Made by a program: the position numbers and the translations under genes | The notes under the pieces: generated by a model | The model's database searches: none | Told to the model about the DNA's origin: nothing | Seen by the model: only the letters and a program-made list of their open reading frames with translations | In this document: positions 1 through 64,000 of the stretch, piece after piece | How the letters are laid out: each line of letters starts with the position of its first letter | How positions within the stretch are numbered: the stretch's first letter is position 1 | Virus record (IMG/VR): IMGVR_UViG_3300005100_000002 | Span: 1-64,000 of that record | Source of the DNA: a virus | Reading direction: 5' to 3' (one strand) | DNA length: 64,000 nucleotides

Positions 1-12
1 CTGCTGGTTGGT

Positions 13-1236
13 TTATTGGTTGTGTTCGTCTAAATAGTTTAATGCGTTTGTTAGTAGTTCTGGTGAATCTTTCGCATATCCTAACATATTGTTGCAATTC
101 TTACATAAAAGGGCACGAACTTTGCCAGTTTCATGGCAATGATCTACTGCTAAGTCAAAAGCAATCTTTGTGCGAGGATTAATTGCAGTTTCTCCATTCC
201 CGCAAATAGCACAGCGATAATCTTGTCCCTCTAACATGTCATGATATTTATCTATGCTAATCCCAAATTGTTTCTTTAAGGCTGCATCTTTTACTTTCTC
301 TGGATTGTCCCTACGCCATTTCTTTGCATATTGATTTCTTTTTGCCTTGCTTCCTCCACCATCTTCCCATTTTTGCCATTCATAATTGTCTTTATAGACA
401 GGCTTTAAAGGGTCGATAACGCAGAATCTGTGTTTAAGACTCGGTCGTTCGCCAACATCTTCTGCGAATTGCCAAAAATCTTTCCATTCCTCAGCAAACA
501 CAACCCTAGACTTTCTTTTTTGCCAACACCATGTTTGATAAAGAGGATGTTTTTCTTTTGAACCCCACCCTTTTGGCCTTGTTTGCTTTGTGTGCCCATG
601 CCGCTTCCATCTCTTATAATGCTTTTCGCATAAGCCTAAAGATTTGACGAATTCATTACAATCATCAATACTGCATATGTTTCTGATTTTTTTGTATTCT
701 GGCGTACCGTTTTTTCTATTTCTCTGATAACACGATGCGCACAATCCTTTGCCGGCTATCTCTTTTTCTTCCCCGCAAAATCCACAAATCGCTACATTCT
801 TAATTTGTGTGTATTCTGGTGAACCTGTCTTTAAAAATCTTGAATAACAATTACTGCATAAACCTTTGGCTTTAAGAAAATCTACTTTACCACAAAAACT
901 GCATTCTTTTTCGATCTTAACCTTGACCCTATCAGGCTTGCCGTTCTTTAGATACCTCGCATAACAAGGTCCGCAAAAACCTTTAGCGTGCATAGGTCTT
1001 TTACGGCAATAAGAACAAAGCTTGTCGCCTTTTTTCTTACGCTCCCATGACGTATCGCCGTGCCTCTGAAACCTTGCATAACACTTGCGACACAAGCCTT
1101 GTGCCTTGATCGGCTTGAACCCTTTACAGCCTTTGCATATGGCCGATTTTTCTTTCTCGATCATCCTGCTGTAACATCGGCTGCACAACCCTTTTGCTAC
1201 AATCTTTTTTTCTTCTCTACACTCTACGCATAGCAC
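13..1236 (-). CDS. HNH / endonuclease VII-family homing endonuclease with N-terminal zinc-ribbon repeat array
   Basis: 407-aa ORF. Six tandem ~35-aa units of CxxC-x9-12-(K/L)G(L/F)CxxCYxR. C-terminal AVDHCHETGKVRALLCKNCNNMLGYAKD matches the recombination endonuclease VII / His-Me finger signature. Confidence 0.8.
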   Translation of the reverse strand: MLCVECREEKKIVAKGLCSRCYSRMIEKEKSAICKGCKGFKPIKAQGLCRKCYARFQRHGDTSWERKKKGDKLCSYCRKRPMHAKGFCGPCYARYLKNGKPDRVKVKIEKECSFCGKVDFLKAKGLCSNCYSRFLKTGSPEYTQIKNVAICGFCGEEKEIAGKGLCASCYQRNRKNGTPEYKKIRNICSIDDCNEFVKSLGLCEKHYKRWKRHGHTKQTRPKGWGSKEKHPLYQTWCWQKRKSRVVFAEEWKDFWQFAEDVGERPSLKHRFCVIDPLKPVYKDNYEWQKWEDGGGSKAKRNQYAKKWRRDNPEKVKDAALKKQFGISIDKYHDMLEGQDYRCAICGNGETAINPRTKIAFDLAVDHCHETGKVRALLCKNCNNMLGYAKDSPELLTNALNYLDEHNQ

Positions 1237-1362
1237 ATTAAGCCTCCTTTTGTTAAGTTAAAACTTTGATACAGTCTGTCTATAGCTTTAAACTTAATAC
1301 AAAAGGAGACTTATGTCAAGGATTAATTTTCAAAGAACAAAAAACGTAATGATTTCAGTAAC

Positions 1363-2283
1363 TTATGCGCCCGGCGATCCAAAACACCCCCTGCCGTCAC
1401 TCCATCCAACGGAAAATCTGGTGACCGCCTTGAAGCGGCTGTTGTCTGTGTCGAAATCATTCTCAGATCCAAACGCATCAGCCTTACGTTCCATAAACTT
1501 CATTCCGTCCGGACAGTCAGTCTTCAGGAACCACGCATCAGTATCAGTAAGATAATGATTAACAGCAACACCTTCAGGAATTTTACCGGAAGCACGGATC
1601 GCATTGATATCGTTATTCGCAGTATCAACTCGGCCAATAGACTTCAGTATTCTGAAAGCATCAAACTCAAGCGCAGGCGGAAGAATAAGTTTTTTCGGCC
1701 TGATCGCTATCGTAAGCCCTCTGTCAGTTGTCAGAGCCGCAATATCAATACACGCTTGTTCAAGGGCGGCCTCGCTAAGATCAGCAGCCACCGCAAGTTC
1801 ATTTCTCCATGTACCACCGGATTTATTCGGATGGTCGTCAGCACAAAGCTCTTTACCGTCTGAATTCGTACCCATTGTGTAGCCTGAGTCGAACGCACGA
1901 TTAAGCACACTAGCACACACGATTTCTTTGGTCTGCCTGATCGAGAAAGCCAAAGCACTCGCACGTCTTAAAGCGACCGTAACCGCGATCCCGTCCTCAT
2001 ACATTTCACGAGTAATAATGAACCCAAGACCGTAGGTAACGTGAGTATACCGATTCACGAACCCTTGGCTCTGGTCATCGTACTGGATGCCATCGCCTTC
2101 AGTCTTGATCTGCGCAAGGCCAAAACCCGTCACACCGACCTCTTCCTCAAACGCACGGGTAGAGACGGTTTTCTCAAATATTTCCAAGTACTCAATCGGA
2201 TATTCCTTGTACTTGGTGTTATACCAGGCTTTTACCCCTGGAACCAGATCTTTCGCAAAACTACCAGTTGTTATAATTCCCAT
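1363..2283 (-). CDS. major capsid protein (candidate)
   Basis: 306-aa ORF at the end of a portal-scaffold-capsid gene order, with AAGGAGGT 8 nt upstream of the ATG. Assigned by synteny and size only. Confidence 0.65.
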   Translation of the reverse strand: MGIITTGSFAKDLVPGVKAWYNTKYKEYPIEYLEIFEKTVSTRAFEEEVGVTGFGLAQIKTEGDGIQYDDQSQGFVNRYTHVTYGLGFIITREMYEDGIAVTVALRRASALAFSIRQTKEIVCASVLNRAFDSGYTMGTNSDGKELCADDHPNKSGGTWRNELAVAADLSEAALEQACIDIAALTTDRGLTIAIRPKKLILPPALEFDAFRILKSIGRVDTANNDINAIRASGKIPEGVAVNHYLTDTDAWFLKTDCPDGMKFMERKADAFGSENDFDTDNSRFKAVTRFSVGWSDGRGCFGSPGA

Positions 2284-2295
2284 GATAATACCTCC

Positions 2296-2889
2296 TTATA
2301 CGCCTGCAACAGCGGCTTTAAGTTCATGCTCGTTAATAAGAACATCCCACTTGGCGTATGTACCCAAGACATTATCCTCTCGATTTGTAAGCCCCAAAAT
2401 CCGGCATCCGACATCAGAACCAGCGCCGGAAGTGCTTGAATCGAGTTCCACGATTGACAGCCCTGTAGTAGTGCTGCAATCGCCAATCACAAGGTCAATA
2501 TTGAGGCCTACCATATCGGCATCAATGTCGTTTGTATCATTATCCTCCTGGACCTCGAAGATAACATTCGGATCATCCACGACCAGGCAATAACCTGCGG
2601 TACTTGCAGGACTGTAAGCCCGGTGCAAATTGTCCTGATCTACTGCGATATAGGGCTGGTCGCTGACTCCGATTATTACTCCACGGATATCAGCGCCTAC
2701 AGTAGCTCGCTCTACAGTAGGATATTTTCCGGTCGCATCAGCACTTCCGCCTGATTTTACCGGATCTCCGATTCCCAATCTTGTGCCATAGCCGACCGCA
2801 ATAGAATACATGCGAGCCTTGCCATTCCACGGACTTCCATTTAAATGCCGAACGGGTTTTAACCCTGCTGGCCTGTCAACATTACTCAT
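2296..2889 (-). CDS. head-associated protein (decoration/auxiliary capsid candidate)
   Basis: 197-aa Gly-rich ORF directly upstream of the capsid gene. Function inferred from position only. Confidence 0.45.
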   Translation of the reverse strand: MSNVDRPAGLKPVRHLNGSPWNGKARMYSIAVGYGTRLGIGDPVKSGGSADATGKYPTVERATVGADIRGVIIGVSDQPYIAVDQDNLHRAYSPASTAGYCLVVDDPNVIFEVQEDNDTNDIDADMVGLNIDLVIGDCSTTTGLSIVELDSSTSGAGSDVGCRILGLTNREDNVLGTYAKWDVLINEHELKAAVAGV

Positions 2890-2912
2890 CTTATCACCTC
2901 ATATTTTCAAGG

Positions 2913-3311
2913 TCAGGTTATACTAACGTTCCCGTATGTTCCCTGGCCTTTTTTATTAAGATTGTGTTTCATGTCATTTTCTGCCGCTAAAATCTTGTCA
3001 TGCTTGGCTTTTTGATCTTCCTTGTACCAATCTTCTCGAATCTCCATCAGGATTGCCTTTGTGCCGGCTCCGACGGATATATGCACCGGACTGCCCGGCA
3101 TGTTTTCTTTTCCAACCTTGGGGTCAGTCATCTCAACATCTCCCGTTACTACCTTGTACCCAGCCTTCTCAAAGTCCTGTACTCGCCCTGGCTCAACATT
3201 GACAACTCGCCTTACAAACCCTTTTCTTTGGGGTGGTCTAAGCACATTACGAGTACCAAGAGGTACTCTCATCGGTCTACCGAATGGTCCTTTTTTTACG
3301 CTATCGCTCAT
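2913..3311 (-). CDS. hypothetical head-module protein
   Basis: 132-aa ORF whose start overlaps the scaffold-like gene stop by 4 nt (translational coupling). Confidence 0.5.
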   Translation of the reverse strand: MSDSVKKGPFGRPMRVPLGTRNVLRPPQRKGFVRRVVNVEPGRVQDFEKAGYKVVTGDVEMTDPKVGKENMPGSPVHISVGAGTKAILMEIREDWYKEDQKAKHDKILAAENDMKHNLNKKGQGTYGNVSIT

Positions 3312-4114
3312 GCTTCACCTCCTGCTAACTTCGCAATATCTGCTATATATTCTTTCTCGCTCATTATTCCCTGCTTAATGAACTGGCTCATTATATTTTT
3401 TTGGCTGCCTGTTAAATCAGCCTTGGTAAATTTAGAAGTAGCTGCCCTCTTCCTAGCAGCTTCGACCCTGGGGGCCGAGGGGGAAGTCTTAGTCGCCGCA
3501 AACTTATCCGGAAACATTTCTTTGACTTGTTTCTCGACCATGGTAGCCACCCTGGCAAACGGAGCGCCTTCGTGCTTGTCGGCTACAGTATCCGCATATT
3601 CAGACATCTCTTTATCGGACTTGTACCAGTCATTGTCCTTAACCCATTCGTCGAATTTGCTGTTGACAGACTGCTTGGTCTGAGAAGGTGGCTCTATCGA
3701 CTCCTTAACGGCATCAATCTGCTCGTCTATCTTATCGACTTCATTGACATCAGCCTCCTCTATAGCTGTTTTTTTCTTTGCTTTCAGCCCGGCGAGTTCT
3801 TTTTCCAGCCTACCTACTTCGGCCTTGAAAACTCTTTCGTTGTGCTGTTTTAGTTCGTCAAGGCTGCCGGACATGTCGACCATTTGATGCTTTTGATCTT
3901 TCAGGCTTTTGCGCATGCTGTCTTGTATATCCTGTCCTTTACGGATATATTCTTCAGCATCTACAAAATTCGTGTCATCGCCCTTAAAGGATTCCTTGCC
4001 TTGCCAACCCATTTCTTTCGCTAACGATTCTATGGGATCTTCTGTCCCATCACCGCTTTGTGTCGTTTCATCTCCTGCGTTTTCATCTTTTGTAGTTGTT
4101 GCTGTCTCTGGCAT
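3308..4114 (-). CDS. scaffolding protein (candidate)
   Basis: 268 aa with an acidic N-terminus and long Lys/Glu-rich helical segments (LKQHNERVFKAEVGRLEKELAGLKAKKK...). Lies between the portal side and the capsid gene. Confidence 0.6.
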   Translation of the reverse strand: MPETATTTKDENAGDETTQSGDGTEDPIESLAKEMGWQGKESFKGDDTNFVDAEEYIRKGQDIQDSMRKSLKDQKHQMVDMSGSLDELKQHNERVFKAEVGRLEKELAGLKAKKKTAIEEADVNEVDKIDEQIDAVKESIEPPSQTKQSVNSKFDEWVKDNDWYKSDKEMSEYADTVADKHEGAPFARVATMVEKQVKEMFPDKFAATKTSPSAPRVEAARKRAATSKFTKADLTGSQKNIMSQFIKQGIMSEKEYIADIAKLAGGEA

Positions 4115-4414
4115 AATCTCTGTCCTTCCCGGGTTCTACACCCATAAATACAAAAAGCTTCACGAGGGATAATAGTATTGACGGTTTACTATTTACCCAA
4201 GGAAGCTCTTCGCGTTCTTGGCTTACCCGGATACGTTCAGTTAAGGAGGTATCCGGTTGTTATTTTAATCTATTTTTATGTCATGGTTGCCCGTAACAAT
4301 ATTTTATATGGTTGTCAACTCAAATCTTTTCCCCTGCCAATATTTTCTTCAGAAGACTGGCTATAAAACCAAGTCCCCGGATCAATGCTTTTATGGTTTC
4401 TTTTTCGGTTTCAG

Positions 4415-4741
4415 TCATGTTCTAACTACCGGATACGCCTGACTATCGTTATGTTCTATGTCGAAATCCGCCGCAAGTGCTACCTTCTGGATATCGGGGT
4501 TTGATAGCAATGCGCCTATCGCCTTGTTTATCCAGGACAAATGATGTTTTGGGTCATAATTATAGTCAAGCTCGTCGTTATTAATTTTTTGTTTCAAATT
4601 GTTGAGCTTACCAAGCATGTCCTGTCGTGTCATCACAATCCCTGAGTCAAAACTATCGACAAATATATACCATCTGTCCAAATGAACCTGATCTTTAAAC
4701 ACACCATCTTTTTTTAAAAACAAAGAACAATTAGTTCCCAT
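4415..4741 (-). CDS. hypothetical protein
   Basis: 108-aa ORF whose start overlaps the stop of the GroES-like gene by 1 nt. Confidence 0.55.
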   Translation of the reverse strand: MGTNCSLFLKKDGVFKDQVHLDRWYIFVDSFDSGIVMTRQDMLGKLNNLKQKINNDELDYNYDPKHHLSWINKAIGALLSNPDIQKVALAADFDIEHNDSQAYPVVRT

Positions 4742-5058
4742 TACAACCCCAATACTGCCAGAACGTCCTGATCGTTCAGAAGCACATAATCCTTGCCATC
4801 ATCACCCATCATCTCTATCCCTGCGAACTTGGCATAAGACACCCGGTCACCAACCTTTGCCCATGGTTGGCCGTCTGCGAACTCCTGCCAGGCTGATGGG
4901 CCGATATCAACCAAAATCCCTGTAGTCGCAGCTCTCCGTTCCTGCTCCATGCTTTGAGGGGCAAGGTAGATGCCGCCTTTGGTTTTTTCCTCGATTCTGT
5001 CGGTTTTTACGAGAAGATGGTGGCCAGTACTTTTTATTCCGATTTTATTTTTGCTCAT
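4741..5058 (-). CDS. groES: co-chaperonin GroES (Cpn10) homologue
   Basis: 105 aa, alignable over its full length to Cpn10: GHHLLVK..EEKTKGGIYLAP..TGILVDIG..KVGDRVSYAKFAG..YVLLNDQDVLAVL. Confidence 0.8.
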   Translation of the reverse strand: MSKNKIGIKSTGHHLLVKTDRIEEKTKGGIYLAPQSMEQERRAATTGILVDIGPSAWQEFADGQPWAKVGDRVSYAKFAGIEMMGDDGKDYVLLNDQDVLAVLGL

Positions 5059-5085
5059 AATTCCAAACTCCTTTCGGCTCTCCGC

Positions 5086-5313
5086 CTATTCCTTTTCTTC
5101 ATCTTCATACGATATCCCTAAAATTTGCCGGAGACCTGAGATCTCACCAACCGTCCTGGCAGTCATTATCGCTGTCTGCCCTGGTGAGTCCATCAATGTC
5201 TGGCCATTAGCCAAGACTTCTTTCAGATCGGATATCATTCCTTCGATCTCTTTGAAGATTTCTTGAGTGGTCGGCTGGCTCTTCCATTCTGCCAATTGTT
5301 CGTTATTTATCAT
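5086..5313 (-). CDS. hypothetical protein
   Basis: 75-aa ORF that overlaps the upstream gene by 4 nt. Confidence 0.5.
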   Translation of the reverse strand: MINNEQLAEWKSQPTTQEIFKEIEGMISDLKEVLANGQTLMDSPGQTAIMTARTVGEISGLRQILGISYEDEEKE

Positions 5314-5618
5314 CTTTGCTCCGGTTGAAACTTTCTATACAACAATGGATTAGTATCAGTATTGAAAAGGTAAGGGTATTTTCCCCTGGCTGCATCAATG
5401 CTGAACATAGGAATAAGACAAGCCTCTTGCACTTCCGGGAACTCAGGATGACTCAAAAGCATAAGAAAGGCATCCGTCATAATATCATGAATTCCCCCTA
5501 CAATATGTGCATGCCTTGGATTAAATCTGGCGACATCTTCTACCGTAATATCTTTTAGTTTGGTGCCAAGATTAACAATGTTTTTGCGTGTTATGCTTAT
5601 TCTTATCAACCGCTTCAT
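5310..5618 (-). CDS. hypothetical protein
   Basis: 102-aa ORF in the same-strand gene chain. Confidence 0.5.
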   Translation of the reverse strand: MKRLIRISITRKNIVNLGTKLKDITVEDVARFNPRHAHIVGGIHDIMTDAFLMLLSHPEFPEVQEACLIPMFSIDAARGKYPYLFNTDTNPLLYRKFQPEQR

Positions 5619-5635
5619 ATCTTCATCTCTTTATA

Positions 5636-5797
5636 CTATTTCTTCTTTTTGCGGGCCACTGGAACCTTAGCCCCAGATCGCCTCGCCTGGTTCAAGGCAG
5701 CCGCTACGCTTTGGGATTGTGAATGCCCTGACTTTCGCATCTCTTTGATATTTTTACTAATTGTTGCCTTGCTCTTTCCTTTTTTAAGGGGTGACAT
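5636..5797 (-). CDS. small basic protein (53 aa, below the ORF-track cutoff)
   Basis: Hand-translated: MSPLKKGKSKATISKNIKEMRKSGHSQSQSVAAALNQARRSGAKVPVARKKKK. AAGGAGG lies 6 nt upstream of the ATG. Confidence 0.45.
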   Translation of the reverse strand: MSPLKKGKSKATISKNIKEMRKSGHSQSQSVAAALNQARRSGAKVPVARKKKK

Positions 5798-5808
5798 CTT
5801 AGACCTCC

Positions 5809-6042
5809 TTATTTATCTGATTCCTTGGGATGCTTAACCTCCCACCCGCCAAGCAACGGCAAAAGCTTACCACAACATGGACAATAATGTATCCAAAACG
5901 ATCTGCGGCCTGCATCCATATCAGGATCTATTATCCAATGCGAATCGTAATATCTCAGGTTTTTTGTTTCGATGTCCTCACAATAAGGACAGCCATGTAT
6001 AATTACTCCAACGCCTGAACCATCAGTGCCTAATTTTATCAA
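5809..6042 (-). CDS. small zinc-binding protein
   Basis: 77 aa with two CxxC pairs (CPYC ... CPCC). Confidence 0.55.
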   Translation of the reverse strand: MIKLGTDGSGVGVIIHGCPYCEDIETKNLRYYDSHWIIDPDMDAGRRSFWIHYCPCCGKLLPLLGGWEVKHPKESDK

Positions 6043-6043
6043 G

Positions 6044-6856
6044 CTATACCTCCTTATTCTGAAAGATTAGAGATGGCTGAAAATGCTTGGTAAGTTTGTT
6101 ACTCTTTTTTATATTTTCAATAGCTGGTAGTAACTGCAAATTCTTTAATGCCCAACAACGTTGAAAATCTATATCGCTTGGTTTGTCAAAATTATACACA
6201 CTGATTGGTGTTTTGTGATCCAAGTGAAGCTTGCCGGCCATATAATCGCTCCATGAATACCCTACAGGCATAGTTTTCTCTAAATAGCGCTTGAGCTGTT
6301 TATAAGTGTAGCCTAAAATCTCAAATGTTCGCTGTCCATTTTTTCCATTCTTTAAAGACTGATAAAGATTTGATGCTATATTGTCACAAAGCTTTCCCTT
6401 TAAAGTTGCTCTTCGTTTTTTATTGCTCTTAGTATAGGTCCTGCGGCACTGTTCTGGATTTTTCTCTTTGTGCCGCTGGGCGTATTCTTTTGCTTTTTCT
6501 GGATGGTTTTTGCGGAAATTAGCTTGATAAAGTTTCTGTTTTTCTGGGCTTGCTAATCGCCTTGCCTTACTTGATTCATAATATTCTTGTTTGTGTGTTT
6601 GATAATAATCAGCATGTAGCTTTTTATTTTGTTCTGGATTAGCTAATCTCCACTCTTTACTTTTTACTGCTATTCTTTTTCTATTAGCTGTGTTATATTT
6701 TCTCCTACAATCCTTACAATGCCTTTGAAGACCATCCCAAGTGCATCTATTTTTAGAAAATAATTCTAAAGGCAGCCATTGCCTGCAACCTGGACATCTT
6801 CTTGTTTCAATCCCATCAATAAACTTATGTTCTATCCTTACCGCTTTCATCATCAC
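6044..6856 (-). CDS. HNH homing endonuclease
   Basis: 270 aa. N-terminal CPGC..CKDC zinc ribbon, Lys-rich repeats in the middle, and C-terminal HLDHKTPIS...NLQLLPAIENIKKSNK (HNH). Paralogue of 60881..61543. Confidence 0.8.
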   Translation of the reverse strand: MMMKAVRIEHKFIDGIETRRCPGCRQWLPLELFSKNRCTWDGLQRHCKDCRRKYNTANRKRIAVKSKEWRLANPEQNKKLHADYYQTHKQEYYESSKARRLASPEKQKLYQANFRKNHPEKAKEYAQRHKEKNPEQCRRTYTKSNKKRRATLKGKLCDNIASNLYQSLKNGKNGQRTFEILGYTYKQLKRYLEKTMPVGYSWSDYMAGKLHLDHKTPISVYNFDKPSDIDFQRCWALKNLQLLPAIENIKKSNKLTKHFQPSLIFQNKEV

Positions 6857-6944
6857 CTCTCATAGTGATTTCTCTATAATTTTAAAATAGGGGAAAGTGG
6901 TAGAGATGCCACGATTCGAGCGTACGACTCTATCCCCTATTTTC

Positions 6945-9035
6945 CTATTGCTTCACGTTATTACTTTTTCCGCCCTTTTCTCGATATGCTCCTTGCCCTT
7001 TAGTTTCCGCGGCTTTCCCTTTAAATTCAGAGTCCTTAATCTCTTTCTGTTTGTTAGACGATTCAGCCTTTTTACCATCTTCTTTGATTTTTAGCAAGTC
7101 TATTTCCCTGCGAGCTTCATTTTCCTCAAGAACCATCAAGTTTTGGGCTTTTTCTGCCTGAAGCTTGGTCTGGTCGAATTGAACACCCGCCCTTTTGACC
7201 TTCTGGTCATTAATTTCTGAGTTGATCTTTTCGGCGATTAAATCAGTTTCCGCCTGCACTTTCGCCAATTCCGCCTCTTTAAGCGCGATCTCAAGCTCTT
7301 GCATCGGATCAGGCTCCTTCTCTTTAGGAATTATCGCATCAATATCCTCTGTCTGTAATGCCTCAAGGTATCTGCGGTTTATCTCTTCATCATTCAGCCC
7401 TTGCCCCTTCAGCTCAAGCAGGGCCGCAGCCTTCATCGTCCGCTGCATCCCGGTCACAGATGTCGGGTCGCTGACAGGCACGATGTCAAAATCAGCATCA
7501 TCATAATCAATCCTGCGTGACGCTTGCGGATCGTCAAGCACAGCCTCGTAGCTCTGGTCAGACAAAAACAAAACATTCAATCTTCTGATTTTATTGTATT
7601 CTTTATATAAACTTCTATGAATTCGCTTGAGAATGCCTGTGTACACTTGCAACCCTTGTTCTATCAGTGCCAGCGTAGTCGCCGCCGGAACATTCGGCCC
7701 TGGACTTTGGCCTGCCAAGATCTCCGCCATTCCTGATAGTTCTTTGCCGGCCTCGACCAGCGTACCCAACAATTGAAATAAAGTCGGAGAGGGTTCCTTG
7801 GTCGGGGCAGCCACAATGTTTTTTCGCAGATCATCACCAGTCGCCTGCACAGATTTCCATTCACCCCGTTTTAGCGACAGGCTCCGGCCTCGGCCCAACC
7901 TTATCCCTGTCCCTAAAAACCCGCTTGGCCTGTTTGCTGCCGCACCTGCATCCAAAAGCTGGTTAAGCGCAGCATTCGCCGAAGCGGTGATGGAATGCAG
8001 CAGGGTACCGAAGGCCATCCCGTAAAATCCGCCGTCAATCGCAGGCATAAAAAGGAATCTGGTAAAATAGTGAACAGGATCAATCTTCATGATCTCGTCT
8101 TTTTCATTAGTCTTTATGCCGCCCAGCTCAAACCTGGCGACTATCCTGACAACCTTTTCGGTAGTTTTATGGACTGTGACGATATAAGGCTCCTGATATC
8201 CGTCCTCATCAAGATCATACCACCTGTGCTGCTCAAGAAATGTGTGAGGTGCATCTTTATCATAAGCGATTTTGCCCTCATGCGCATCCGGCATGCCAAG
8301 CGATTCAATATCAACATCAAGGAACATGCCGCTTCTTATTCGCTCGACTATCTCATTCTGAGTTAATTCAATAACATGCGTGACTCTATTTGCCTTTTCT
8401 AACGATTTTGCATAGTAGCTCACGACCAAGTCGTCCGGGAATACCATTTCGGAGACGTTCATTTCTTCGTTGAGATCGTAATAGGTTTTTTTGAACACAC
8501 ACCCCACAACGGGCAGCGTGAAAAGCATCTGATCTACGCCTTCTTCCCAATCCGTCATTTCGTTAAGGAGCTGATATGACATGTGCTCGCTTAATCGCTT
8601 GCCTCTCTCTGCCTTTTGCCCGTCTGGGTCTTCGCCTACAACCTTGGCTTTGACTACATCTGTTCCTTTGATGATTTCCGGATACGCCCTGGCTGCAAAC
8701 TGAATAGCTGCATTTGTGATGATAGGATATTTAATGTTGGAAATCGGCTCGCCCATATAGGTTTTCCTTTCCGCGGTAAGCTTGGCATACGCAATGATCT
8801 CTTTCATCGTGCGATCCCAATCTGCACGAGAATCAAGATCTATGGCGTAATCCTCGATGACCCTAGACGCGATCTGATCAAGGATAGGCTGGTCAAGCCC
8901 TTCGGCAATGTTGGACATTGCATGCATAGCTTCAAGCCGGTCAATCATCTTCAGCTCTTCACGTTCGTCTGTCTGTTGCTGTGGTACCAGCCCTTCTTCG
9001 GGAACTTCCATGGGCGGTTCTATGTATTCCGGCAT
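6945..9035 (-). CDS. portal protein
   Basis: 696 aa, sited two genes downstream of the terminase large subunit, with a charged coiled-coil C-terminal tail. Assigned by size and synteny. Confidence 0.8.
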   Translation of the reverse strand: MPEYIEPPMEVPEEGLVPQQQTDEREELKMIDRLEAMHAMSNIAEGLDQPILDQIASRVIEDYAIDLDSRADWDRTMKEIIAYAKLTAERKTYMGEPISNIKYPIITNAAIQFAARAYPEIIKGTDVVKAKVVGEDPDGQKAERGKRLSEHMSYQLLNEMTDWEEGVDQMLFTLPVVGCVFKKTYYDLNEEMNVSEMVFPDDLVVSYYAKSLEKANRVTHVIELTQNEIVERIRSGMFLDVDIESLGMPDAHEGKIAYDKDAPHTFLEQHRWYDLDEDGYQEPYIVTVHKTTEKVVRIVARFELGGIKTNEKDEIMKIDPVHYFTRFLFMPAIDGGFYGMAFGTLLHSITASANAALNQLLDAGAAANRPSGFLGTGIRLGRGRSLSLKRGEWKSVQATGDDLRKNIVAAPTKEPSPTLFQLLGTLVEAGKELSGMAEILAGQSPGPNVPAATTLALIEQGLQVYTGILKRIHRSLYKEYNKIRRLNVLFLSDQSYEAVLDDPQASRRIDYDDADFDIVPVSDPTSVTGMQRTMKAAALLELKGQGLNDEEINRRYLEALQTEDIDAIIPKEKEPDPMQELEIALKEAELAKVQAETDLIAEKINSEINDQKVKRAGVQFDQTKLQAEKAQNLMVLEENEARREIDLLKIKEDGKKAESSNKQKEIKDSEFKGKAAETKGQGAYREKGGKSNNVKQ

Positions 9036-9039
9036 AATA

Positions 9040-9372
9040 TTACTCCATTAGTTTTTTTAGCGCTGGATTGTCAAGATACACCTGTGCCAATCCTTGCGCT
9101 ATTGCTTCTATTAATATATCCTCATTGCATTGCTGTCCTATCTGAAAGCCACAGTATATACCATCTATGGCATGCAGAATCTCGTGGAAAAATATACTCA
9201 AAATCTCGGAAGCAGGCCTTCTCTCACCGTTCCCGTCCAGCTCTGACACCAGAATCCTACGCAATTTATGATCGCTCATCCCACAAACATCAATCCGTTC
9301 CCTGAACTGATAAGGATAAATGACCCTATATTGATGCGCTCCGATCTTTAATGTTGATGGGATATTGATCAT
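9040..9372 (-). CDS. small HExxH-motif protein (putative zincin-like)
   Basis: 110 aa containing FFHEILHAIDG. Lies between terL and the portal gene. Confidence 0.55.
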   Translation of the reverse strand: MINIPSTLKIGAHQYRVIYPYQFRERIDVCGMSDHKLRRILVSELDGNGERRPASEILSIFFHEILHAIDGIYCGFQIGQQCNEDILIEAIAQGLAQVYLDNPALKKLME

Positions 9373-9393
9373 AAAGCACTTATTCCTTGAATT

Positions 9394-10857
9394 TTAGTAA
9401 CCCGTCGCAATATCGACTATATCCGTCTGACAATACCCGCCTTCCTGTGCGTCCCATAGCTGGTATTCTTCGGGCGGTGCAGTCATGGCTACGTTCAGGC
9501 CGGACATACAAAAATAGCGGGCGCAGTCACATAAATGGTCGTGATCCTTGACAATTTTGCCCTTTTCGTCCCTTCGATATATCCGGTATTCTGCAAAAAA
9601 GTTCTGTAGAGAACTAAAGACCTTCAACTGCCCTGCTGCTAACCGTGTCCATACTTTCTGTATTCCGGTTTCGACTGCATTGTCTGCATATGACAGATTA
9701 AGCCCTAAGTCAACATACATGTCAATCAATCTTTTACCGTCCACCTGGCTTGCGCCCTGAGATGCAGGGTCAACCACTCCCGGTATCCAGTCACCTCTTG
9801 CGTTGATCGCAGAAGCATGAATGACAGGTTCAGCAAGCCCCTGATAATGCTCAGAATAGAAATACACGATATCGGATTGTTCGTCCCATGCGCCCCACAG
9901 AGCTGCTGTTCGGTTCCACCCTACGTCTAGAGCATAGGCTCGTGGCCAGGATGGCGGAATCTCGAACGGTTCAACCGTGATATCCGCCTCAGCTATTGGA
10001 TAAATCGCTCCAGATCCAAGCTGTGGTATGCCCTTGGCTCTGGCATCACGCTGATATGCGGGAATAGACTTGAGTAACTCTCGTTTTTGTTGGTCGGTAA
10101 GGTGGGGAGCATCGTCCCAGGTAGCATTGACAACGAATTTGCCGGTCTCGGAGAAGTCTTCCGGGATCTTACCACCGGGCATGAAAGAGAGGACTGTTTC
10201 TGAAAGGCCTAACAGCGGGGTAAAGGTACACATTACTAAGCCATCTGTGGTCATGGTTCGGAGCAGGCATTCTGCGTAGATGCCCAGGTCTGAGGGCTCT
10301 TCATCTAACCAGATTATATCCTTTTCAGTCCCTTGAAATGATTTTCTCTTCTGATCGTAACTTTTTAGGCCTAGATGCGACGTCCCGCCCGACACATGCT
10401 TAACGGCAATAGACTCGACCGTATCAGGAACACTGCCTGCTTTATTTTTTGTACCCTCAAGTAAATCCCCTGGAATCAATCCCGTGCCATAATTTCCGGG
10501 TTCGCCAAGTAGTTTTGTCTGAATAATATCTCTAACGGTTTGAGACGTATCACCTGCTGCCCATGCTGATATCGGACGCTCAAACCTTCTGCCCACCCAC
10601 CAGCCAGGATATCTACCTGTAAGATGCATGGTCAGCTCATAGCCTCCGACGCCTTCAGTCTTCCCGACCCTGTTCGCGCTAACCATGGCTCTTTCTCGAT
10701 ATTGCGCACCCGCCTCAAAAAACTTGCAATGCGGAACGTACAACTCCCTGCGAAGCGGCCCCTCTTCAGGATACATACGAAGAATCTTCGTCCGGCTCCG
10801 TCGTCGATCACGCTCATTCAGCAGATTAAGTAACTCGGCTTTTTTCTGTCTATTCAT
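9394..10857 (-). CDS. terL: terminase large subunit
   Basis: Walker A-like ANRVGKTEG and Walker B IIWLDEEP, with a C-terminal nuclease-type region. Start placed at MNRQKKAELL (ATG at 10857), not at the upstream junk extension to 11013. Confidence 0.9.
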   Translation of the reverse strand: MNRQKKAELLNLLNERDRRRSRTKILRMYPEEGPLRRELYVPHCKFFEAGAQYRERAMVSANRVGKTEGVGGYELTMHLTGRYPGWWVGRRFERPISAWAAGDTSQTVRDIIQTKLLGEPGNYGTGLIPGDLLEGTKNKAGSVPDTVESIAVKHVSGGTSHLGLKSYDQKRKSFQGTEKDIIWLDEEPSDLGIYAECLLRTMTTDGLVMCTFTPLLGLSETVLSFMPGGKIPEDFSETGKFVVNATWDDAPHLTDQQKRELLKSIPAYQRDARAKGIPQLGSGAIYPIAEADITVEPFEIPPSWPRAYALDVGWNRTAALWGAWDEQSDIVYFYSEHYQGLAEPVIHASAINARGDWIPGVVDPASQGASQVDGKRLIDMYVDLGLNLSYADNAVETGIQKVWTRLAAGQLKVFSSLQNFFAEYRIYRRDEKGKIVKDHDHLCDCARYFCMSGLNVAMTAPPEEYQLWDAQEGGYCQTDIVDIATGY

Positions 10858-11159
10858 TGTCCCAACCAGGATTAATAATCTTGTTTTTATCACACATAGC
10901 ACGAGATTCTGATTGGTTAGATAAAATATCATCCTGCAAACGCGATGCTCGTAAAGAAGAATCTCTCTTTTCACGCAAAGAGAAAAGAGATGCGGAAGCT
11001 CTTTCAATTGCAAAAAAGGCTTTATCCTCAGCCAAAGAAGCTAATTTGCTTGCTCGGGAAAGTAACAAAACCGCTCGTAATGCAAAAAATGCTGCATGGA
11101 GCGCAGCTATTATTGCTGTTATTTTTACAGCCATAACTATTTACCTCACGCTCGCTTAG
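10857..11159 (+). CDS. tail-anchored small membrane protein (moron; start uncertain)
   Basis: Lys/Glu/Ala-rich helix followed by the C-terminal TM segment AAWSAAIIAVIFTAITIYLTLA. No in-frame ATG; TTG candidates at 10857 and 10881. Opposite strand to the flanking terminase genes. Confidence 0.35.
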   Translation: MSQPGLIILFLSHIARDSDWLDKISSCKRDARKEESLFSRKEKRDAEALSIAKKALSSAKEANLLARESNKTARNAKNAAWSAAIIAVIFTAITIYLTLA

Positions 11160-11194
11160 TCGCTGACTTTTCTGCCTGTTCAGCAAACTCTCGG

Positions 11195-11497
11195 ATGAAT
11201 TTCGTGCTATATGCCCAAAGTGTCATTTTGATGACCTTCAAGGAACTTACAAAAGCTATAAGTGCTATTGGTGCAATACAATTTCTCATATTTCGGCTCC
11301 TTATGCAGTACGACAAAAAATTAGCCGAAAAAGTTGCCGGAAGCCTTTCCAAAGAAATTGACAAGCCACTATCGCCATCTTTTGCAGGAGGCCAACTATA
11401 CAAAAGTTACATGCAGGCTCTATCCGACATCGCTTCAAATCCAGAACAGCGTGACGAGAAGGGGCGGCCAACGTGGATCCATTTAGTAAAGGATTAA
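11195..11497 (+). CDS. hypothetical protein (moron)
   Basis: About 100 aa from the ATG at 11195 (alternative ATG at 11231). Natural composition: ...KKLAEKVAGSLSKEIDKPLSPSFAGGQLYKSYMQALSDIASNPEQRDEKGRPTWIHLVKD. Confidence 0.4.
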   Translation: MNFVLYAQSVILMTFKELTKAISAIGAIQFLIFRLLMQYDKKLAEKVAGSLSKEIDKPLSPSFAGGQLYKSYMQALSDIASNPEQRDEKGRPTWIHLVKD

Positions 11498-11526
11498 TTT
11501 TCATTCTATACTACTCCTAACAAACC

Positions 11527-11613
11527 ACTTGAGACCGACCATCAGGGTCGGTTCGTTCTCGTAAATGCCTTTAATCCGCCCATTCACAGCGTGGCAGCTC
11601 AGTTCAGACGTTA
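11527..11613 (+). repeat. R-element copy R1 (about 87 nt)
   Basis: cttgagaccgaccatcagggtcggttcgttctcgtaaatgcc...cacagcgtggcagctcagttcagacgtta aligns with the copies at 33031, 37305 and 34533. Its 3' end overlaps the terS stop codon. Confidence 0.7.
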
Positions 11614-12113
11614 GACGTGAGAGCCAATATCCGCTTGTCCAATTCCTCGTCAGATAGTTCCGGGAATAAATCCTTACCGTCTTTTCCAGTGTGCTCGTGC
11701 AAAGTTGGTGCATTCATGCCTTTTACTTTCAGCGCCATGTCAAGCGCGCGTCTTTGCGTTTCAATCGCAGGCACAACACGCTCGTCGGTTACGATGCCCT
11801 CGTGAGCAAAAAACTTTATCTCTTTTACATCGAGTAGAGATAATAGCTTGGTTTTTAAGGCATTTTCGCTTAATCCATTTTCGTCCAGCCAGACATTTAT
11901 CGGTTCCTTTAGCTTCCTGAAGTTCTGACTACCAATCTGATTGCACGATGGCTCGCCGTTACACTTGTATCCAGCGGCCTTCACAGAAGCCGTCTTATTC
12001 AAATATGTAACAGAGTTGGTTTCATCGAGATAAGCTTTCAGCCAAAGGTTCAATTTTGATATCGTTTTAATCGGCGGTTGTCTGGAATTTTTCTTGAGTT
12101 TTTTGAAAGCCAT
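11604..12113 (-). CDS. terS: terminase small subunit
   Basis: 169 aa. The segment TASVKAAGYKCNGEPSCNQIGSQNFRKLKEPINVWL resembles the HTH region of P27-type small terminases. Lies upstream of terL. Confidence 0.7.
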   Translation of the reverse strand: MAFKKLKKNSRQPPIKTISKLNLWLKAYLDETNSVTYLNKTASVKAAGYKCNGEPSCNQIGSQNFRKLKEPINVWLDENGLSENALKTKLLSLLDVKEIKFFAHEGIVTDERVVPAIETQRRALDMALKVKGMNAPTLHEHTGKDGKDLFPELSDEELDKRILALTSNV

Positions 12114-12123
12114 AAAGTCACCT

Positions 12124-12405
12124 CTATGTAAAAATTTCGTTCCTTAACTGCTTGCGCCATCGGTTTATTATTCTTATTTGAGTAGCAGTTGGAGTACCTC
12201 TTTTTCCAAGCGTTGCCACTGTTTGCCTGCTTATCCTATTAAGATAATCCCTAAAACACAACAGCAACTCATCGCACATCGCAAGCTTCTCAAGCGTATC
12301 GCTATTCTCTATCAGCTCGTATATTTCGCTAATGCCTTTTGTCTTCTCGATCCAGCCATAAAAGCTTTGGAATTCTTCAGGGACATTTACCTTCATTTTT
12401 GTCAA
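12124..12405 (-). CDS. hypothetical protein
   Basis: 93-aa ORF directly upstream of terS. Confidence 0.55.
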   Translation of the reverse strand: MTKMKVNVPEEFQSFYGWIEKTKGISEIYELIENSDTLEKLAMCDELLLCFRDYLNRISRQTVATLGKRGTPTATQIRIINRWRKQLRNEIFT

Positions 12406-12441
12406 CTTGCACCCCTTATTTTAGTGAGTTTACAGCAATTG

Positions 12442-12548
12442 CTAATAACATAATGGGAGCTGACTAATAACATAATGGGAGTAGGACTAATAACGTTTTG
12501 TGTGTTGTAAAATGCCAAAAAACTCAATTAGTAATAACATAATGATAG
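12442..12548. repeat. iteron cluster CTAATAACATAATGGGAG
   Basis: Exact 18-mer at 12442-12459 and 12464-12481. Partial copy ctaataacg at 12486. Variant gtaataacataatgatag at 12531-12548. The region is non-coding. Confidence 0.6.
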
Positions 12549-12607
12549 TACTAACCAATTGCATTTAAGATATCAATGCGGGATGGCGCATCAAAAATCT
12601 TATAATC

Positions 12608-12904
12608 TCATAAAATTTCATATTCTGTTAGATTTCTGCCTCCTCCATAAGACCCTTTCTTTTCGATTCTAATCAGCCCTGTTTCTACCAGTTGTTTGAG
12701 TCCTCTTGCAAATGCCTGGTTAAATATTCCTTTTCTTTTTGCTTCTGCGTATGAGCATGTAATAATATTATTAACCGGGATTAATGTTGTTCCTTTGCGC
12801 ATTCTCAATTTTGATCTTAACAAGATATAAACGTAAAGAGACTTGCCTGTCAGTCTGCTTATTTTTTCAAACAAATGGTTTGGTATCGCTGTAAAACTTC
12901 CCAC
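12608..12904 (-). CDS. winged-helix DNA-binding protein (candidate)
   Basis: 98 aa with a GTG start preceded by GAGAGGG. The C-terminal segment FARGLKQLVETGLIRIEKKG is wHTH-like. Confidence 0.55.
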   Translation of the reverse strand: MGSFTAIPNHLFEKISRLTGKSLYVYILLRSKLRMRKGTTLIPVNNIITCSYAEAKRKGIFNQAFARGLKQLVETGLIRIEKKGSYGGGRNLTEYEIL

Positions 12905-12937
12905 TTTGCCCTCTCAAGCACTTCTCACAAGTTATTT

Positions 12938-12991
12938 GGGGGGAAGCCGGGTGAGAGAGTCCGGTTTTCAGGCTTAAGTCCTTATCCCCCC
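12938..12991. promoter_or_regulatory. G6/C6-closed stem-loop between two minus-strand genes
   Basis: GGGGGG (12938-12943) pairs with CCCCCC (12986-12991). An inner AAGCC/GGCTT helix is present. There is no U-tract. Confidence 0.3.
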
Positions 12992-12995
12992 ATGG

Positions 12996-13145
12996 TCAAA
13001 ACTCTTTTTCAAAAAACCTATCGATCGTGTCGAACAATTGTGCTGATGTCACCAGCATACCCTCCTCGTCGTTATTCCGCAGCCACATACTGCCATCGTT
13101 TTCGATTATCAGGAAATACGATTTACTTTTTTCAGTATTTTGCAT
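12996..13145 (-). CDS. small hypothetical protein (49 aa, below cutoff)
   Basis: Hand-translated: MQNTEKSKSYFLIIENDGSMWLRNNDEEGMLVTSAQLFDTIDRFFEKEF. Starts 14 nt after the upstream stop. Confidence 0.4.
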   Translation of the reverse strand: MQNTEKSKSYFLIIENDGSMWLRNNDEEGMLVTSAQLFDTIDRFFEKEF

Positions 13146-13159
13146 TTCGGCAGTTTGTC

Positions 13160-13441
13160 TCACTGCATTGGCCGCCCGTTTCCATCCACGATCTTTTTAT
13201 CCGGTGTAACGATCTTGCTCGGGATAATAGTACCGTTCTCGTCCAGGTGACCAGCTATAGCCTCCTCAAAGAAATGATTAATAACAGCGTCCGTAGCTGC
13301 GCGCATGATTTTTGCAGCGACGTCGAAAGTAGTCGGGAATCCTGTAATGTTGGTTGAACCGTCTGACATGGCGGTGATATGTATCTGTGCTATGGGTTGT
13401 GGGTGTCCTTGGGGTGGTTTGGGTGTTCCGTTGTTACTCAT
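13160..13441 (-). CDS. hypothetical protein
   Basis: 93-aa ORF with AAGGAGG upstream. First gene of the minus-strand late block. Confidence 0.55.
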   Translation of the reverse strand: MSNNGTPKPPQGHPQPIAQIHITAMSDGSTNITGFPTTFDVAAKIMRAATDAVINHFFEEAIAGHLDENGTIIPSKIVTPDKKIVDGNGRPMQ

Positions 13442-13754
13442 ATATAGCCTCCTTTTTAGAAATCTGATATAGGATACAGAGGATATTTCGGATTGTCAAG
13501 CGAAAAAGGAAAAGTGTCCAATGGTGTACAATTTTTACAAGGTTTACTATCGAAGGGCTATCACGCAAAGCGTTCAGTCAATAACTGTCCGATTTTCAGG
13601 CACCAAATGATTATGTAAACTTTTTATATAGAATTAATTATTTATATTCAACTAAAACAGATGGTTGTGATTGTTATAGTCGAGTTGGCATGCTGATTGC
13701 AGTAATATTTTTTTGGAAACAAAAACATTAATCATCGAAAAATAAGGAGGCAAG

Positions 13755-15155
13755 ATGAATTATTTATACACCGGAGACTGTCTTGATATTTTAAGGCAGA
13801 ATATCAAGGCTGAGTCTGTTGATCTGGTTTATATCGACCCACCGTTCAACAGTAAACGAAACTACAACATCTTTTTTGATGACAAGGACATAAAATCTCA
13901 ACGAGTTGCCTTCACCGACACGTGGTCATTGAAAAACACACAGGATTCGTTGAGTGAGTTACAGGCGATGAAGACTGAAAGCTTGCATCAATTATTGATG
14001 GCATATTCGGATGTTGCGCCCTTCGCTTTTCCGTATTTGGTTATGATGTCTTTACGGATTATAGAGCTTCGCAGGGTTTTGAAAGAAACCGGCAGCTTTT
14101 ATTTGCATGTTGATCCAGCTATGAGTCATTATTTGAAAACTATCTGTGATGTAATTTTCGGGATAGGCAAATACCGTAATGAGATTGTCTGGTGTTATTC
14201 AGGTGGGGGTGTGCCACGGAACGATTTCCCTCGAAAACACGATATCATTTTGCGCTACAGTAAAACCAAGGATGTTGTTTTCAATGTTGAGAGAAAAGAC
14301 TATAAGGACAACACCCAGGCGGTTGGCAAACACAGCACACTTAGCAATGGCAATGTTGAGATTGATCTCGAACGTGGCACCCCGGTCACGGATTGGTGGA
14401 CTGACTTGAAAACGATTACCGGATGGGCGAAGGAAAAGTTAGGATACCCCACGCAAAAACCTTTGTCGCTGCTTGAGCGCATTATAAAAACCAGCTCGAA
14501 TAAAGGCGATGTTGTTCTTGATGCGTTTTGTGGCTGTGGAACTACTATAGACGCGGCTGAAAAGCTTGGGAGAAGCTGGATCGGGATTGATATTTCTATT
14601 ATTGCTACTGGCATAATCGAACGAAGATTAAGGGCTACTTTTGGAAAGGTTCTCTCAAAATACAGAGTGAAAGGCATTCCCACTGACGAGCAAACAGCGA
14701 AAAAGCTTTGGGAGCGAGATCCTTTTGCGTTTCAGGACTGGTTCATAACTGAATTTGGAGCATTTTCCTCAACCTTCGGCACAAAGGGCGCTGATAAAGG
14801 AATCGACGGCATTGCAAAATATAGAGCAGGAAGAGACGGCAAGACTATCAGAGCTGGCTTCCAGGTCAAGGGTGGCAAGGTGCAGTCAAAAGATATTGAC
14901 GCCTTGTGGGGTGCGATGAATAAGCATAAATGTGATCTCGGTGTTTTCCTGTCTATCAATAAACTGACCAAGCCAATGCTTGAGACGATATCGAAATCCG
15001 GTTATGCAGAGGCTTCAGGCAAAAAGTTTCCTAAGCTACAATTCTTAACCTTGAAAGATTTTTTTGCGAACAAGCATCTGCGCCTGCCGCCGGAAAACAT
15101 TACTTTTGAATCGGCACGGCTGAAGGGTAAGGGGTTCACGCAGATAGAGTTCTAA
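13755..15155 (+). CDS. beta-class N6A/N4C DNA methyltransferase fused to a C-terminal Mrr-like restriction-endonuclease domain
   Basis: Motif IV IDPPFN precedes motif I VLDAFCGCGTTIDAA. The C-terminal GADKGIDGIAKY...GFQVKGGKVQSKDIDAL matches the Mrr_cat-type PD-(D/E)xK pattern. Strong SD (AAGGAGG). Confidence 0.85.
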   Translation: MNYLYTGDCLDILRQNIKAESVDLVYIDPPFNSKRNYNIFFDDKDIKSQRVAFTDTWSLKNTQDSLSELQAMKTESLHQLLMAYSDVAPFAFPYLVMMSLRIIELRRVLKETGSFYLHVDPAMSHYLKTICDVIFGIGKYRNEIVWCYSGGGVPRNDFPRKHDIILRYSKTKDVVFNVERKDYKDNTQAVGKHSTLSNGNVEIDLERGTPVTDWWTDLKTITGWAKEKLGYPTQKPLSLLERIIKTSSNKGDVVLDAFCGCGTTIDAAEKLGRSWIGIDISIIATGIIERRLRATFGKVLSKYRVKGIPTDEQTAKKLWERDPFAFQDWFITEFGAFSSTFGTKGADKGIDGIAKYRAGRDGKTIRAGFQVKGGKVQSKDIDALWGAMNKHKCDLGVFLSINKLTKPMLETISKSGYAEASGKKFPKLQFLTLKDFFANKHLRLPPENITFESARLKGKGFTQIEF

Positions 15156-15187
15156 GATCTGATCTCACGAAAAGGAGAAAATTGATC

Positions 15188-15388
15188 ATGCAAATAGAAA
15201 AACTACAATACAAACAACCAGGACGGGAGCTGCCCTGCTTCCGTTGTCACGGTATGGCGGCAGAATATAGGGTTACGATGGCTATAGGCGAGCATGGCGG
15301 CAGGCTTATTGTGTGCTTGTGCAAGTCATGCGCGCAACTGACGGAAACCGAGCTTTATGCTCATTTTGTGAGAGGTGCAGAAAAATGA
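15188..15388 (+). CDS. small Cys-rich protein
   Basis: 66 aa from the ATG at 15188, with GGAGA 10 nt upstream. Contains CFRC...CLCKSC. Confidence 0.5.
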   Translation: MQIEKLQYKQPGRELPCFRCHGMAAEYRVTMAIGEHGGRLIVCLCKSCAQLTETELYAHFVRGAEK

Positions 15389-15585
15389 AAAAATTCAAGT
15401 GCCGAATAAGAATCATATCGGCAACTGTGCATGGCAAATCGAATAATGTGGAAATAATTGTTGAAGAGGCTATCGATATTGCTGGTGACATCCAGAGATT
15501 GCTTCGGTCGGTTTGGCTTGATTGTGAATCGGAAGAGTTCTTTTCATTGATGCATGACAAACACTTGGAAGGAGCAAAAAAATGA
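15385..15585 (+). CDS. hypothetical protein
   Basis: 66 aa starting MKKFKCRIR. ATGA overlap with the upstream stop. Confidence 0.5.
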   Translation: MKKFKCRIRIISATVHGKSNNVEIIVEEAIDIAGDIQRLLRSVWLDCESEEFFSLMHDKHLEGAKK

Positions 15586-15806
15586 AAACATACACATGCC
15601 AAAGATGCGGACGAATATTTACAAGCACTCACCCTGGCTGCCCTTATTGTCCAGGCATAGGCAGCCCGCTGCCTATGGATGAATTCACCAAAGACGAGCT
15701 ACTGGACACTATCCGGGTATTGCAGGACATGAATGGAGAGTTGTTGGTTCAGATTGAAGAGCTACGAGAAGATCTGAATGCGGACCTTGCTAATAGGAGG
15801 GCTTAA
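15582..15806 (+). CDS. zinc-ribbon protein
   Basis: 74 aa with CQRCG...CPYCPG. ATGA overlap with the upstream gene. Confidence 0.55.
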   Translation: MKTYTCQRCGRIFTSTHPGCPYCPGIGSPLPMDEFTKDELLDTIRVLQDMNGELLVQIEELREDLNADLANRRA

Positions 15807-15866
15807 GATGACAACACAAGAAATAGATGTAAAAATTAATATGCAGAAAATGCACAGAGAATTATT

Positions 15867-15986
15867 ATGAAACAAGAGACAATAACCAATACCTTGGATC
15901 GTTTGTTAGATTGGCTAATACAAATCAACATCGGCGTTTTTGTGCTGCTCGTGACTCTGATAGTTGCGGACTGGAGGGGGTGGTAA
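15867..15986 (+). CDS. small membrane protein (39 aa, below cutoff)
   Basis: MKQETITNTLDRLLDWLIQINIGVFVLLVTLIVADWRGW. TAATG overlap with the next ORF. Confidence 0.35.
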   Translation: MKQETITNTLDRLLDWLIQINIGVFVLLVTLIVADWRGW

Positions 15987-16159
15987 TGAAAAAAGAACTA
16001 TGGATTGAACTCGGATATAGCATTATCCTGGCAATTATTATTATGTGCGGCGCGCTGCTGGTCGAAAGCACGAACTGGGACTTAGTGGTGCAATCTTGGC
16101 CGTATGACCTGGAGTTTGGGCTTCCTACTGGGTGGGAAGATGCTGTTATTCGACCATAA
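15986..16159 (+). CDS. small membrane protein
   Basis: 57 aa from MKKELWIELGYSIILAIIIMCGALLV. The upstream extension shown in the ORF track is unlikely. Confidence 0.45.
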   Translation: MKKELWIELGYSIILAIIIMCGALLVESTNWDLVVQSWPYDLEFGLPTGWEDAVIRP

Positions 16160-16168
16160 AAAAAGTTC

Positions 16169-16199
16169 TTGACAAATAGATTAAGGCATGCTTTATTAT
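16169..16199 (+). promoter_or_regulatory. sigma70-type promoter with an overlapping palindrome
   Basis: TTGACA (16169-16174), a 17-nt spacer, then TTTATT/TATTAT. The inverted repeat CATGCTT..AAGCATG spans the -10. The first 11 nt (cttgacaaata) are identical to the promoter at 29208. Confidence 0.5.
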
Positions 16200-16204
16200 C
16201 AAGC

Positions 16205-16343
16205 ATGAATCGAATTCTATTAAATATTTTGAATTTTTCCGGTAATCTGAGTTGCTTTAACGCTCAGACCGCTAATTCGACGGCATTAACTCCGGTGAAT
16301 TATATTAAGGGCGATGAGATTAATTTCTTGTCGCCCTTTTTTT
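16205..16343 (+). ncRNA. candidate ~140-nt small RNA (promoter to intrinsic terminator)
   Basis: Bounded by the promoter above and the terminator below. Contains a CCGG/CCGG-closed junction with a CUGAG..CUCAG hairpin. The only ORF has no SD and runs through the terminator. Confidence 0.4.
16307..16343 (+). terminator. rho-independent terminator
   Basis: AAGGGCGAUGAGA-UUAAUU-UCUUGUCGCCCUU forms a 13-bp stem including G-U pairs, followed by a run of U. Confidence 0.6.
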
Positions 16344-16391
16344 ATGCTTAAAAGGATATCAGCCCAATTAGCGCTATCCTGATATCGCCAT

Positions 16392-16856
16392 CTTGTTCTA
16401 TCGGGTTTTCCGATAAGTGGAAATAGAGAGGGCTAATGTATTGTCGCAAGGCAATACGGACTTAATGCTTAACCGGAGAGCTTCTGTATCCGGCAAATTA
16501 AGAGTGTGGGCGCCGAGTGGTAATTCTCGACCCATGACCTGTAGCCTTGAAAAAGGTTGTCCACGGGGCTTGTTATGGTGCATAAGCAATAAAACGCCAT
16601 AGCGGGTGCAGTGAGGGCTAAGTCGCTGTATATAACATGTCGATATGCTTAATGGATGGCATGGGGTTGAACACCACCCAAGAGTTTCGAGTAATATTCC
16701 ATAGCCGAGGATTTTATTGCAGCCCAAACGCTATCTTTCCCCTTAAACACCTTATTTTTAGGGCAAGGAACTGAACAGGGATATAAAAGATTTTAGTTTG
16801 TTTTTATGCTATCGGAAAATCCTATAAGCTTGCTATCGGAAAAACCGATACAAGAA
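16392..16856. mobile_element. ORF-less ~465-bp element bounded by ~25-nt imperfect terminal inverted repeats
   Basis: Left end tcttgttctatcgggttttccgataag. Reverse complement of the right end: tcttgtatcggtttttccgatagcaag. Each end is itself a TATCGG/CCGATA hairpin. An extra partial right-end copy lies at 16809-16829. Confidence 0.35.
16425..16730 (+). ncRNA. candidate large structured RNA (unclassified)
   Basis: Plus-strand hairpins with GNRA loops: GUAUUGUC-GCAA-GGCAAUAC at 16438-16457 and UAGCCUU-GAAA-AAGGUUG at 16542-16559. Nested helix CUUAAU/AUUAAG with CCGGA/UCCGG at 16461-16502. GGGCU occurs three times against a single AGCCC. Only junk ORFs with non-ATG starts. Confidence 0.35.
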
Positions 16857-16939
16857 AAAACACATCGCACTTCTGGAACTCTTTATTCAGATCCTTGGCC
16901 GCTTTCTTCCTGCGATACTCAAGCCAGGCACGGATTGTT

Positions 16940-17140
16940 TTAAAATCTCGCTTTTTCTCTTTTCTCGTTAGTCTCTTTTTTTGTTTCATCATAATCCTCC
17001 AATTCGCACCATTCAGGGATCGTAGTAACAGCCGCATCAATAACCCTTGCACCACTGTGCCTGCACACTCTCTGACTGTTTTTGTTATAACGCCTGTACG
17101 GACAGACCGCACAATTATTTAATATTATTATTTTCGGCAT
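16940..17140 (-). CDS. small Cys-rich protein
   Basis: 66 aa starting MPKIIILNNCAVCPYRRY..., with GGAAAGGA upstream. Confidence 0.55.
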   Translation of the reverse strand: MPKIIILNNCAVCPYRRYNKNSQRVCRHSGARVIDAAVTTIPEWCELEDYDETKKETNEKREKARF

Positions 17141-17280
17141 TCAGCGCATCCTTTCCAGGCTCTCTCTGTAATTTCCATAACTGCAATATTAGGATCCGGC
17201 TCTTTTGCGTAGATCTCGATTAAGCGTTCTCTATTCTCGAATCACCAACGGTCAAACGAATGCTGTTCTTTTTTTTCCAT
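17128..17280 (-). pseudogene. small ORF interrupted by one in-frame TGA
   Basis: MEKKEQHSFDRW-TGA-FENRERLIEIYAKEPDPNIAVMEITERAWKGCAECRK. TAATG overlap with the upstream gene and a 13-nt overlap with the downstream start. The TGA is at 17242-17244. Confidence 0.35.
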
Positions 17281-17537
17281 TATTTCGCCTCGTCACTGCC
17301 GAATAATTCTATCTCTTCGGATCTTGTTAATTTCCATCGCTCAATCTCGCAGTTTGCCGGGTCGCCATCACATAAAACGAGAGGGCAAAAATCGTACAGG
17401 TTTTGTTCCCAAGCCACGTGGGTGCAGCCATACTTCCATTCATCAGGATCAATTTGCGCCGGATGGCACGAGGGGGAACAATAATATTTACATTTTGAAC
17501 CCTTAACGGGAAAGTCTCCATCGATATGAATTTGCAT
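17280..17537 (-). CDS. Cys-rich hypothetical protein
   Basis: 85-aa ORF with nine Cys residues and GAGG upstream. Confidence 0.55.
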   Translation of the reverse strand: MQIHIDGDFPVKGSKCKYYCSPSCHPAQIDPDEWKYGCTHVAWEQNLYDFCPLVLCDGDPANCEIERWKLTRSEEIELFGSDEAK

Positions 17538-17557
17538 TTATTTCGCCTCGTTATGTC

Positions 17558-17950
17558 TCAACTGTTAAGATAATCCATTATGATTTTCCATGCTGCATCA
17601 GCTCCATATGCAAACCTGTGCATGTAACCCTGGTTAGCAACAAACGCAGCAAAGGTTAACTGCTCCGGGAGTATCTTGCCGCCCTTAACTCTTTTTAGTT
17701 CTAGGAAGAGACCTGAATACCCATTCCTCCGTACAGGTAAGAAAATATCGGCGGTCCCTTTACGAAGGCATCCGGCCTTCTTGGCCTTCATTGCTACGCC
17801 GATACTGAGTCTAACCCCACTAAGGCTGCCAGACATGAATTGTAACTCTTGGTACTGCCTACTGTGTAGTTGAGCTAATCTGAATATAGCGCATTGTTCA
17901 CTATACTCTGTGGGCACTGGTACTATAGAAACTTGCTTCTTTTTTCGCAT
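17558..17950 (-). CDS. VRR-NUC family nuclease
   Basis: 130 aa. EYSEQCAIFRL...KGTADIFLPV...GLFLELKRVKGGKILPEQ fits the PD-(D/E)xK VRR-NUC pattern. Confidence 0.75.
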   Translation of the reverse strand: MRKKKQVSIVPVPTEYSEQCAIFRLAQLHSRQYQELQFMSGSLSGVRLSIGVAMKAKKAGCLRKGTADIFLPVRRNGYSGLFLELKRVKGGKILPEQLTFAAFVANQGYMHRFAYGADAAWKIIMDYLNS

Positions 17951-18101
17951 ATCAACCTCTCAGATCGCCTACGTTCCACTTTCCCCCCCTCGCCTGTCTT
18001 CTGATATTCAGATTTCTTTTTCTGCCAAGCAAGGGGCATGTGGCTTATTATTTTTGATGTTTCTATCCAACATCAGATCCCATCTTTGACATCCTGCAAT
18101 T

Positions 18102-18281
18102 TCATTCCGGGTTCTTGAGTGCCTCGTGCACAAATCCATGCTTCCCGCCTCTCTCAAATCCTTTCTGGAGAGATAGGGCCTCATGCAGTAATCTGAGCCT
18201 AAAATCAATTACGGCATTCGTCAGCCGCCGGCGCTCTTCCATATGCTTAATTTTCGTTTCTAAAACTTCTTTCTCAGTCAT
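18102..18281 (-). CDS. small hypothetical protein (59 aa, below cutoff)
   Basis: MTEKEVLETKIKHMEERRRLTNAVIDFRLRLLHEALSLQKGFERGGKHGFVHEALKNPE, with AAGGA 7 nt upstream. Preferred over the overlapping 18008..18208 ORF. Confidence 0.4.
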   Translation of the reverse strand: MTEKEVLETKIKHMEERRRLTNAVIDFRLRLLHEALSLQKGFERGGKHGFVHEALKNPE

Positions 18282-18297
18282 GGCCCGGTCCTTTCTG

Positions 18298-18609
18298 TTA
18301 ACAATCCATCCAAATTAACGATAGCAAAATATCTCGCAGCGTTTTCCCGCTCACAACGCCGTCGCCTTCAGCATCAAACAAAGACCATTCCCCGTCCTGC
18401 TTTCTCAGGTACTCGCCTTGCTCCAGGTGCGCTTGCAGCAGATCAATCGCCGGAATTGCGCCCTCGACCAGATCGCATAGTGCTGAGATATCGCTCATGC
18501 GTATTGGTGGATATTTATTCGGCGCATGCTCTTTTTCCAATTGCCGCATGCTTTTAATTAATTTTTCTCTTTTGGTTTTTTCGATCATCATGCATTCAGC
18601 CCTTCTCAA
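18298..18609 (-). CDS. hypothetical protein
   Basis: 103-aa ORF; the exact start is uncertain. Confidence 0.5.
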   Translation of the reverse strand: MRRAECMMIEKTKREKLIKSMRQLEKEHAPNKYPPIRMSDISALCDLVEGAIPAIDLLQAHLEQGEYLRKQDGEWSLFDAEGDGVVSGKTLRDILLSLIWMDC

Positions 18610-18765
18610 GCTCGGTTATTGCCTTGGCGGCGCCTTTGTTAAAAAGCCAAGCCAGGGTCGTTTCAAGCCGCCTGATCTCTTCCAGGGTCAAGCTTAGGTT
18701 TAAATCATCGATAATTTTTTGTCGTGCCATTTCATGTGGTTGCATAATTCCCCCTTTGTTTATTC

Positions 18766-20442
18766 TTATGTGTTAGTATTAAAATAAAAATTAATCTCTT
18801 GGTCTTTACAGCTTAACCTTTTTGTTGATTTGTCAAAAAATAACTTCACGCCGCCTATTTCTCCAAATTCTCTGTTTTTCTTAATGAATAAAATAGCATC
18901 AGGATCTTGCTCCGATTTGTTTTCATCGGGAGGCCGCCATAAAACAAGAACATTGTCGGCAAGGTTTGTAATATCGCTTGAACCCTTTATATCGACCTTA
19001 TCGGGTTTATCCCTGTCCGAGGCTGTCTTCCTCGGATGAGCTACAAGATGGCAGTGAACCCTATACTTTCTTGTAAAAGTTAAAAGTTTTGATACAAATT
19101 CTTTTTGTGCCGCATACTCATCATGTTGTGATAATTTTACTCGCATTAAAGAATCTACGACAAAATGCTTAACCCCATATTTTCTAACGGCATATTCAAA
19201 GACATCAAAAATATGCCCTGACTCGATTTCTTCGGAAACATCTAAAATATACATTTTCTCATAGAGCCATTCAAAAACACTATTAATTTCAGCAGTAGTT
19301 GGATGTCTTTTACCGAGAGCCTGACACACAGCCCATCGCAAATAACGTGCAGGCCGCAATTCAAGGGATGCTATGCAAGTTTTTATATTTAACGATGTAA
19401 GATTCAAAAAAACCTGATTAAGCATGGTTGTCTTGCCCGATCCGTTTTGCCCCGACCATATTGTCAATTCGCCGGCCCTCCACCCCTTAAGGAAAAAGTC
19501 GATTCCCGGAAAGCCGGTCGGCGTTCCATCCAATATGTTTGGGTTTTCAAATAGATCAACGACCTCTTCATAATAATCGCTTGCCGCTGCTATGGTATTC
19601 GGAGGATATTCTGTGGCAGTATCAAAACAATCTTGCATGTTTTTTTTAGGCACTTTGTTTTTTAAACAATCCAATGCATCCTTGTGAGGAAAGGCCACGC
19701 TTTTGCACCGCCAATTACCAAGCCTTGGGATTAAAACGCTTACTGCATTATGGCCAGCCGCATCGTCATCCATACAGAGGTAGATATCTTCAAATTGTTC
19801 TAAAAAATTCCACTCATTCTCAATCCACCTGTGATCATTCACGCCGGAAGGCAATGAAGTAACGCCCATGAATCCATATTGATCTAATGCCATGCAATCG
19901 AATTCACCCTCAGTTATTATGAGTGTTTTCCCTATGATACTGTCCCGATTGAACAAGCAAGGCTCCGCATTTTTTTCCTGCCAGAATTTTTTATCTAGGG
20001 TTCTATACTTCACGTTTACTAAAGCCTTGTTTTTATAAAAAGGCAGACCGATTTCATTCTTTTTGTTTAAAAATATCTTGAACTTCGACAAAGTCTCTTT
20101 AGTAAAGCCACGATGTTGTAAAAATTGCATCGCTGTTTGGTTTATAGGCAAAGGCTTGGGGGTTGGCCGTGAATAAACTTTAGGCTGGATTGACGTATTG
20201 GTTTTCAAGAAAACCGGCTGATCTCCGAGCTTCCGCTGTAAATTATAAAACGATCCAGTTAAGCCGCAATTATTCAAACGCATACAATTCCAAGCACCAG
20301 ACTCAAGATTAATGGCAAATGTTTTTTCACCTTTATCGCCGCCATGGCAAAAAGGACAAAGCATGATAGCGTTTATACCGCTTGGCCTACTAACTTCTTT
20401 AAACTCAAACCCTTTATCTAAAAGATATTGCTTAACCTTCAT
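18766..20442 (-). CDS. bifunctional primase-helicase (T7 gp4-like)
   Basis: N-terminal zinc finger CPFCHGG...CMRLNNCG. TOPRIM ITEGEFDCMAL...DDDAAG. DnaB-type Walker A GQNGSGKTT with the C-terminal helicase motifs. Confidence 0.9.
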   Translation of the reverse strand: MKVKQYLLDKGFEFKEVSRPSGINAIMLCPFCHGGDKGEKTFAINLESGAWNCMRLNNCGLTGSFYNLQRKLGDQPVFLKTNTSIQPKVYSRPTPKPLPINQTAMQFLQHRGFTKETLSKFKIFLNKKNEIGLPFYKNKALVNVKYRTLDKKFWQEKNAEPCLFNRDSIIGKTLIITEGEFDCMALDQYGFMGVTSLPSGVNDHRWIENEWNFLEQFEDIYLCMDDDAAGHNAVSVLIPRLGNWRCKSVAFPHKDALDCLKNKVPKKNMQDCFDTATEYPPNTIAAASDYYEEVVDLFENPNILDGTPTGFPGIDFFLKGWRAGELTIWSGQNGSGKTTMLNQVFLNLTSLNIKTCIASLELRPARYLRWAVCQALGKRHPTTAEINSVFEWLYEKMYILDVSEEIESGHIFDVFEYAVRKYGVKHFVVDSLMRVKLSQHDEYAAQKEFVSKLLTFTRKYRVHCHLVAHPRKTASDRDKPDKVDIKGSSDITNLADNVLVLWRPPDENKSEQDPDAILFIKKNREFGEIGGVKLFFDKSTKRLSCKDQEINFYFNTNT

Positions 20443-21125
20443 TGCATGCCCTCATAGTTAATTGAAGGATTTACGTTTTGATCCTTTAGCGGAAAAAATC
20501 CATGCCAGCCCTTCATTATTGTTCGCTCAACAACCTTAACTGGATCGTCTCCAGAATCTTTCAGTTTTTTTAGTTTTTTTAAGTTCAACCTTTCTGCATA
20601 TGGAGTAAGTGGTTTTTTTATCCTGACACGATATTTTTTAAATTCGTCCCATATTTTTTTCGGCATCCAATCCGGCAAATCTATATATGTTTTTTCTTTC
20701 TTTTCTTTCTTATCCTTCTTGTCTGTGTACGCATCCGGAACGGAAGTGGCACGGTCGTGGCACGATTGCGTCTCGCTGCAAGAATTGCGTGGATCATATT
20801 CCTTGTAATTTAATACAGTTATGCGAGTTGTAACTGTTTCACTTACTGTGTCGATTTGGCGCATGTTTTGAAGTAGTTTTAGAAACCTGTGTGTTTTAGG
20901 GCGTCCCCAGCCCCATCGCTTTGCCCAAGTTCTGATACTCTTGAGAGACTCGCCATAATTACAAATTAATACTTTCATGCCAAAAACTACTTGTTGCGGC
21001 TCTTTTTTGTGTTGGGTTTCCCATAAAATGTCAATCCATGCCTCGGCTTTTGAAAAGACTCTTTTTTCTTTCCAGAAACGATGCTCTTGGAATTTGCGCC
21101 ATAAGGCAAAATAGCCCCTATCCAT
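20439..21125 (-). CDS. replication-associated DNA-binding protein (candidate)
   Basis: 228 aa, translationally coupled to the primase-helicase. wHTH-like N-terminus and a Lys-rich linker. Confidence 0.5.
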   Translation of the reverse strand: MDRGYFALWRKFQEHRFWKEKRVFSKAEAWIDILWETQHKKEPQQVVFGMKVLICNYGESLKSIRTWAKRWGWGRPKTHRFLKLLQNMRQIDTVSETVTTRITVLNYKEYDPRNSCSETQSCHDRATSVPDAYTDKKDKKEKKEKTYIDLPDWMPKKIWDEFKKYRVRIKKPLTPYAERLNLKKLKKLKDSGDDPVKVVERTIMKGWHGFFPLKDQNVNPSINYEGMQ

Positions 21126-21268
21126 TATTTTAGCCTATCTATTTTTTGCTGCATTTTGTCCATACGACAGCTTAACTTAAAATTAAACTTCCTCGATAAT
21201 GCATAAAATTCCAACACACCAAGGCAATAGGATAAATATAGTTTTAAAAAAAACCGTTTTAATCTCAT
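21125..21268 (-). CDS. small hypothetical protein (47 aa, below cutoff)
   Basis: MRLKRFFLKLYLSYCLGVLEFYALSRKF..., with AAGGGG upstream. TAATG overlap with the next gene. Confidence 0.3.
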   Translation of the reverse strand: MRLKRFFLKLYLSYCLGVLEFYALSRKFNFKLSCRMDKMQQKIDRLK

Positions 21269-21292
21269 AATATCAACCCCTTACAAACAGCT

Positions 21293-21359
21293 CAGGGCGT
21301 ATAGAAGGGAGGTCACAGCTCCACTGCAACGCCGGTGCGACATTGTCCTATACGCCCTG
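21293..21359. promoter_or_regulatory. 12-bp perfect inverted repeat stem-loop (ori or regulatory candidate)
   Basis: CAGGGCGTATAG (21293-21304) pairs with CTATACGCCCTG (21348-21359) across a 43-nt GC-rich loop. The surrounding intergenic region upstream of the replication genes is A/T-rich. Confidence 0.4.
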
Positions 21360-21433
21360 AATTATTTATAATTAATTGATTTCGAGTCCTGTGACAACTC
21401 ATAAAAGACCTACCTCACTTCTAACCCCTCATC

Positions 21434-21754
21434 TCACACCATCTCACTTTTGTCAAGATTTTTTGCCTCGGCCTCCAGCTCTTTTTCGATATCGGCGATA
21501 ACAGACAAAGATGCCTCCCACTCTAATGCCGTTAGCCAAACAAGTGCATCTTTCAAAAGCTTGTTTTTGCGATCAATCTCGGCTTTATATATTAACGCCT
21601 CAGTAGCCTTCTCATCTTGCTTAAGGTCAAGGCTATGTATATGGATTGATCCTGTCTCTTTGGCATATAGATCTTGCAGACAAGACAGCTCAATCATTTT
21701 TTGTTTAATCGATTGCTGTAGTGCTTTGAAGTCTTTATCATTCATTTCCGGCAA
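21434..21754 (-). CDS. hypothetical coiled-coil protein
   Basis: 106-aa ORF. Confidence 0.5.
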   Translation of the reverse strand: MPEMNDKDFKALQQSIKQKMIELSCLQDLYAKETGSIHIHSLDLKQDEKATEALIYKAEIDRKNKLLKDALVWLTALEWEASLSVIADIEKELEAEAKNLDKSEMV

Positions 21755-22079
21755 CCCTCCGTTTTAATAGTCCTTCCAATAAAATCAAGTAGTTGATGCT
21801 ATCGCCGATCTTTTCGTTTACAATATGTGCGTTTAGCCGCTCAGGACAACGCCTTGCCCACAAAACAAGATCATCAACGCTGACATCATGTTTAACCTTC
21901 ATTCCCATTAAAGCTTCTTCGGGAGTAGTATTGCGCTTTCGAGCTGCCATTTCAAAGTTATGAAAGCGACTCTCACCGGAAGCATACTCGAAAGCTTTGT
22001 TTTTTAATGTTTCTTGAATAGCGCTGCATCGTTCTTCTATAATTGTTCCAAAGTTTGTTATTGGATCATTTTCTTTCAT
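21738..22079 (-). CDS. all-alpha hypothetical protein (MazG/DUF1599-like, tentative)
   Basis: Start placed at MKENDPITNF. The helical pattern with conserved acidic residues gives only weak resemblance. Confidence 0.4.
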   Translation of the reverse strand: MKENDPITNFGTIIEERCSAIQETLKNKAFEYASGESRFHNFEMAARKRNTTPEEALMGMKVKHDVSVDDLVLWARRCPERLNAHIVNEKIGDSINYLILLEGLLKRRVAGNE

Positions 22080-22437
22080 CGTTTCGAGCCTTTTCAAAAT
22101 AAAACACACCATTGTGGGGACTTATAGTAATAATGCCGAAGTCTATAGCTACCTTGGCTATATAAAATTTTCCAACTCGTTCATGCAGTGTCTTTATCAT
22201 TTGTTTAAACTGTTTTGGCGAATACGCTCTTTTGTAGTGGTTGCATCTCCTACACGATGGCATAAGATTTGAAATGCTGTCAATATCCTTAACGTCGTGG
22301 AATGCCATAGCAGCAGCGCTGCTCCGCTTGGGTAGATAATGATCAACCTGCATATCCTTGTAAGCTATAGCTGTGCCGCAATATGCGCAATGTCCCTGGT
22401 ATTTATTATACACCTTTTCCCGAAGTTCTTTCTTCAT
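22066..22437 (-). CDS. HNH endonuclease
   Basis: 123 aa with CAYCG...VDHYLPK...NLMPSCRRCNHYK. Confidence 0.8.
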   Translation of the reverse strand: MKKELREKVYNKYQGHCAYCGTAIAYKDMQVDHYLPKRSSAAAMAFHDVKDIDSISNLMPSCRRCNHYKRAYSPKQFKQMIKTLHERVGKFYIAKVAIDFGIITISPHNGVFYFEKARNDERK

Positions 22438-22572
22438 TTCTCATCCTTTGCATCTCCTCGCCAATTCTCATAGAAACCTGCATGAGCGTCCCGTGTATGC
22501 GACTAACCTTGTCAGGATGCTCTTCTTTGTCGGCGGACTGGAGTATTAGCTCAACTATTTTGTTTATCTCAG

Positions 22573-23280
22573 TCACAATCCACCCTCTCTTCTGGCTGCC
22601 AGAGCTTCCCCGATAAGCGAAATTATTATGTGACTTATCGGTAGAGACAATCTTTCCGCTATCCGGCAGATCTCTTCGCTGATTACAGGATATGGCTCCA
22701 AATCCAGCTCGACGGAAACCAAATCTTCAGTCGGCGGCTCCCCCTCTCCCTGGTATTTTATGGCTTTCATCCCCGTCGACAGCTCATTTTTCGGCATCTT
22801 TTTAAAAGCTCCTAATACCGGATGCACTATGCTGCCCCTAAACCAAGACATATAGCACGGAGACGCGCACACACCCCTAGGAAACTTATCGCCAGGGGCC
22901 CTTTCTTTGCCGCAGATAGCACAGGTCTGCACTGGTTTTTTCTTTTTCACAGGCATAGCTTTTTCCCATGATGGGTTCGGCCTTATGTGCTTTACGGGAC
23001 TGGGCTTTTTAGCTTCATCGGTTGTTTCTTCTTCGAGATCCTCTTCGATCTCTCTAAAACTGTCAATTTCCGAGCTTGTATCCGTTTCAATAAAGTTGTT
23101 GCTTTCTATGTCCTCTACTAAGTCTTTATCCGGCACTGTGAATACCTCCTTTTTTTTATAGTCAGCATTGCCGGCCTGATAAGCCCTTAACCGGGGGCAG
23201 TTATCCAGGCATAGCCTTTTGTCGATTGATTCATTTACACAATTCTTACAAGGAGAGACCTCCTCTATTATTTTGGACAT
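22573..23280 (-). CDS. hypothetical Cys-rich protein
   Basis: 235 aa with several CxxC motifs and an acidic central region. Confidence 0.55.
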   Translation of the reverse strand: MSKIIEEVSPCKNCVNESIDKRLCLDNCPRLRAYQAGNADYKKKEVFTVPDKDLVEDIESNNFIETDTSSEIDSFREIEEDLEEETTDEAKKPSPVKHIRPNPSWEKAMPVKKKKPVQTCAICGKERAPGDKFPRGVCASPCYMSWFRGSIVHPVLGAFKKMPKNELSTGMKAIKYQGEGEPPTEDLVSVELDLEPYPVISEEICRIAERLSLPISHIIISLIGEALAARREGGL

Positions 23281-23361
23281 TTATTCCCCCAATATTTCAA
23301 TTCCGCCCAGCCTCTTCCGAAACTGTTAATCTCCCAAACTTTTTATCGATCATCTCTATTT

Positions 23362-23535
23362 TCATCCTAACACCGTCTTTATTAGTTTACGCAAATGTTC
23401 GCTGGGAACCTTTTCACCCTTTTCAAGATGCCTTACATATCTTGATGTTATCCCTAATGTTGCCGCTACCTTTTGATAACCACCAAATTGTTTTAATAGT
23501 CTTTTTATATGCGTTTTTACCGTTTTATTATTCAT
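23362..23535 (-). CDS. Cro/CI-type HTH regulator (57 aa, below cutoff)
   Basis: MNNKTVKTHIKRLLKQFGGYQKVAATLGITSRYVRHLEKGEKVPSEHLRKLIKTVLG. First gene of the minus-strand block, at a divergent promoter region. Confidence 0.55.
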   Translation of the reverse strand: MNNKTVKTHIKRLLKQFGGYQKVAATLGITSRYVRHLEKGEKVPSEHLRKLIKTVLG

Positions 23536-23544
23536 AATATTTTC

Positions 23545-23573
23545 TATATAATTGAACTAATTGCACATGTCAA
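23545..23573 (-). promoter_or_regulatory. sigma70-type promoter for the HTH gene
   Basis: On the minus strand: TTGACA (23568-23573), a 17-nt spacer, then TATATA (23545-23550). The operator half-site lies in the spacer. Confidence 0.45.
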
Positions 23574-23616
23574 GGACTATCTGATATATTTTTAAAAAAA
23601 ACGTGAACTGATTGCA
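23553..23616. promoter_or_regulatory. paired operator-like repeats TGAACT(A/G)ATTGCA
   Basis: Copies at 23553-23565 and 23604-23616, placed in or next to the two divergent promoters. Confidence 0.45.
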
Positions 23617-23626
23617 AAAAAAAGAC

Positions 23627-23655
23627 TTGACACCTTTTTCAACTCATGTTAAAAG
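23627..23655 (+). promoter_or_regulatory. sigma70-type promoter (extended -10) for the plus-strand operon
   Basis: TTGACA (23627-23632), a 17-nt spacer ending in TGT, then TAAAAG (23650-23655). Confidence 0.45.
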
Positions 23656-23677
23656 GCAAGAAACTCGGAGATAGCAT

Positions 23678-23854
23678 ATGGGCAAACCCGTTAAAAAATT
23701 AATTATAAACTGCAAACATTGTAAGGGTAGCGGTGTGCTTAAGGATGGGATTTGTGTAGAATGCCAAGGACATGGATACAAGCTTGTGGATAAGGAAATT
23801 TATTACCGACAGCTAAGGATGGAGCAGAAGCATCGGCTGGAGAAGGAGAAATAA
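23678..23854 (+). CDS. DnaJ-type CxxCxGxG zinc-finger mini-protein (58 aa, below cutoff)
   Basis: MGKPVKKLIINCKHCKGSGVLKDGICVECQGHGYKLV.... TAATG overlap with the next gene. Confidence 0.5.
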   Translation: MGKPVKKLIINCKHCKGSGVLKDGICVECQGHGYKLVDKEIYYRQLRMEQKHRLEKEK

Positions 23855-24687
23855 TGCACCATAAGGCAATTGATTTGACTGGACAGCGGTTTGGGCATCT
23901 GGTGGTTGTTGAAGAGGCGGGGAAAAACAAGTATAGCAGTAAAAAATGGAAATGCCAGTGCGATTGTGGAAAACTTAGCACCCCATATGGCTGTGCCCTA
24001 AGGTCTGGACGTGCGACGACTTGCGGATGCAGAACAGGAAAAGAATTTAACCCAAAAGAATACAAGGTAGCTTATTGCAAGGCTAATCGAAAACAAATAA
24101 CATTAAAACATGCGGAATATTATAAAACCCACGCTGCGCGAATATCGGCTTATCGCAAGGCTTACAGTAAGGACAACGCTCTGTACGATACTCATATATT
24201 GAGTATTTCGTGGGCGGAAGAAGGCAGGACTCGCAGAGACCCGGGCAAAAAGGACGATCTCCAAGTAAAATGCTCACTATGCCAAAGCTGGTTTAATCCT
24301 ACCAACTCACAAGTAAGTGCTCGCTCAAACTCGATTAATGGCAGCCGTCGTGGCGAAGGTAGTTTCTATTGCTCCGATGATTGCAAAAGAGCATGTCCAG
24401 TTTATAATCAAACAAAATTCCGAAAAGGGGATGCCCCAAAACCAGATTCCCGCCCCGGACAAAGAGAATGGAGAGAACATGTTATAGCATGTTCGGAATT
24501 TTCCTGCGAGAAATGCGGCAAAGTCCTTGAGGAAAAAGATTTATCCGCCCATCATATTAAATCGGTATCTCAATATCCTCTTGAAAGCATGGATATTGAT
24601 AACGGGATGGCTCTTTGTAAAGATTGCCACAAAGCTGTGCATTCGGGAATCGGTTGCCGGCCTGTTGACCTGAGATGTAGTGCATAA
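23854..24687 (+). CDS. HNH homing endonuclease
   Basis: 277 aa. N-terminal GQRFGHLVVVEE...WKCQCDCG and C-terminal CEKCG...HHIKSVSQYP...NGMALCKDCHKAVH. Confidence 0.8.
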   Translation: MHHKAIDLTGQRFGHLVVVEEAGKNKYSSKKWKCQCDCGKLSTPYGCALRSGRATTCGCRTGKEFNPKEYKVAYCKANRKQITLKHAEYYKTHAARISAYRKAYSKDNALYDTHILSISWAEEGRTRRDPGKKDDLQVKCSLCQSWFNPTNSQVSARSNSINGSRRGEGSFYCSDDCKRACPVYNQTKFRKGDAPKPDSRPGQREWREHVIACSEFSCEKCGKVLEEKDLSAHHIKSVSQYPLESMDIDNGMALCKDCHKAVHSGIGCRPVDLRCSA

Positions 24688-24705
24688 AAATAGAAAGGAA
24701 GAATT

Positions 24706-25770
24706 ATGGATAACCAAAAAGACATATCGACAAGCAAAGAACTTGAACTCGCCAAGAAGCAGGGCGCCAATCTGCTTACACCGACTACGAGCGTTCATGG
24801 ACTGTCTGAATTTATGGTGCCGGTGGTTGACAGTGTTTATCTGTCAGCTAACCCAGAAGATGGGGACGTATATCCAGAAAAACAAACCACAGAAACTAAG
24901 TTTCGGATTTCAATTCAAGGATTGAGAAAGCTGGCTGTGACAGCAGGAATTATATGGCATTCGGCTGCCTGCAAGCGTACAGATAATCGCAAGGATAGAA
25001 ATTATGTATCATATCAATGCGTTGGAGGGCTCAAGAAGACAGATGGCTCGGTTTTTTTCCTAAAAGCTGAGTATGATCTGGATTTTGAAATAATTGAGCA
25101 AGAATTAATGGAAATTCATCGTCAAAAAAGCAAGAATTGGCATAAGAGTGACCAGGAAAAGCAGGCGTATGTTGACTCAAGCGTTCGCAGAGATGTGTTA
25201 TTTAAAAGAAAACATCGTTTAAAACTCGCAGAATCAGGAGCTTTTGCAAGAGTAGTGCGTGCCGCCCTTAGCCTGAAATCGGCATATAAAAAATCAGAGC
25301 TCGCCAAGCCTTTTGTCATGGTCCGTTATGTGTTCCAGCCCGACCTAAGCGACATAGAAACAAGGCGCCAGGTTACAGCAGCAGCGATACAGGCCATGAC
25401 AGGTATATATGGTGGTGGACAGCCTCAACCCTTGCCCCCTCCCATAGAGGTACCTTCAGAAGACTACGAAGTCCACGACGTCCCACCCGAAGACGAAGAC
25501 CCACCTCCGCCCGATGAAGCCCCTACCCCGGAAACAGAACCGGAACCGGGAACAGGCCAGCAACCCGAGGAAGCACCAACCGGCGAGGAAGTCTTTGAAA
25601 GCCTGTCAGCAAAAGAACAGGTCGAAACCTTGGCGCTGATGGCCGAAGCAAAGGGCTACGCGCCAAAGCAGCCCATAAAGAACCTGGGGCCGAAAGACAG
25701 ATTAAGCTTTTTCGCAGCGCTTGATCAAATGCCGGATGTTGAAAAAGAATCGGAGGATATTCCTTTTTAG
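24706..25770 (+). CDS. single-strand annealing / ssDNA-binding protein candidate with an SSB-type acidic C-terminal tip
   Basis: 354 aa. The core KLAESGAFARVVRAAL resembles the Rad52/Erf-type helix. A Pro/Glu-rich linker follows, and the last residues are ESEDIPF, like the bacterial SSB DDDIPF tip. Confidence 0.5.
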   Translation: MDNQKDISTSKELELAKKQGANLLTPTTSVHGLSEFMVPVVDSVYLSANPEDGDVYPEKQTTETKFRISIQGLRKLAVTAGIIWHSAACKRTDNRKDRNYVSYQCVGGLKKTDGSVFFLKAEYDLDFEIIEQELMEIHRQKSKNWHKSDQEKQAYVDSSVRRDVLFKRKHRLKLAESGAFARVVRAALSLKSAYKKSELAKPFVMVRYVFQPDLSDIETRRQVTAAAIQAMTGIYGGGQPQPLPPPIEVPSEDYEVHDVPPEDEDPPPPDEAPTPETEPEPGTGQQPEEAPTGEEVFESLSAKEQVETLALMAEAKGYAPKQPIKNLGPKDRLSFFAALDQMPDVEKESEDIPF

Positions 25771-25783
25771 GAGGAGATAGCCT

Positions 25784-25966
25784 ATGAAATGTCCATACTG
25801 TGGTCACGAGAAACAAAGCGTGTATGACACCCGTCCATTTGGTGAAGAAACGTACCGGCGGAGGCTGTGCTTGGGCTGTGGCCGAAAATTTATAACCTAC
25901 GAACGGGCTCAAGAGGCCGACGACACTAAGGTCTTCGTCCGAAAGCGACGAAAAAGAAAGGAATGA
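25784..25966 (+). CDS. NrdR-like zinc-ribbon protein lacking the ATP-cone
   Basis: MKCPYCGHEKQSVYDTRPFGEETYRRRLCLGCGRKFITYERA aligns with the NrdR N-terminus (MxCPxC...V.DSR...RRRR.CL.C..RFTT.E). The protein is only 60 aa. Confidence 0.7.
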   Translation: MKCPYCGHEKQSVYDTRPFGEETYRRRLCLGCGRKFITYERAQEADDTKVFVRKRRKRKE

Positions 25967-25970
25967 CAAC

Positions 25971-27209
25971 ATGAAGATTTTGCACTTCTCCGACGTACAT
26001 TGTCGGGACCACGACATAAAAGAAATTGAAAAATGTCTAAATTTTATAGTCAAAAGAGCGCAGGAAGAGCAACCTGACATTATTATTTTTGCTGGGGATC
26101 TGTTTGATGCGGCAGGTATTCGCGCAGACAGCCTTTCAGCCAAACTTGCATTCAAAATATTCAAAGAACTGGCTGACATAGCTCCGATAGCTGCTATCAT
26201 AGGTACGCCCTCGCACGATAGCGATACAGCCTCCATTTTAAAATATATCAAAGCGCGCTATCCAGTCAAAGTAAGCACGCACCCCGAACAGCTCTATCTT
26301 TGCGAAGGTGATCTTGAATCAGATCCGGCTAAACTCTCCTGCCCCGACCAAGCGCCGATAGAAGCGGTTATTTCTCTATGCCTGGCACCTACCAAGCAGC
26401 ACTTTAAAACCGACAGTGATATAAAGACATCAGATGCAGAAATAGCCTCAGAATTAAGCAAGGTATTTCTTGGCTTCGCGGCCCAGGCAGCAGAATATGA
26501 TTGCCCACAGATCTTGGTACTACATTGTACAATCAGGGGTGCTGCCATATCCGACACACAGGTAATGACCGGGCGTGACATTGAGATCGGGAAAGATCAG
26601 GTCGAAATGTCAGGCTGCGATATTTGCCTTTGCGGCCATTTGCATTACCCTCAAAGAATCCATAATAGCAATATCTTCTACTCCGGCAGCATCGTCAGCC
26701 TAAATTGGGGGGAAATTCACGATCATGGCTTTTATATCCACGAATTAGAGGGCAAAAAGCTGATAGAATCTCGCTTCATCCAAACCCCATCAACAAAACT
26801 AATAAAACTGTCCGAAGACCTCACAGGTGCAGGCGATTTGGCAGACACAACGGGACTTCCGTTAATGGACATACTCTTGTCATCAAAGGCATTCAGTGAC
26901 GTCCAGGACGCCAAGGTTAAGGTCGAGCTCAAGGTATTCCAGGATGAAGCCAAAAAGATTAATACTGAAGAGCTTAAAGAAGCTTTCCTGGCAAAAGGGG
27001 CCAAAGAAGTTGATGTCCAGCTTGTAAGAATCCCAAGGGAAGCCACCAGAAGTCAGAAGATCCTTCAGTTAACCAGCTTGCGGGATAAGTTAATCGAGAT
27101 GGCGGCTCTAAGAAATGAGATCGTGCCTAAATCTATATTATTGAAGGCAGACATGCTTGAATCTGAAGAATCCGACAAAATCATTAGCGAGGTAACGAAT
27201 GCAGCCTAA
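25971..27209 (+). CDS. sbcD: SbcD/Mre11-family nuclease
   Basis: Calcineurin-like phosphoesterase motifs ILHFSDVHC, AGDLFD and CGHLH. Confidence 0.85.
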   Translation: MKILHFSDVHCRDHDIKEIEKCLNFIVKRAQEEQPDIIIFAGDLFDAAGIRADSLSAKLAFKIFKELADIAPIAAIIGTPSHDSDTASILKYIKARYPVKVSTHPEQLYLCEGDLESDPAKLSCPDQAPIEAVISLCLAPTKQHFKTDSDIKTSDAEIASELSKVFLGFAAQAAEYDCPQILVLHCTIRGAAISDTQVMTGRDIEIGKDQVEMSGCDICLCGHLHYPQRIHNSNIFYSGSIVSLNWGEIHDHGFYIHELEGKKLIESRFIQTPSTKLIKLSEDLTGAGDLADTTGLPLMDILLSSKAFSDVQDAKVKVELKVFQDEAKKINTEELKEAFLAKGAKEVDVQLVRIPREATRSQKILQLTSLRDKLIEMAALRNEIVPKSILLKADMLESEESDKIISEVTNAA

Positions 27210-27558
27210 CACGCCCGTAGAATGGAAAGAGTTAGTTGATACATATAACTATATGTATTCTGTTGAGTTTAGGTCAGCACGTGCAATGATTAAATATCTG
27301 TATAAAAAGCATGAAACACTTGAAGGTGTTTCCGAAATTATGGGCGTGAGCGGCTGGACTATCAGCAAATACATGGATAAGTGGGGACTCAAAAAGCTAC
27401 CAAAAGGGCATCGAGGTAATTCTGCCATTCAGATAGCTTTTAAGTCGATAAAAAGGATAGACCAATATACCCATCAACAGATCGCAGGCATGCTCGGATG
27501 CAGTTTGGGTTACATAACCTGGCTTAAGCGTTATTATAGTAATGTGGAGAATAAATAA
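27199..27558 (+). CDS. HTH-containing hypothetical protein
   Basis: 119 aa with two HTH-like segments (GVSEIMGVSGWTISKYMDKW and IAGMLGCSLGYITWLKR). Confidence 0.55.
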   Translation: MQPNTPVEWKELVDTYNYMYSVEFRSARAMIKYLYKKHETLEGVSEIMGVSGWTISKYMDKWGLKKLPKGHRGNSAIQIAFKSIKRIDQYTHQQIAGMLGCSLGYITWLKRYYSNVENK

Positions 27559-27608
27559 TGCCCAGTAGAAAGATATACGGATAGCCCTGGAAACGCAAAA
27601 GAAGATAG

Positions 27609-27842
27609 CTGGTTCAGGGATGGAGAGAACATGTTATAGCATGTTCGGAATTTTCCTGCGAGAAATGCGGCAAAACCCTTGAGGAAAAAGATTTGTCTGC
27701 CCATCATATAAAGTCGGTATCTCAATATCCTCTTGAAAGCATGGATATCAACAATGGGATGGCTCTCTGCAAGGAGTGCCATGCAATCGTACATTCTGAA
27801 ATGGGTTGCAGGCCAATTGATCTAAGATGTAACGCAGAATAA
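27609..27842 (+). pseudogene. 5'-truncated HNH endonuclease copy (3' duplicate of 23854..24687)
   Basis: About 230 nt aligns with 24468-24700; the first ~55 nt are identical. Encodes WREHVIACSEFSCEKCGKTLEEKDLSAHHIKSVSQYPLESMDINNGMALCKECHAIVH with no ATG; an upstream in-frame TAG is present. Confidence 0.6.
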
Positions 27843-27857
27843 TAGAAAGGAGATAGC

Positions 27858-28145
27858 ATGAGTGATAGCATGGGTGATAGCAGAAAACTATACAAAACCG
27901 CAGTAAACACCTTCGGGCATGGCGCACAAATAGAAATGGCTATAGAAGAATGCGCCGAACTGATACAGGCCTTACAGAAGTTTAAGCGCAGAAAGCCTCA
28001 CAATGTAGCTGAAGAAATAGCTGACGTCGAGATAATGTGCAAACAACTTCGCATAATTTTTCCTGGAGTAACTGAAAATAAAAAGGCAAGATTGATCCGG
28101 CTTAAAGAGTTGATTGATAAACGGAATACGGAGGCGATCAGTTGA
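27858..28145 (+). CDS. MazG-like nucleotide pyrophosphohydrolase
   Basis: 95 aa with EECAELIQALQKFKR...EEIADVEIMCKQL, the all-alpha NTP-PPase EExxE...D pattern. Confidence 0.7.
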   Translation: MSDSMGDSRKLYKTAVNTFGHGAQIEMAIEECAELIQALQKFKRRKPHNVAEEIADVEIMCKQLRIIFPGVTENKKARLIRLKELIDKRNTEAIS

Positions 28146-28322
28146 TATTAAGGCTGCTTAAAGTTTTCTTTCCAAACAGTTTCACGGTGGGATGGGTTAC
28201 GGGGTCTTTGAGCGTAGCACTTCTTGCCACTGCGGACTTGAGCATTGGGGGATGCGTGCTCATTGCTATATTAATTTATTTTTTGGCCCAGTGGTTGGCT
28301 CTAAAATGTTTGGAGATGTAGA

Positions 28323-28652
28323 ATGCCCACCCCAGCCAAAACAATAAAATACCTCCGCAAGCAAATTCCTTCCTTCAAATGCAAAGAAGGCTGTTCTGAC
28401 TGCTGCGGGCCGGTACCGTTCTCAAGATGGGAATGGACGCAGGTCAAAGACAAGAAGGAGGCTACAGGGATAACGTGTCCGTATGCTTCGGAGGACGGAT
28501 GCGAGATATATGAGCAACGACCTATTCTGTGCCGTTTGTTTGGCGTCATCGAAAAGATGCCATGCCCACATGGGCACAGACCTTCCAAGCTTTTGTCTAA
28601 AAAGAAAGAATGGGAGATTATGGACAAATATACTGCGGTTATGGATAGATAA
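28323..28652 (+). CDS. YkgJ/UPF0153-type Cys-cluster (Fe-S or Zn) protein
   Basis: CKEGCSDCCGP...CPYASEDGCEIYEQRPILCRLFG. Confidence 0.6.
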   Translation: MPTPAKTIKYLRKQIPSFKCKEGCSDCCGPVPFSRWEWTQVKDKKEATGITCPYASEDGCEIYEQRPILCRLFGVIEKMPCPHGHRPSKLLSKKKEWEIMDKYTAVMDR

Positions 28653-28837
28653 TGTCAGCCAGAAGAATATTTTGCGCAGGCTGCAACAAACATCTGGGCG
28701 TTATTCGGGACGCAAGGCTTCGGAAGGATATTTCGTTTCTGTGCAAGGCATGCGAGACCAAGAGAGCGGCGCTGGAGATGCAAAGGAAGGGTGGGAGTTC
28801 CGGGGTGGGGGAATTGTTTGGGGGGTTGTTTAAGTGA
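28652..28837 (+). CDS. zinc-ribbon protein
   Basis: 61 aa with CAGCNK...CKAC. Confidence 0.5.
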   Translation: MSARRIFCAGCNKHLGVIRDARLRKDISFLCKACETKRAALEMQRKGGSSGVGELFGGLFK

Positions 28838-29202
28838 TGACGAAAAAAAATAGAAGCGCACTTGATGCAAAAGACGAAATAATTAAAATATTTATGGCGC
28901 CGATGCAGGCTGAAATAGACAGATTGAATGCTGAAAACAAGGCCAGGGCTGAAGAAAATGCGATTATTGAAAAAAAGATATCGCAAGGCTTATGTGTTGC
29001 CAGCCATTATACTTTTTGTCCTTGTAAAGAATGCGAGGCGCATAGTTTAGCGTATGATATTGTCGATGGTAAGCCAGCAGCGCAACCAGCCCTCGACGCA
29101 CTGGTTAAGGGTGGGTTCACAAACAAAGAAGCAAGAAAATGGTTTGATATATTCGACGATTTGGGGATTTTTACAGAAGTTGAATTGTTTGGAAACAAAT
29201 AA
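28834..29202 (+). CDS. hypothetical protein
   Basis: 122-aa ORF with an ATGA overlap to the upstream gene. Confidence 0.5.
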   Translation: MMTKKNRSALDAKDEIIKIFMAPMQAEIDRLNAENKARAEENAIIEKKISQGLCVASHYTFCPCKECEAHSLAYDIVDGKPAAQPALDALVKGGFTNKEARKWFDIFDDLGIFTEVELFGNK

Positions 29203-29208
29203 TAATGC

Positions 29209-29237
29209 TTGACAAATATAACAAGTGTCCTTATTGT
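29209..29237 (+). promoter_or_regulatory. sigma70-type promoter (twin of the one at 16169)
   Basis: TTGACA (29209-29214), a 17-nt spacer, then TATTGT (29232-29237). It shares cttgacaaata with 16168-16178. Confidence 0.5.
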
Positions 29238-29275
29238 TACCATTAAGTTAATCTTAATAATAAGGAGATATAAAA

Positions 29276-30052
29276 ATGGCGATAGAAAATCTTGTGGCGG
29301 TGAGTGGAAATATTATTTTGTGTGACAGCCAGGTTGTTGCTGATAAATTTGAGAAAAAACATGCTTATATTGTGCGACTTGTTCAAAAACTTATATCTGA
29401 TTTTGGAAAAATTAAGGGTGATTCCAAATCACCCTTAATTAGAGAAAAAGAAGGCGAATATCGAGGCAAAAAATATATTTATTATGAAATGGATAAAAAG
29501 TTTTTTGCCCATCTTGCAATGCGGTTTAGGGGCGAAAAAGCGTTTGAATGGCAATGCAAATTTATTGATGCTTTTTTCCACATGGAGCAGCAACTTCTCG
29601 AACAAAGAGTTCAACAAAAAAATATTGAATGGCAACGAGAACGTGAACAAGGCAAGGAAATTCGACTCGATCTAACCGATATTATTCAAACATTTATTCA
29701 GTATTCAAGAGATCAAGGCGCAAGCGAAAAAGGCGCCAACATGTATTATTCCAACATAACACAAATGGAATATAAAGCGCTTGGCCTAATCGAGAAGAAC
29801 GAAAAAGTGAATAAAGGCCTTCGCAACACATTAGATATTATGGATTTGTACAGCCTGCTTTCAGCCGAAAGGGTAGCTCGTAAAGCATTGTCAGACGGCA
29901 TGAAGCAAGAACTACATTACAAAGATATATTTCAAATAGCCAAAAAGGATGTAATGCAACTTGCCGATATTATGGTAATTAAACCAAGAATTAAATGGAA
30001 CGAAAATATTGAAAAAAGTGTGATAATTGCACAAGGAGATATCGCCTCATGA
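29276..30052 (+). CDS. Rha-family phage regulatory protein
   Basis: The N-terminus ILCDSQVVADKFEKKHAYIVRLVQKLI fits the Rha (pRha) pattern. Confidence 0.65.
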   Translation: MAIENLVAVSGNIILCDSQVVADKFEKKHAYIVRLVQKLISDFGKIKGDSKSPLIREKEGEYRGKKYIYYEMDKKFFAHLAMRFRGEKAFEWQCKFIDAFFHMEQQLLEQRVQQKNIEWQREREQGKEIRLDLTDIIQTFIQYSRDQGASEKGANMYYSNITQMEYKALGLIEKNEKVNKGLRNTLDIMDLYSLLSAERVARKALSDGMKQELHYKDIFQIAKKDVMQLADIMVIKPRIKWNENIEKSVIIAQGDIAS

Positions 30053-32361
30053 AAATACTTAGACTACGACTTAAGAATTTTGTCGGAATACAGAAGGGAC
30101 TAAATCTATCAGAAATAGACATCGAGCTTGGCTCGCTCAGCGGGCTTGTCTCTTTGAGCGGAAAAAATGGTTCGGGCAAGTCAACTTTTTTAGATTGCTG
30201 CACTCCGTACGCCCGCCTTGCCAGCCGCAAGGGCACACTTCAGCAACACACGTACGGCAGAGATGCAGAAAAGGAGCTGTCCTTCGAGTTCCAAGGGAAT
30301 ACCTATCGAACCCTAATCAAGATTGACGCAGAAGGCACCAGGTCTCCAGAAGGCTATATCTGGAAGAACAAAAGCAAGAAGAGCGAGGTCGATAGCAAGA
30401 TATCCAATTATAATCGTTACATTGTAGAATTATTCGGGACCCCGGAACTATTTTTTGCCTCAGTCTTCTGTAGTCAAGGCGCGACAAAGATATCGGATCT
30501 TACGACTGGTGAACTAAAAAAGCTTTTTTCAGAATTTCTCCGATTGCAGCGCTATATAAACTACGAAGACACCTCCAAACAATGCAACAACCTCCTTACC
30601 AGTCGTGCAAGCAGCCTCAACCGTGACATCGAAAACCTGAGAATCTTAACCGACGGTTACGCTGAAGCAGGCGCATTGTTGGCTTGTGCTAAAGGAAAAA
30701 AGGCAGCTCTTGAACAAAACCTCCTTGAACTATCAAAGAACCTTGAAAAATCCGAAGCCGAGTTAGCCACGATCCGGGCAGATATCCAAAAAAACGAAAT
30801 GATCCAGGCGAAACTTGCCGGATTGCAGGCAACGCAGGATCGTCTGACTACCGAGATAGAAGAAGATCAGAAGCAATTGGAATTTGAGTTATTAGAACCA
30901 CGAACAAAATATCGCAAGCTGGTGATTGACATTGCCAATTTGGATATCCTTTTGGCAAACGAAACGGACATTAGAGAAGCAGCAACACTGGCTGAAGCAT
31001 TAAAGAAAGATATTGCTAAAACAGAAGGCAACCTTAAGGACGCAGGCCGGTTATATCTCGCTACAAGAGGTGCTGTGTCTGAAAAAGAAGCAGAGATAGC
31101 AGAGTTTCATTTAGAGCATGAACGACTGATCGGTAAAACCAAGAGAGATAGGAATGCATTAAAAATAAAACTGGAGCATGCACAACTAAAACTGGTAGAT
31201 CTGGACAAACGAGATCCCGATTGCGTATCAAAAACGTGTTCATTTATCTTAGGCGCATTGTCTGCCCAGAAAGATATCCCGGAATTAGAGCTTCAAATAA
31301 CGAAAAGCATTGAGGGCATCGCTAAAGCAGAAAGGGCATACTCTAACACTCGGAACCAGCTTAATGCCGACATGAGGGCTCTCAAAGACACGGAATCCGT
31401 TCAGCAGGCAGAAAAAGAAGAGATTGAAGCCAAAATAGCCAAGTTTGAAAACAAGCTCTCGCAAATTGAAACTTTGGCGGACGAACTCCCCGGGGTGGAA
31501 ACAGCCCTTGTCCGAAAAACAGATCTTGAAAAACGTCAAGTCGAGAACATCGCTGCCGGTAAAAAGACAAAAGATTTTTGGGAAAAGCGGATTATTGAGA
31601 AAAAAGGTCAATATTATGCGACAATTACAATAGTCGAAGAGAAAAAAGCCGAAATAAAGATGATGGCTGAAGAAATGTTTGGAATTGTAGGACAAGACAT
31701 CTCCAGCTTTAAAACTGCTATCACCGAACGAACAAGCGAAGTCGCTGATAAGATTGCCGAGATCTCCCGGCACGAACAGGACGTTGCCCGGAAAGAACAG
31801 GCTCAAAATGAGCTTATGGATAAAACAGCAAAAAGAGAACTTGTTGTCAATGAAGCGAGCGACTGGCTGTATCTCAAAAATGCGTGTTCTGCGAAAGAGT
31901 TGCGGGCATTAGAAATTGATTCGGTGCTCCCATCAATAGCAGCTTATGCAAATGATCTGCTTATTAGAACATTTGGGACTCAATATACAGTACGATTCCA
32001 GACACAAGACGAAGAAACCGGGCGTGAAATCTTAGACATTATCGTTATCAGAGAAGATGGCTCGGAAGTACCGATAGAAAACCTGTCGGGAGGTCAAAAA
32101 GTGTGGCTGTTAAGCGCCTTAAGGCTTTCATTAACACTTATCAGTCAGGAAAAAAGCGGCAAGAGTTTCCAGACTGGCTTTGCGGACGAGTCTGACGGCT
32201 CATTGGATGTCGGCCATGCTATAGAATACGTTCAAATGTATCGGGCGTTTATGAAGGTCGGTGGATTTGAGAACTTCTATTTTATAAGTCATAAGCCGGA
32301 TTGTGTGTCGCTTAGCGATCATGTCCTGAAATTTGAGAAGGGTGGAATTACAATTGATTGA
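30049..32361 (+). CDS. sbcC: SbcC/Rad50-family ATPase
   Basis: Walker A LSGKNGSGKST, a long central coiled coil, the signature LSGGQ, and Walker B/D-loop FADESDGSLD. Confidence 0.85.
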   Translation: MKILRLRLKNFVGIQKGLNLSEIDIELGSLSGLVSLSGKNGSGKSTFLDCCTPYARLASRKGTLQQHTYGRDAEKELSFEFQGNTYRTLIKIDAEGTRSPEGYIWKNKSKKSEVDSKISNYNRYIVELFGTPELFFASVFCSQGATKISDLTTGELKKLFSEFLRLQRYINYEDTSKQCNNLLTSRASSLNRDIENLRILTDGYAEAGALLACAKGKKAALEQNLLELSKNLEKSEAELATIRADIQKNEMIQAKLAGLQATQDRLTTEIEEDQKQLEFELLEPRTKYRKLVIDIANLDILLANETDIREAATLAEALKKDIAKTEGNLKDAGRLYLATRGAVSEKEAEIAEFHLEHERLIGKTKRDRNALKIKLEHAQLKLVDLDKRDPDCVSKTCSFILGALSAQKDIPELELQITKSIEGIAKAERAYSNTRNQLNADMRALKDTESVQQAEKEEIEAKIAKFENKLSQIETLADELPGVETALVRKTDLEKRQVENIAAGKKTKDFWEKRIIEKKGQYYATITIVEEKKAEIKMMAEEMFGIVGQDISSFKTAITERTSEVADKIAEISRHEQDVARKEQAQNELMDKTAKRELVVNEASDWLYLKNACSAKELRALEIDSVLPSIAAYANDLLIRTFGTQYTVRFQTQDEETGREILDIIVIREDGSEVPIENLSGGQKVWLLSALRLSLTLISQEKSGKSFQTGFADESDGSLDVGHAIEYVQMYRAFMKVGGFENFYFISHKPDCVSLSDHVLKFEKGGITID

Positions 32362-32381
32362 TCTGATAGTTAATATCATGA

Positions 32382-32654
32382 CAATCCGCCATAGCAATTG
32401 AGTTCGTTGATGCTCGCTACACCTCACAGAAGTGCAGTGTGTGCGGATACATCTCCCGCTCTAATCGACAATCTCAAGCTGTTTTTAAATGTAAACAATG
32501 TGGATTTTCCCTTTCAGCAGATTTAAATGCCAGCCGAAATATTCGGCAAAATTACCTGGACGCTATTTGCCACCCAGGTAGCGCTCCAGCCAACGAGCGT
32601 AATGTAGGAAGCGATGCTGTCAAAGACTCTTTGAGTAATTGCGCTGACGCTTGA
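32382..32654 (+). pseudogene. tnpB: TnpB (IS200/IS605 OrfB, Cas12-like) 3' remnant
   Basis: IAIEFVDARYTSQKCSVCGYISRSNRQSQAVFKCKQCGFSLSADLNASRNI is the zinc-finger plus RuvC-III end of TnpB. The N-terminal ~300 aa are absent. It begins 20 nt after the sbcC stop. Confidence 0.75.
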
Positions 32655-32700
32655 GCTTACTTACAAGCCCACGTGTTTTAACTGTGGGTGGTTGACTGAA
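32560..32700 (+). ncRNA. possible residual omega-RNA / right-end region of the TnpB element
   Basis: TnpB guide RNAs overlap the 3' end of tnpB and the IS right end. Hairpins seen here: CGCUC..GAGCG (32582-32599), GCG-CUGA-CGC (32641-32650) and CCCAC..GUGGG (32668-32688). Confidence 0.3.
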
Positions 32701-32743
32701 TAGATTCAATCTACAGGCTTGTTATATTCGGGGAGAATAGATA

Positions 32744-32923
32744 ATGGTTTTATGCAAAAGATGTAACAGGCCTACTGTTAATGCTGGATTAAAAGTTTGT
32801 GATTCTTGTCTTAAATCGGAGATTGAATCTTCGCCTATTCGATTAATTGGAGACGATAACGGACTCACGGTCTGTGTAGATTGCGAAACAAAATATAACA
32901 AAACACTTGAGCCGACCATATGA
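32744..32923 (+). CDS. zinc-ribbon mini-protein (59 aa, below cutoff)
   Basis: MVLCKRCNRPTVNAGLKVCDSCLKSEIESSPIRLIGDDNGLTVCVDCETKYNKTLEPTI, with GGGAGA upstream. The C-terminus is supplied by R-element fragment R5. Confidence 0.5.
   Translation: MVLCKRCNRPTVNAGLKVCDSCLKSEIESSPIRLIGDDNGLTVCVDCETKYNKTLEPTI
32891..32920 (+). repeat. R-element 5' fragment (R5)
   Basis: aaatataacaaaacacttgagccgaccata aligns with the first ~30 nt of R2 and R3. Confidence 0.55.
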
Positions 32924-33030
32924 AAAAAATAATAAGAATATTTTATTGGATTAATCATACTTGTAAATATCTCGTATGGGCAATATTGCTAAAACCTTGG
33001 CCGTGGGAAAAACACAAATGAGGTGGAGAG

Positions 33031-33129
33031 AATATAACCAATCACTGGAGCCGACCATCAAAGCTGGTTCGTTCACGTGAAAGCATTATCAGCGATGCAT
33101 CCCAGTGTGGCGGCTCAGTTCAGACGTTA
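33031..33129 (+). repeat. R-element copy R2
   Basis: aatataaccaatcactggagccgaccatcaaagctggttcgttcacgtgaaagcatta...agtgtggcggctcagttcagacgtta. Confidence 0.7.
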
Positions 33130-33147
33130 TCTTTCAGGAGAACAATT

Positions 33148-34524
33148 ATGAGTAAAAATTATGTGGATAGATCAAACGATGAAGAAATTATTGATATGGA
33201 AAAAAACTCAAAACTTATAAGAGAAATTAAGGCAATTGCTGACAATCCGGACACACACTTCTGGACGAAATGTAAAGAACTAACTAAAATCAAAACATAC
33301 AATCGCCCAGGATCGTTTAAGGGTGAGGAGTTGATAAGAAAATTTTTTGAAACCTGCGCCGGAAAATTCCATAGCAGGTTTGAATCAGCATACGTCAGGC
33401 CATATCTTGACAACTGGCGTGATGATTGTGATGCTTTTGACTATGTAAACGAAAAGGACTTGAATATTGATCTTGCACACAAGATTGGTCGGAAGCCACG
33501 CGGGATAACAGATATTGACAAAAAACTAAATGGCCGGGAACGGTTTGCCAATTACATAAAAGCAAAATATCCAGACGCCTTTGAAGAGTTCAAGGAAATA
33601 AAAAAGGTCAGTTGGAGCAATGGCTCAGAAATGAAAAAAACAGAGGATTGCGCATGGCAGCATATATTCGGCCATCGTGTAAGCCGTTATCCCTGCTTTT
33701 CCTTTCATGGAGTTAACGACAAAAAAGCATTATGGCGAACTCCAAAAGGAACGCAGCTAAACAGACGAAGATTCGATCTTGACTTGGAAAAAGCGCAGAA
33801 AGATTATGATAAGTTCAAAGATGCTTCAGGGCTGCCACCTCGATACCTCTACAATGAAGTATCCTTGGCCGAGCTTCAGCACGATCACAAGAACCATACA
33901 TACGCAATATTCAAAGGCTGCTATATCATAACAAACACAGTAATGAATTATGATAGCTCAACTGTCGCCTTTGGGTTAGGAAAGATAGTTAGCACCGATA
34001 GGTCGATCACAATAAAACACATAAAACGTCCATCGATTACACGAAGACTCAAGGCTTATGCAGGGAACTTTGTTTTAAACATGATAGAAGATCGCCTTGG
34101 CAGGGTGAAAAAGGTTGAGGTTGAAGCGAAGGTAAGGCCAGTGCAGTTGAACCCTAAAATGGAAGTAATCGAAATCGCACAATGCGGTGGGTTTAGAATA
34201 TTTAAACGCTTATTCTCTGGAGTCCATTACGATTACTGCGTTTTAAGGAATGGCACAACACATCATTGTACGACAATTTTACAATGCATTGTCGGCTGGA
34301 AAAAGAAAAAGGCGCTATCTAAGGTTGGAGCAAAGATTCTTAACATGAAGGCTATAAGATCCCTCGGTTTTTGTCCGGCAGGAATAAGGCAATTTTGTTC
34401 AGACAACAATATAGACAGCCATGATGACTATACGGCTGAAGAGCTGAGAGTTATAGTGAATAAAAATTTATCGTATAATAAAAATCATTATGGCCGTGAG
34501 TTGAGGCAGGTGGAGATACTTTAA
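33148..34524 (+). CDS. hypothetical protein, no recognisable motif
   Basis: 458-aa ORF with AGGAG upstream. Bracketed by R2 and R4. Confidence 0.7.
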   Translation: MSKNYVDRSNDEEIIDMEKNSKLIREIKAIADNPDTHFWTKCKELTKIKTYNRPGSFKGEELIRKFFETCAGKFHSRFESAYVRPYLDNWRDDCDAFDYVNEKDLNIDLAHKIGRKPRGITDIDKKLNGRERFANYIKAKYPDAFEEFKEIKKVSWSNGSEMKKTEDCAWQHIFGHRVSRYPCFSFHGVNDKKALWRTPKGTQLNRRRFDLDLEKAQKDYDKFKDASGLPPRYLYNEVSLAELQHDHKNHTYAIFKGCYIITNTVMNYDSSTVAFGLGKIVSTDRSITIKHIKRPSITRRLKAYAGNFVLNMIEDRLGRVKKVEVEAKVRPVQLNPKMEVIEIAQCGGFRIFKRLFSGVHYDYCVLRNGTTHHCTTILQCIVGWKKKKALSKVGAKILNMKAIRSLGFCPAGIRQFCSDNNIDSHDDYTAEELRVIVNKNLSYNKNHYGRELRQVEIL

Positions 34525-34532
34525 TAGTGATC

Positions 34533-34567
34533 GGAGCCGACCCAAAAATAGGGCAGCTCAGCGCAGA
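34533..34567 (+). repeat. R-element short form (R4: termini only)
   Basis: ggagccgacc-caaaaata-gggcagctcagcgcag keeps the 5' and 3' conserved blocks of R. These can pair with each other at 7 of 9 positions. Confidence 0.5.
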
Positions 34568-34600
34568 TATTATACAACAGAATGAGAGATTATTGTCAAG

Positions 34601-36265
34601 ATGGGTATGACAGAGAGAACCATGGAATATAGAAAACACCAAAAAGAAATAGCCGGAATTATTGATGAAATTATAGATGGTCGCTCAACAAAGACAATAA
34701 TCTGTAGTTGTGTGCCAGGGAGTGGCAAAAGCATGCTGCCGCTAATAGCCGGCAAGCTTATCACGGCAGGACTGGTTGATGCCTTGTGTTGGATTGTTCC
34801 ACGATTAACACTATCATATCAGGCAGAAAGCAACTTCACAGATCCGGCTTTCCGGGAATTGCTTAACCACAAACTCACCATAAGGGCCTCAACAAACGAT
34901 AGCAACCCGTGCCGCGGTCTCCAGGGGTTCACTTCAACTTATCAAGCGCTCGCGGTCGATGACAAGCAAACAGTACTGTCCGATTTCCGGAGCAAACGGT
35001 ATATCCTTGTCCTCGATGAGGTGCATCACGTATCAAACGAAGCAGAAATTGCTTGGTACAAAGCCATAAAGCCTCTCGTTGATGCAGCAACATTCCTTAT
35101 ACTACTATCGGGAACTATGCAAAGGGGAGACGGCAAACAAATAGCCTTCATCCGATATGATCAAGTAGGCAAAAACCTATATCCCAGAATGCAGCCAGAC
35201 GAAACCACCGCCGTCATCGAATATACAAGAAGGGAAGCCTTGTCCGAGAAGGCCATCCTACCATTAAGCTTTCATCTTTCGTCAGGAACCGCGCATTGGA
35301 TAAACAAAGAAGGCGCACTTTGTGAATCAGACGTTGCACAAGCACCCAAAGATATTGCCCCACAAGCCCTCTTCACGGCAATCTCGACCGAGTTTGCCGA
35401 AACTTTATTAGAAAAAGGCATTGCACATTGGCAAAAAATAAAAGAGCGTAATGCAGGCGCTAAGCTACTCATAGTGACAGCTAATTACGCAGAAGCAAAA
35501 AAAATCGCAAGAAACCTTAAAGCGAAATGGCATAATTCAGAGATTGCAACCAGTCACGAATCCGTCCAAGCGCACCAGGCAATCAAACGTTTCAAGAATG
35601 GTACTGTGGATGTTCTTGTTTCAATCAATATGGTGGCAGAAGGTCTCGATGTTCCTAGCGTAACCCATATAATCTGTCTCACGAACATCCGGTCAGTACC
35701 CTGGATAGAACAAATGGTTGCAAGGGCGGTTAGAGTAGATCCAAATGCTGGCCCATACGAAACACAGTGTGCCTATATTTACGCCCCTGATGACGTTTTC
35801 TTTCGAGAAATTGTATCCAAAATAAAACGAGAACAGCGGCCATTCGTGAAAATGCACCAAAAAACACAAATGAAATTATTTGATAATCCCGAAGATGGTG
35901 ACGGTGTGCCTGCCTTTCAGATCCAGCCGCTATCTTCCACGCTTACCGGCAACCGGGAAGTATTCTTGGGCAACAAGGAAATTCTCCCGGAGCTGTCTAT
36001 TCCGCAAACGCCGTCAGAGATAGAAGCATCACTCCGCGACCGGATAGAGGGTCATGTTCGGCTGTTCAGTTTTAATAATCGTTACAGAAACGGTGAAATT
36101 AATTCAGCGATAAAAACATGGGCAGGGAAGCCCAGGGCAGAAATGACGGCTGCTGAGCTGGAACAAACATATGAATACATCATAGGGGCTTACCCGATAA
36201 GTCTTGTTGGCCGAGGCTCAGGGAGGCATCGGGTGCCAACAAAAGCTGAGATTTGGCCGAACTAA
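34601..36265 (+). CDS. SF2 (DEAD/DEAH-like) helicase
   Basis: Walker A CVPGSGKS, motif II VLDEVHH, motif III SGT, and the C-terminal RecA2 motifs (VSINMVAEGLDVP, QMVARAVR). Confidence 0.85.
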   Translation: MGMTERTMEYRKHQKEIAGIIDEIIDGRSTKTIICSCVPGSGKSMLPLIAGKLITAGLVDALCWIVPRLTLSYQAESNFTDPAFRELLNHKLTIRASTNDSNPCRGLQGFTSTYQALAVDDKQTVLSDFRSKRYILVLDEVHHVSNEAEIAWYKAIKPLVDAATFLILLSGTMQRGDGKQIAFIRYDQVGKNLYPRMQPDETTAVIEYTRREALSEKAILPLSFHLSSGTAHWINKEGALCESDVAQAPKDIAPQALFTAISTEFAETLLEKGIAHWQKIKERNAGAKLLIVTANYAEAKKIARNLKAKWHNSEIATSHESVQAHQAIKRFKNGTVDVLVSINMVAEGLDVPSVTHIICLTNIRSVPWIEQMVARAVRVDPNAGPYETQCAYIYAPDDVFFREIVSKIKREQRPFVKMHQKTQMKLFDNPEDGDGVPAFQIQPLSSTLTGNREVFLGNKEILPELSIPQTPSEIEASLRDRIEGHVRLFSFNNRYRNGEINSAIKTWAGKPRAEMTAAELEQTYEYIIGAYPISLVGRGSGRHRVPTKAEIWPN

Positions 36266-36284
36266 AGTAATATACGGGAGGAAT

Positions 36285-36920
36285 ATGAAACCACAGGATT
36301 GTTTGGGCTACGAAAATTGCGAACACTACAAAAAATGGAATCGATGTTATCCTGATTGTACAGATTGTATAAATAGGCATGACGAAAAGTCGGAAATAGA
36401 AGATTTGAATAAATCTGGTCACGACACAATGGAAATTTCAAGAACATGGATAATGCCTTCGATATGGACGTTCACGATGCCCCCTATTAAAAAGTTATTT
36501 ATGAAATATAGCGTAGGGGTAGGCTATGCAGATCCGTTTTCCGGCAAAAAGAGTCCAGCCGAATTTACAAACGATATTGAAGGGTTAGGAAATAAATCCA
36601 AATTAGACGGGCTTGAGTTTTTAAAAACATTCAAAAACAATTCTGTGACCGGCGTTTTGTTTGACCCACCTTATTCAGTTGAACAATGCCTGCGTAGATA
36701 TACACCTAAACATAACGGAACGGCAGGCAGAGCCGAATATTGGGCGAAATGCAAAGATGAAATAAAACGTATTGTCAATCCTGGCGGCCTTGTAATGTCG
36801 TTTGGTTGGGATAGTACAGGTATTGGTAAAGGCCGTAATTTTGGAATTATTGAGATAATGCTTTTATGCCACGGAGCTTGTCACAACGATACGATAATCA
36901 CTATCGAAAGAGCCTTATAG
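36285..36920 (+). CDS. small DNA methyltransferase with a Cys-rich N-terminal extension
   Basis: Start at MKPQDC with GGGAGG upstream. Motif IV LFDPPYS. The ~45 N-terminal residues hold 6 Cys. Confidence 0.7.
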   Translation: MKPQDCLGYENCEHYKKWNRCYPDCTDCINRHDEKSEIEDLNKSGHDTMEISRTWIMPSIWTFTMPPIKKLFMKYSVGVGYADPFSGKKSPAEFTNDIEGLGNKSKLDGLEFLKTFKNNSVTGVLFDPPYSVEQCLRRYTPKHNGTAGRAEYWAKCKDEIKRIVNPGGLVMSFGWDSTGIGKGRNFGIIEIMLLCHGACHNDTIITIERAL

Positions 36921-36935
36921 CCAGTCGTTGCAAAT

Positions 36936-36991
36936 GACCACAAAAGCAATGCCGTTTTGTGGTCTGCAATAAATTGAGGTTGCTTTTGTGG
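36936..36991 (+). promoter_or_regulatory. mutually exclusive hairpins (possible RNA switch or attenuator)
   Basis: GACCACAAAA (36936-36945) pairs with UUUUGUGGUC (36955-36964). Alternatively, CCACAAAAGCAA pairs with UUGCUUUUGUGG (36980-36991). Confidence 0.3.
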
Positions 36992-37027
36992 CAGTTGAAC
37001 TTAATCGTTATCTTTTGAGAATAAATC

Positions 37028-37354
37028 ATGATGGATTATTATTTAAAACCATTCCAAAAAAGAGCGATATCAGTATTTATGGATAAATTCGGAATAGATG
37101 CTGGATCCGAGGGCAAAGCAATGATAGCATGTTGTCATTCACTTCCCAAATATATTATTAAGCGCAATTCAACGAGCTTCCCCTTTCTTGTGCTCACAGA
37201 AGATGATAAATACGAATGGGGGTGTAGAGAAGACGCCGTCCTTTTGACAAATGAGCAATCAAAAGAAATCCAGAAAAATTTGGCGTTTAGAACATCTATA
37301 GAAGAATATAACAAATTGCTGGAGCCGACCATCAAGGTTGGTTTGTTCTCGTGA
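37028..37354 (+). CDS. hypothetical protein
   Basis: 108-aa ORF. The last 16 codons (YNKLLEPTIKVGLFS) lie inside R3. Confidence 0.55.
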   Translation: MMDYYLKPFQKRAISVFMDKFGIDAGSEGKAMIACCHSLPKYIIKRNSTSFPFLVLTEDDKYEWGCREDAVLLTNEQSKEIQKNLAFRTSIEEYNKLLEPTIKVGLFS

Positions 37355-37399
37355 AAGCATTAATTCCGCCACATAACAGCGTAGCAGCTCAGTTTAACC
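37305..37399 (+). repeat. R-element copy R3
   Basis: aatataacaaattgctggagccgaccatcaaggttggtttgttctcgtgaaagcattaattccgccacataacagcgtagcagctcagtttaacc. Confidence 0.7.
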
Positions 37400-37427
37400 A
37401 TTCTTTTTCTAAGAGGATATCAAAATT

Positions 37428-37742
37428 ATGAAATATATAAAGATTCCAGTGGGGGATGATGGTAATCCGAAAATCAGTAATAATATGAAAGCAAAGTTTT
37501 TGGGAGAGTTTACATTTTCTGGAAGGGCGGTTGGTGAAGACGGGAATGATCATATATTAAATTTTACCGTTCCTTGGACAACGTGTAAGGATATTTACAA
37601 AGAAATGGTAACTTTTGCGGTGTCAGAAAAAGAACAAGCCGTTGAAGCAGATGCGGAAAAATCGTGCGGCTTCTGCATTACGGCAAAGGGGCGAGATTTC
37701 AATTATTGCGACGTGTGTGGGCGAAAGCTCCGCACCGCTTAA
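37428..37742 (+). CDS. hypothetical protein
   Basis: 104-aa ORF with a C-terminal CxxC...CxxC. Confidence 0.55.
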   Translation: MKYIKIPVGDDGNPKISNNMKAKFLGEFTFSGRAVGEDGNDHILNFTVPWTTCKDIYKEMVTFAVSEKEQAVEADAEKSCGFCITAKGRDFNYCDVCGRKLRTA

Positions 37743-37771
37743 CTAAATCGTTATATGAATAGAGGGAAAGC

Positions 37772-37990
37772 ATGTTAGTGGAATGCGAAAACTGCGAAGG
37801 GACAGGACAAGAAGAGTGGGAAGCAGAATGGTGTGAAATCAGAGAGTTTGTCTATCGAAAATGCACGATTTGTAATGGAAAGGGTTCGATAAAAATAACA
37901 TTAGATGAGTTTGAAGAAATGCAGGAGGAGGAAGATAATCCATATAATACTAAGCAAGGCAGATCCATTAAGCAACGACGAAGTGCCTGA
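37772..37990 (+). CDS. zinc-finger mini-protein
   Basis: 72 aa with CENCEGTG...CTICNGKG, which is DnaJ-type CxxCxGxG. Confidence 0.5.
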   Translation: MLVECENCEGTGQEEWEAEWCEIREFVYRKCTICNGKGSIKITLDEFEEMQEEEDNPYNTKQGRSIKQRRSA

Positions 37991-38193
37991 TGCATTTATT
38001 GATATATCATCCGATTTGCCCATCTGTGAGACATTAGAAGATTCCGAAAAACATTACACACCGACATGCCTTTTAAGCCGTTCAAGCACAACCATTAGCC
38101 GATAGCATGCCCTGATGGTTAATCGTGCCCACAAGGGCGCTATGAGTTCTCCGAGTGTGTTTAGTTTTAAGCCTGATGGATAATACATTACTA

Positions 38194-38739
38194 TTATTTT
38201 TTTGTTAATAATTGTGTTTTATCAGATGAAGATTTTGAACTCCCGAAGAAGTAGGCCAAGACTTGACCAAACCCTGTGGCCAAAGATCCAAACAGCAAGA
38301 AAACCACACCATTTGAATCTGTCGGCAAATCACGAAAGCACAGCAATCCCATCAATCCAAAAAAACCACCGATTACTGTCCACGCCAACACGTACAGGTT
38401 AACATCTGAACTGCCTGTGATTTTCTCATGCGCCAACTGTCTTTGCCTCGCTCCTTGCACATCTTGCAAGCGCATTTCTTCTTGCTTCAAGGCAATAGAT
38501 GCAAGAGCTTGTTGGTTTTCAGCTTCAATCTTTCTCAATTTTATGGCTGCTTCAGGATCGGCTTGAATAGCTTTTAATATTTGTTCGGGCTTGGGATCTT
38601 CGTCTTCTACGCCAAATGCAGAAGCTATAAGAGATATTCCTGTACCCACGGCTCCGGCGCCAGGAATAAAACCGCCAACTACATTCCCTAAAACAGGCGC
38701 ATACTTTTTGACTACGCTTGCTATTTCTGTCCATTCCAT
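38194..38739 (-). CDS. holin (multi-TM) candidate
   Basis: 181 aa. Gly-rich N-terminal TM segment, central amphipathic helix and two C-terminal TM segments. Directly downstream of the endolysin gene. Confidence 0.55.
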   Translation of the reverse strand: MEWTEIASVVKKYAPVLGNVVGGFIPGAGAVGTGISLIASAFGVEDEDPKPEQILKAIQADPEAAIKLRKIEAENQQALASIALKQEEMRLQDVQGARQRQLAHEKITGSSDVNLYVLAWTVIGGFFGLMGLLCFRDLPTDSNGVVFLLFGSLATGFGQVLAYFFGSSKSSSDKTQLLTKK

Positions 38740-38750
38740 TTTCAGTCACC

Positions 38751-39134
38751 TTAGTAAAGCCAAAAAACTTTCTGTGGATTTTCTTCCGACATTCCAAGAT
38801 GAATAAAATTGTGCTTAAGGCTTATTCCGATGCGTTTAAACCCCGCCTCCAAAGCCGCCTTCAATATCGCAAACCTGGCATGAGAGCTATAGCATGATAT
38901 GTCTGCTCCGACGCACTGAATAGCCTCAGTCGTTATGTGATCTGAGCTTGGTTTTCCGCCGGAAACTGCATTGTGAGAGGGGCACCTACATCCTGAAACA
39001 ATTTTAAATGGAATCCTTGCAATATCCCTGGCAGTCTGGAGCCTTTCCATGAACTCCTTGTTAATGTTACAGATATGGCACGGACATTTGCAGGCAAATT
39101 CATCATAGCTAAAATTTTTTGTAAGATCACCCAT
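38751..39134 (-). CDS. peptidase M15-type endolysin
   Basis: 127 aa. FSYDEFACKC...IVSGCRCPSHNAVSGGKPSSDH...GADIS fits the zinc D-Ala-D-Ala carboxypeptidase-like (M15) pattern. Confidence 0.75.
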   Translation of the reverse strand: MGDLTKNFSYDEFACKCPCHICNINKEFMERLQTARDIARIPFKIVSGCRCPSHNAVSGGKPSSDHITTEAIQCVGADISCYSSHARFAILKAALEAGFKRIGISLKHNFIHLGMSEENPQKVFWLY

Positions 39135-39139
39135 CGCTT

Positions 39140-39829
39140 TTAACCTATTAACTTATTTTTTTCTCGCCATTCTTGAAATTTATTGTCATCTGTTTTATCT
39201 CTTGCTCCGACTTTCCGCCTTTCCAACAACTCAATAAGTTTCATTGTTCCCATCGGTGCATTAACAGGAATCTCAATCGAACTTGATTTACGATGCTGGT
39301 CTCTTATCCCTTTAGGAACGCCGTTAGTTACTATTACCCCACTTCCAATAGTTCCTGTAATTTTCCCGTCCTCAATCCGAGGGCTTTTAACAATATCAAG
39401 AAAAATTTCTTTATCGTCCGGATAAACAGCATGCTCAATAAATCGCATGGTTCTCTGATTTCGCATCACTGTTTTATCGCTTTTTATGCATTCTGTCGCC
39501 AAGGCATCATTTTTAAAATCAGCATCAGTCAGATTTAAAACTTCCTCCTCACCGCATTTAAGGATTTTATCACAACAAATTTTATTGGCAAAAATAAACT
39601 TATGATCTTCATCTTTTATCCACAAAGCAACCCCAAAATTTTCTATTGCATTTTTTATACAACTTCCATATTGGCACTCAGTTAATATTGGAGAAGCATG
39701 ATCTTGCTCAACTATAAAAAGTTGCTCTAAATCACTTTGAACTTTTGCAATCTCCAATCTGGTGACTTTTAGAGCAACCAAAATATCGGGCATCTGAGAT
39801 CTAAAAAAAGATATAAAAGACATCAACAC
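39140..39829 (-). CDS. PAS-domain protein
   Basis: 229 aa. GVALWIKDEDHKFIFANKICCDKILKCGEEEVLNLTDADF...RFIEHAVYPDDKEIFLDIVKSPRIEDGKITGTIGSGVIVT follows the PAS fold pattern. No output domain is evident. Confidence 0.55.
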   Translation of the reverse strand: MLMSFISFFRSQMPDILVALKVTRLEIAKVQSDLEQLFIVEQDHASPILTECQYGSCIKNAIENFGVALWIKDEDHKFIFANKICCDKILKCGEEEVLNLTDADFKNDALATECIKSDKTVMRNQRTMRFIEHAVYPDDKEIFLDIVKSPRIEDGKITGTIGSGVIVTNGVPKGIRDQHRKSSSIEIPVNAPMGTMKLIELLERRKVGARDKTDDNKFQEWREKNKLIG

Positions 39830-39844
39830 AACCTCGGAACCTGG

Positions 39845-40075
39845 TCAGGGGAAAAAAGACAAAATAGCCTTTAGCGTCAAAAGAAATACCGCTGAAACGA
39901 TGCCGTACATGATTTTCTCCAAATACCTTATACGAAGACCGTTGACTTTGCAAGGGTTTTCATCCTGCTTGTCTACAAACTTTGATAAGGTTTCTTGCAT
40001 TGTGCTAACCCTTTCACCAAGTAAAATCAACAACATAGAGTCTTTATCTGATTCTCGTCTAAATTTGTTTTCCAT
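39845..40075 (-). CDS. small C-terminally anchored membrane protein
   Basis: 76 aa with the TM segment IMYGIVSAVFLLTLKAILSFF. Confidence 0.5.
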   Translation of the reverse strand: MENKFRRESDKDSMLLILLGERVSTMQETLSKFVDKQDENPCKVNGLRIRYLEKIMYGIVSAVFLLTLKAILSFFP

Positions 40076-40107
40076 GTCCTATCTCGTCTCTTTCTTCGAG
40101 TGCTATT

Positions 40108-40392
40108 CTATAGAATTGCAGGATTCCGATCTTTCGCCGGTTTAACCAAGTCAGAGTTTTCTTTCTTTAGATCATTAATAATTTTTTCTTTTGCGACTAC
40201 CGAAGTATGCTTACTTCCTCGACCTGACTGTTCTACAACATAATCTATCATCTGCCTTGATTTATTTTTAAAAGCATTTGCAATCCATTCCGTAAAATCA
40301 AGCATATCAGTCATTGCAGCAGTATATTCTGCCTCCGATATTGATTCTTCTCTTATTAAAGTTCCATCGTCTTCTTGAAACAGTATTTTCAT
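40108..40392 (-). CDS. hypothetical protein
   Basis: 94-aa ORF. Confidence 0.5.
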   Translation of the reverse strand: MKILFQEDDGTLIREESISEAEYTAAMTDMLDFTEWIANAFKNKSRQMIDYVVEQSGRGSKHTSVVAKEKIINDLKKENSDLVKPAKDRNPAIL

Positions 40393-40403
40393 CTATTACT
40401 CCC

Positions 40404-41390
40404 TTAGCCTATTTTCTGGATTTGCATAACATTTTTACCGTCTGCCGCAGGGGCTGTACCATCCGACCCTTTAGTATGGTATAAAAATAGCTCTATATAA
40501 TCATTAACCGCTGTATTTAAGATAGCCGCTATGGATAAACTTAAAACTCCGACTCCACCAACATACACAACTGCGTATGCCCCAAAAGAAACTCCATTTT
40601 TTCTAAATTCCACAACTCCTGCTGCTCCATCAGGAAGAGAACTAGTAGCACCAACTCCTATACATAAGTATTTACCGGCTACGCCTACCGTAAACCTATA
40701 ATTAGCAGCATTATCAAACTCATTGTGAGTATCCCACAACTCTGTTGCTAAAACTAATTTTGTCCAAGTGCTGCTTGTTATAGTTTGATCTGAGGTCAAC
40801 TTAACCCCACAACCGCTTTGCCCTGCCATAGTCACGATACCATTATCATTAACAACAACATTTCGTTCTTGTACTCCTCTTGATCCACCATCCCCGCCTA
40901 TAAGCTTATTGTCTGCTATTACCGCAACGGCCTTGGTGCGAAGCTCCACCTCATCATAAACAGCATTTTTAGAAGGAGCAACTGCCGTTATCCCATTCCA
41001 GCCAGCCCCATAAGCTGTATCGGAGACATTAAGCCCTGATATCACCACACCATTAGCATCCAATACTGTTATTCTCGCACCATCAGTATGTAGTGAATAA
41101 CCAGCGCCAAGAGAAATTGTTTTAGGAATAAGATACCTTGGATTACCACCATTGGCCGGGTCGAGGCATAGGGTTATGTTAACTGCCGAGGTGTGTTTAT
41201 TAACGAGTATGATACTGACTACTGAGATCGCAGCTCCGGCCGTGTAAAGAACTGCCGTTAATGTCGTGTTCATCACTCCTGCTGCGAGCTGTGTGAATGT
41301 GCCTCCTGCTAATCCGTGCAGCGTATAGTCGATAACCGCATCTACCGAAGCACCGCCTTCAATTACATCTGTAGAATCTAAACAAAGCAT
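40404..41390 (-). CDS. tail fibre protein with a jelly-roll-type C-terminal domain (candidate)
   Basis: 328 aa, Gly/Ala/Thr-rich beta-type composition, located in the fibre module. Confidence 0.55.
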   Translation of the reverse strand: MLCLDSTDVIEGGASVDAVIDYTLHGLAGGTFTQLAAGVMNTTLTAVLYTAGAAISVVSIILVNKHTSAVNITLCLDPANGGNPRYLIPKTISLGAGYSLHTDGARITVLDANGVVISGLNVSDTAYGAGWNGITAVAPSKNAVYDEVELRTKAVAVIADNKLIGGDGGSRGVQERNVVVNDNGIVTMAGQSGCGVKLTSDQTITSSTWTKLVLATELWDTHNEFDNAANYRFTVGVAGKYLCIGVGATSSLPDGAAGVVEFRKNGVSFGAYAVVYVGGVGVLSLSIAAILNTAVNDYIELFLYHTKGSDGTAPAADGKNVMQIQKIG

Positions 41391-41397
41391 AATACTC

Positions 41398-41607
41398 CTA
41401 TAAGGTCCCTAAAACCGCTGCTGTAGCAAAGGCTATTCCACTTTCAGCATCAACATAAGCCTTAACCGATTGCTGCGAAGGGACCTTGGCTGCACTATCC
41501 GAAACCATATCGTCTTCATCTATAAAAAATCCATACCCGGAAGCATCAACATCCGCTACCAGTGCACAATCGGCTTGAAAGGCTATACGTTCCCAAACTA
41601 CGGCCAT
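41398..41607 (-). CDS. small fibre-module protein
   Basis: 69 aa. The N-terminus MAVVWERIAF is paralogous to that of 41861..42319. Confidence 0.5.
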   Translation of the reverse strand: MAVVWERIAFQADCALVADVDASGYGFFIDEDDMVSDSAAKVPSQQSVKAYVDAESGIAFATAAVLGTL

Positions 41608-41828
41608 TACACTTTCCTTTTCTCCGGGAAATACCCATCCTTTAATTGCTCAAGCAAGTCTTTCTTGACCAAATCCAGGACAGCGTTTACATGGACCAAA
41701 GGTAATTGCGAAGCCGCCACAAACTGCACTACTTTTGCATAGAGCACTCTGATTTGTACTTCCAGAACGTTCTCATATTTGGTCGAAAGGCTTTTGAGGG
41801 CTTCCGCGCTGTGTTCAATGGCTTCCAT
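41607..41828 (-). CDS. hypothetical helical protein
   Basis: 73 aa. The ATG directly abuts CRISPR-like repeat SRU-A. Confidence 0.5.
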   Translation of the reverse strand: MEAIEHSAEALKSLSTKYENVLEVQIRVLYAKVVQFVAASQLPLVHVNAVLDLVKKDLLEQLKDGYFPEKRKV

Positions 41829-41858
41829 GTTTCAATCCACGCTCCCCAAGGAAGCGAC
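41829..41858 (-). CRISPR. solitary CRISPR repeat unit SRU-A (type I-C-like); not an array
   Basis: Minus strand: GTCGCTTCCTTGGGGAGCGTGGATTGAAAC. It has a 5' GTCGC, a 7-bp stem (CGCUUCC/GGGGAGCG, one G-U pair) and a 3' GCGTGGATTGAAAC. It fills the 32-nt gap between two late genes. Confidence 0.7.
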
Positions 41859-41860
41859 TT

Positions 41861-42319
41861 TTAGACAATAACCGTACAACCATAAAAAGCAAGTTCATCT
41901 ACCTGGAAAGCCAGCTTGCCTAATATCGGCGTCAGGGCTATCTTAGCAGCATGGTCAGCTACATTTTGTATAACCATGTTCTGCATTTGCTGATGGTTCC
42001 AGTCAAACGCAGCGGCAGCATCCCCGCTTAAAGAGGCAAGCAGTTCGGCATCCGTTAACCCTTCCAGCCCGGCAGCGTTAAAAACGGCATGCTCGGTATC
42101 ATTCGCCGTTCCATCTATCTGCACCATGTTATCATCAGCGATGCCGATAACTATCCCGTCAACATTACCACCAGTTAAACGTCCAACTACCTCTTGTTCT
42201 GCTACAACCAGGGCAGCCGGTGTGTCGTCAACGGTTGCCGCCAGAACTGATTGAGCGTCGAAGAGTGTTTTGAGTACGGCGTTTTTTTCAAAACAAATCT
42301 TGTCCCAAGTTACCGCCAT
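41861..42319 (-). CDS. fibre-module protein
   Basis: 152 aa with N-terminus MAVTWDKICF. Confidence 0.5.
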   Translation of the reverse strand: MAVTWDKICFEKNAVLKTLFDAQSVLAATVDDTPAALVVAEQEVVGRLTGGNVDGIVIGIADDNMVQIDGTANDTEHAVFNAAGLEGLTDAELLASLSGDAAAAFDWNHQQMQNMVIQNVADHAAKIALTPILGKLAFQVDELAFYGCTVIV

Positions 42320-42334
42320 GTCATTCCTCCATTC

Positions 42335-42670
42335 TTAAATTCCAGTACAAACATACACAGACTTGTCGATACTACTATACCACATTCCACCCTCAACATC
42401 AGACGGAGCCGAAGCCGCAGGCGTTAACACTATTTCAGGTACTTCAGTAACCCCATCCGCACCCAAACTCACACCGCCCCCCAACCAGTCGCTTAATTCC
42501 TTATACTCAGATTCAAGAAAGCGCAAAAAGTTGGCCTTGGTCACCTTTTGGGTTATCGCATCCTTTACCCCTGGAAGAATATCAACCTCTCCCATAGAAG
42601 TCATTTCCGGCAAGTCGGATATCTTGACAGTCTCAAGCTCAGTTACATCAGCGAGGATTATTGTTCCCAT
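42335..42670 (-). CDS. short receptor-binding or adaptor protein sharing the tailspike N-terminus
   Basis: MGTIILADVTELETVKISDLPE... is paralogous to the N-terminus of 42679..44466. Confidence 0.55.
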   Translation of the reverse strand: MGTIILADVTELETVKISDLPEMTSMGEVDILPGVKDAITQKVTKANFLRFLESEYKELSDWLGGGVSLGADGVTEVPEIVLTPAASAPSDVEGGMWYSSIDKSVYVCTGI

Positions 42671-42678
42671 GCAATTCC

Positions 42679-44466
42679 TTAAAAATCAATCTCTGGAGAT
42701 GTCGTATTGTTCGGAGATCCTATCAGGTTTGTGTAATCCGCTGCACTCCATGCAGCATTAAGCGCACAATTATAAACCAGAATATCCATTTTATTTGCAC
42801 CCGTATAGACCAGCGGTGAGTTACCCGCACCGTCTCCATGTATCAACGTTGAGAACTTAGCTTTGAGTCCGCTATCTGCTTCCACGGTAGTCAGAATGGC
42901 AGGGTGCCCTACTCCACCGTCAACCCTGGAATAACCTAACACTATTGTTGATGTAGTAACATTTTGTGTTATCGCCGGATGACCAGTCGGTGCTTTAATT
43001 GTTGATGTATAAACCAGACAGTAAGAACTCGTACCACTTGTTAATGTAACATAGGCATTGGCCGTTAAGCATTCCTCAAAACCCACGTAGGCGCTGTTTC
43101 CATTGACCTCAATATTGCCACCGTTTAGCTGGGACAAGCCGAAAAAAATAATAGACTCGTTTGCCTGAAGCTCTATTATATCGCTGGTAAAAGTAAGCGA
43201 ATATAATTTATGGCCATCTATGGTGACACTGCTTCCCGTTGGAATTGTAAGCTCCGCCAGATCCACAAACGATTCTCTTAAGTCAATAACGCCGGAGACA
43301 GCAATCGAGTTAATCGCATCCTGAAGAGAAAAATACCTATTAAGAGATGCACACCCGACTGCCTTAATCGGACAAGTAATTTGTATGTTGCCGGATATCC
43401 CGTTATGCTGCGTATTGTTGGAATAAACCACATCTGGAATAACAACATCGGAAGTAATATCAGCCTCGCCATCAGGGATTTTATTATCGCTAATACCTTC
43501 AAAACTTGAATTTATCATTTTAAACGAGGCCGGCGCTGAAGTAAAATGCAGCCCGTTTATAATTACAGAATTTACTATGTTGATTAATCCGGTAGTGCTG
43601 AAGACACTCCTTACCGCTGATCTATAAACATAACAATCATCGACCCTCCAGTCCCAATCTCCGCCAATAGCTGTACTTCCGGCCAGTTCTGTGTCTGTCC
43701 ATTTAAAATTAGCAAAGCCGACATGCGTGCTTAAAAGGGTAGGAACGCCTTCCCCTCTAAAGGTGCAGCCCGCTCTTAACAAGATGTTGCGAAGTCCTGT
43801 AAGATTTGTTCCTGTGAGGTTAAATCCGCCATAAGCTGATCCGTAAAATGCGCAATTACTGAATATGGCCAGTGCAGAGCTGTCTCTTTCAATAAAATGG
43901 CCATAATTGAATCTGCAACTGTAATAATCCCCTACCGGCAATTTACCGAATATACCACCTGCGTCCGTTTCAACATTTATTCCGGACAGCTCATAAATTT
44001 CATCCTCGTCAGACCTTAAAGGATAATGAGCTGCATCAGCGCCGGTGTTATAAAGCGTCGCCGGTGGTTCGGTATCCAAGGCGTCATAACCGCTTGCATA
44101 GCTTTTGATAAGCATATTTTCGTACGAATGGATTTGTTCTGTGTATTTGCCGGGAGCGAGCCTGATAACAACTTTATTGTTCGAGTCGGTTACCGGCCCC
44201 CATTTACCGTATGCGAAATCAATCGCTGCTTGGATTGTACTAAACTGATGAGAGGCTTCATTGTCTGTAAAGACAGGGCTTACATGCGCAACCCTATCAC
44301 CGCCAACTATTACATCCTTAAGCAGGTTTGACTTAGCTATTTTTTTGGTTTTTCCTATAGAGACTGTAGGGAAGGCAGCAGCATCACCAACCGCGGTGGC
44401 CACTGGAAGTTCGGATATTTTAACGGTTTCGAGTTCGGTTACGTCAGCAAGAATAACGGTTCCCAT
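42679..44466 (-). CDS. tailspike / receptor-binding protein (probable beta-helix)
   Basis: 595 aa. N-terminal anchor MGTVILADVTELETVKISELP, then a long Asn/Gly/Ser/Thr-rich periodic region. Confidence 0.65.
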   Translation of the reverse strand: MGTVILADVTELETVKISELPVATAVGDAAAFPTVSIGKTKKIAKSNLLKDVIVGGDRVAHVSPVFTDNEASHQFSTIQAAIDFAYGKWGPVTDSNNKVVIRLAPGKYTEQIHSYENMLIKSYASGYDALDTEPPATLYNTGADAAHYPLRSDEDEIYELSGINVETDAGGIFGKLPVGDYYSCRFNYGHFIERDSSALAIFSNCAFYGSAYGGFNLTGTNLTGLRNILLRAGCTFRGEGVPTLLSTHVGFANFKWTDTELAGSTAIGGDWDWRVDDCYVYRSAVRSVFSTTGLINIVNSVIINGLHFTSAPASFKMINSSFEGISDNKIPDGEADITSDVVIPDVVYSNNTQHNGISGNIQITCPIKAVGCASLNRYFSLQDAINSIAVSGVIDLRESFVDLAELTIPTGSSVTIDGHKLYSLTFTSDIIELQANESIIFFGLSQLNGGNIEVNGNSAYVGFEECLTANAYVTLTSGTSSYCLVYTSTIKAPTGHPAITQNVTTSTIVLGYSRVDGGVGHPAILTTVEADSGLKAKFSTLIHGDGAGNSPLVYTGANKMDILVYNCALNAAWSAADYTNLIGSPNNTTSPEIDF

Positions 44467-44474
44467 GTCTCTCC

Positions 44475-44810
44475 TTAAACAACGGTAAGTGTGATTTCAG
44501 CATAGAATTCATAAGGAGTTGCATCGTCCGGCAAGAGATCGTCACAAGTTACAATAAACCGTAAGGTGTATTTCCCGGTCGCTGTGGCTATTACTCCGAA
44601 CAAGATAATATTATCCTCGTCAATAGAGCTTCCGCCGCCCAGGGTATTGGTTACGTCGGTATCAGAAGAATCATATATTTTGTAGGTATATGATGCGACT
44701 GTTTTGGCCCTTAACTCCCGTGCAAGAAGTAAGGAATACGCATATTCTTCCCCTGCCGCCATTCTAATCTTTGAATCCGGGCTTATTTCTAAAACTGCTC
44801 CCATGATCAC
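44475..44810 (-). CDS. hypothetical virion-module protein
   Basis: 111-aa ORF. Confidence 0.5.
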   Translation of the reverse strand: MIMGAVLEISPDSKIRMAAGEEYAYSLLLARELRAKTVASYTYKIYDSSDTDVTNTLGGGSSIDEDNIILFGVIATATGKYTLRFIVTCDDLLPDDATPYEFYAEITLTVV

Positions 44811-45013
44811 CCACCCCTTAATACAAACTCAATTTCTCTTGGTTTTATCTCCAACTCGGTTGTTCTTGGCAATATTTCTAACTCTGCCACTCTTGGCAGT
44901 ATCGCAAATATCTTTTTAACGGCTTCCAGAGCGATTGCTTCGTTGATGATTAGGAAGCGATTGTCCTCGCTAAGTAGGAACGCCCCAGATTCCGAGGTAA
45001 TAAACGTAGGCAT
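44807..45013 (-). CDS. hypothetical protein
   Basis: 68-aa ORF with a 4-nt overlap to the next gene. Confidence 0.45.
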   Translation of the reverse strand: MPTFITSESGAFLLSEDNRFLIINEAIALEAVKKIFAILPRVAELEILPRTTELEIKPREIEFVLRGG

Positions 45014-45033
45014 CTCATCTCCAATATTTTTGT

Positions 45034-45315
45034 TTAATCTTTTTTATGTAGATATGCTTCATCCACATCTTTCAAGAATTCGGACATATAAATGCACAAT
45101 TCGTCCAGCTTGTCTTTATCTGCTAACAAATCTTTTTTTGCCACTATGTTTAAGCACGCCTTAATATCATCTCTTAACTCTTTTGCAGTAAACGTACATA
45201 CATCGCAAATCGCAAAAAGAGCATTGTCTCTGGTTGCTAATTCATCAGTTGAAGGAGCACGCCTAAAAGTGTACCAATGCCCGCTGCCCCTGCTGCCCCA
45301 CCTGCTATAGCTCAA
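45034..45315 (-). CDS. hypothetical protein (start uncertain)
   Basis: The ORF is open to 45396, but that would overlap the upstream gene by 92 nt. A TTG at 45315 overlapping the upstream stop is more plausible. Confidence 0.4.
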   Translation of the reverse strand: MSYSRWGSRGSGHWYTFRRAPSTDELATRDNALFAICDVCTFTAKELRDDIKACLNIVAKKDLLADKDKLDELCIYMSEFLKDVDEAYLHKKD

Positions 45316-45517
45316 GAGACTTAAGCTCTTTCTTAATAAAATCACAGATTGTGCCAATATTTGCATCAAATATGGTATTATATTTATCCGAAACAATAGA
45401 CCTGGTATCCATGATCGCAGAATTATAATCTATGATAAAACGGTTTTCTACCTTGTCATGTTTCATCGTAAAAGAAGAAACTGGATTGCTATATTTAATT
45501 TTTGACAACTCACTCAT
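45305..45517 (-). CDS. hypothetical protein
   Basis: 70 aa with AGGAAAAAGGAAAA upstream. First gene after SRU-B. Confidence 0.5.
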   Translation of the reverse strand: MSELSKIKYSNPVSSFTMKHDKVENRFIIDYNSAIMDTRSIVSDKYNTIFDANIGTICDFIKKELKSLEL

Positions 45518-45539
45518 AATTATTTTCCTTTTTCCTAAC

Positions 45540-45571
45540 GTTTCAATCCACGTTCCCGCATGGGGAGCGAC
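45540..45571 (-). CRISPR. solitary CRISPR repeat unit SRU-B (type I-C-like); not an array
   Basis: Minus strand: GTCGCTCCCCATGCGGGAACGTGGATTGAAAC (32 nt). Lies in the 112-nt spacer between the giant gene stop and ORF 45305..45517. Confidence 0.75.
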
Positions 45572-45629
45572 TTTATCAGGAGCGCCTTCCTATCCTCGCC
45601 GTCCTAATAATCCCATATCACAAGTTCTT

Positions 45630-48600
45630 TTAATCGGCAACTAAAAACTTACGAAATCGCTCATTTTGTGTTTTTGCGATAAACGACATCCTGGTGTCAA
45701 TGGTCTCTATCAAATCCCGCTTCTTGTCAGACGACAAAGCCTTAGACCCCATGACGACCGCCTTCCTCTTCCGCAGCTTGCCAAGCGCTAAAGATTGTTT
45801 CCTGAATATTTTCGCGAAAACCTTGACGCCTTTGGTTTTTTCATCAAACTTGATAGCTTCATCTCGATCCGTCTTGATTAAAACCTTAAAGCCCTGCTCA
45901 GCTTCGTTAGCCCTTTGCAGGTTATCATAAAAGTTCGTTATGTCTTTGCCAGCGCTGCCAATAGGTTCTCTGGAAATAAACCCTCTTATGCCAGGCATCA
46001 CACGATACCAGTCTTTTGTAACTTCCGGCACATCCCCTGTCTCAAACAATGGATCTATGATATCAAGGCCAAGCTTACCCAAACCGCCCGACCAACCCCT
46101 AACCCAATTTTCCATCTTTAATGGCGAAAGATTAGTCACTTTGCCAATCTCTCTAAGAACACTACTGGTATACTGGTGCGCTCTTTGGCCGGGAGGCAAT
46201 CGTTTTATGGTTTCACTTTCAATAGGCCGCTTCATAAAGAAGCTCCAGTTTGTCATATTTTCGATTAAAGCTAAAGGCAATGTAGGAATAACCCCAGGCA
46301 CAACGCCTTCCACTATGGAATGAGCTATTGTTTCCAATTCTTTGGGATCGTTGAGGACAATATAGTCAAAAATCCTTTCCGGTAAAGAACCAAATATAAG
46401 CCCAAGCTCAAAAGGCTTCGGCAGGGATATTATGGGCATGTCTTTATCAATAACAATATTCCAAAAGAAGTTTTTCCTCCAACCAGGTAAAGAGTTGTAC
46501 CGTTCTTTTCTTTCATCATCACTATTATTAAACAGCCATAAAGCAATCGAAGGTATCGTTATCCCAAGCACCAGCCGGAGTAATGTCCGTCCCGGATGCT
46601 TTTGTAATTTCCTGCGCAATATGTCAGTCCCCTGTACATTAGCATTCCAGAAAGCCGTTATTTGATTAATCCGACGCTCCTCCCCTATTCTGCGAAAGTC
46701 CAGGGTGCTTTCTCTTGCCGCTGCCGTCGCTTCGGATGTTGTAGCACCCTTATCCTTGGCTCGCTTAAAAACTCCCAACCTGGTGGACTTCTCCATAACC
46801 TCAGAGGCTATCCGAAGGTACTCTATAGGATTGTATGTCTTTAATCCTTTCTTAAAGCCTAAGATGTCCCTGGCGGTCAGATTCAGGGTAGTCCTGTCCA
46901 TGCTGGTAAAATATGACTGTTCGCCACCACCTGCTTTGAATTCCTGATAAAGGTCGCCCTTTTTCATTAGTTCAAAGAAGCCTTTGCCAAAGTCAATAAA
47001 TGGTATATAGCCATATTTGGAATACACCATGGCTGAAAATTGATCCCTTACCGGATTGCGCATGATAAATTCAGCGGTCAAGGTAGCGCCTGCACGAAGT
47101 AGTTTTGCAGGGCCGGATAAGATCTTTATGGCCATGCTCATTTCTTGAGGTGAATAATAATCTATAGCCTTGTGGACATCCGGAGGAACTCGCCAGTAAT
47201 GCTTAACCCCATCCACAGGAACTATAATAGTGCCCTTGGGCTGAATTGGCGACCGGATTGATACCTTAGTCCCACCTCTTGGGCCAGGCCGTTCAGGCAC
47301 GTCTTTCGTTAGATATTGCGGCTGTACCTCTTCAATAACTTCGGCAAGGTCAGGTGTTAAATCCTTTAGTTCAACTATCTTTTTATTGAGCTTTATTGTT
47401 TCCAACAGCTTAATGGTTTTATAGGTATTGGACACAGACGATTCAATGGTAGGTATTTTCCTGAGTTCAGATCCCTTTATCTTTTTAAGAGGATCTTTGC
47501 CGCCATGAACCTGCTCGCCAACCGTATCCATCTCCCGCAAAAACGAAGCATAAAACTCTGACTCAGGTTTTGCCTTTATTCCATCATAAACCTTTTTAGA
47601 CAACCAGCCTTCTTCTACCAATAATTTCAAAAGGGTATCGTCATATTTGCGCTGCTCCTTTGAAACATCCCGGAGCTTTTTAATATTATCCCCATATTTC
47701 TTTTCAAGGGCTTTTACCACCTGCGACGATGCTTCTATATCTGTCCCTTTGATGTCCGGTCTAAACGTGGCCAGGGCAATATCCCTTTCAGCTATCCTGA
47801 GCGTCTCATAATCCTCGTATTCCTGGGGAGACAAGTCTTTGACTATTTCCTTAAGAGATTGAGAACCTTCGATATATTCAGGCTTACCACCTTCATCATA
47901 TCTGTGGGGACCTTTGCCGGCAACAAACACTTCGACAATCCCGCCCTTGCCCCAAACCTTATTTATCTGATCTTGTATCCTTTGGATAACCTTTGGATCT
48001 TTTGCTTTGGCCGCCAACCGTATTGCAGGGAATTCAGCAAAAACGAATTTGGTATAAACTTTGGCGATAAAATCCTTGGCGACTTGCTTGGTGAGTTGTA
48101 GTTTTTTAGGTTCAAAAGCTATATGTTTTTCTTTATAGGTTTTGATAACGTCTTCATCTGCCGGCAACGGTTTTTCTATGGGCGCTTTTACCGGAGCTTT
48201 GTACTTCTTGAGTAGTTCTTTATAATCTGTCGGTGGTTTCTCTTTTGCAAATAATGGCATGCCTTCAACAAGAGCGGCCCGTTTTAGGGCTGGGGTTATG
48301 GTGAAAGATTGTTGGGTTGTTGTTTCGGATACCCGCTCTATTTTACCACCAAACAGCTCAGCGACAGCATTGCTCTGCATTGCGACTGCGTTGCTAAAAG
48401 ATGTTCCGCTCTCTATTTCTTTTTGTAATGATTTCAATTCATTCGCCACCTGAACTCTGTTAACTGCGAACATTTGACGTTCCCCAGTTATAGGACTTTC
48501 AAAAACACTTGGGCCGTCTTTTTTGGCAACCACAAGAGATTTTTTCACATCCTCTATTGTATAATCATCACCAATATATTCTCTTTTTGATTGCCACCCA

Positions 48601-51600
48601 GTTGTGTCAATTTCAGTAGCCCCGACTTCCGCTCCATCTTTTTTCCCAAATTTCTTGAGATATTGAGGTATCATGCGGTCGTATAGTGCGTATGTCCAAA
48701 CTCCGCCCGTTTTGAGATCAAGCCCTGAGAAAATAGCAGTTCCCTTATCATCATCCCCAAACTTGCTTAATGCCTTATCTGTTAAGTCTTTACCTACATG
48801 CCCCTGCAACTCATCCACTGAAAGATTTGATTTTGCTATAACCTTTTCACCATCATAGTCGAAAGCATCTATCCTGTAGCCAGATTTCTTCGTATACAAA
48901 ATAGTTACGCTTTCGAGGTGCTTGCTTAGGTCGTATCTGTCAGCCGTTTGCTGTCCCGTAACCCAAGAAACCTTGTCCATCCCTTGTTCGGCTGCCATGC
49001 GGATAATGCGTTTTAACACTACTTCGTGCCAGTTCTTTTTGAATGGTATGTCAGGAACAGCTTCTCGTGTCGCACCATCAAGAGCTTCTCTTTTGGTCGG
49101 TGCGGCAAATTGCTGAATACCATTTTCGTTTAAAACCTCCCATTTATTCTCACCAAGTTCAGGAATAAATTCTTGAATTGTCCACTCAGCAGGTAATATT
49201 CCCCGATACCCCTTTTTTCTGCCCTCCAATGCAAAATCGCTTTGTAGCTCTTCAATGAATAAAATCTTATTGCCATCGGCGTCCGTTCTTTCGTTTGTCC
49301 GGACGTGGGCGAATACGTTTGGTTCGTCCCAATGGGGAGATACAAACCCCGCATCACCTTCTTTTTCAATTTGTTCGTATCTGTTTTTTAGATATTCATA
49401 TCGTGCTAATTCAGCAACGGTAAGTTTTTTATCGCCTTGCCTAACGTAAGAATTTAATTTTGCATATTCACTATATTCTTTTTTTGAAAGAAGTGGTTTT
49501 TTGCCAGGCAGCGTAAACAAAAGCTCACGATAGTTTTCTTTTTCGCCTGGGAGCTGGTATTGTGCAAATTTGGTAGTGTCGTATTTTTTAATTTTAGTTA
49601 AAGCATAATCTCTTGCTTCTTTTTCTGTTTTGTATTTAGAAACAGGCAGTTGCAACACATTGCCAGGAACATTGAAAATATGAAATGAAACATTCCCTTG
49701 TTTTTCTACTCCCTGATAATCTAAATCTTCTTCAGTATAAAAAACATCCCCACTCTTCACAACCTCCTCAACCACAACCTGATTTTCTCGAAGCAACCCC
49801 ACCAGTTCATCCCGCACAACAACCTTCTTACCCTCAAGCATTGCCTCAACATCCATCCACTCAAGCTCTGCCGCTTTAATCCCAGGCTGTTTCCTAAGCC
49901 ATGGCATCACCGCTGAAGCTTGCATCTTAGCAGGCATTTTGTCTTGAACGGTTTTAATAACTTGTGAGTAGAAGCGTTCAGCCTGTTTAATTGCCTGATA
50001 TCCAGGGACTCGTAAGGCCCTATCAATACCAACTCCTGTCCCTGGCTTGCCTATCTCAACATAACTCCTTGCATCATATATTAATTGACAAAGCTCTGCG
50101 TCTGCCATTTTTAACGAAGGCATGATTTTTCGCATAAACCTTCTAATAACCGCCACCACCTTGTTTACCCAATTGGATTCAGGGTTCGTCACAGCCTCTC
50201 TTGACAGCCATTCTTCAGCAGCCAGAACCCTTCCTTTATATGTGGCGGTATCAAAGCCATAGCTATCAGCTATCGTCTGGATCGCCGGTTCTTTGGCGGA
50301 ATAAACCTTATCCATAATGTCGCCAAATTCTTTGCCAAGGACTGCCCGCAAGCCAAAGTGACCAAAAGACTCATGCAGTAAAGTCTTAACGGCATCTTCA
50401 GGAGATGCTTGATTATCAGCTACGATATAAACCTTGCCACGAAAATATACGCCATCAACAATCTGGCCTTCGCTGTATTTTAATATTTCTTTGGGTAGTT
50501 CTGATTGAGACTGAACGACTTCGACTATAGGCGCATTCTTCCACCGAGCAGTTATTTTATTAATATGGCCTTGCAGTTCAGATGCTACAGAAGCTTCACT
50601 TACCAATGGATAAGGTTTGCGTATTAGAAAAAGAGGCTTTATTTCAGTAAGCTCTTCAAAATGTTTAGCTGCTTTCGCATAAGCATCGGTAGCATCCAGC
50701 AAATCTTGTTCCATTTGATTGCCGGAGCGTTTAATCCCTGTTTCTTCAGCTATCTCTTTAAGCGTCGTCTTGCCGGCTTTATGTTCATCATAATAAGCCT
50801 GAAGCTCTCCCATTTCATCATGTGTGTGTTGCACCATAACTCTTGCATACTCTATGTCTTGAGATTCCATTTTCTCAACGGCTTCAGCGATATAATCTTT
50901 ATCGGCCACAGATTTAATTTTATTCCTAACTGCTTCAGATATATCTTGAGAAAGTAGCCAATTCTGGAAAGGATTTAACAACACTGCGCCGGTCAAGTCT
51001 CTTACTTCAGTATCGGCTACTTCCTCAAAAATTCTATCTATATCTTCCGGCTTTAATTTTTCAGGAGCTACGTCTAATATTTTTTTGTACTTAGCTTCCG
51101 GAACAGCCTTTTTTGCAGGTGCCTTGGGCTTAAATTTCTTACTAATTATTGTTGAAGGGAATGCACTTTCGACACGTTTTTGAAAATCAAACAATTCGCT
51201 GCCTATAATTTCAAAGGTCCCATCATTAGGAACCTCGAATTTAAAAACAGTGTCAATTTGCTGTAGAGGATTAATGCGCATTTTTAACAGCTCTCTTGCC
51301 CTTTCTACACTTTCAACCTCAGCTTCTTTTAGGCTACCTTCGATGGCTTTATCAATCTCGGTCAATAAATATGTCTTTTGTTGCTTAGGCGTTACCGCGG
51401 CTTCTTCTTTTTTGGTAAGATCAATGGTTATTTCTTTGCCTTCTGGGGTTGGAGCTACTTCGATCTTTTCTTCTATCACTTTTGGCTCTTCAGTCTTTAT
51501 CTCTACCATAGCTCTTTTTCTATATCGTCCACCACGCTCAAGGCCTGTAACCATGTTCGCCGGCATCTCTATAGGATTGCTTGCACCGTCAGGCAAAATA

Positions 51601-54600
51601 TCCACTGTGTCGGCATCTTTATGCACTTTAACGACATCTCCATAGAATACCTGTCCACCACTATTTTCAAATTTAACATAGTCATCTACATAGACTTTTA
51701 TGGATTCTTTGGCTTTTGGCTCGACTGGCTTTTCTTTTTCAGGAGTTACTTCGATTTTTTCTTTTTTAACTTTAGGTTTTACTCCAGGAACGACAGGTTT
51801 AATAATCTTGGCCTTTTTAACCGGAGCAAGCTTGATCTTTTCTTTTTTTTCGGGAATTGCTTTAATTTTCTTTTTTTCTATTTTCGGAGCAACCTCTGGT
51901 ATAGGCTTGGCCTCGATCTCTTCCCTAACGGCCTCTGGTGGCTTCGGCTTGGCAACATCAGGTGCTATTGGCTTTGCGAGCTTCGCTATTTCCTTTTCGG
52001 CAATTTCACCTTCACGCCTACGACCTTCCCCGGTATCGACTTCACGAAGTCCTGGAGGCCGCTCTCCACGTCTGGCACGTAATCCTTCGGCTTCTCTTTC
52101 TTCTTTGTGTTTTCTGAGGAGTCGATCTGCTTCTGTTTCTTCCCTGTGAACACCATAGCTTACCCCCAAACCTTTATATGTATATTTTTCGCCTTTATCA
52201 TTTGTGAATTCAAGCTCAGCCCCGGACAACTTTTCGTTCAGTTTATCTGCCAGCGCTTCTGCTTCTTTTTCTGTTTTTGCACGGATAATGAATTCATCGC
52301 CACTGATATGATAGCTGTCGGGAGTAACTTCAGAAGCCGCCTTAGCTACAGTCTGAAGCAACTCATCGCCTGCCGCGTGCCCGGCAAAGTCATTGACATA
52401 TTTTAGAGAATCAACATCTATATATGCTTTGGGCTTAGTGATCCCTTTTTCGAGATCAACGGCTTCAGCTTCCTGATAGGCACGTTTGTTCGGAATCCTT
52501 GTAACTGGATTAATAAGGAGTTCCGCCCTCAGCTCTTCTTGTGACATCTCGGATATCAATTTTCTGCGAGCGATATCTTTTCTGCGTTCGATCTTAGTCG
52601 GTTTCTTAATTTCCGGCTCCACATCTACGGCCGGCTTCTTTATTTTGGAATATGGCCTCGTCTGTCTCTTCTCGACAAATGTTTTCAGATCATCCATAGA
52701 GACTTCGGTTATATCCCCAAGCCCTTTCCAGCCTTTTTCATAATTAGCGAGATACCCCTCGCTTGCAGCCTCAAGAGAAGGATAGCCGACCATAGCCTTA
52801 TGTTCATCAAACTTGCCGGTCTCAGGGTCTATCTGATCTACGATATAAGCCCTATCACCTTCTTTGCGTTCACCTGCATTAACAAATACGTCTATCTGTT
52901 CACCGTCTTTTCCCGCTGATCGCTTGAAGTATCCATAATGACCACCAGACATCGTGATCGACCATTTTTTTCCTTCGGGGGAAACGCCTGATCTCTTTGA
53001 ACCTTCTGGATTCTCGATTGAGATATCGAAACCTTGAACTTTGATATGAGCTTTTTTATAGTTTCCTGCTTCAATTTGAGCTTCGGTCGGGGACGCATCA
53101 ACTTCTCGAACTTGAGCTTCTATCTTTGCCGGGTCCTCTACATTCAACCTGCCATGAACCAAATTAAATAAATCCGGCCTTTCTTTTACAAGCGTTTCGG
53201 CTTCAGCTATTCTTGCTTTTCTTTCAACATCTCGCATGCCCGGTTCTATTAAATCATTCCACTGAGTAGCTGCCGTTTGCGCTTCCTCAACGGTCATTCC
53301 TTTCAGTAACCGTTTTTGATCAGGGGTCGTTTTTAAGCCCTTGCCCTCTTTGTCGACTTCTACAGGTATCGCTATTTTCTCAGGCTTATATCCACGGATT
53401 AAGAACTTATTGATATCCGGCTCTATTTCAGCTTTGGCCTTGATTCGCTTTTCTTCTGTTATTTTTTCCTCAAACACTTCGGCAGATATTTCGGCAGGTC
53501 TTCTTGGGGCTTCTTCAAAAACCTCTGCGGCCTCCTTTATCCTCTCTTCAGAGGTTAATGCCTTCCCGGTTAAAAGCTCCTTCGCGGTGATGCCTTTTTC
53601 GCCTTCATCAAGAAGAGTATCACGGGCAGCAGATATCGGTTTTTCGACCGGCTCGACCTCTTCTGCAACGAACATCTCGGTTATTTGTGTTGCAAGGGCG
53701 GGATCTTGAGTGGCTATTTTTTCAATCACAGGCGCCATATCATCTATGGTTACTTCGCCACTTTTGATGTCTTCAGCTAATTGCCCCGATTCAACAGCGT
53801 CTCTAAATATTCCGGTTTCTTCTGAAGTTGTTTGTGTAAAATCTGCATTTATATCAATCGGAACGCCTGAATCAATAAGGGGCTCAACCATATCGGCCCA
53901 TGATTGTCGTAATTCTTTGTCGTCAATATTTTTTGCAATATACTCAGCTGCCTTTTTTCTTTCTTCTGGATTCTCACTGTTTAATTGATTTTTTACACTA
54001 TTTCTTTGCAGGCTTGTTATCCCTTGTGCTCCTACCCCAAAAAGCACACTCATGGTAAGGGCCGGAATAATAGATTCAACCGCTGCTTCTTGCCATGCTC
54101 CTTCAGGAAGAAGCCCTATCTCTTCATCTACCTTGGCGCCCAAAGCCCCCTGAATCATTTCGGTCGGGACTTCATTCAATAAAGCATTTTTCGTAAGATT
54201 TTTTGCAAAAGTTTTTACCGGAGTCTTTAAAAGTTCTTTGGCTGTAGTCTTTAAAGGCTGTGCCGCAAGCTTGCCCCAACCAAAAGTTACCATACCTATA
54301 AGGTTTGAGACGGTCTCTATCCCGCCTTCAATAATACCTTGTTTAATTGCGGCTCCATGTGCTGTTTTTTCATCTATGCCTTGTTGGACATATTCTTCTT
54401 TTTTCTGCCCATATACGCCAAGCCCGTGAATTCCAAGCGTGGCGCCTATGCCTCCAACAAGCCCTCCGATTACTGTACCTGGTGGCCCGAAAACGCTTCC
54501 GGCAAGAGCTCCAGCCCCAACCCCAACCCCTAATGGCGCAAGCGATGGGATTGTGCTTTCGAGGCCGCCCATTATCCCGCGTCTTACAAAGCCTTCCTCT

Positions 54601-55028
54601 TCGACACCAGGGACAGCGGGCTTCATTATACCAACGTCTCTCATGCCTTCTGAGACATCAATTATTTTCTGGCCAACCTTTTCGACAACATCTATCCCGC
54701 CTTCAGGATCAAGCGTTTTGATTGCGTGACCTGCTAATTCCCCAAGGGCGGGGATACCACGCGCAACTGCGGCAACTCCGGCTTTTATGACACCAGGTTC
54801 TTTCTCTTTGGCATCTTTTTTTCCAATCGCAACATAATCATCATCAGTCATTCCCTGTGTATAAATATCAGGATGACGATAGCCTTCTAACCTTTTTTGG
54901 ACAATAGCTCTTCCTGCATCCCGGTATTTTTTGGACATCTCGTCCTTCTTGAACTCGCTTGCAAATACCGATTGCCCTGAGAATGTACGTTTTGGTTTTT
55001 CTTTTGTTTCGTAATCAAAAAATGCCAT
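45630..55028 (-). CDS. giant multidomain virion (ejected, polyvalent-type) protein, 3132 aa
   Basis: Single uninterrupted ORF. It contains N-terminal Gly-rich TM segments, a pyrophosphatase-like beta-barrel segment (AGNYKKAHIKVQGFDISIENPEGSKRSG...DGEQIDVFV), a GGDEF-like domain, a Lys/Pro/Glu linker, a zincin HESFGH domain and an ...ILFIEELQSDF... domain. Located in the virion gene block. Confidence 0.85.
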   Translation of the reverse strand: MAFFDYETKEKPKRTFSGQSVFASEFKKDEMSKKYRDAGRAIVQKRLEGYRHPDIYTQGMTDDDYVAIGKKDAKEKEPGVIKAGVAAVARGIPALGELAGHAIKTLDPEGGIDVVEKVGQKIIDVSEGMRDVGIMKPAVPGVEEEGFVRRGIMGGLESTIPSLAPLGVGVGAGALAGSVFGPPGTVIGGLVGGIGATLGIHGLGVYGQKKEEYVQQGIDEKTAHGAAIKQGIIEGGIETVSNLIGMVTFGWGKLAAQPLKTTAKELLKTPVKTFAKNLTKNALLNEVPTEMIQGALGAKVDEEIGLLPEGAWQEAAVESIIPALTMSVLFGVGAQGITSLQRNSVKNQLNSENPEERKKAAEYIAKNIDDKELRQSWADMVEPLIDSGVPIDINADFTQTTSEETGIFRDAVESGQLAEDIKSGEVTIDDMAPVIEKIATQDPALATQITEMFVAEEVEPVEKPISAARDTLLDEGEKGITAKELLTGKALTSEERIKEAAEVFEEAPRRPAEISAEVFEEKITEEKRIKAKAEIEPDINKFLIRGYKPEKIAIPVEVDKEGKGLKTTPDQKRLLKGMTVEEAQTAATQWNDLIEPGMRDVERKARIAEAETLVKERPDLFNLVHGRLNVEDPAKIEAQVREVDASPTEAQIEAGNYKKAHIKVQGFDISIENPEGSKRSGVSPEGKKWSITMSGGHYGYFKRSAGKDGEQIDVFVNAGERKEGDRAYIVDQIDPETGKFDEHKAMVGYPSLEAASEGYLANYEKGWKGLGDITEVSMDDLKTFVEKRQTRPYSKIKKPAVDVEPEIKKPTKIERRKDIARRKLISEMSQEELRAELLINPVTRIPNKRAYQEAEAVDLEKGITKPKAYIDVDSLKYVNDFAGHAAGDELLQTVAKAASEVTPDSYHISGDEFIIRAKTEKEAEALADKLNEKLSGAELEFTNDKGEKYTYKGLGVSYGVHREETEADRLLRKHKEEREAEGLRARRGERPPGLREVDTGEGRRREGEIAEKEIAKLAKPIAPDVAKPKPPEAVREEIEAKPIPEVAPKIEKKKIKAIPEKKEKIKLAPVKKAKIIKPVVPGVKPKVKKEKIEVTPEKEKPVEPKAKESIKVYVDDYVKFENSGGQVFYGDVVKVHKDADTVDILPDGASNPIEMPANMVTGLERGGRYRKRAMVEIKTEEPKVIEEKIEVAPTPEGKEITIDLTKKEEAAVTPKQQKTYLLTEIDKAIEGSLKEAEVESVERARELLKMRINPLQQIDTVFKFEVPNDGTFEIIGSELFDFQKRVESAFPSTIISKKFKPKAPAKKAVPEAKYKKILDVAPEKLKPEDIDRIFEEVADTEVRDLTGAVLLNPFQNWLLSQDISEAVRNKIKSVADKDYIAEAVEKMESQDIEYARVMVQHTHDEMGELQAYYDEHKAGKTTLKEIAEETGIKRSGNQMEQDLLDATDAYAKAAKHFEELTEIKPLFLIRKPYPLVSEASVASELQGHINKITARWKNAPIVEVVQSQSELPKEILKYSEGQIVDGVYFRGKVYIVADNQASPEDAVKTLLHESFGHFGLRAVLGKEFGDIMDKVYSAKEPAIQTIADSYGFDTATYKGRVLAAEEWLSREAVTNPESNWVNKVVAVIRRFMRKIMPSLKMADAELCQLIYDARSYVEIGKPGTGVGIDRALRVPGYQAIKQAERFYSQVIKTVQDKMPAKMQASAVMPWLRKQPGIKAAELEWMDVEAMLEGKKVVVRDELVGLLRENQVVVEEVVKSGDVFYTEEDLDYQGVEKQGNVSFHIFNVPGNVLQLPVSKYKTEKEARDYALTKIKKYDTTKFAQYQLPGEKENYRELLFTLPGKKPLLSKKEYSEYAKLNSYVRQGDKKLTVAELARYEYLKNRYEQIEKEGDAGFVSPHWDEPNVFAHVRTNERTDADGNKILFIEELQSDFALEGRKKGYRGILPAEWTIQEFIPELGENKWEVLNENGIQQFAAPTKREALDGATREAVPDIPFKKNWHEVVLKRIIRMAAEQGMDKVSWVTGQQTADRYDLSKHLESVTILYTKKSGYRIDAFDYDGEKVIAKSNLSVDELQGHVGKDLTDKALSKFGDDDKGTAIFSGLDLKTGGVWTYALYDRMIPQYLKKFGKKDGAEVGATEIDTTGWQSKREYIGDDYTIEDVKKSLVVAKKDGPSVFESPITGERQMFAVNRVQVANELKSLQKEIESGTSFSNAVAMQSNAVAELFGGKIERVSETTTQQSFTITPALKRAALVEGMPLFAKEKPPTDYKELLKKYKAPVKAPIEKPLPADEDVIKTYKEKHIAFEPKKLQLTKQVAKDFIAKVYTKFVFAEFPAIRLAAKAKDPKVIQRIQDQINKVWGKGGIVEVFVAGKGPHRYDEGGKPEYIEGSQSLKEIVKDLSPQEYEDYETLRIAERDIALATFRPDIKGTDIEASSQVVKALEKKYGDNIKKLRDVSKEQRKYDDTLLKLLVEEGWLSKKVYDGIKAKPESEFYASFLREMDTVGEQVHGGKDPLKKIKGSELRKIPTIESSVSNTYKTIKLLETIKLNKKIVELKDLTPDLAEVIEEVQPQYLTKDVPERPGPRGGTKVSIRSPIQPKGTIIVPVDGVKHYWRVPPDVHKAIDYYSPQEMSMAIKILSGPAKLLRAGATLTAEFIMRNPVRDQFSAMVYSKYGYIPFIDFGKGFFELMKKGDLYQEFKAGGGEQSYFTSMDRTTLNLTARDILGFKKGLKTYNPIEYLRIASEVMEKSTRLGVFKRAKDKGATTSEATAAARESTLDFRRIGEERRINQITAFWNANVQGTDILRRKLQKHPGRTLLRLVLGITIPSIALWLFNNSDDERKERYNSLPGWRKNFFWNIVIDKDMPIISLPKPFELGLIFGSLPERIFDYIVLNDPKELETIAHSIVEGVVPGVIPTLPLALIENMTNWSFFMKRPIESETIKRLPPGQRAHQYTSSVLREIGKVTNLSPLKMENWVRGWSGGLGKLGLDIIDPLFETGDVPEVTKDWYRVMPGIRGFISREPIGSAGKDITNFYDNLQRANEAEQGFKVLIKTDRDEAIKFDEKTKGVKVFAKIFRKQSLALGKLRKRKAVVMGSKALSSDKKRDLIETIDTRMSFIAKTQNERFRKFLVAD

Positions 55029-55031
55029 GTG

Positions 55032-55880
55032 CTATCTCCTGGCCGAACCCCATCCTTTTTGTAGTTGTCGATACCTGTCTGTAAGTTTGCCTACACGTGA
55101 TTCCAAAAGAGGATTAGTCGGAAGAAAACTACTACGGTCAAAGGTTTTCTCGCTTGGAGTGATCCCTCTTCTTGCAGTAGGCTTTCTTTTTTTTGGCGGT
55201 TCTGCCGTTGTCATCAGAGGCGTTCTGTCATCAAATCCTACGTCTGCCATTTGTTCCGGAGTGGCCATGCTTTCTTCAAAACCACGCCCGCCGCCTGGGA
55301 TTTCAAACCTTCGCCCACCTGCTGTGGTTACCCGACCGCCGCCGCCAGCTCCACCAGCCGCAGGCATGCCACCGCCACCTGGTTGCTCGCCGCCGCCCCT
55401 TGCATAATCATAATAATCGGTCGTAAGCCCCTCTAATGTAGACTTATAAACCTCGTCTGTCATCGGCTCGCCGGTTGCAGGATTTAATATCTTACCAGTT
55501 AAAGGATCTCGTGTTTTCTCTAATTGCTCCTGTGCATTCTTAAACGCAGATTCTCTTAGGTCCGAACTCTGAACGGCGGTAAGCCCTCCGCGACCAACTC
55601 CTTTCTTTTTCGAGGCTAATTCGGCATACCTGAAACCACCAGGAATATTTCCATATCCGGAAGCGCCGAATTCTCTTTTATGTCGTGTCTCCAGGCCTGC
55701 CTCTTGCATGCCCATTCTTCTGGTTAAGCCTTCTTGTTCTCTTTCTACGCCGGATATACCAGTTCTTGCAGCGGAACCAGCCATCTCTCTTTTAAACTCA
55801 CGCCTTTCACCCCGGAGTTTCTCGCCGTGTGTCTCTCCGTATTTGTCCCTGTATTTATACTTAAGCCCCAAATCCTTCAT
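55032..55880 (-). CDS. Gly-rich internal virion protein candidate
   Basis: Start placed at MKDLGLKYKY, with AAGGGGGGTG upstream. Contains a Gly/Pro-rich stretch, GGGEQPGGGGMPAAGGAGGGGR. Confidence 0.55.
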   Translation of the reverse strand: MKDLGLKYKYRDKYGETHGEKLRGERREFKREMAGSAARTGISGVEREQEGLTRRMGMQEAGLETRHKREFGASGYGNIPGGFRYAELASKKKGVGRGGLTAVQSSDLRESAFKNAQEQLEKTRDPLTGKILNPATGEPMTDEVYKSTLEGLTTDYYDYARGGGEQPGGGGMPAAGGAGGGGRVTTAGGRRFEIPGGGRGFEESMATPEQMADVGFDDRTPLMTTAEPPKKRKPTARRGITPSEKTFDRSSFLPTNPLLESRVGKLTDRYRQLQKGWGSARR

Positions 55881-55893
55881 GATTTCACCCCCC

Positions 55894-57252
55894 TTAAACC
55901 GCCGTTTCGTCGTAAAAATGTGTTTCAGATAGAGACTCAGAATCAGATTCACTATGGGAATAATTACTACTGCTGCCATAGCTACTCGAAGCATGAGCAC
56001 CCAGGCTTGCGCTTGCATTAACAGCGCTTAAGGCCGATGCTGCTATTTGAGCGCTTATAGTCCCACCGGATTTCATTGCATCAGCCGTTAGCTGAAGCGC
56101 ACCAAGATAAGACTGTATTGTCAATTCAGCTTCTTTCAAAGTTAATGATGTCTGATTATTCGCCTGATCAATTTGAGCTTGGTATGTTTTTATTTGAGCG
56201 TCAAGCTCCATAGCAGCAACCTTAACATCGGCCTCATATCCGGCTATCTGATATCCATAGACTTTGGCTACCATCTCGACTATTCCAAGCTCCGCCTGTA
56301 TCTTTGCCTTATAAGCATCAACATCGGCAGTATACGCATCTATAACACCGGCATTTGCCGCCACTGCTGCATCAACCTTTATTTTTTCCGCCTCAACTGT
56401 CAGTTTTGTGCCCTCCGCCCTGGCGACATATGCCTGAACCTTGGTGGTATATAAATCAATAATAACCTGCACAGCAGCTTTGGCATAATCCAGCGCTCTG
56501 TTTGCCACATTGTTAAACTGATCTTTGTCCTGGCCTTCGAGTGCAATTGAGGCATCAATTGAATGGTCAGACTGCGCTCTTGCAAGCCTGGCCTGTTCTA
56601 TCAGGATTTCAAAATTAAGTTGAGCATCTGCCCTGTTTTGTTCGGCCAGAGCCTCGACTAATCTTCCACCCAATGCACCCGGCGGAATGATATAACCACG
56701 GGAGGCAAAAAACTCATTGGCCTCGTCATACGTTCTTTCATTCAGGATCGCCTGTTTATCCCGCCCACGTTCCCACAGAGCGTCCTCTACGGTTGCCCCA
56801 AGGCCAGTACCCCCGTTTTCAATAAAGTCAGTCAAGGCTATCTTTAAGGCATCCTGAAGATCTGATGCGTATACCGATTCATTATATACAAGACTGGTTA
56901 CTTCCGGTTCTACGAGATCGTAGGCTGGGATGGTTATGGTTGGAACTGTTATTGGATTCAGCGTGCCCATAACCGGATCATCAATTATTGGCATTGTCAG
57001 TTCTTCATCAGTCGGAGGCTCAGGTCTGGCGCTGGATATGTCTGAATCGAGAGCTATCGGCTGAAAATCATAAGAGATATCAGAAGACGGCATTACTGCT
57101 GTTGCAAAAAGAGTACTCAAAGAACTAAGATATACCTGAGCTGCGGCAACCTGATCTTCGGCCAATTGTTCGGCAAGGTCAAAGCGTTCGTTAACCATTC
57201 TTGTCGCGTCATCATTTACTTCTTTGACTTCTTCTAATGCGTAGCCGCCCAT
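55894..57252 (-). CDS. coiled-coil virion protein
   Basis: 452 aa with long Ala/Gln/Glu-rich heptad regions. Confidence 0.55.
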   Translation of the reverse strand: MGGYALEEVKEVNDDATRMVNERFDLAEQLAEDQVAAAQVYLSSLSTLFATAVMPSSDISYDFQPIALDSDISSARPEPPTDEELTMPIIDDPVMGTLNPITVPTITIPAYDLVEPEVTSLVYNESVYASDLQDALKIALTDFIENGGTGLGATVEDALWERGRDKQAILNERTYDEANEFFASRGYIIPPGALGGRLVEALAEQNRADAQLNFEILIEQARLARAQSDHSIDASIALEGQDKDQFNNVANRALDYAKAAVQVIIDLYTTKVQAYVARAEGTKLTVEAEKIKVDAAVAANAGVIDAYTADVDAYKAKIQAELGIVEMVAKVYGYQIAGYEADVKVAAMELDAQIKTYQAQIDQANNQTSLTLKEAELTIQSYLGALQLTADAMKSGGTISAQIAASALSAVNASASLGAHASSSYGSSSNYSHSESDSESLSETHFYDETAV

Positions 57253-57264
57253 TTTGGCCTCCTG

Positions 57265-58530
57265 TTATTCCCAATCGTAAGATGCACTTATGTCCATAAT
57301 GTCTCTATGTATTGCCGGATACCAATAGTTAAAAGAATATGGGCGGACACCAGGACAATCGCATGGCAAACATGTTGCAGCCCTTGGACCATCGCTACAG
57401 GCATCGGGGAGCTCTTCATCGCCAATATTTGTAAAAACAGCAGAATGCTCGGCCCCGCCGATGCTGCCCTGAAACACAATTTTGCTATCTTGCGGAACAA
57501 CAGCATTATCGTCATCTACCGTTTCAGAGATAGTCCCACCAGTAACAACGAATTCAGCGCCACGCCCATCATTAGAAAAACTACAAGCTGTCCAATTGCC
57601 GCTGGCTACGGTAGTACAACATATGGTCGCCAGTACAACCCACTCCGATCCATTCCAGCAAACCCCAGATTGATAAGTAATCGTATCTACCACCCATAAT
57701 TTTTCGTGGGCATTCTTCAACCGTGGTTCTTTGTTCCGTAACTTCCACCATACTTGGTATGGAATAGACGCTTCTACTTTTAACGTTTTGGTATAAATGT
57801 CTCCATCTATATAAACATATCCTGATATTTGCGCAAGGTCATCAATAAAATTTGTCCATATAGTTGAACCTCGTCCTGTACCTGTGCACCCAAGTGTCCC
57901 TGTTATGGATACCGGTTCAGTAACTTTCCAGAAAGGGATATCGCCTTCATAGGTTCCCACATGGATTAAATCTTCTGTTTTGTCTTTGTCATCTTCTTTA
58001 TATTTAAACGGATATTGTGTCAAAAGGCCATCATCACAGTTATAGTCTATCCAATAACCATCTGGATCAAAATCGCCTACGTCCGCTATGTTGAATTCCC
58101 AAAATTCGGTTGTTTGGTTATATATAGGCGTAGTGATCGAAACGCCAACATCGTCTGAATTATATACGGATATCGACAACGACAAATCATCGGCTTCAGT
58201 AATAAGCGTTGTTTCACCCCTTGTAAACTTAAATTGGAATCCACAATTTCTCGGCAGCCCGTCCTCAAAGCCGATGACCTTCATGTTGGCTGCGACCGCA
58301 CCTTCTCCAGAATTTGTAACAAGAACCCTGTCATCGGCCGCGAAAGGATTGCCGTCCGCCGTTTCTGAGTCAGGGCAATGATAAAATATCGGGATGTCTG
58401 CAAGCAGGCCATAGATATCAACTGTGACATTTGCCGTATTGTCACCTGCCCCAGCCTCAACGTACGTGCCGGTAAGCACATGAGTTCTGCTTGCATTTTT
58501 GGCTTCTATGGGAATCGTTTCGTAGCTCAA
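57265..58530 (-). CDS. virion structural protein
   Basis: 421-aa ORF in the tail block. Confidence 0.55.
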   Translation of the reverse strand: MSYETIPIEAKNASRTHVLTGTYVEAGAGDNTANVTVDIYGLLADIPIFYHCPDSETADGNPFAADDRVLVTNSGEGAVAANMKVIGFEDGLPRNCGFQFKFTRGETTLITEADDLSLSISVYNSDDVGVSITTPIYNQTTEFWEFNIADVGDFDPDGYWIDYNCDDGLLTQYPFKYKEDDKDKTEDLIHVGTYEGDIPFWKVTEPVSITGTLGCTGTGRGSTIWTNFIDDLAQISGYVYIDGDIYTKTLKVEASIPYQVWWKLRNKEPRLKNAHEKLWVVDTITYQSGVCWNGSEWVVLATICCTTVASGNWTACSFSNDGRGAEFVVTGGTISETVDDDNAVVPQDSKIVFQGSIGGAEHSAVFTNIGDEELPDACSDGPRAATCLPCDCPGVRPYSFNYWYPAIHRDIMDISASYDWE

Positions 58531-59207
58531 TTAACCCCCGCTATCTCTAAAGGCATAATCAAATAAGATCCATCCGCCTCATCGCCTGTCCTGCCTTTTC
58601 GTTCCGTGCCCTTACAGGCTGTACATGTAACATATTCACTGCATTTGCACTTACTCCCTGGTGTCCTTTTCGGTTCATTCAAGGTTGCACTTTTCCAAAC
58701 CCCCCGCATAAAGACAATAACCTTATTGCCGATCTCATATTCTGCAAAATCGGAAGGCAGGCAAATGTATGCACTCCTCTTATCGCCCTGGCAAAGCCTT
58801 ACTTTATATCGAATGCCAATATAATTCTTAACCGCAATATCGCTTGAGTTGCAATAATCCGGATAAATCTCAGCGCCATAATCTCCGACCTTGCCATATT
58901 CCCCGATAACTTCTATGATCTTGCCTTCTGTGAAATAATTGGTACACCAGCAATAAAAGATCTCTACAACTTTCCTTTCTTCCTTGACCGGGGCCTTAAG
59001 AACAGGCACATGAACATTAACCACGTCCTGGCCGTAACAGCTTGAACACTTTATTACCGTCCCGTCGGAAAACCTTGCAATTCGTTGAAGCTGCTGAAGG
59101 TTTTGAAAGGTCATGGCATTCTTTAAGATAGAAAGTTGATGCCTGCCTTCGCCGAGAAGACCTCTCGCCATCTTTTCATTGCCGGTTGTGATATAGCGAA
59201 TCGACAC
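58527..59207 (-). CDS. Cys-rich virion-module protein
   Basis: 226-aa ORF with a 4-nt overlap to the next gene. Confidence 0.5.
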   Translation of the reverse strand: MSIRYITTGNEKMARGLLGEGRHQLSILKNAMTFQNLQQLQRIARFSDGTVIKCSSCYGQDVVNVHVPVLKAPVKEERKVVEIFYCWCTNYFTEGKIIEVIGEYGKVGDYGAEIYPDYCNSSDIAVKNYIGIRYKVRLCQGDKRSAYICLPSDFAEYEIGNKVIVFMRGVWKSATLNEPKRTPGSKCKCSEYVTCTACKGTERKGRTGDEADGSYLIMPLEIAGVN

Positions 59208-59211
59208 ATTT

Positions 59212-59577
59212 TTAACTTGGATCTTTCAGGATCGTAGAAAATGTCCCAAGATTGATTGAATCCGAAGCGCCCAGCACAACTCCTGATGTTAAGTCAGCTA
59301 CAACAGTTAGCGCTGAAGTAATCAGCAACGCCACCTTGGTAGCCGTGCCTGCACTTGTTACCGCAATATTTTTCATATCACTCGCGCTTGACACAAGGCA
59401 TTGCATCTTTCGGCCACCGCCTGCGCCACCATTATCCCCAGCCGCTCCAAAGTTGCCGGCGTCCAGGGTAATGTTGTTAATCAGAATGCCCGACGTTGCC
59501 TTTCTCACCTGCGCTTTGTTGCAGTTGTCAACTATGCCCAGGGCTGCGTCAAAGACTGTATCTGCTATAATGGCCAT
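59212..59577 (-). CDS. hypothetical virion-module protein
   Basis: 121-aa ORF, Ala/Gly/Thr-rich. Confidence 0.5.
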   Translation of the reverse strand: MAIIADTVFDAALGIVDNCNKAQVRKATSGILINNITLDAGNFGAAGDNGGAGGGRKMQCLVSSASDMKNIAVTSAGTATKVALLITSALTVVADLTSGVVLGASDSINLGTFSTILKDPS

Positions 59578-59579
59578 AA

Positions 59580-60350
59580 TTATTTCTCCTTTTGATATAC
59601 GATGTAAGGCTTGAATAAAGGGCCGCCATCTGTAAAGCTTGCGTATGTCTTATCCCCGTTCTTATAAGCGAGATTAACCCATTCCATCATGACATTCGCT
59701 GTTATATGATCAGGCTGAGGCGATCCGAAACCAATACTTGGGAAATTATCAAGAATATATTCCTCAAGCCATTTCTCATCATCTGTCATATCTGGCAGTT
59801 CATTGCTTGGTCCAAGGGCATCTTTTCCGATCTCATATTCGGTACAATATCTTTTCAAAAGCACCGGAGTATCTAATTCTGAAAGATGCTCATCAACCAA
59901 AGCCTTGACTTCCCGATATCGTTCTTGCCCTTCGGCTTCACCACGACAATAGAAATACCCGCCATAATTACCGTACACGGTCTCTCGAAGCTCTATCCCG
60001 CATTTACACGGAACGCCCATCTCGCGCTGGAACTCGTACAACTCAAACAAGCCTTCTACCGTTTTGGGGCGGACAACTACTTTCCAGCATTCACGACACC
60101 GGCTTGGAACGATCTTTAATACATTGTATAAAACTCTATGATAAATATCGCATCGCATGCCGGGCGCAGTTTTGATATAAACCCAGGGCGAATCTATTGC
60201 CATTGACGGCATATTCGGCACGAATTTGCCATCTTCTAAGCGAGCATGATACCCACCGCCTGGCTTAAAGAGTACGTTAAGCCTTTTGACCAGGTTGATC
60301 CTGTCCAGGGCAATGTACAACTTCTTTCGGTTTTTCTTTGTGTTGATCAA
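59580..60350 (-). CDS. hypothetical protein
   Basis: 256-aa ORF with several Cys pairs (CRECW, CKCG). Confidence 0.55.
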   Translation of the reverse strand: MINTKKNRKKLYIALDRINLVKRLNVLFKPGGGYHARLEDGKFVPNMPSMAIDSPWVYIKTAPGMRCDIYHRVLYNVLKIVPSRCRECWKVVVRPKTVEGLFELYEFQREMGVPCKCGIELRETVYGNYGGYFYCRGEAEGQERYREVKALVDEHLSELDTPVLLKRYCTEYEIGKDALGPSNELPDMTDDEKWLEEYILDNFPSIGFGSPQPDHITANVMMEWVNLAYKNGDKTYASFTDGGPLFKPYIVYQKEK

Positions 60351-60401
60351 TTGTTTTTCCTTTTGATTCTACAATCACGTTTTTTGGCTTTAATTCATGG
60401 A

Positions 60402-60872
60402 TCATCGCGGCTTCCTTCCCAAAATTGTCGGTAATAATTCAATAGAGTCTATGGCAAAATATACACCGCTTGTGTTATCAATCCTTATCTGCCAGTACCT
60501 TCCAAGGCCATCCCTGCCTACGCTGACCTTGCCGCTGCTTTGTTTGCTGCCAGATGTCAGTTCCAGTGGATATGTCCTTGAATTGTCTTCATCGTCTTTT
60601 AGTGTGAGCGTTAGGGCTCCGTCTGCTTCACCGCCGATATAGGCAGAGCGTATTCGCTTCATGCTGCTGATCCCAAAATCAGAAATAATCAACTCAAAAA
60701 AAGCGTCAATGTCAACACCGCTGTCATTGTTTCCTGTTAGTTCTAAAATTCCAGCATCAGAAGCCCCAAAAGTTTTCCCGCCAATCTCGCAGAATGAGTT
60801 GAAATTAAAATCGCAAAACTGGCTTACAGCAAAATTGCTTAGATTGATATTAAGGCAAAGTTTGTTAGACAT
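60402..60872 (-). CDS. virion structural protein
   Basis: 156-aa ORF. Confidence 0.5.
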   Translation of the reverse strand: MSNKLCLNINLSNFAVSQFCDFNFNSFCEIGGKTFGASDAGILELTGNNDSGVDIDAFFELIISDFGISSMKRIRSAYIGGEADGALTLTLKDDEDNSRTYPLELTSGSKQSSGKVSVGRDGLGRYWQIRIDNTSGVYFAIDSIELLPTILGRKPR

Positions 60873-60880
60873 GTTTCCCT

Positions 60881-61543
60881 TTAAAACAAAGTAGGTTGAA
60901 AGTGTTTTTCCAATTTATTAGACTTAGAACGATTTTCTTTTTTAAATAATGGCTGAAGGTTTGATAATTCCCACGCTCGTTTACAGTCTGTACAATCTGT
61001 TGAAGTAATATTGTGAATACTTAATGGTTGGATATGATCTATATCCCACACCGTCCCATGATTTTCCCAAGTCATCCCTGGTTTGAATAATTGATTAAAT
61101 CTATTTTTAAACTGCTGTAACGTCCAGCCAACTATGTCTTCCCAGTGACGTCCATTTTTATTTCCTTTAAGGGAACCCCTTATTGCGTTCGACAAACGTT
61201 TAGATATTTTATTTTTGGCATACCCTTTCTTTTGTGTTTCTTTGAATTTTGCAGACTTACGATATTTTCCATTCGCTTTTTTGTATTTTACAGATTGCTG
61301 ATATTTTTTTCTTACTGCTTTACCTTTTTCAGTTTTATAATATTTTTTTTTGGCATCCTTGCTTTTTGCGGTTTGTTGATATTTCTTTTTTTTCTTTTTC
61401 CCTTTTTCGGACTGCCTATATTGTTTGTCGCATTCGCTGTGGCACTTTTTGCAACTACTACTTAAACCATCTTTCTTTTGCTTGTCACTGCAGAAGAATG
61501 CCCCTTCATCAACAGACAAGCCACATTTGGTACATCTCTTCAT
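60881..61543 (-). CDS. HNH homing endonuclease
   Basis: 220 aa. CTKCG...CKKCH zinc ribbon, Lys-rich KKY repeats, then WDIDHIQPLS...NLQPLFKKENRSKSNK. The tail KHFQPTLF matches KHFQPSLIF of 6044..6856. Confidence 0.8.
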   Translation of the reverse strand: MKRCTKCGLSVDEGAFFCSDKQKKDGLSSSCKKCHSECDKQYRQSEKGKKKKKKYQQTAKSKDAKKKYYKTEKGKAVRKKYQQSVKYKKANGKYRKSAKFKETQKKGYAKNKISKRLSNAIRGSLKGNKNGRHWEDIVGWTLQQFKNRFNQLFKPGMTWENHGTVWDIDHIQPLSIHNITSTDCTDCKRAWELSNLQPLFKKENRSKSNKLEKHFQPTLF

Positions 61544-61680
61544 TTGACACCCCCTGTAGGCATCCCTGAAGTTAATAGCGGAAAGCCGGTCAGGATACCG
61601 GCCTTGTCAGGTCATGATTCCCTATCCGCTTAATGAAAATCTTAAAAGATCATACCATTTTTTATTCTATAAATCAAGCT

Positions 61681-63528
61681 TTAAAGCTCAGGCTCCTCGT
61701 ATCTCAATGGTGTACAAATTTCAAATCGTTCAACCGCCCCTGTTATATACGCAGACATCATAGGCAAATCAGTATCAATATCGCCCGTAATATCATGATA
61801 ACCATCCAAAGCAGCCGTTATCATCGGCAAGGTTGCAGCGAGCGCCGCCGAATCCCCAACCACACCAACCACCAAAGCAGTCATTGCCGGCAAGGTCGCA
61901 TCTATTTCAGCAAGAACGTTAGTTGTGCCTGTGATCGAAGCTGTCATTGTAGGCAGCGTTGCTTCGATCTCGCCGACTATACCGACTTTCCCCTCAATGG
62001 CTGCTGACATTACCGGCAAGGTTGCTGCAATAATAGTACCCCCGCCGAGGATATCGGCTGACATTACCGGCAAGGCGGCATCAATGAGTCCGCCACCGCC
62101 GCCCAGGAAATCGGCTGTCATCATGGGCAGGGTGGCATCAATATCGCACGGAAAGGCTGTTGAGACGGTTGTTATTTCTGAGGAAGATTCTACGTTTGAA
62201 GCATCTATGTTTTTAATTTTATCTAAGGACGGTGATGTTACTTGCGTTAAGCATGAGACATCGGAAGCGTTTATGTCTTTAGTCACAAGGTCAAGCGCTG
62301 GAGCTGTTACTTGTGTTCCACATGAAACGTCATCAAGGGTGCCTGGGACAAATGAAAGAGAAGGCGATGTTACTTCTGTCGAGCATTCAACGTTATCAGA
62401 GGCTAAACCTGGGGTCGTTTCCGCAGCACTAAACGCAACCAGCCCATCCCAATTACTATAATAAGTTGCTTTTATCCAGGCTGCTGATCGTGCCGTATGT
62501 GCAATGCTGCATTCATCAATAACACTATTACCATAAAAATCATTTGAACCAGAGTCCCTTGCCACTCTAACAGGAAGATTGTTGGCTAAAATCGCAGAGT
62601 AGTCTCCACTAGTAGTATATGTCCCTACGGAAACTCCATCTAAATAAAGTAGCAACCTGGCTGTTCCGGTTAAATCTTTATCGTAGGTGGCGCACACATC
62701 GTGCCAGCCTTCAGCAACGTTTTCCAGATACTTGCCCAACACATTACTAGGCCCATTATAAATATTTACCTTGACAGCATTAGTCAATTGACCGGATCGA
62801 TCATCTGTCCATATATCATAACCTCCGCCAGATGAAGCAGCGTCACTTTTAGAAAGGAGCATCCCAAGAACATTATCGATTCTGGTGTGATCCATATTGA
62901 AAGTAGCGTGCAGGGTTAGGTAATCTATAATATCAAAATCGGCATGATCGGGCTCTTCGAGGTAATCACTACCTCCGTCAAAATCAATAGCTTTTCCGAT
63001 CTTACCATCAACCAGATCGGCAGAAGTCATAGAACCATTTGGTGACATATGGTGAGCGTTGGAGGTAGAATCTTTTATGGCATTTGCGGGATCTCCATTT
63101 GGATCTTGCGCCAAATGCCAAACGCCTTTAAAATTAGAATCCCATACCGATTGTGCAGCAGCATCAGTTGTGTCGCCTACATATGTAGTGTTGTCGGCAT
63201 GGGCAACATCATAATAGATAAACAGCTCTGTGGCCGACCCGGAAGCCACTGACGGGACTTTTACCCAAAGCCATGCTGCTGAGTTTGCATGATCCCATCG
63301 CTCGATCTCGACATAGCATTCTGTAGTCCCATCAGAGGTGGTTATGGCGATCTTTTTTCGGTTAGCATCAGCGGTCAGTTCAGTAAAAATATCCGTGAGG
63401 TCCGCATAACTGGTGCCTGAACTTGCTGAAATCTTTATAAGAATAGGAAAATTAGACAGAACCGCATCAACATTGGTATTGCTGATCGTAATTTTACGCC
63501 TGTTTTCCCAAGTTCCCAACCAACCCAT
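61681..63528 (-). CDS. DUF2341/LamG-type (concanavalin-like) virion protein with a C-terminal peptide-repeat array
   Basis: The N-terminus WENRRKITISNTNVDAVLSNFPILIKI... and the Trp-rich lectin-like middle are consistent with DUF2341 plus LamG. The last ~150 aa hold seven ATLPxM(T/S)A repeats. Confidence 0.6.
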   Translation of the reverse strand: MGWLGTWENRRKITISNTNVDAVLSNFPILIKISASSGTSYADLTDIFTELTADANRKKIAITTSDGTTECYVEIERWDHANSAAWLWVKVPSVASGSATELFIYYDVAHADNTTYVGDTTDAAAQSVWDSNFKGVWHLAQDPNGDPANAIKDSTSNAHHMSPNGSMTSADLVDGKIGKAIDFDGGSDYLEEPDHADFDIIDYLTLHATFNMDHTRIDNVLGMLLSKSDAASSGGGYDIWTDDRSGQLTNAVKVNIYNGPSNVLGKYLENVAEGWHDVCATYDKDLTGTARLLLYLDGVSVGTYTTSGDYSAILANNLPVRVARDSGSNDFYGNSVIDECSIAHTARSAAWIKATYYSNWDGLVAFSAAETTPGLASDNVECSTEVTSPSLSFVPGTLDDVSCGTQVTAPALDLVTKDINASDVSCLTQVTSPSLDKIKNIDASNVESSSEITTVSTAFPCDIDATLPMMTADFLGGGGGLIDAALPVMSADILGGGTIIAATLPVMSAAIEGKVGIVGEIEATLPTMTASITGTTNVLAEIDATLPAMTALVVGVVGDSAALAATLPMITAALDGYHDITGDIDTDLPMMSAYITGAVERFEICTPLRYEEPEL

Positions 63529-63537
63529 AATCCCCTC

Positions 63538-64000
63538 TTAACTCGCAGGCATCGTAAAGTTTGCACTATCAATACTGGTCGTAGCTCCTACCTTAACTGA
63601 GGTAGAACTTAAGATCATTGCCACGCCGGTCACGCCTACACGTCCCTGGCATCGTTTAGCGGTAGTGCTTGCGCCAGTAATAAGCCCATTGTCGTACATT
63701 CTCCACCATACCGCGGTGGCTTCGGCAAGCCCAACATCTGACCAGGTGTCAGCATTCTTGGAAAGTACGCCCGCGACAATCGCATCAAAGTTCAAGCCGT
63801 TTGTGGATGTTCCAGGGGTTAAAGCTCCGCTGTCTTTTGTGATTTCTAACAGGAGAGTACCGGAACCTTCATCGGCATCTGCATCATCTGGCTCTGCGCC
63901 CGCGTAGATGCGGATTACGCCGTTTCTGAATACGTCTTTGAAGGCTTTTGAGACTGCGGTAATAGTCACTGTCTCACCTGCGGCATCGTCAACCAAGGTT
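63538..64000 (-). CDS. virion-module protein (5' end beyond the window)
   Basis: The ORF is open to the window edge and has no credible start inside the window. Confidence 0.5.
   Translation of the reverse strand, partial: TLVDDAAGETVTITAVSKAFKDVFRNGVIRIYAGAEPDDADADEGSGTLLLEITKDSGALTPGTSTNGLNFDAIVAGVLSKNADTWSDVGLAEATAVWWRMYDNGLITGASTTAKRCQGRVGVTGVAMILSSTSVKVGATTSIDSANFTMPAS

Follow-up and report, generated by a model that had tools for sequence, protein, structure and literature searches.

Few large structured RNAs of unknown function exist, and the ones examined to date, GOLLD, ROOL and OLE, showed unexpected architectures. Phages also carry so-called morons, independent promoter-gene-terminator units that are inserted between conserved genes. 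GOLLD and ROOL are orphan large structured non-coding RNAs tied to phages and prophages; both form Rfam families and were studied by cryo-EM (PMC12286853). Here, we analyzed a 64,000-nt stretch of viral DNA (positions 1 to 64,000 of the IMG/VR record IMGVR_UViG_3300005100_000002, termed the window in the following), in which a sequence-only reading had pointed to an element of about 465 bp at 16392-16856 and had considered it either a MITE-like mobile RNA gene or a new large phage ncRNA. The second of these proposals became the best-supported one, as a core of the element is conserved in a second phage sequence, the substitutions preserve its helices, and neither an ORF nor an Rfam match was found. 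Judged from these comparisons, there is about an even chance that the region is an accessory cassette which encodes a new structured ncRNA of about 345-390 nt and is bounded by sequence-specific palindromic sites. With two members so far, it should be seen as a promising candidate of the orphan large structured kind and not yet as a proven new RNA.

The window covers most of a phage genome of ~69 kb, for which blastn and megablast searches of the GenBank phages yielded no nucleotide relative. Encoded are a large terminase subunit, a portal and a major head protein, a T7-type primase-helicase (18766-20442, minus strand), an O-like/DnaD-like replication initiator, SbcCD and several HNH and EndoVII homing endonucleases; neither an integrase nor an RNA polymerase was found among the window ORFs scanned. 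N4-like hairpin promoters were rejected, since the 3132-aa ORF encodes a polyvalent protein with InPase, GGDEF and LPD38 domains and not a virion RNA polymerase. The element had been located between a methyltransferase island and the end of the minus-strand replication operon, and it does sit at this convergent junction. The plus-strand accessory island is small, contains a methyltransferase fused to an Mrr-like domain (13755-15155) and ends at 16159. On the opposite side, the last gene of the replication operon, read from the sequence at 16822-16989 (minus strand), encodes a small, very basic protein of 55 aa (MKQKKRLTRKEKKR...), for which a family search gave no match.

Contigs that encode a relative of the primase-helicase were retrieved and subsequently inspected for the element. 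The collection of homologues by BLASTN, which the sequence-only reading had in mind, came to one member located via these helicase relatives, namely L003, a contig of 11 kb from the bin of a Deltaproteobacteria MAG. The primase-helicase is 70% identical between L003 and the window, and the L003 element occupies the same convergent junction in the same orientation. Searches of the GenBank phages (blastn, megablast) and of plasmids found no homologue of the element, five exact or gapped core patterns found none in IMG/VR other than L003, and one core pattern yielded only an unrelated chance match (L008) in the JGI metagenomes and only L003's own contig in the GTDB genomes. Employing nhmmer and a covariance model (R1), no further homologue was obtained in the helicase contexts of L001, L002, L004-L007 and L010 or at 80 IMG/VR helicase loci, and no matching element was found in the literature.

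The cassette is missing from two of the relatives, L001 and L002, whose helicases are 71% and 69% identical. At their junction, both the upstream stop codon and that of the basic protein adjoin a bidirectional terminator, the basic protein gene running directly up to it. Carried by the window and L003 and lacking in L001 and L002, the cassette is optional. The basic protein has homologues in L003, L001 and L002, and because its gene is present in the latter two, where it ends at the terminator, it is not specific to the cassette; an N/boxB-type link between this protein and the element was rejected on the same grounds.

The alignment of the window with L003 delimited a conserved core of the candidate ncRNA of ~345 nt (16462-16806, plus strand), which is 77-88% identical to L003 with a single 1-nt indel. 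The sequences around it are far more diverged: identity is 28% with 12 gap columns in the spacer between the left palindrome (O1, see below) and the core, 17-26% in the upstream leader and 37% in the right flank, and overall at most 40% in the adjoining non-coding DNA. The helicase gene shows 69% nucleotide identity between the window and L003 and 37% at four-fold degenerate sites, so that neutral sites are close to saturation and the core is conserved far beyond the neutral expectation. Five blastn matches link L003 with the window, and only the one at the element is non-coding. About 1 kb away, however, orf68 is 80% identical at the nucleotide level and 74% at four-fold sites, and patchy recent exchange in the region could have inflated the identity of the core. 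The poorly conserved spacer (16416-16461, plus strand, by comparison with L003) includes a window-specific hairpin and partly repeats 16321-16356 in diverged form (families D2 and D4).

The element region is not coding. Stop codons interrupt all six frames in both phages, in agreement with the earlier statement that the interior holds no credible ORF. A plus-strand frame of 45 codons (16465-16602) is open in the window and L003; a hand count of its substitutions gave 5, 8 and 4 at codon positions 1, 2 and 3, a non-coding pattern opposite to that of a coding sequence, and a conserved small ORF was rejected. For the decayed protein gene that had been named as a refuting outcome, neither a residual ORF nor codon periodicity was found.

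For the window and L003 together, RNAalifold predicted 97 base pairs, of which 4 are compensated, 12 show one-sided changes and none is broken. A curated model of 77 pairs (6 compensated, 8 one-sided) is fully paired in both sequences; it was fitted to the same two sequences and is descriptive only. In the consensus model, seven plus-strand helices are predicted in a row, H1 (16468-16502), H2 (16506-16535), H3 (16538-16567), H4 (16568-16607), H5 (16608-16629), H6 (16636-16663) and H7 (16664-16679). Several of them had been noticed before in the window sequence. The CCGGA/UCCGG helix with its outer CUUAA/UUAAG helix exists and is unchanged in L003. The GGG..CGAG/CUCG..CCC helix is also retained, with a C-G to U-A compensation in H2 of L003. 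The GAAA-capped stem recurs in H3, whose loop is GGAA in L003 and thus still of the GNRA type, and one pair of its stem becomes U-G there. The clearest helix is H4 (16568-16578 with 16597-16607), in which 6 of 11 pairs are altered from one phage to the other and pairing is kept throughout in both. Switches between G·U and G-C occur in H5 as well as in H6. A GNRA 11-nt receptor in H4 was rejected, as the motif is not kept in L003.

Scanning for helices compatible with both sequences added three candidates. The first is a putative pseudoknot, in which the H4 loop GCAAUAAA (16586-16593) would pair with UUUAUUGC (16713-16720) over 8 bp including an A-U to G-C compensation; the others are two short 3' helices (16701-16705/16730-16734 and 16740-16743/16760-16763) with one compensation each. 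At the 3' end of the core, a U-rich tail (16790-16806) comes after a weak closing helix. Two proposals of the sequence-only reading held in part. The 8-bp stem with a GCAA loop (16438-16457) is present in the window and lies outside the conserved core, with 12 gap columns in its 3' arm and neither a matching sequence nor an equivalent hairpin in L003. The pairing of any of three GGGCU boxes with a single AGCCC is compatible with L003, but weakly so.

For a non-circular test, the minimum-energy structure of the window alone was taken, and the real L003 substitutions were compared with random placements on the same base types. The substitutions broke 12-14 pairs compared to ~22 expected (P = 0.0002-0.005) and produced 4 compensated pairs compared to 1.3 expected (P≈0.04). 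Hence, substitutions preserve the helices, with covariation evidence coming from two sequences, which gives little statistical power and makes an R-scape-type test impossible (n=2). These data also bear on the reading that the element has no function and represents a decayed gene or neutral DNA exchanged recently between two lineages. The mosaic character of the region, with orf68 ~1 kb away at 74% four-fold-site identity, and the number of sequences, two only, would fit such a scenario. It nevertheless appears very improbable to us, since substitutions avoid breaking predicted pairs (P≈0.002), 4-6 pairs are compensated, a residual ORF and codon periodicity are missing, and identity falls sharply at the edges of the core within the cassette.

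The element matches no catalogued RNA family. The whole 64-kb window gave no Rfam 15 match at the gathering score, and at E<=10 nothing credible was found in window positions 16100-17000 or L003 positions 4200-5000, the weak matches falling on upstream terminators. Covariance models of GOLLD, ROOL, OLE, raiA, HEARO/omega-RNA and IS605-orfB as well as of RNase P, tmRNA, group I/II introns and riboswitches found no credible match in the element, and ARAGORN found neither a tRNA nor a tmRNA. The earlier impression that the element belongs to none of the common families was therefore borne out by both the covariance-model search of Rfam and ARAGORN.

Upstream of the element, a sigma-70-like promoter was read from the sequence on the plus strand (16169-16199), consisting of a -35 box TTGACA (16169-16174) and a -10 box, either TTTATT (16192-16197) preceded by TG or TATTAT (16194-16199). 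A scan for consensus promoters did not list it. Its motif CTTGACAA (16168-16175) is conserved in L003 and recurs at other intergenic sites of the window, e.g., at 29209. The promoter would give rise to a short leader transcript of ~140 nt (16205-16345, plus strand), ending, according to a terminator scan, in a strong intrinsic terminator at 16307-16345 (stem-loop 16307-16338 followed by a T7 run), which is probably bidirectional. The order of promoter, leader and terminator is identical in L003, with weak conservation of the leader sequence. L001 and L002 possess no leader and retain the terminator alone; thus the leader co-occurs with the RNA element in the window and L003. A conserved leader fold was dropped from consideration, since the leader alignment is too poor to judge it. 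Between the terminator (16307-16345) and the core, scans and inspection revealed no recognizable sigma-70-type promoter in the window or L003.

Folding of the 465-nt window element gave -145.4 kcal/mol (z = -3.67) for the plus strand and -117 kcal/mol (z = -1.67) for the minus strand. For L003 alone, the z-scores of -3.2 (plus) and -3.8 (minus) make both strands about equal relative to shuffled sequences. The alifold consensus energy is -89.9 kcal/mol for the plus compared to -75.5 kcal/mol for the minus strand, and the structure conservation index is 0.82 compared to 0.77. Each sequence contributes 13-14 G·U pairs to the plus-strand consensus, which become C·A mismatches when read on the minus strand. 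The substitution test was also significant for the minus strand (P = 0.003-0.03), because most helices are common to both strands. Taken together, modeling favors the plus strand as the folded RNA, and the tetraloops are of the GNRA type on this strand only, as had been remarked.

It is the minus strand, however, which certainly lies in a transcription unit, the tail of the replication operon. With the element placed between the stop codon and the terminator in the window and L003, transcripts of the operon must cross it, which keeps alive the rival that the functional RNA is a long, structured 3' untranslated region of the replication operon, extending on the minus strand from the stop codon of the basic protein to the terminator (16345-16307). 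Neither an extra promoter nor an extra terminator would be needed, the terminator follows directly after the stop codon in L001 and L002, the minus strand of L003 reaches z = -3.78, and the minus-strand substitution test is significant (P = 0.003-0.03). The shared helices explain this last signal, though, and both the consensus energy (lower) and the structure conservation index (higher) speak for the plus strand. Moreover, all eight one-sided changes of the curated model are switches between G·U and Watson-Crick pairs on the plus strand, which turn into C·A on the minus strand in one of the phages; in the window, 4 of the 11 H4 pairs would be lost, and the GNRA loops would become UUUC and UUCC. 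We regard the minus-strand 3' untranslated region as unlikely.

Imperfect terminal inverted repeats had been described for the element and are indeed seen, with arms of 23 nt (16393-16415 and 16834-16856) that are 87% complementary. Dinucleotide shuffling of the 901-nt region reached the same score in 8 of 200 cases, so that the repeat on its own is only marginally unusual. Each arm contains a perfect 6+5+6 palindrome of 17 bp, TATCGG-N5-CCGATA, which accounts for the hairpin proposed at each end. The left boundary site O1 (TATCGGGTTTTCCGATA) is located at 16399-16415 and the right boundary site O3 (TATCGGAAAAACCGATA) at 16834-16850. The suspected partial duplication of the right end corresponds to a second copy there, O2 (TATCGGAAAATCCTATA, 16810-16826), with one mismatch. 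Scanning the 64 kb at up to one mismatch retrieved O1, O2 and O3 only, while by our own arithmetic about 0.14 matches are expected by chance; the palindromes, which carry no strand, are strongly over-represented and confined to the element. The 3' end and the stop codon of the basic protein gene fall within O3/O2.

All three sites are found in L003, too. There, O1 reads TATCGGAAAAACCGATA, with its center reversed in orientation relative to the window, O2 reads TATCGGAAAAACCGAT, and the starts of O2 and O3 lie 22 bp apart compared to 24 bp in the window. Across the six copies, the arms are identical save for one base in the window O2. The 5-bp centers are variable, that of O1 is flipped between the phages, and one copy breaks the hairpin. 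Invariant arms with variable centers point to sequence-specific recognition and not to a purely structural hairpin or transposon end; recognition by a symmetric dimer would fit this pattern better than a purely structural RNA hairpin.

Palindromes of the same kind were encountered elsewhere. A scan of IMG/VR for tandem palindromes yielded nine contigs (L011-L019), in which TATCGG-N5-CCGAT sites at 22-bp spacing flank a TTGACA -35 box. The resulting layout, TATCGGnnnnnCCGAT-TGACA-n-TATCGGnnnnnCCGATA, is that of a predicted operator-promoter. In seven of the nine contigs a shared XRE-type helix-turn-helix protein is encoded within ~2.5 kb of the sites, and in five a small second gene is located next to it. 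We read the XRE-type proteins as CI-like and the small second gene as cro-like, where the Pfam run covered the 71-aa L014 member alone (HTH_3) and the CI-like label, like any S24 peptidase domain, stems from sequence inspection. The repressors of these contigs have no homologue in the window or L003 (tblastn), and only a degenerate -35 box lies between O2 and O3 (window, TTGCTA with a 13-nt spacer; L003, TGCAAC). With no homologue of these repressors and this -35 box degenerate, assignment of O2 and O3 as operators of a CI-type repressor is not supported.

These findings raise the question whether the whole element acts at the DNA level, as a protein-bound regulatory, looping, origin-like or recombination region with the palindromes serving as operators or iterons and the interior conserved for DNA binding or architecture. 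The invariant arms and variable centers resemble operators, O2 and O3 start 22-24 bp apart, similarly spaced tandem sites flank the TTGACA box of the nine IMG/VR contigs and lie near XRE-type proteins in seven of them, and an O-like/DnaD-like replication initiator is among the phage proteins. The lambda origin, too, has iterons that resemble this 6-5-6 arrangement with its A-rich center. Operators, however, leave unexplained the 345 conserved, gap-free bases between the sites as well as the helix-preserving, strand-asymmetric substitutions. Homologous replication genes are present in L001 and L002, which have no such palindromes within 12-15 kb, the IMG/VR repressors lack a homologue in the window and L003, and the -35 box between O2 and O3 is degenerate. 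A DNA-level element is accordingly rather unlikely in our view. A lambda-type origin in particular is unlikely, as the replication module is found in L001 and L002 as well, but their 12-15 kb contain no TATCGG-N5-CCGATA.

The remaining rival is a mobile one, i.e., a non-autonomous element (MITE-like or an IS200/IS605 PATE) inserted into the 3' end of the basic protein gene, with hairpin ends recognized by a transposase in trans. It would account for the similar palindromic ends which bound the element, for its presence or absence among close relatives with edges at the palindromes, and for the C-terminus of the basic protein, whose reading frame continues into O3/O2 in both the window and L003. 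A genome rich in other selfish elements, namely the HNH and EndoVII homing endonuclease genes, would suit it as well. Nevertheless, blastn of the element against the window matched only itself, leaving one copy in 64 kb, and direct repeats are missing, with CGCCATC/AAAAACA outside the 23-nt arms and TTGTTC/CAAGAA outside the palindromes of the window and none in L003. Site and orientation are the same in two phages with near-saturated neutral sites. The extended inverted repeat is absent from L003, where the ends match only in the self-palindromic 6+6 arms. The spacer from O1 to the core (28%) has diverged as much as the flanks outside, a pattern explained by selection on the core and not by recent movement of the whole unit. 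No transposase, TnpA, TnpB or IscB was found among the ORFs scanned, which left out many small ORFs, and Rfam gave no match to HEARO or IS605-orfB. Copies besides L003 were found neither in GenBank phages and plasmids nor in IMG/VR, the JGI metagenomes or the GTDB genomes.

The idea of a MITE-like mobile RNA gene is thus not supported, given a single copy in synteny, no target-site duplication and an extended inverted repeat that is not conserved; further copies with target-site duplications, looked for in the window and in the phage and metagenome collections, did not turn up. We consider mobility of this kind improbable, and what survives of it is that the cassette is an insertion/deletion polymorphism among the relatives. 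As for an inverton, inverted repeats are present, the orientation is the same in both sequences (n=2), and no recombinase was found among the ORFs scanned.

Returning to the structured plus-strand RNA, we propose the following arrangement. The cassette would be carried by some members of the lineage at the convergent junction of the plus-strand island and the minus-strand operon, bounded by one copy of the palindrome on the left and two on the right. Its payload, the ~345-nt core (16462-16806), most likely works as a folded plus-strand RNA, built from seven or more local hairpins in series, of which one is GNRA-capped, and followed by a less certain 3' domain with a possible pseudoknot from a loop to a distal segment. 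The weakest part of this reading concerns synthesis of the RNA, which might be made either by (possibly regulated) read-through from the upstream promoter with the TTGACA box at 16169 or at O1, from a promoter that depends on a factor, the bound factor standing in for the -35 element. The palindromes could be recognized by a dimeric protein on the DNA or as hairpins in the transcript, and would regulate or insulate expression of the RNA. We infer that the RNA would be a free, trans-acting molecule, e.g., a scaffold, decoy or sponge during infection. Our committed guess is a trans-acting structured RNA used in infection, with the palindromes as protein-recognition sites that control or delimit it. 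The more far-reaching proposal that the window and L003 are the founding pair of a class of structured phage RNAs not described so far, which would be large (about 350-400 nt), form an optional cassette with protein-recognized 17-bp palindromes as borders and act in trans (decoy, scaffold, RNA-only assembly) and not as a cis-regulator, is tentative and appears rather doubtful to us.

With its clear boundaries, optional distribution and compact size, a new phage-borne example of this kind would lend itself to probing, cryo-EM and functional tests. It is unusual for an RNA gene to be flanked by palindromic recognition sites, and this combination, if real, hints at a dedicated regulator or processing factor. 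The present value of two sequences is that of a well-defined lead, and the covariance model R1 is ready for wider searches.

Compared with known systems, the cassette resembles MITEs and the PATEs of IS200/IS605 in being ORF-less, a few hundred bp long, equipped with similar hairpin-forming ends and carried by some relatives and not by others. It differs from them as a single copy without target-site duplication that is syntenic in diverged phages, as its ends in L003 share 12 palindromic bases only, and as neither a transposase among the ORFs scanned nor an omega-RNA signature accompanies it. Like the phage morons, it is an accessory unit at a gene-module boundary beside a terminator, found in some relatives only; in contrast to them, its payload is non-coding, and its recognizable promoter and terminator lie upstream of the payload and not around it. 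The XRE-type repressor operators TATCGG-N5-CCGAT(A/T) of the IMG/VR contigs, which we take for temperate phages, consist of the same 6+5+6 palindrome, in tandem at the 22-bp spacing of L003 (24 bp in the window). There, the pair overlaps a good TTGACA promoter near an XRE-type repressor gene, whereas here the -35 box is degenerate and the sites bracket a conserved block of 345 nt. From GOLLD and ROOL, finally, the candidate differs in matching neither covariance model even at E<=10, in its smaller size of about 345-390 nt and its two representatives only, and in being flanked by palindromic sites and not located beside tRNA genes. It shares with them a length of several hundred nucleotides, many hairpins with GNRA-type loops, and the position of a stand-alone gene in phage DNA which is not the 5' leader of another gene.

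Upstream of the RNA cassette, the ORF-less block whose conserved core (16462-16806, plus strand) is a candidate structured ncRNA, a promoter-leader-terminator unit occupies positions 16169-16345 of the same strand. It consists of a conserved CTTGACAA promoter, a leader of about 140 nt with poor sequence conservation, and a strong, probably bidirectional terminator. This arrangement accompanies the cassette in L003, the related phage contig with the only homologue of the cassette that was found, and is absent from the related contigs L001 and L002, which lack the cassette. It could be a small RNA in its own right, or else serve the downstream RNA as a regulated leader. The motif composed of the 3' half of the terminator, the U tract and ATGCTTAA recurs as a diverged second copy immediately 5' of the conserved core (16321-16356 versus 16434-16477; repeat families D2 and D4), and the segment around the left border palindrome O1 is therefore flanked by two motif copies. 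In L003, GCTTAACCGG is likewise preceded by a T6 run.

On the other side of the cassette, the replication operon ends with the gene of a small and highly basic protein (KQKKRLTRKEKKR...AWL...), as it does in each of the four related phages (window 16822-16989, minus strand; L003 4174-4326; L001 about 3890-4000; L002 7220-7375). This protein was without match to any Pfam or PHROG family. In both cassette-carrying phages the coding sequence for its C-terminus falls within the palindromes.

A 67-aa Cys-rich gene (15185-15388, plus strand; L003 5828-6028) lies about 1 kb from the RNA element and is 80% identical to its L003 counterpart at the nucleotide level. Its four-fold sites are 74% identical, far above the 37% observed for the primase-helicase gene of the same two phages, which points to recent patchy exchange or to nucleotide-level constraint. 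The window also encodes an N6/N4 DNA methyltransferase with a fused C-terminal Mrr-like domain of restriction endonuclease fold (13755-15155, plus strand). Homing endonuclease genes of the HNH or EndoVII type, four in number and all free-standing (13-1236, 6044-6856, 22066-22437, 23854-24687), are dispersed across the structural and replication modules. The intergenic stretch that precedes the O-like initiator gene contains an inverted repeat of 33 nt (21272-21304/21348-21380; 76% complementary, arms 43 nt apart), which may be an operator or a site related to an origin. For the 3132-aa polyvalent protein (45630-55028, minus strand), an identity as N4-type virion RNA polymerase was rejected; it carries inorganic pyrophosphatase (PF18823), GGDEF and LPD38 domains instead.

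Nine IMG/VR contigs (L011-L019) contain TATCGG-N5-CCGAT palindromes in tandem, 22 bp apart, on either side of a TTGACA -35 element. An XRE-type helix-turn-helix protein is common to seven of the nine, encoded at most about 2.5 kb away, and in five contigs a small second gene adjoins its gene. Judged from these sequences, sites and protein would form an apparently undescribed operator/repressor pair of GC-rich temperate phages, with the labels CI-like and cro-like being putative.

Follow-up and report, generated by a model that had tools for sequence, protein, structure and literature searches.

A solitary type I-C CRISPR repeat unit in a phage late operon and its candidate role as an RNA anti-CRISPR

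What is a single CRISPR repeat doing between two late genes of a phage? The question is raised by a 32-nt element, SRU-B, within a 64,000-nt (64-kb) stretch of viral DNA, hereafter the window. The 69-kb contig from which it comes is listed in IMG/VR, and the proteins encoded in the window include capsid, portal, large terminase, primase-helicase, SbcCD-like, endolysin and tail-fibre-like ones. SRU-B is a solitary type I-C CRISPR repeat within the late operon of this phage, on the sense strand, and as such it is essentially already known: it was catalogued in 2023, at identical coordinates, among candidates for Racrs. Racrs are solitary repeat units that act as RNA anti-CRISPRs; Cas binding, the formation of aberrant subcomplexes and inhibition of interference have been demonstrated for RacrIF1 and RacrIC1 only (PMC10651486).

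The catalogue in question is the SRUFinder table (Camara-Wilpert et al., Nature 2023, PMC10651486, supplementary file 3), whose row for this virus (IMGVR_UViG_3300005100_000002, Ga0072724_100146) gives 45540-45571, GTTTCAATCCACGTTCCCGCATGGGGAGCGAC, I-C, 96.9% identity and 100% coverage. The entry is the same object as SRU-B and provides coordinates and subtype only, with no context. Among the table entries listed, a second unit of the same phage, SRU-A, was not found. The context of both units is the subject of what follows.

Anatomy and kinship of SRU-B

A direct read of the minus strand finds the SRU-B 32-mer precisely at 45571..45540 (Table 1), as the earlier note had claimed, together with the imperfect palindrome and its one C-A mismatch. 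The unit is built of segments of 2 + 7 + 5 + 7 + 11 nt: a 2-nt 5′ overhang, a stem arm (CGCUCCC), the loop CAUGC, the second arm (GGGAACG) and an 11-nt 3′ tail, UGGAUUGAAAC. Six of the seven stem pairs are formed, and the one that fails, C5·A19, sits at the third stem pair. In folding predictions, the isolated unit reaches -6.8 kcal/mol with a shifted stem, against -13.0 for a version with a perfect stem; in effect, the mismatch is predicted to halve the stability of the hairpin. With the flanking sequence included, the predicted minimum-energy fold is one other than the canonical hairpin.

Table 1. Window coordinates of the two units and of the features around them
Feature	Position	Strand	Remarks
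Large polyvalent virion-type protein gene, 3132 aa	45630..55028	minus	upstream of SRU-B
Half-copy GGCGCTCC of the earlier note	45579..45586	minus	lies 7 nt before SRU-B, whose first bases are GTCGCTCC
SRU-B, 32-nt solitary type I-C repeat unit	45540..45571	minus	GTCGCTCCCCATGCGGGAACGTGGATTGAAAC
Predicted Cas5c cut in SRU-B	between 45551 and 45550	minus	11-nt handle at 45550..45540
orf70, 70-aa orphan ORF	45305..45517	minus	downstream of SRU-B; ATG preceded by an AG-rich stretch
120-aa frame	45034..45396		overlaps orf70
orf152, 152-aa ORF	41861..42319	minus	69% identical homologues in L275 and L276
SRU-A, 30-nt solitary type I-C-like unit	41829..41858	minus	GTCGCTTCCTTGGGGAGCGTGGATTGAAAC
Predicted Cas5c cut in SRU-A	between 41840 and 41839	minus	
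73-aa ORF	41607..41828	minus	homologues in L275 and L276 start within an overlapping TAATG

The type I-C identity proposed from the letters was borne out by a similarity check. SRU-B shares 31 of its 32 bases with the array repeat GTCGCTCCCCATGCGGGAGCGTGGATTGAAAC (L030, L079 and others), from which it differs by the change of G19 to A. Arrays of this repeat adjoin operons of the order cas3-cas5c(Cas5d)-cas8c(Csd1)-cas7c-cas4-cas1-cas2. For instance, Pfam places the C-terminal part of Cas3, Cas_Cas5d, Cas_Csd1, Cas_Cas7, Cas4, Cas1 and Cas2 directly upstream of the array in a Bacteroidales locus (L030), and Cas5d, Csd1 and Cas7 beside the array in a Paenibacillus locus (L079). In those loci the direction from GTCGC to GAAAC is the transcribed orientation of the repeat. 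By base identity, the match of SRU-B to type I-C repeats exceeds chance. Rfam finds no family at gathering score anywhere in the window and, in E-value mode, a sole match, to part of CRISPR-DR9 (17 bits, on the SRU-A tail). Because Rfam covers a limited set of repeat families, this result counts for little beside the direct comparison with arrays.

Published work on type I-C repeats describes a layout of a 2-nt 5′ overhang, a 7-bp stem, a loop of ~5 nt and an 11-nt 3′ overhang. Cas5c cuts after nucleotide 21, leaving an 11-nt handle; cutting needs U22-G23-G24 and the base of the stem, and the enzyme tolerates an altered loop or 5′ overhang (PMC8524198). In SRU-B and SRU-A alike, the sequence around the cut site is ...CG|UGGAUUGAAAC, and the two pairs at the stem base (C-G and G-C) are unbroken. 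Both retain the stem-base pairs, the G|UGG and the full tail, and their differences are confined to the loop and the inner stem. Judged by these letters, the published elements of Cas5c recognition are retained in the two units, and the published cut, with its 11-nt handle, fits the sequence of SRU-B.

SRU-B occupies a gap of 112 nt that runs from the stop codon ending the 3132-aa ORF to the ATG of orf70, in agreement with the gap reported earlier. It begins 58 nt past that stop codon and finishes 22 nt ahead of the ATG. No other site in the 64 kb resembles it with three mismatches or fewer, and 100 shuffles likewise gave 0. Within 250 nt, the best ungapped identity of a possible partner repeat is 15/32 for SRU-B and 14/30 for SRU-A, in both cases at or below the level of shuffled units. 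The claim that there is no array is thus upheld at shuffle level for SRU-B, and the claim that there is no cas gene holds for the ~50 ORFs scanned with Pfam and/or PHROGs, including all of at least 250 aa, among which neither a Cas domain nor an integrase domain was found. SRU-B accordingly has what SRUFinder demands of such a unit: it is viral and intergenic, it is a known repeat, and it is associated with no further repeat and no cas gene. A mini-array was also considered and rejected, as there is no degenerate partner repeat within 250 nt and the two units lie 3.7 kb apart. As for the half-copy noted earlier, the 8-mer, with one mismatch, is real; by our own estimate it is compatible with chance. 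Since there is no repeat-like partner near SRU-B, it is judged to be a chance resemblance that contributes nothing.

The flanks of the unit are phage genes. The 3132-aa protein has virion, minor head and DarB-like matches in PHROGs, and InPase, GGDEF and LPD38 matches in Pfam; its gene is complete, as alignments with homologues stop no more than 4 residues short of the protein's C-terminus. Large polyvalent proteins have been linked to counter-defence, and the neighbourhood of SRU-B is compatible with such a role. On the other side, orf70 has itself alone as homologue among 5.8 billion proteins. It has a marginal match to a PHROG family of unknown function (E 0.0017), and PHROGs are otherwise uninformative for the 70-, 120- and 73-aa ORFs; none of these three matches a solved structure, and hence none matches a solved anti-CRISPR protein. 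An assembly chimera formed through the repeat was rejected, because the genes on either side are whole phage genes that point the same way: homologues match the polyvalent gene right up to its end, and at SRU-A the stop and start codons are preserved. No sigma-70-like promoter was found upstream of SRU-B. A promoter formed by the unit itself (TTGAAA of the handle and AATAAT 16 nt downstream, 10/12) was rejected, as its start would lie beyond the ATG.

A second unit, the relatives and other viral contigs

SRU-A lies 3.7 kb downstream of SRU-B on the same strand. Its stem of 7 bp, one of them G·U, carries a triloop, and its 11-nt tail is intact; the unit is predicted to form the canonical hairpin at -9.3 kcal/mol. 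Its edit distance from an array repeat at a Cohnella cellulosilytica locus (L064) is 2, and its 30 nt compare with 31-34 nt across the array repeats sampled. The two units differ from each other by single-sided changes (C to U, giving G·U; G to A, giving C·A) and in the loop, and no double compensatory change is found between their stems.

The junction in which SRU-A sits is tight. The TAA stop of orf152 lies 2 nt before the unit, and the ATG of the 73-aa ORF starts at the first base after the handle, with no gap. At the same junction, the syntenic relatives L275 and L276 have an overlapping TAATG. Compared with them, the window carries 33 extra nt exactly between stop and start codons, and both codons of the ancestral TAATG are kept around SRU-A.

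Three marker proteins served to fetch relatives: the C-terminus of the polyvalent protein yielded 15 loci, with identities of up to 80%, the large terminase subunit yielded 5 and orf152 yielded 3. Neither SRU-A nor SRU-B is present in any of the relatives so fetched. In the relative with 80% amino-acid identity (L257), ~1 kb of unrelated sequence fills the slot of SRU-B, and orf70 and the 120-aa frame likewise fill a slot that is non-homologous in the closest relative. As the two units are absent from all fetched relatives, they are derived insertions that were recently acquired by this phage lineage. Cultured phages in GenBank and INPHARED offer no blastn match to the 5.5-kb region, nor to a 56-nt unit with its flanks at E up to 1, and exact-protein look-ups with three window proteins found no other contig.

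The host of a Racr as a rule carries the cognate CRISPR-Cas subtype. The repeat search had been proposed as a route to candidate hosts, and it led to none. Among the matches listed, genome-contig arrays of the SRU-B repeat family span many phyla, and comparison of spacers with the window (1597 from type I-C arrays among the matches listed) gave at best 18/19 nt, which is chance level. The exact SRU-B 32-mer occurs in genomes in one copy among the matches listed, at an Acidobacteriaceae locus (L137). It was rejected as evidence of a host, since the 32-mer there, at the array's old end, is a sporadic mutant of the repeat.

Solitary type I-C units recur in phage head and packaging operons. The sample, drawn from viral contigs with crude gene calls, comprised at least 75 solitary units of type I-C type that remained after de-duplication and had 5 or more stem pairs. 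Among the 75 units listed, both flanking genes were on the strand of the unit in 26 cases and on the opposite strand in 6 (binomial p = 5e-4). Adding SRU-A and SRU-B, 9 of 77 units start no more than 10 nt past a sense-strand stop codon, and the antisense equivalent was seen once. At TerL-portal junctions, units lie 4 nt (L209), 7 nt (L158) and 2 nt (L004) past the TerL stop codon; other phage units follow the portal gene or precede the head protease gene. In one contig (L016), a cassette made of a stop codon, the unit, a Shine-Dalgarno-like sequence and GTG splits TerL at a domain boundary. The orientation bias points to a role at the RNA level.

What the units may do

On our analysis, the leading explanation is the one published for this class, a decoy for Cas proteins, which has been validated on RacrIC1 and for which SRU-B is a candidate; Cas5c-mediated mRNA processing and a recombination scar are speculative as explanations. 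That SRU-B is a Racr-type RNA, co-transcribed with late mRNA and engaging host Cas5c and Cas7, has in our estimate about even chances of being correct. The transcription of the unit, its binding by Cas proteins, its cleavage, if it occurs, and a possible benefit to the phage are all inferred, as follows. Because it has no promoter of its own, SRU-B would be transcribed as a piece of the late polycistronic mRNA. Its hairpin and tail would imitate a pre-crRNA repeat, so that host Cas5c would bind the mimic and probably cut it after G21. Cas5c would then remain on the 11-nt handle, Cas7 subunits would polymerise along the downstream phage RNA and, as an outcome, Cascade subunits would be diverted from genuine crRNAs.

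Nevertheless, some observations are awkward for this decoy. The location among late genes, in a phage with no integrase found, sits badly with it, as a decoy that is made late cannot displace pre-loaded Cascade. The weakened hairpin of SRU-B and the lack of an upstream promoter-like site also count against it, as do the origin of the validated Racrs in prophage-type elements, the failure of the small flanking ORFs to match a solved anti-CRISPR protein and the lack, among the 1597 spacers, of a match above chance level. The absence of both units from relatives also fits a neutral and transient insertion.

Such an insertion is the first of the alternatives, and an unlikely one. The units would be neutral or decaying scars, remnants of a former mini-array or of illegitimate recombination that involved a type I-C array of the host, functionless and tolerated between genes. 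Their lineage-specific occurrence would be expected of scars, as would the promoterless position of SRU-B; in addition, its stem-breaking substitution is of the kind found in the mutant repeat of the Acidobacteriaceae array, and the length of SRU-A falls below that of all sampled array repeats. An accident at the DNA level, however, is expected to be blind to orientation, whereas the observed units are co-oriented with their flanking genes by 26:6 and cluster past sense-strand stops. Moreover, a single phage carries two independent units in which the part recognised by Cas5c is whole and changes occur only at positions reported as tolerated, and the clean insertion of a single repeat between stop and start requires two crossovers or selection.

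The placement at cistron junctions suggests another alternative, which we consider quite improbable: an intercistronic processing or stabilising element, through which Cas5c, or the plain hairpin, would cut the late polycistronic mRNA at these junctions. A protective hairpin with a 2′,3′-cyclic phosphate would then close the upstream message, and the genes on either side would be expressed independently. It is published what chemistry the Cas5c products have, the units are placed precisely, with SRU-A replacing a TAATG overlap, and in other phages they lie at TerL-portal junctions (L209, L158, L004) or split the TerL gene (L016). To our knowledge, however, there is no precedent for mRNA processing by host Cas5c, and a plain hairpin would suffice without a conserved 11-nt handle. 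Furthermore, Cas5c/Cas7 loaded on the downstream fragment at its 5′ end would mask the next start codon, which at SRU-A directly follows the handle, and the units are not kept in relatives with the same gene order. A broader version, in which type I-C cassettes inserted precisely at the junctions of late (head, packaging, tail) operons, or even within an essential gene, act in cis, with Cas5c cutting the mRNA and the loading of Cas5c/Cas7 tuning its stability or translation, strikes us as a long shot. The same low probability attaches to the idea that this action in cis replaces or accompanies the decoy, which would make a host CRISPR nuclease a phage mRNA-processing factor.

Solitary type I-C units of hosts do yield crlRNAs (bioRxiv 10.1101/2024.12.27.630466), and by analogy a unit and the next 30-40 nt could steer host type I-C Cascade to repress a partly matching promoter of host or phage. 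We regard such a guide as very unlikely. At the TTC-flanked sites of the 64-kb window, neither unit finds a match with three mismatches or fewer over guide positions 1-17 (every sixth ignored), and shuffled guides behave alike. The would-be guide of SRU-B is an AG-rich, ribosome-binding-like stretch followed by the first codons of the next ORF, and that of SRU-A is entirely the start of the next ORF; hence both are otherwise constrained.

The weakest alternative is a patch of DNA homology, whose 30-32 bp would serve recombination with host arrays (integration or disruption) or the exchange of modules between repeat-carrying phages; solitary units were earlier suggested to enable viral integration into CRISPR arrays (PMC10651486), and the two units lie at module boundaries in the tail-fibre region, with paralogous N-terminal modules in the translations, but we find it hardly credible, as no integrase turned up in ORFs 250 aa or longer, a role in DNA predicts no strand bias, contrary to the 26 versus 6 observed, and 30-32 bp is short for homologous recombination.

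If the decoy works as set out above, SRU-B would be another case of a phage disarming CRISPR by an RNA mimic and not by a protein. The principle was published in 2023 and the locus was already catalogued, so the finding itself adds little. It is the context that is worth the attention of specialists: two different type I-C units in one phage; one of them, SRU-A, a clean 33-nt insertion between formerly overlapping genes; and, among the type I-C units sampled from viral contigs, a sense bias, a proximity to stop codons, a recurrence at TerL-portal junctions and one split TerL. A promoterless placement in a late operon is hard to reconcile with a purely early-acting decoy, and it offers a testable handle on timing and mode.

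Comparison with known systems

SRU-B has in common with the type I-C array repeats (L030, L079) 31 of 32 bases, the segment lengths of the layout and the context of the cut site. Unlike them, it is a single, phage-borne copy with a C·A mismatch, devoid of spacers, leader and cas genes. Mini-CRISPR arrays carried by viruses are, like SRU-A and SRU-B, viral CRISPR repeats without cas genes, and the same repeat family occurs in that form, as two repeats and one spacer, in two viral loci (L003, L019). Mini-arrays, however, need at least two repeats that frame a spacer of about 30-40 nt, whereas SRU-A and SRU-B are each partnerless.

The host crlRNA units of type I-C systems are chromosomal and lie in cas operons between cas3 and cas5c. 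The crlRNAs are 48-50 nt long with an 11-nt handle, and they repress promoters through ~16 bp of complementarity beside a TTC (bioRxiv 10.1101/2024.12.27.630466). Like the phage units they have a single repeat-like element, and they show that such an element, once Cas5c has processed it to an 11-nt handle, can work with no second repeat. In contrast, the spacer-like part of a crlRNA matches a nearby TTC-flanked promoter, and no such target exists in the window of the SRUs.

Validated Racrs derive from prophage-type elements. One of them is RacrIC1, a type I-C unit from a Bifidobacterium pseudocatenulatum prophage that rescues type I-C-targeted phage, as assayed in PAO1::IC with phage JBD30; it is co-transcribed from a position 11 nt downstream of a gene, without a promoter of its own (PMC10651486). 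The co-localisation of Racrs with acr genes is a statistical tendency and no requirement. RacrIC1 and SRU-B are both type I-C units that lie downstream of a protein gene and lack their own promoter. They differ in setting and number: RacrIC1 stands behind a homologue of acrIC5, in an anti-CRISPR locus of a prophage, whereas SRU-B and SRU-A follow the 3132-aa polyvalent virion gene and a putative fibre gene in a late operon, where the phage carries two dispersed candidate units, one with a mismatched stem and one shortened to 30 nt.

Two solitary units in the late genes

SRU-B, a solitary 32-nt repeat unit, occupies a 112-nt intergenic gap: it starts 58 nt past the stop codon of a 3132-aa ORF (the polyvalent gene) and ends 22 nt ahead of the ATG of a 70-aa ORF. 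Sequence and ORF positions agree in this with the earlier note, which had placed the unit in a late-operon spacer, and the anatomy described there can be read at the site: a 2-nt overhang, arms CGCUCCC / GGGAACG with a single mismatch (C5·A19), the loop CAUGC and an 11-nt tail, UGGAUUGAAAC. In folding predictions, SRU-B alone adopts a shifted fold of -6.8 kcal/mol, against -13.0 kcal/mol for a perfect-stem version, and in context the canonical hairpin is not the predicted optimum. The window has no second site at up to three mismatches, and shuffles gave no matches. A half-copy had also been pointed out; the 8-mer does exist, with one mismatch, 7 nt upstream, and is judged to be a chance resemblance, with no pairing partner within SRU-B. 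No sigma-70-like promoter was found upstream of the unit. TTGAAA in the SRU-B handle and AATAAT 16 nt downstream match such a promoter at 10 of 12 positions; the start would fall past the next ATG, and the match is probably fortuitous.

A search of the window with the 12-nt tail gave a second exact copy, which belongs to a complete 30-nt unit, SRU-A, on the same strand. This unit lies between a 152-aa ORF, whose TAA precedes it by 2 nt, and a 73-aa ORF, whose ATG directly abuts its last base. It is predicted to fold, at -9.3 kcal/mol, into the canonical hairpin with a triloop and seven stem pairs, one of them G·U. GUCGCU and CGUGGAUUGAAAC are common to SRU-A and SRU-B. The loop differs between the two, and each inner-stem change alters only one side of a pair, with no true compensatory pairs.

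Both units are solitary, as had been claimed for SRU-B, with no partner repeat within 250 nt of either. The further claim that there is no cas gene anywhere in the 64 kb holds for the approximately 50 window ORFs scanned, none of which has a Cas domain. No integrase was found among window ORFs of at least 250 aa, and the gene content includes a capsid protein, portal, TerL, primase-helicase, SbcCD-like nuclease, methylase, endolysin and fibre-like proteins. The 3132-aa product is a large polyvalent protein; a diguanylate-cyclase-like domain, as it has, is unusual inside a virion-type giant protein. Downstream of SRU-B, the 70-aa ORF, for which the protein search gave no homologues anywhere, overlaps the next, 120-aa frame by about 90 nt in a different frame, and the first in-frame start of the latter past the stop of the 70-aa ORF is a late GTG; this could reflect a frameshift, a sequencing error or a single fused accessory gene. 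Further along, orf152 and orf69 both start MAV(T/V)W..I.F, while orf595 and orf111b have a common N-terminus, MGT(V/I)ILADVTELETVKIS. These paralogous N-terminal modules suggest a mosaic region of several fibre/adaptor genes with common anchor domains.

Coordinates of the units, neighbouring features and comparison loci
Feature	Position	Strand	Remark
SRU-B	45571..45540	minus	GTCGCTCCCCATGCGGGAACGTGGATTGAAAC
Half-copy	45586..45579	minus	GGCGCTCC
Rejected promoter match	45519-45546	minus	TTGAAA/AATAAT
Polyvalent gene	45630-55028	minus	3132 aa; InPase (aa 649-785), GGDEF (841-973), LPD38 (2841-3005)
70-aa ORF	45305..45517	minus
70-aa and 120-aa frames	45034-45517	minus
SRU-A	41858..41829	minus	GTCGCTTCCTTGGGGAGCGTGGATTGAAAC
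Mosaic region	40404-44466	minus
466-aa fusion	13755-15155	plus	N6/N4 DNA methylase and Mrr-type restriction endonuclease domains
L209 unit	7018-7046		between TerL and portal, 4 nt past TerL stop
L158 unit	5148-5179 of reverse complement	minus	between TerL and portal, 7 nt past TerL stop
L004 unit	569-599		2 nt past TerL stop
L234 unit			after portal gene
L161 unit	1330-1360		between InPase-domain minor-head gene and head protease gene
L016 insert	3043-3120		IMGVR_UViG_3300037104_000061
L274 broken TerL	261-1186		IMGVR_UViG_3300014656_000483
L179 units	358-389, 955-986		IMGVR_UViG_3300031673_000079
L244 unit	3045-3076 of reverse complement	minus	GTCGCCCCCAGCATGGGGACGTGGATTGAAAC

Identity with type I-C array repeats

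The type I-C assignment proposed in the earlier note is borne out by array repeats. A pattern spanning SRU-A and SRU-B occurs in more than 120 array-bearing bacterial genome stretches from many phyla among the matches listed. Arrays built on the G19 version of SRU-B include those of a Bacteroidales MAG (L030) and a Paenibacillus genome (L079). In the former, genes for Cas3 (C-terminal), Cas5d, Csd1 (Cas8c), Cas7, Cas4, Cas1 and Cas2 lie directly ahead of the array, and the repeat reads GTCGC-to-GAAAC on their strand; in the latter, the array locus has Cas5d, Csd1 and Cas7. For SRU-A, the nearest array repeat is a 32-mer of Cohnella cellulosilytica (L064), of which it lacks one C and one G; the sampled array repeats are 31-34 nt long, with none of 30 nt. 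The Cas5c cut falls directly 3′ of nt 21, on the 3′ side of the base of a 7-bp stem, and leaves an 11-nt 5′ handle; it depends on U22-G23-G24 and the stem base and tolerates changes in the loop and 5′ overhang (PMC8524198). All positions reported as important are retained in both units. Rfam gave no family at gathering score in the window, which counts little against this identity. By its sequence, then, SRU-B is a type I-C repeat. A solitary viral type I-C unit on another contig (L244) has the same kind of C5·A19 mismatch, which may be fortuitous or may mark a recurrent variant with altered Cas5c cleavage.

Insertion history and related viral units

None of the 15 loci obtained through the C-terminus of the polyvalent protein from viral and metagenome collections (at most 80% amino-acid identity), and none of the five obtained through TerL, has a type I-C-like unit. 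The 80% relative, L257, keeps the gene order: the polyvalent gene is followed, about 1 kb further on, by homologues of orf68, of orf111a and of the orf595 N-terminus. The intervening 1 kb has no relation to the SRU-B/orf70/orf120 segment of the window. In two other relatives (L275 and L276), with 69% identical orf152 homologues and the gene order of the window, the junction that holds SRU-A is an overlapping TAATG; in the window it reads TAA-AA-[SRU-A]-ATG, with 33 additional bases exactly between stop and start. Judged by these comparisons, both units are recent insertions, the evidence for SRU-A being direct.

Two scans of viral contigs gave at least about 100 solitary type I-C-type units. 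Among the de-duplicated viral units listed (at least five stem pairs required), both flanking genes lie on the strand of the unit in 26 of 75 and on the opposite strand in six (p = 5e-4), with crude gene calls taken as the longest open frames in 400-nt flanks. When the two units of the window are included, a long sense-strand ORF ends within 150 nt upstream of 34 of 77, against 15 for the antisense equivalent, and within 10 nt of nine, against one. Dispersed pairs, as in the window, occur on several contigs, and PHROG scans of neighbouring genes place several units in head/packaging operons of unrelated phages (see table). In L016, whose TerL is 58% identical to that of the window, an in-frame insert of about 66 nt divides the gene where the ATPase and nuclease parts meet; it comprises TAA, a type I-C unit, AAGAG (Shine-Dalgarno-like) and a restart at GTG. 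TerL is uninterrupted at this point in the window and five other relatives.

Two further arrangements were seen. In L274, a TerL homologue is broken by about 0.9 kb between residues ~214 and 228 (window numbering), an interruption placed elsewhere than the L016 cassette and possibly an intron, intein or homing element. In L179, two identical same-strand type I-C units flank one 169-aa gene, presumably a candidate lytic transglycosylase by its by-eye resemblance, an arrangement that can be likened to an array with a 565-nt 'spacer'.

Possible roles and the published catalogue

Solitary repeat units can function as RNA anti-CRISPRs, or Racrs (PMC10651486). That SRU-B is a Racr-type RNA is the best-supported reading, and the published one, to which we give about an even chance. 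SRU-B would be transcribed within the polycistronic late mRNA, its RNA would engage host Cas5c, and Cas7 would be engaged downstream of the handle. This reading is favoured by the sequence identity to type I-C repeats, the class-wide sense-strand bias, the validated precedent of RacrIC1 and the fact that two units, though independently diverged, have both kept their Cas5c determinants intact. Awkward for it are the weakened stem, the lack of an upstream promoter, late expression in a phage in which no integrase was found, the lack of any match to the window better than 18 of 19 nt among 1597 spacers from type I-C arrays, and the fact that neither unit is conserved in the relatives obtained. 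The proposal that SRU-B is a neutral scar is unlikely. An mRNA-processing or stabilising element at cistron junctions is more doubtful, and the idea that phages exploit host Cas5c for processing their own late mRNAs is slightly more so; it is kept alive by the modest additions made here, namely SRU-A, the clean junction insertion and the repeated occurrence of type I-C units in late operons and at terminase-portal junctions. A crlRNA-type guide, for which no target was found in the window, is very improbable, and a DNA homology patch marginally more so.

SRU-B is already catalogued. Camara-Wilpert et al. (Nature 2023, PMC10651486) reported 2,103 viral solitary repeat units, and their Supplementary file 3, the filtered SRUFinder output, has the row IMGVR_UViG_3300005100_000002 / 3300005100 / Ga0072724_100146, 45540, 45571, GTTTCAATCCACGTTCCCGCATGGGGAGCGAC, I-C, identity 96.9, coverage 100, in which GTTTCAATCCACGTTCCCGCATGGGGAGCGAC is SRU-B as read on the plus strand, with identical coordinates; the window accordingly makes up the first 64 kb of that contig. 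Neither SRU-A nor any second row for its contig was found among the table rows listed, and SRU-A is apparently uncatalogued. SRU-B is an already-known entry of a published class, the function of this copy being putative; the validated type I-C member, RacrIC1, follows an acrIC5 homologue at a distance of 11 nt, is co-transcribed with it and rescues type I-C-targeted phage (PMC10651486).

Follow-up and report, generated by a model that had tools for sequence, protein, structure and literature searches.

Which role a nucleotide cyclase domain could play inside a giant phage virion protein is the question raised by a 64,000-nt stretch of viral DNA (IMG/VR record IMGVR_UViG_3300005100_000002), the whole of which is referred to here as the window. 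The initial annotation had noted the full GGDEF cyclase signature in the right order at residues ~835-965 of a 3132-aa ORF, and it had suggested that a packaged cyclase would enter the cell together with the DNA, where it could alter c-di-GMP physiology or mimic the nucleotide messengers of defense systems. The following sections address whether the domain is a genuine cyclase, how the protein around it is built, and when and with which product it might act.

Identity and active site of the GGDEF domain

Nucleotides 52134-52526 of the window, read on the minus strand, translate to AELLINPVTRIPNKRAY...AYIDVDSLKYVNDFAGHAAGDELL...HISGDEFIIRA, which corresponds to residues 835-965 of the ORF, and the three GGDEF motifs begin at residues 840, 868, and 907 (Table 1). 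Residues 841-973 align with positions 5-146 of the 161 positions of the Pfam profile PF00990 with 49 bits (E 7.7e-13), compared to a gathering score of 23.8. A phmmer search against the PDB returned 51 matches (best E 8e-7), all of them to GGDEF-domain proteins and nearly all annotated as diguanylate cyclases. The AlphaFold2 model of the domain has a mean pLDDT of 93.3 and a pTM of 0.84, and the best 50 structures that Foldseek retrieved with it from the PDB are GGDEF domains without exception (E 1.6e-8, probability 1.00). The SGDEF motif is located on a β-hairpin of the model, between strands 905-909 and 912-916. The agreement of Pfam, phmmer, AlphaFold2, and Foldseek bears out the signature described initially, and a non-cyclase palm fold devoid of catalytic residues is not what these searches gave. 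Residues 835-965 are a genuine GGDEF-type cyclase domain, whose activity is predicted from its sequence. An identity as a palm domain of Cas10 or of the minimal CRISPR polymerase (mCpol), in which the GGDEF motif is largely lost (PMC12657218), was rejected because of the Pfam assignment, the 50 best PDB structures, all of which are diguanylate cyclases, and the retained xGDEF motif. The base composition of the GGDEF segment is the same as that of the remainder of the gene.

Table 1. Features of the giant gene and its product in the window
Feature	Residues	Nucleotides	Strand	Basis or remark
Giant polyvalent virion protein gene		45630..55028	-	Single ORF without interruption, 3132 aa
N-terminal glycine-zipper-like hydrophobic segments	163-204, 315-338	54015..54542	-	Kyte-Doolittle scan
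InPase, family-I-type inorganic pyrophosphatase of polyvalent proteins	649-785	52674..53084	-	PF18823
Full clade-specific GGDEF unit	812-996	52041..52595	-	Flanks conserved in homologs; secondary structure from model
GGDEF diguanylate-cyclase domain, Pfam match	841-973	52110..52508	-	PF00990
Active-site hairpin S909-G-D-E-F913	909-913	52290..52304	-	Regex match at nt 52304
Lys/Pro/Glu-rich low-complexity linker	about 1000-1110	51699..52031	-	After GGDEF unit
HExxH (H1552-E-S-F-G-H) zincin-like region		49929..50591	-	HESFGH motif, residues 1552-1557
Recurrent uncharacterized module	1700-2300	48129..49931	-	phmmer
Predicted C-terminal virion-anchoring or ejection module	2390-3108	45705..47861	-	LPD38 and two hydrophobic helices
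LPD38	2841-3005	46014-46508	-	PF18857, E 4.5e-32

The domain core is part of a larger unit, which consists of N-terminal helices (ERRKD..RRK..EMSxEEL), the core itself, a C-terminal K975..G982-x-R984..RGERP motif, and a last strand. Diguanylate cyclases act as dimers. A dedicated dimerization domain was not recognized in the giant protein; the model contains two helices (812-827 and 830-837) ahead of the GGDEF domain that resemble a short stalk.

Alignment with PleD places D871, K876, N879, and D888 at D327, K332, N335, and D344, respectively, D911/E912 at E370/E371, and K975 and R984 at K442 and R446. The metal-binding Asp, the catalytic Lys, and the guanine-recognizing Asn and Asp are all kept (D871, K876, N879, D888). 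Among 81 viral homologs, D871, K876, and N879 are each invariant (81/81), D911 and E912 occur in 80, and D888 occurs in 69, the other 12 having N or T at this selectivity position. The catalytic residues are nearly invariant also across 24 database homologs. The GG[DE]EF motif reads SGDEF in the window's protein, so that G910, D911, and E912 are present (kept in 78-80 of the 81 viral relatives) and the first Gly is replaced by Ser; position 909 is Ser in 58 of these relatives and Gly in 18. Both outcomes have been reported for this replacement: ECA3270, a natural SGDEF enzyme, is an active cyclase, whereas Ser at the first motif position abolished the cyclase activity of VCA0965 (PMC3974145).

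An Asp at the selectivity position confers specificity for GTP (PMC6456294). As D888 is this canonical Asp, GTP is predicted to be the substrate and c-di-GMP the product. A Hypr-type (cGAMP-forming) specificity was rejected for this protein because the residue is not Ser or Thr, and the same residue leaves the originally proposed mimicry of defense messengers with no specific support here.

Feedback inhibition via the allosteric RxxD I-site is a property of a subset of GGDEF cyclases and not of the whole family. The domain of the window lacks this site, as had been observed initially: E900-V-T-P903 stands in register with R359-D362 of PleD. An in-register RxxD is found in only one of the 81 viral relatives. 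Since the I-site is missing, c-di-GMP would not turn the enzyme off.

Architecture of the giant protein and pairing with a pyrophosphatase

Pfam identifies InPase, GGDEF, and LPD38 in the giant protein, LPD38 being the sole addition to the first scan when eight sub-segments were searched separately. With the HExxH region and recurrent uncharacterized modules, several unrelated domains are combined in one chain, and the gene is located among the virion genes of a portal-terminase phage, both of which characterize polyvalent proteins. PHROG searches around the gene revealed virion-structural matches upstream and a tail-fiber-like gene and an endolysin downstream, in agreement with the original assignment of the domain to a giant virion protein. 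The large terminase subunit, encoded at 9394-11013 of the window, is 57% identical to TerL of EBPR podovirus 1. A database protein identical to the 3132-aa protein (P0039) forms a singleton cluster, which originates from a single JGI/IMG contig (69,039 nt), and nothing near-identical to the window was found among GenBank phage DNA. No tRNA genes were found in the window, a regular-expression search across it for EAL, PilZ, and MshEN-type motifs yielded one SGDEF only, and Rfam at gathering thresholds gave zero matches, so that a c-di-GMP riboswitch is absent from the window.

The most informative context of the GGDEF domain is the adjacent InPase, which is absent from the initial annotation. 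Its match (168.5 bits, E 9e-50) precedes that of GGDEF by 55 residues. Searches with the domain also gave matches to a portal protein of solved structure, at its C-terminal domain (PDB 9b41_L, E 2e-22), and to 512 phage records, some of them annotated as virion, tail, portal, or minor head proteins. Proteins that contain it include some with a virion structural annotation, e.g. that of Cellulophaga phage phiST. In IMG/VR, 17 GGDEF ORFs carry InPase too, with InPase first in nine and GGDEF first in eight. The two domains are at most 200 aa apart in 15 of these 17, a number of close pairs that was reached by none of 10,000 random placements. InPase is present in 43 of the 150 best cluster representatives, and with the window's own protein excluded, its distance to GGDEF is at most 200 aa in 34 of 42 (22 vs 20 of the 42 in the two orders). 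This proximity suggests a unit of cyclase and PPi removal. The pairing is not obligatory, as only about 29% of the close relatives carry InPase. An AlphaFold2 model of both domains contains two confident domains with a disordered linker and a pTM of 0.58, and a fixed interface is therefore not predicted. Foldseek returned only cyclases among the top 50 for this two-domain model, leaving the InPase fold without independent confirmation there.

The GGDEF unit is followed by a linker with a K+E+P fraction of 0.57 (residues 1001-1100). Further downstream, the HExxH region, judging from its motif, is possibly a processing peptidase. It matched no Pfam model even at E <= 1. Among the giant ORFs of IMG/VR with GGDEF, 13 contain the segment, as do 32 of the 150 representatives and Achromobacter phage CF418P1. 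Metallopeptidases of the zincin type are a frequent, though not a universal, processing component of polyvalent proteins. Residues 1700-2300 have phmmer matches in 10 giant IMG/VR ORFs and 28 of the 150 representatives, and none in searches of Pfam and PDB sequences; a comparison of residues 1480-2342 with PDB sequences gave nothing meaningful. The N-terminal hydrophobic region has a weak match to the tail-associated lysin region of phrog_1047.

The C-terminal module, with hydrophobic segments at 2815-2833 and 2904-2922, matches phrog_9854 (E 2e-86) and is 29% identical to gp44 of Pelagibacter podophage HTVC034P over 795 aligned positions. The gp44 gene is located between an internal-virion-protein-B-like gene and a tail fiber gene. 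As the C-terminal third of the giant protein thus matches podophage proteins at the gene position of internal virion proteins, ejection into the host would be plausible, and we infer from homology and gene order that the protein is packaged into the virion. A phmmer search with residues 2380-3132 against the PDB found no solved ejection protein and nothing at E <= 10. The giant protein of Achromobacter phage CF418P1 (WNO49116.1, 2684 aa, annotated as 'putative portal') has the same scaffold in the same order, with 44% identity in InPase, 26% in the HExxH region, and 25% in the C-terminal LPD38-type module, and the terminase is also related. As the GGDEF domain is absent from this scaffold, the protein represents a natural comparator without the cassette.

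Relatives and known virion-delivered systems

An exhaustive profile search with a cut-off of E<=1e-30 revealed a phage-centered clade of GGDEF domains with about 1,530 cluster representatives, and 116 of the best 150 proteins reach or exceed 1000 aa. The position of GGDEF is conserved in the giant structural-module proteins among the relatives, with a median of 0.27 of the length. The initial annotation had not counted GGDEF among the standard components of giant virion proteins. This view has to be revised in light of the clade, the best members of which are mostly giant, and because GGDEF has been listed among the domains of polyvalent proteins by Iyer, Burroughs, Anand, de Souza, and Aravind (2017, J Bacteriol; PMC5512222). 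These authors catalog InPase and LPD38 as phage-type polyvalent domains and propose the same roles for GGDEF, including interference with host nucleotide responses (PMC5512222). Their GGDEF proteins are like that of the window in that the domain is embedded in a giant multi-domain structural-module protein predicted to be co-injected with DNA, whereas WP_004096050.1 from Acetonema longum differs in carrying SWI2/SNF2, methyltransferase, zincin, and ART domains. In contrast to the clade size and the non-random adjacency found here, GGDEF was termed 'not very widespread' and its location beside InPase was not discussed. The concept was published in 2017, and GGDEF and InPase in polyvalent proteins have been reported previously, so that the window adds an example and family-level detail rather than a new concept. 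No study testing a virion-delivered cyclase was found in the literature.

Short, free-standing GGDEF proteins also belong to this clade; they are found in YuA-like siphophages of Pseudomonas and Bordetella (YuA with gp44 of 156 aa, MP1412, CN1, CN2, LK3). They are 31-36% identical to the domain of the window and share with it the C-terminal K..R..G-x-RA..RGE-x-P motif and the absence of an I-site, and the Bordetella phage CN1 protein is a structural match with a TM of 0.82 normalized to target. However, they are encoded by small separate early or non-structural genes of temperate siphophages, and they neither belong to a virion protein nor carry a fused InPase. Their annotation as a possible host-conversion factor dates from 2008, and increased biofilm has been reported for LK3 lysogens (PMC8471281). 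A 571-aa protein with GGDEF and InPase (P0089) resembled a minimal two-domain protein but was not accepted as such, since several short ORFs with fragments of LPD1 and a helicase follow one another at its locus. This locus probably represents a giant gene broken up by frameshifts, and P0089 was, therefore, not used as evidence.

With the cellular cyclases PleD, WspR, DgcZ, and DosC, the domain of the window has in common the fold, the residues for binding of metal, phosphate, and guanine, and the hairpin motif. It differs from them in the lack of a sensory or receiver domain and of the RxxD I-site, in the Ser in place of the first Gly of the motif, in an extended Arg-rich C-terminal motif, and in being embedded in a giant virion protein. 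Capsid-packaged enzymes that are ejected ahead of or with the DNA follow the same principle, as is the case for the T4 ADP-ribosyltransferase Alt, the N4 virion RNA polymerase, and T7 gp16. These have other catalytic activities, and a sequence similarity of solved ejection proteins to residues 2380-3132 was not detected. The gene position of the HTVC034P homolog is equivalent to the T7 gp15/gp16 slot, the likeness to the T7 gp16 type being positional only.

Proposed function and competing explanations

We give a somewhat better than even chance to an explanation in which the window encodes a feedback-free, GTP-specific unit of cyclase and InPase within an ejected internal virion protein of the podovirus type. 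Residues about 812-996 would constitute a catalytically competent diguanylate cyclase that uses GTP and lacks feedback inhibition. Two such domains, each with one GTP bound, would join and convert 2 GTP into c-di-GMP and 2 PPi. Hydrolysis of PPi by the neighboring InPase would remove product inhibition and render the reaction irreversible. Both the repeated combination with a pyrophosphatase in one protein and the consistent loss of the feedback site suggest a cyclase module that is left unregulated on purpose. Such a module would be located in the N-terminal effector third of the protein, which is predicted to have membrane-active ends, an HExxH region that possibly cuts it, and an LPD38 module common to podophage proteins. 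Given this place in a protein of the internal virion or ejection type, carriage in the capsid and delivery of the cyclase into the cytoplasm with the DNA appear most likely, and the enzyme is probably also active late, in the producing cell.

By our own estimates, a virion contains between a few and about a dozen copies of an internal virion protein, and a cyclase turns over about once per second or less. These values would give a yield of hundreds of molecules per minute, 1 µM being equivalent to about 600 molecules. A few copies could bring c-di-GMP into the signaling range within minutes and direct the host towards a sessile, high-c-di-GMP state, from which the phage might gain a block of motility, a block of receptor-dependent superinfection, or a disturbance of nucleotide-based host responses. 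Provided that the enzyme works and reaches the cell, the level of a global bacterial second messenger would be under phage control within the first seconds of infection, by means of a pre-made enzyme and not by gene expression. To our knowledge, this has not been demonstrated for any phage.

That the cyclase is active without being delivered at entry, and acts only late in the producing cell on lysis timing, superinfection exclusion, or the biofilm matrix, is rather unlikely. The gene belongs to the late structural block, and the giant protein is therefore expected to accumulate in the cytoplasm prior to packaging. Also in accordance with late action are the location of the HExxH region downstream of the cyclase, the cleavage of DdrB of phage P1 before packaging, the packaged half not being known (Iyer et al., PMC5512222), and the fact that free-standing relatives, e.g. 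YuA gp44, are encoded by non-structural genes. The presence of the InPase partner in virions of other phages (portal, PDB 9b41) and the conserved position of GGDEF in giant structural-module relatives argue against an exclusively late role; moreover, late action and delivery at entry are compatible with each other.

A lower probability is assigned to an active cyclase that forms a product other than c-di-GMP, such as 3'3'-cGAMP, c-di-AMP, or linear or oligomeric nucleotides, to mimic, saturate, or decoy defense messengers. Those GGDEF enzymes whose selectivity residue is Ser produce cGAMP and require GGDEF instead of GGEEF (PMC6456294), and the clade almost always has xGDEF. The variants with N or T and the interference with host nucleotide responses raised by Iyer et al. 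(PMC5512222) would also fit. However, these variants are other members of the clade, while the canonical D888 together with N879 drives GTP specificity in the protein of the window, and upon the exchange S348D, a Hypr enzyme acts purely as a diguanylate cyclase (PMC6456294). A wider proposal, which we likewise consider improbable, is that the feedback-free and often pyrophosphatase-fused clade provides injected generators of cyclic dinucleotides for counter-defense and not for a change of host lifestyle. A flood of c-di-GMP, or of other dinucleotides from the selectivity variants, could then desensitize immune effectors that sense nucleotides, trigger them wrongly, or resupply guard systems, e.g. 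Panoptes, with their 'decoy' nucleotides.

It is similarly doubtful that the GGDEF domain is a non-enzymatic nucleotide-binding or structural module, for example a sensor of GTP or c-di-GMP like the degenerate domains of FimX, PelD, and LapD. Among cellular GGDEF proteins, about one in four is degenerate (PMC3974145), and both the non-canonical S909 and the lack of a recognizable dimerization domain are consistent with this possibility. Degenerate receptor-type domains, however, lose the metal- and substrate-binding residues, all of which are kept here and are near-invariant among the 81 viral and 24 database sequences, and the c-di-GMP-binding I-site used by such receptors is absent. Finally, a GTP drain, in which the irreversible conversion of GTP to c-di-GMP and phosphate by the InPase-GGDEF pair starves GTP-dependent host processes or defenses, is very improbable despite the absent product inhibition and the paired pyrophosphatase, since a cell is estimated to contain roughly a million GTP molecules and the estimated yield suffices for signaling, not for depletion.

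The GGDEF domain and its active site

Residues 835-965 of the giant 3132-aa protein (minus-strand translation AELLINPVTRIPNKRAY...AYIDVDSLKYVNDFAGHAAGDELL...HISGDEFIIRA) had been read in the initial annotation as a GGDEF-type nucleotide cyclase domain, and this observation is real and far above chance. In the profile check proposed there, residues 841-973 matched the Pfam GGDEF model (PF00990) with 49 bits (E 7.7e-13; curated cut-off 23.8), and a phmmer search of all PDB sequences returned 51 matches, essentially all of them diguanylate cyclases or GGDEF proteins (best E 8e-7). An AlphaFold2 model of residues 807-1003 based on 24 homologues reached a mean pLDDT of 93.3 and a pTM of 0.84, and GGDEF domains account for every one of its best 50 Foldseek matches in the PDB (E 1.6e-8, probability 1.00).

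Residues were mapped to PleD numbering via HMMER alignments and the family alignment. The register of the RxxD feedback-inhibition site (I-site) is occupied by E900-V-T-P903 in the alignment to PleD, and the reported absence of an I-site is therefore correct. The GTP specificity of GGDEF enzymes comes from an Asp at the position equivalent to D888, while Ser at this position leads to cGAMP-producing Hypr enzymes (PMC6456294). Together with D888 and the missing I-site, the catalytic residues predict a GTP-specific cyclase that is active and free of feedback inhibition. The Ser at the first motif position stays a caveat: ECA3270 is a natural SGDEF enzyme with cyclase activity, and the activity of another cyclase was abolished by Ser at this position (PMC3974145).

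Features of the giant protein, of the window and of loci fetched for comparison
Feature	Residues	Coordinates (strand)	Remarks
Giant protein, single ORF		45630-55028 (-)	3132 aa
GGDEF domain	835-965	52134-52526 (-)	part of the giant protein
InPase	649-785		PF18823, polyvalent-protein family; Pfam 168 bits
Hydrophobic/glycine-zipper-like segments, N-terminal end	163-204, 315-338	54015-54542 (-)
Hydrophobic/glycine-zipper-like segments, C-terminal end	2815-2833, 2904-2922	46263-46586 (-)
HExxH zincin-like region		49929-50591 (-)	motif H1552-E-S-F-G-H1557
Metal binding	D871		PleD D327
Catalysis	K876		PleD K332
Guanine recognition	N879, D888		PleD N335, D344
Active-site hairpin	S909-G-D-E-F913		PleD G368-G-E-E-F372
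Phosphate-binding pair	K975, R984		PleD K442, R446
615-aa ORF, structural block		61681-63528 (-)	weak DUF2341 match
Tandem repeat within 615-aa ORF		62003-62143	54-nt unit, 2.6 copies, 76% matches
466-aa ORF		13755-15155 (+)	N6/N4 DNA methylase domain (E 1.5e-44) fused to Mrr-type or inactive restriction-endonuclease-like domain
770-aa ORF		30049-32361 (+)	SMC/RecF/AAA_23-like ATPase; plus-strand block, presumably replication or early
InPase of phage portal gp19 (765 aa), PDB 9b41 chain L	635-756
CF418P1 polyvalent protein		L169 6505-14559	OQ817832.1, WNO49116.1; annotated 'putative portal'
3162-aa relative	769-888 (GGDEF)	L026 7769-17254
Database homologue P0010		L001 10001-10942
Database homologue P0012		L002/L088 10001-10849	deltaproteobacterium MAG
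GGDEF-InPase protein P0089		L168 (ENA contig_61203), around 10001-21716	571 aa

A predominantly viral clade

Scanning IMG/VR yielded 90 relatives of the GGDEF domain. The match is full-length at 76 loci, 62 of which fall within ORFs that span 1000 aa or more, the longest having 5997 aa. When 1.84 billion cluster representatives were searched exhaustively with a profile, 1,530 matched at E <= 1e-30; one of them, P0039, is identical to the window protein and forms a singleton cluster that comes from a JGI/IMG contig of 69 kb. The best 150 have a median length of 2176 aa, 116 of them reaching 1000 aa or more and 84 reaching 2000 aa or more, with the GGDEF domain typically starting about one quarter along the protein. 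Across 185,579 prokaryotic species, represented by one genome each, only about eight close relatives were found, other matches being ordinary GGDEF proteins; by sequence, this distribution marks the clade as overwhelmingly viral.

Of 81 aligned viral sequences, all have D871, K876, and N879, 80 have D911 and E912, and the first motif residue is Ser in 58 and Gly in 18. An in-register RxxD occurs in only one sequence. The domain is flanked by a clade-specific N-terminal helix pair (ERR...EM[ST]xEE[LM]) and a C-terminal K..R..G-x-RA..RGE-x-P motif, the latter common to stand-alone forms too. The guanine-selecting Asp at position 888 is kept in the window protein but replaced by Thr or Asn in 12 of the 81 members, namely by Thr at IMG/VR loci L075-L077, L082, and L040 and by Asn at L012, L016, L048, L051, L065, L068, and L084; the xGDEF motif is present in all 12. 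Because Thr is similar to the Ser of the cGAMP-making Hypr signature, the products of these variants may be other cyclic dinucleotides.

The closest relatives among GenBank phages are stand-alone GGDEF proteins of about 156 aa (31-36% identity) from YuA-like Pseudomonas and Bordetella siphophages, and YuA gp44 is annotated with a "putative role in host cell conversion". Reports of such stand-alone phage proteins go back to YuA. GGDEF domains in polyvalent proteins, giant multi-domain phage proteins predicted to be injected with DNA, were explicitly reported as "not very widespread", with an example from Acetonema longum (Iyer et al. 2017, PMC5512222), and in a review from 2023, c-di-GMP components carried by phages are still said to be few (PMC10333796). 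The window protein is therefore a further example of an already-known kind, and its novelty had been overstated. Added here are how large the clade is and how strongly it leans towards viruses, the systematic absence of the feedback site, the existence of selectivity variants, and the non-random pairing with the InPase.

The closest database homologues, P0010 and P0012, are 45-49% identical and have the linker ERRKD...EMTPEEMR in common with the window protein. Their stand-alone genes (280-320 aa) adjoin response-regulator genes, and the wider neighbourhood (rpoD, dnaG, his genes) is that of an ordinary bacterial chromosome; the N-termini of both resemble a receiver domain in truncated form (LLVADDDKAI...). 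Domestication of the phage cassette may account for these genes.

The pyrophosphatase neighbour and the carrier protein

InPase and LPD38 have been defined as phage-type polyvalent domains, and a possible role of InPase in removing PPi for nucleotidyltransferases was proposed in general, the main text making no link to GGDEF (Iyer et al. 2017, PMC5512222). The same domain as the window InPase forms the C-terminus of a solved phage portal (PDB 9b41_L, E 2e-22), which is direct structural evidence that polyvalent-type InPase resides inside capsids. The domain is found in 512 phage records of GenBank, with annotations including virion structural, tail, portal, and minor head proteins.

Each c-di-GMP made by a cyclase frees two PPi, and the InPase-GGDEF pairing was therefore tested for coincidence. 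Both domains are present in 17 IMG/VR giant ORFs, within 200 aa of each other in 15 and with the InPase first in nine and GGDEF first in eight; none of 10,000 random placements reached 15 adjacent pairs. Among the best 150 cluster representatives, 42 proteins other than the window's own have both domains (34 within 200 aa; InPase first in 20, GGDEF first in 22). The pairings are scattered over the neighbour-joining tree of the GGDEF domain. Adjacency, both orders, and this scatter suggest that the two domains behave as a unit, assembled or rearranged more than once. As the unit is found in about 29% of the best 150 representatives, the pairing is not obligatory, and a fixed interface cannot be claimed since the two-domain AlphaFold2 model shows two confident domains with a disordered linker between them (pTM 0.58). 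P0089 was rejected as a true minimal two-domain protein; numerous short ORFs, with pieces of LPD1 and of a helicase among them, follow it, and the locus looks like a giant polyvalent gene interrupted by assembly frameshifts.

The giant-protein gene sits in a minus-strand block with upstream genes matching virion-structural PHROGs and a tail-fibre-like gene and an endolysin downstream; the terminase shares 57% identity with its counterpart in EBPR podovirus 1. The C-terminal ~750 residues contain LPD38, match phrog_9854 (E 2e-86), and share 29% identity with Pelagibacter podophage HTVC034P gp44, the gene of which is flanked by an internal-virion-protein-B-like gene and a tail fibre gene, a position that corresponds to the T7 gp15/gp16 slot. 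A PDB sequence search returned no match of this module to solved ejection proteins. The hydrophobic helices at both protein ends would suit a membrane-inserting ejection protein, and in combination with the gene block and the gp44 slot they make packaging and ejection a well-motivated prediction.

No Pfam model matches the HExxH region, which may be a divergent processing peptidase; the region is found again in numerous giant ORFs with GGDEF and in Achromobacter phage CF418P1. A 2684-aa protein of this cultured phage has InPase, HExxH, and an LPD38-type C-terminal scaffold like the window protein but is without GGDEF, and on this comparison the cyclase looks like an exchangeable cassette. The portal label of this protein is probably wrong, as its domains are those of a polyvalent protein. 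In the relative at L026, which has the LPD38 C-terminus of the window protein, a PBECR5 RNase-like domain lies directly downstream of GGDEF, pointing to shuffling of the cassette among different effector neighbours.

Predicted action in the host

In the best-supported reading, a few pre-made copies of an unregulated diguanylate cyclase with its own pyrophosphatase would arrive in the cytoplasm together with the DNA and increase the c-di-GMP level of the host; late in infection, the producing cell would contain the same cyclase as well. By our rough estimate, a concentration of 1 uM corresponds to about 600 molecules in a cell of 1 fL, so that a handful of enzymes with a turnover of at most once per second could reach signalling concentrations in minutes. 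Nucleotide starvation through GTP depletion by the cyclase is less favoured because the pool of about a million GTP molecules per cell, again roughly estimated, is not depletable by a handful of enzymes.

Polyvalent GGDEF domains have been proposed to interfere with the nucleotide responses of the host or to act against rival elements (Iyer et al. 2017, PMC5512222). It is improbable that members of the clade are injected to generate nucleotides as a counter-defence, for instance against guard systems in which cyclic nucleotides are monitored (PMC12657218). The domain and its context hold in the initial interpretation, but the suggested mimicry of defence messengers has no specific support for the window protein, the selectivity variants being other relatives.

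Full-text literature searches found no paper in which a virion-delivered cyclase was tested experimentally, and the 64,000 nt of the window have neither a c-di-GMP riboswitch nor an EAL or PilZ motif. Candidate effects of a c-di-GMP signal raised by an injected cyclase would be a shutdown of motility and pili, a block of superinfection, or disturbed nucleotide-based immunity. A hyper-biofilm phenotype, correlative only, is described for lysogens of Bordetella phage LK3 (PMC8471281).
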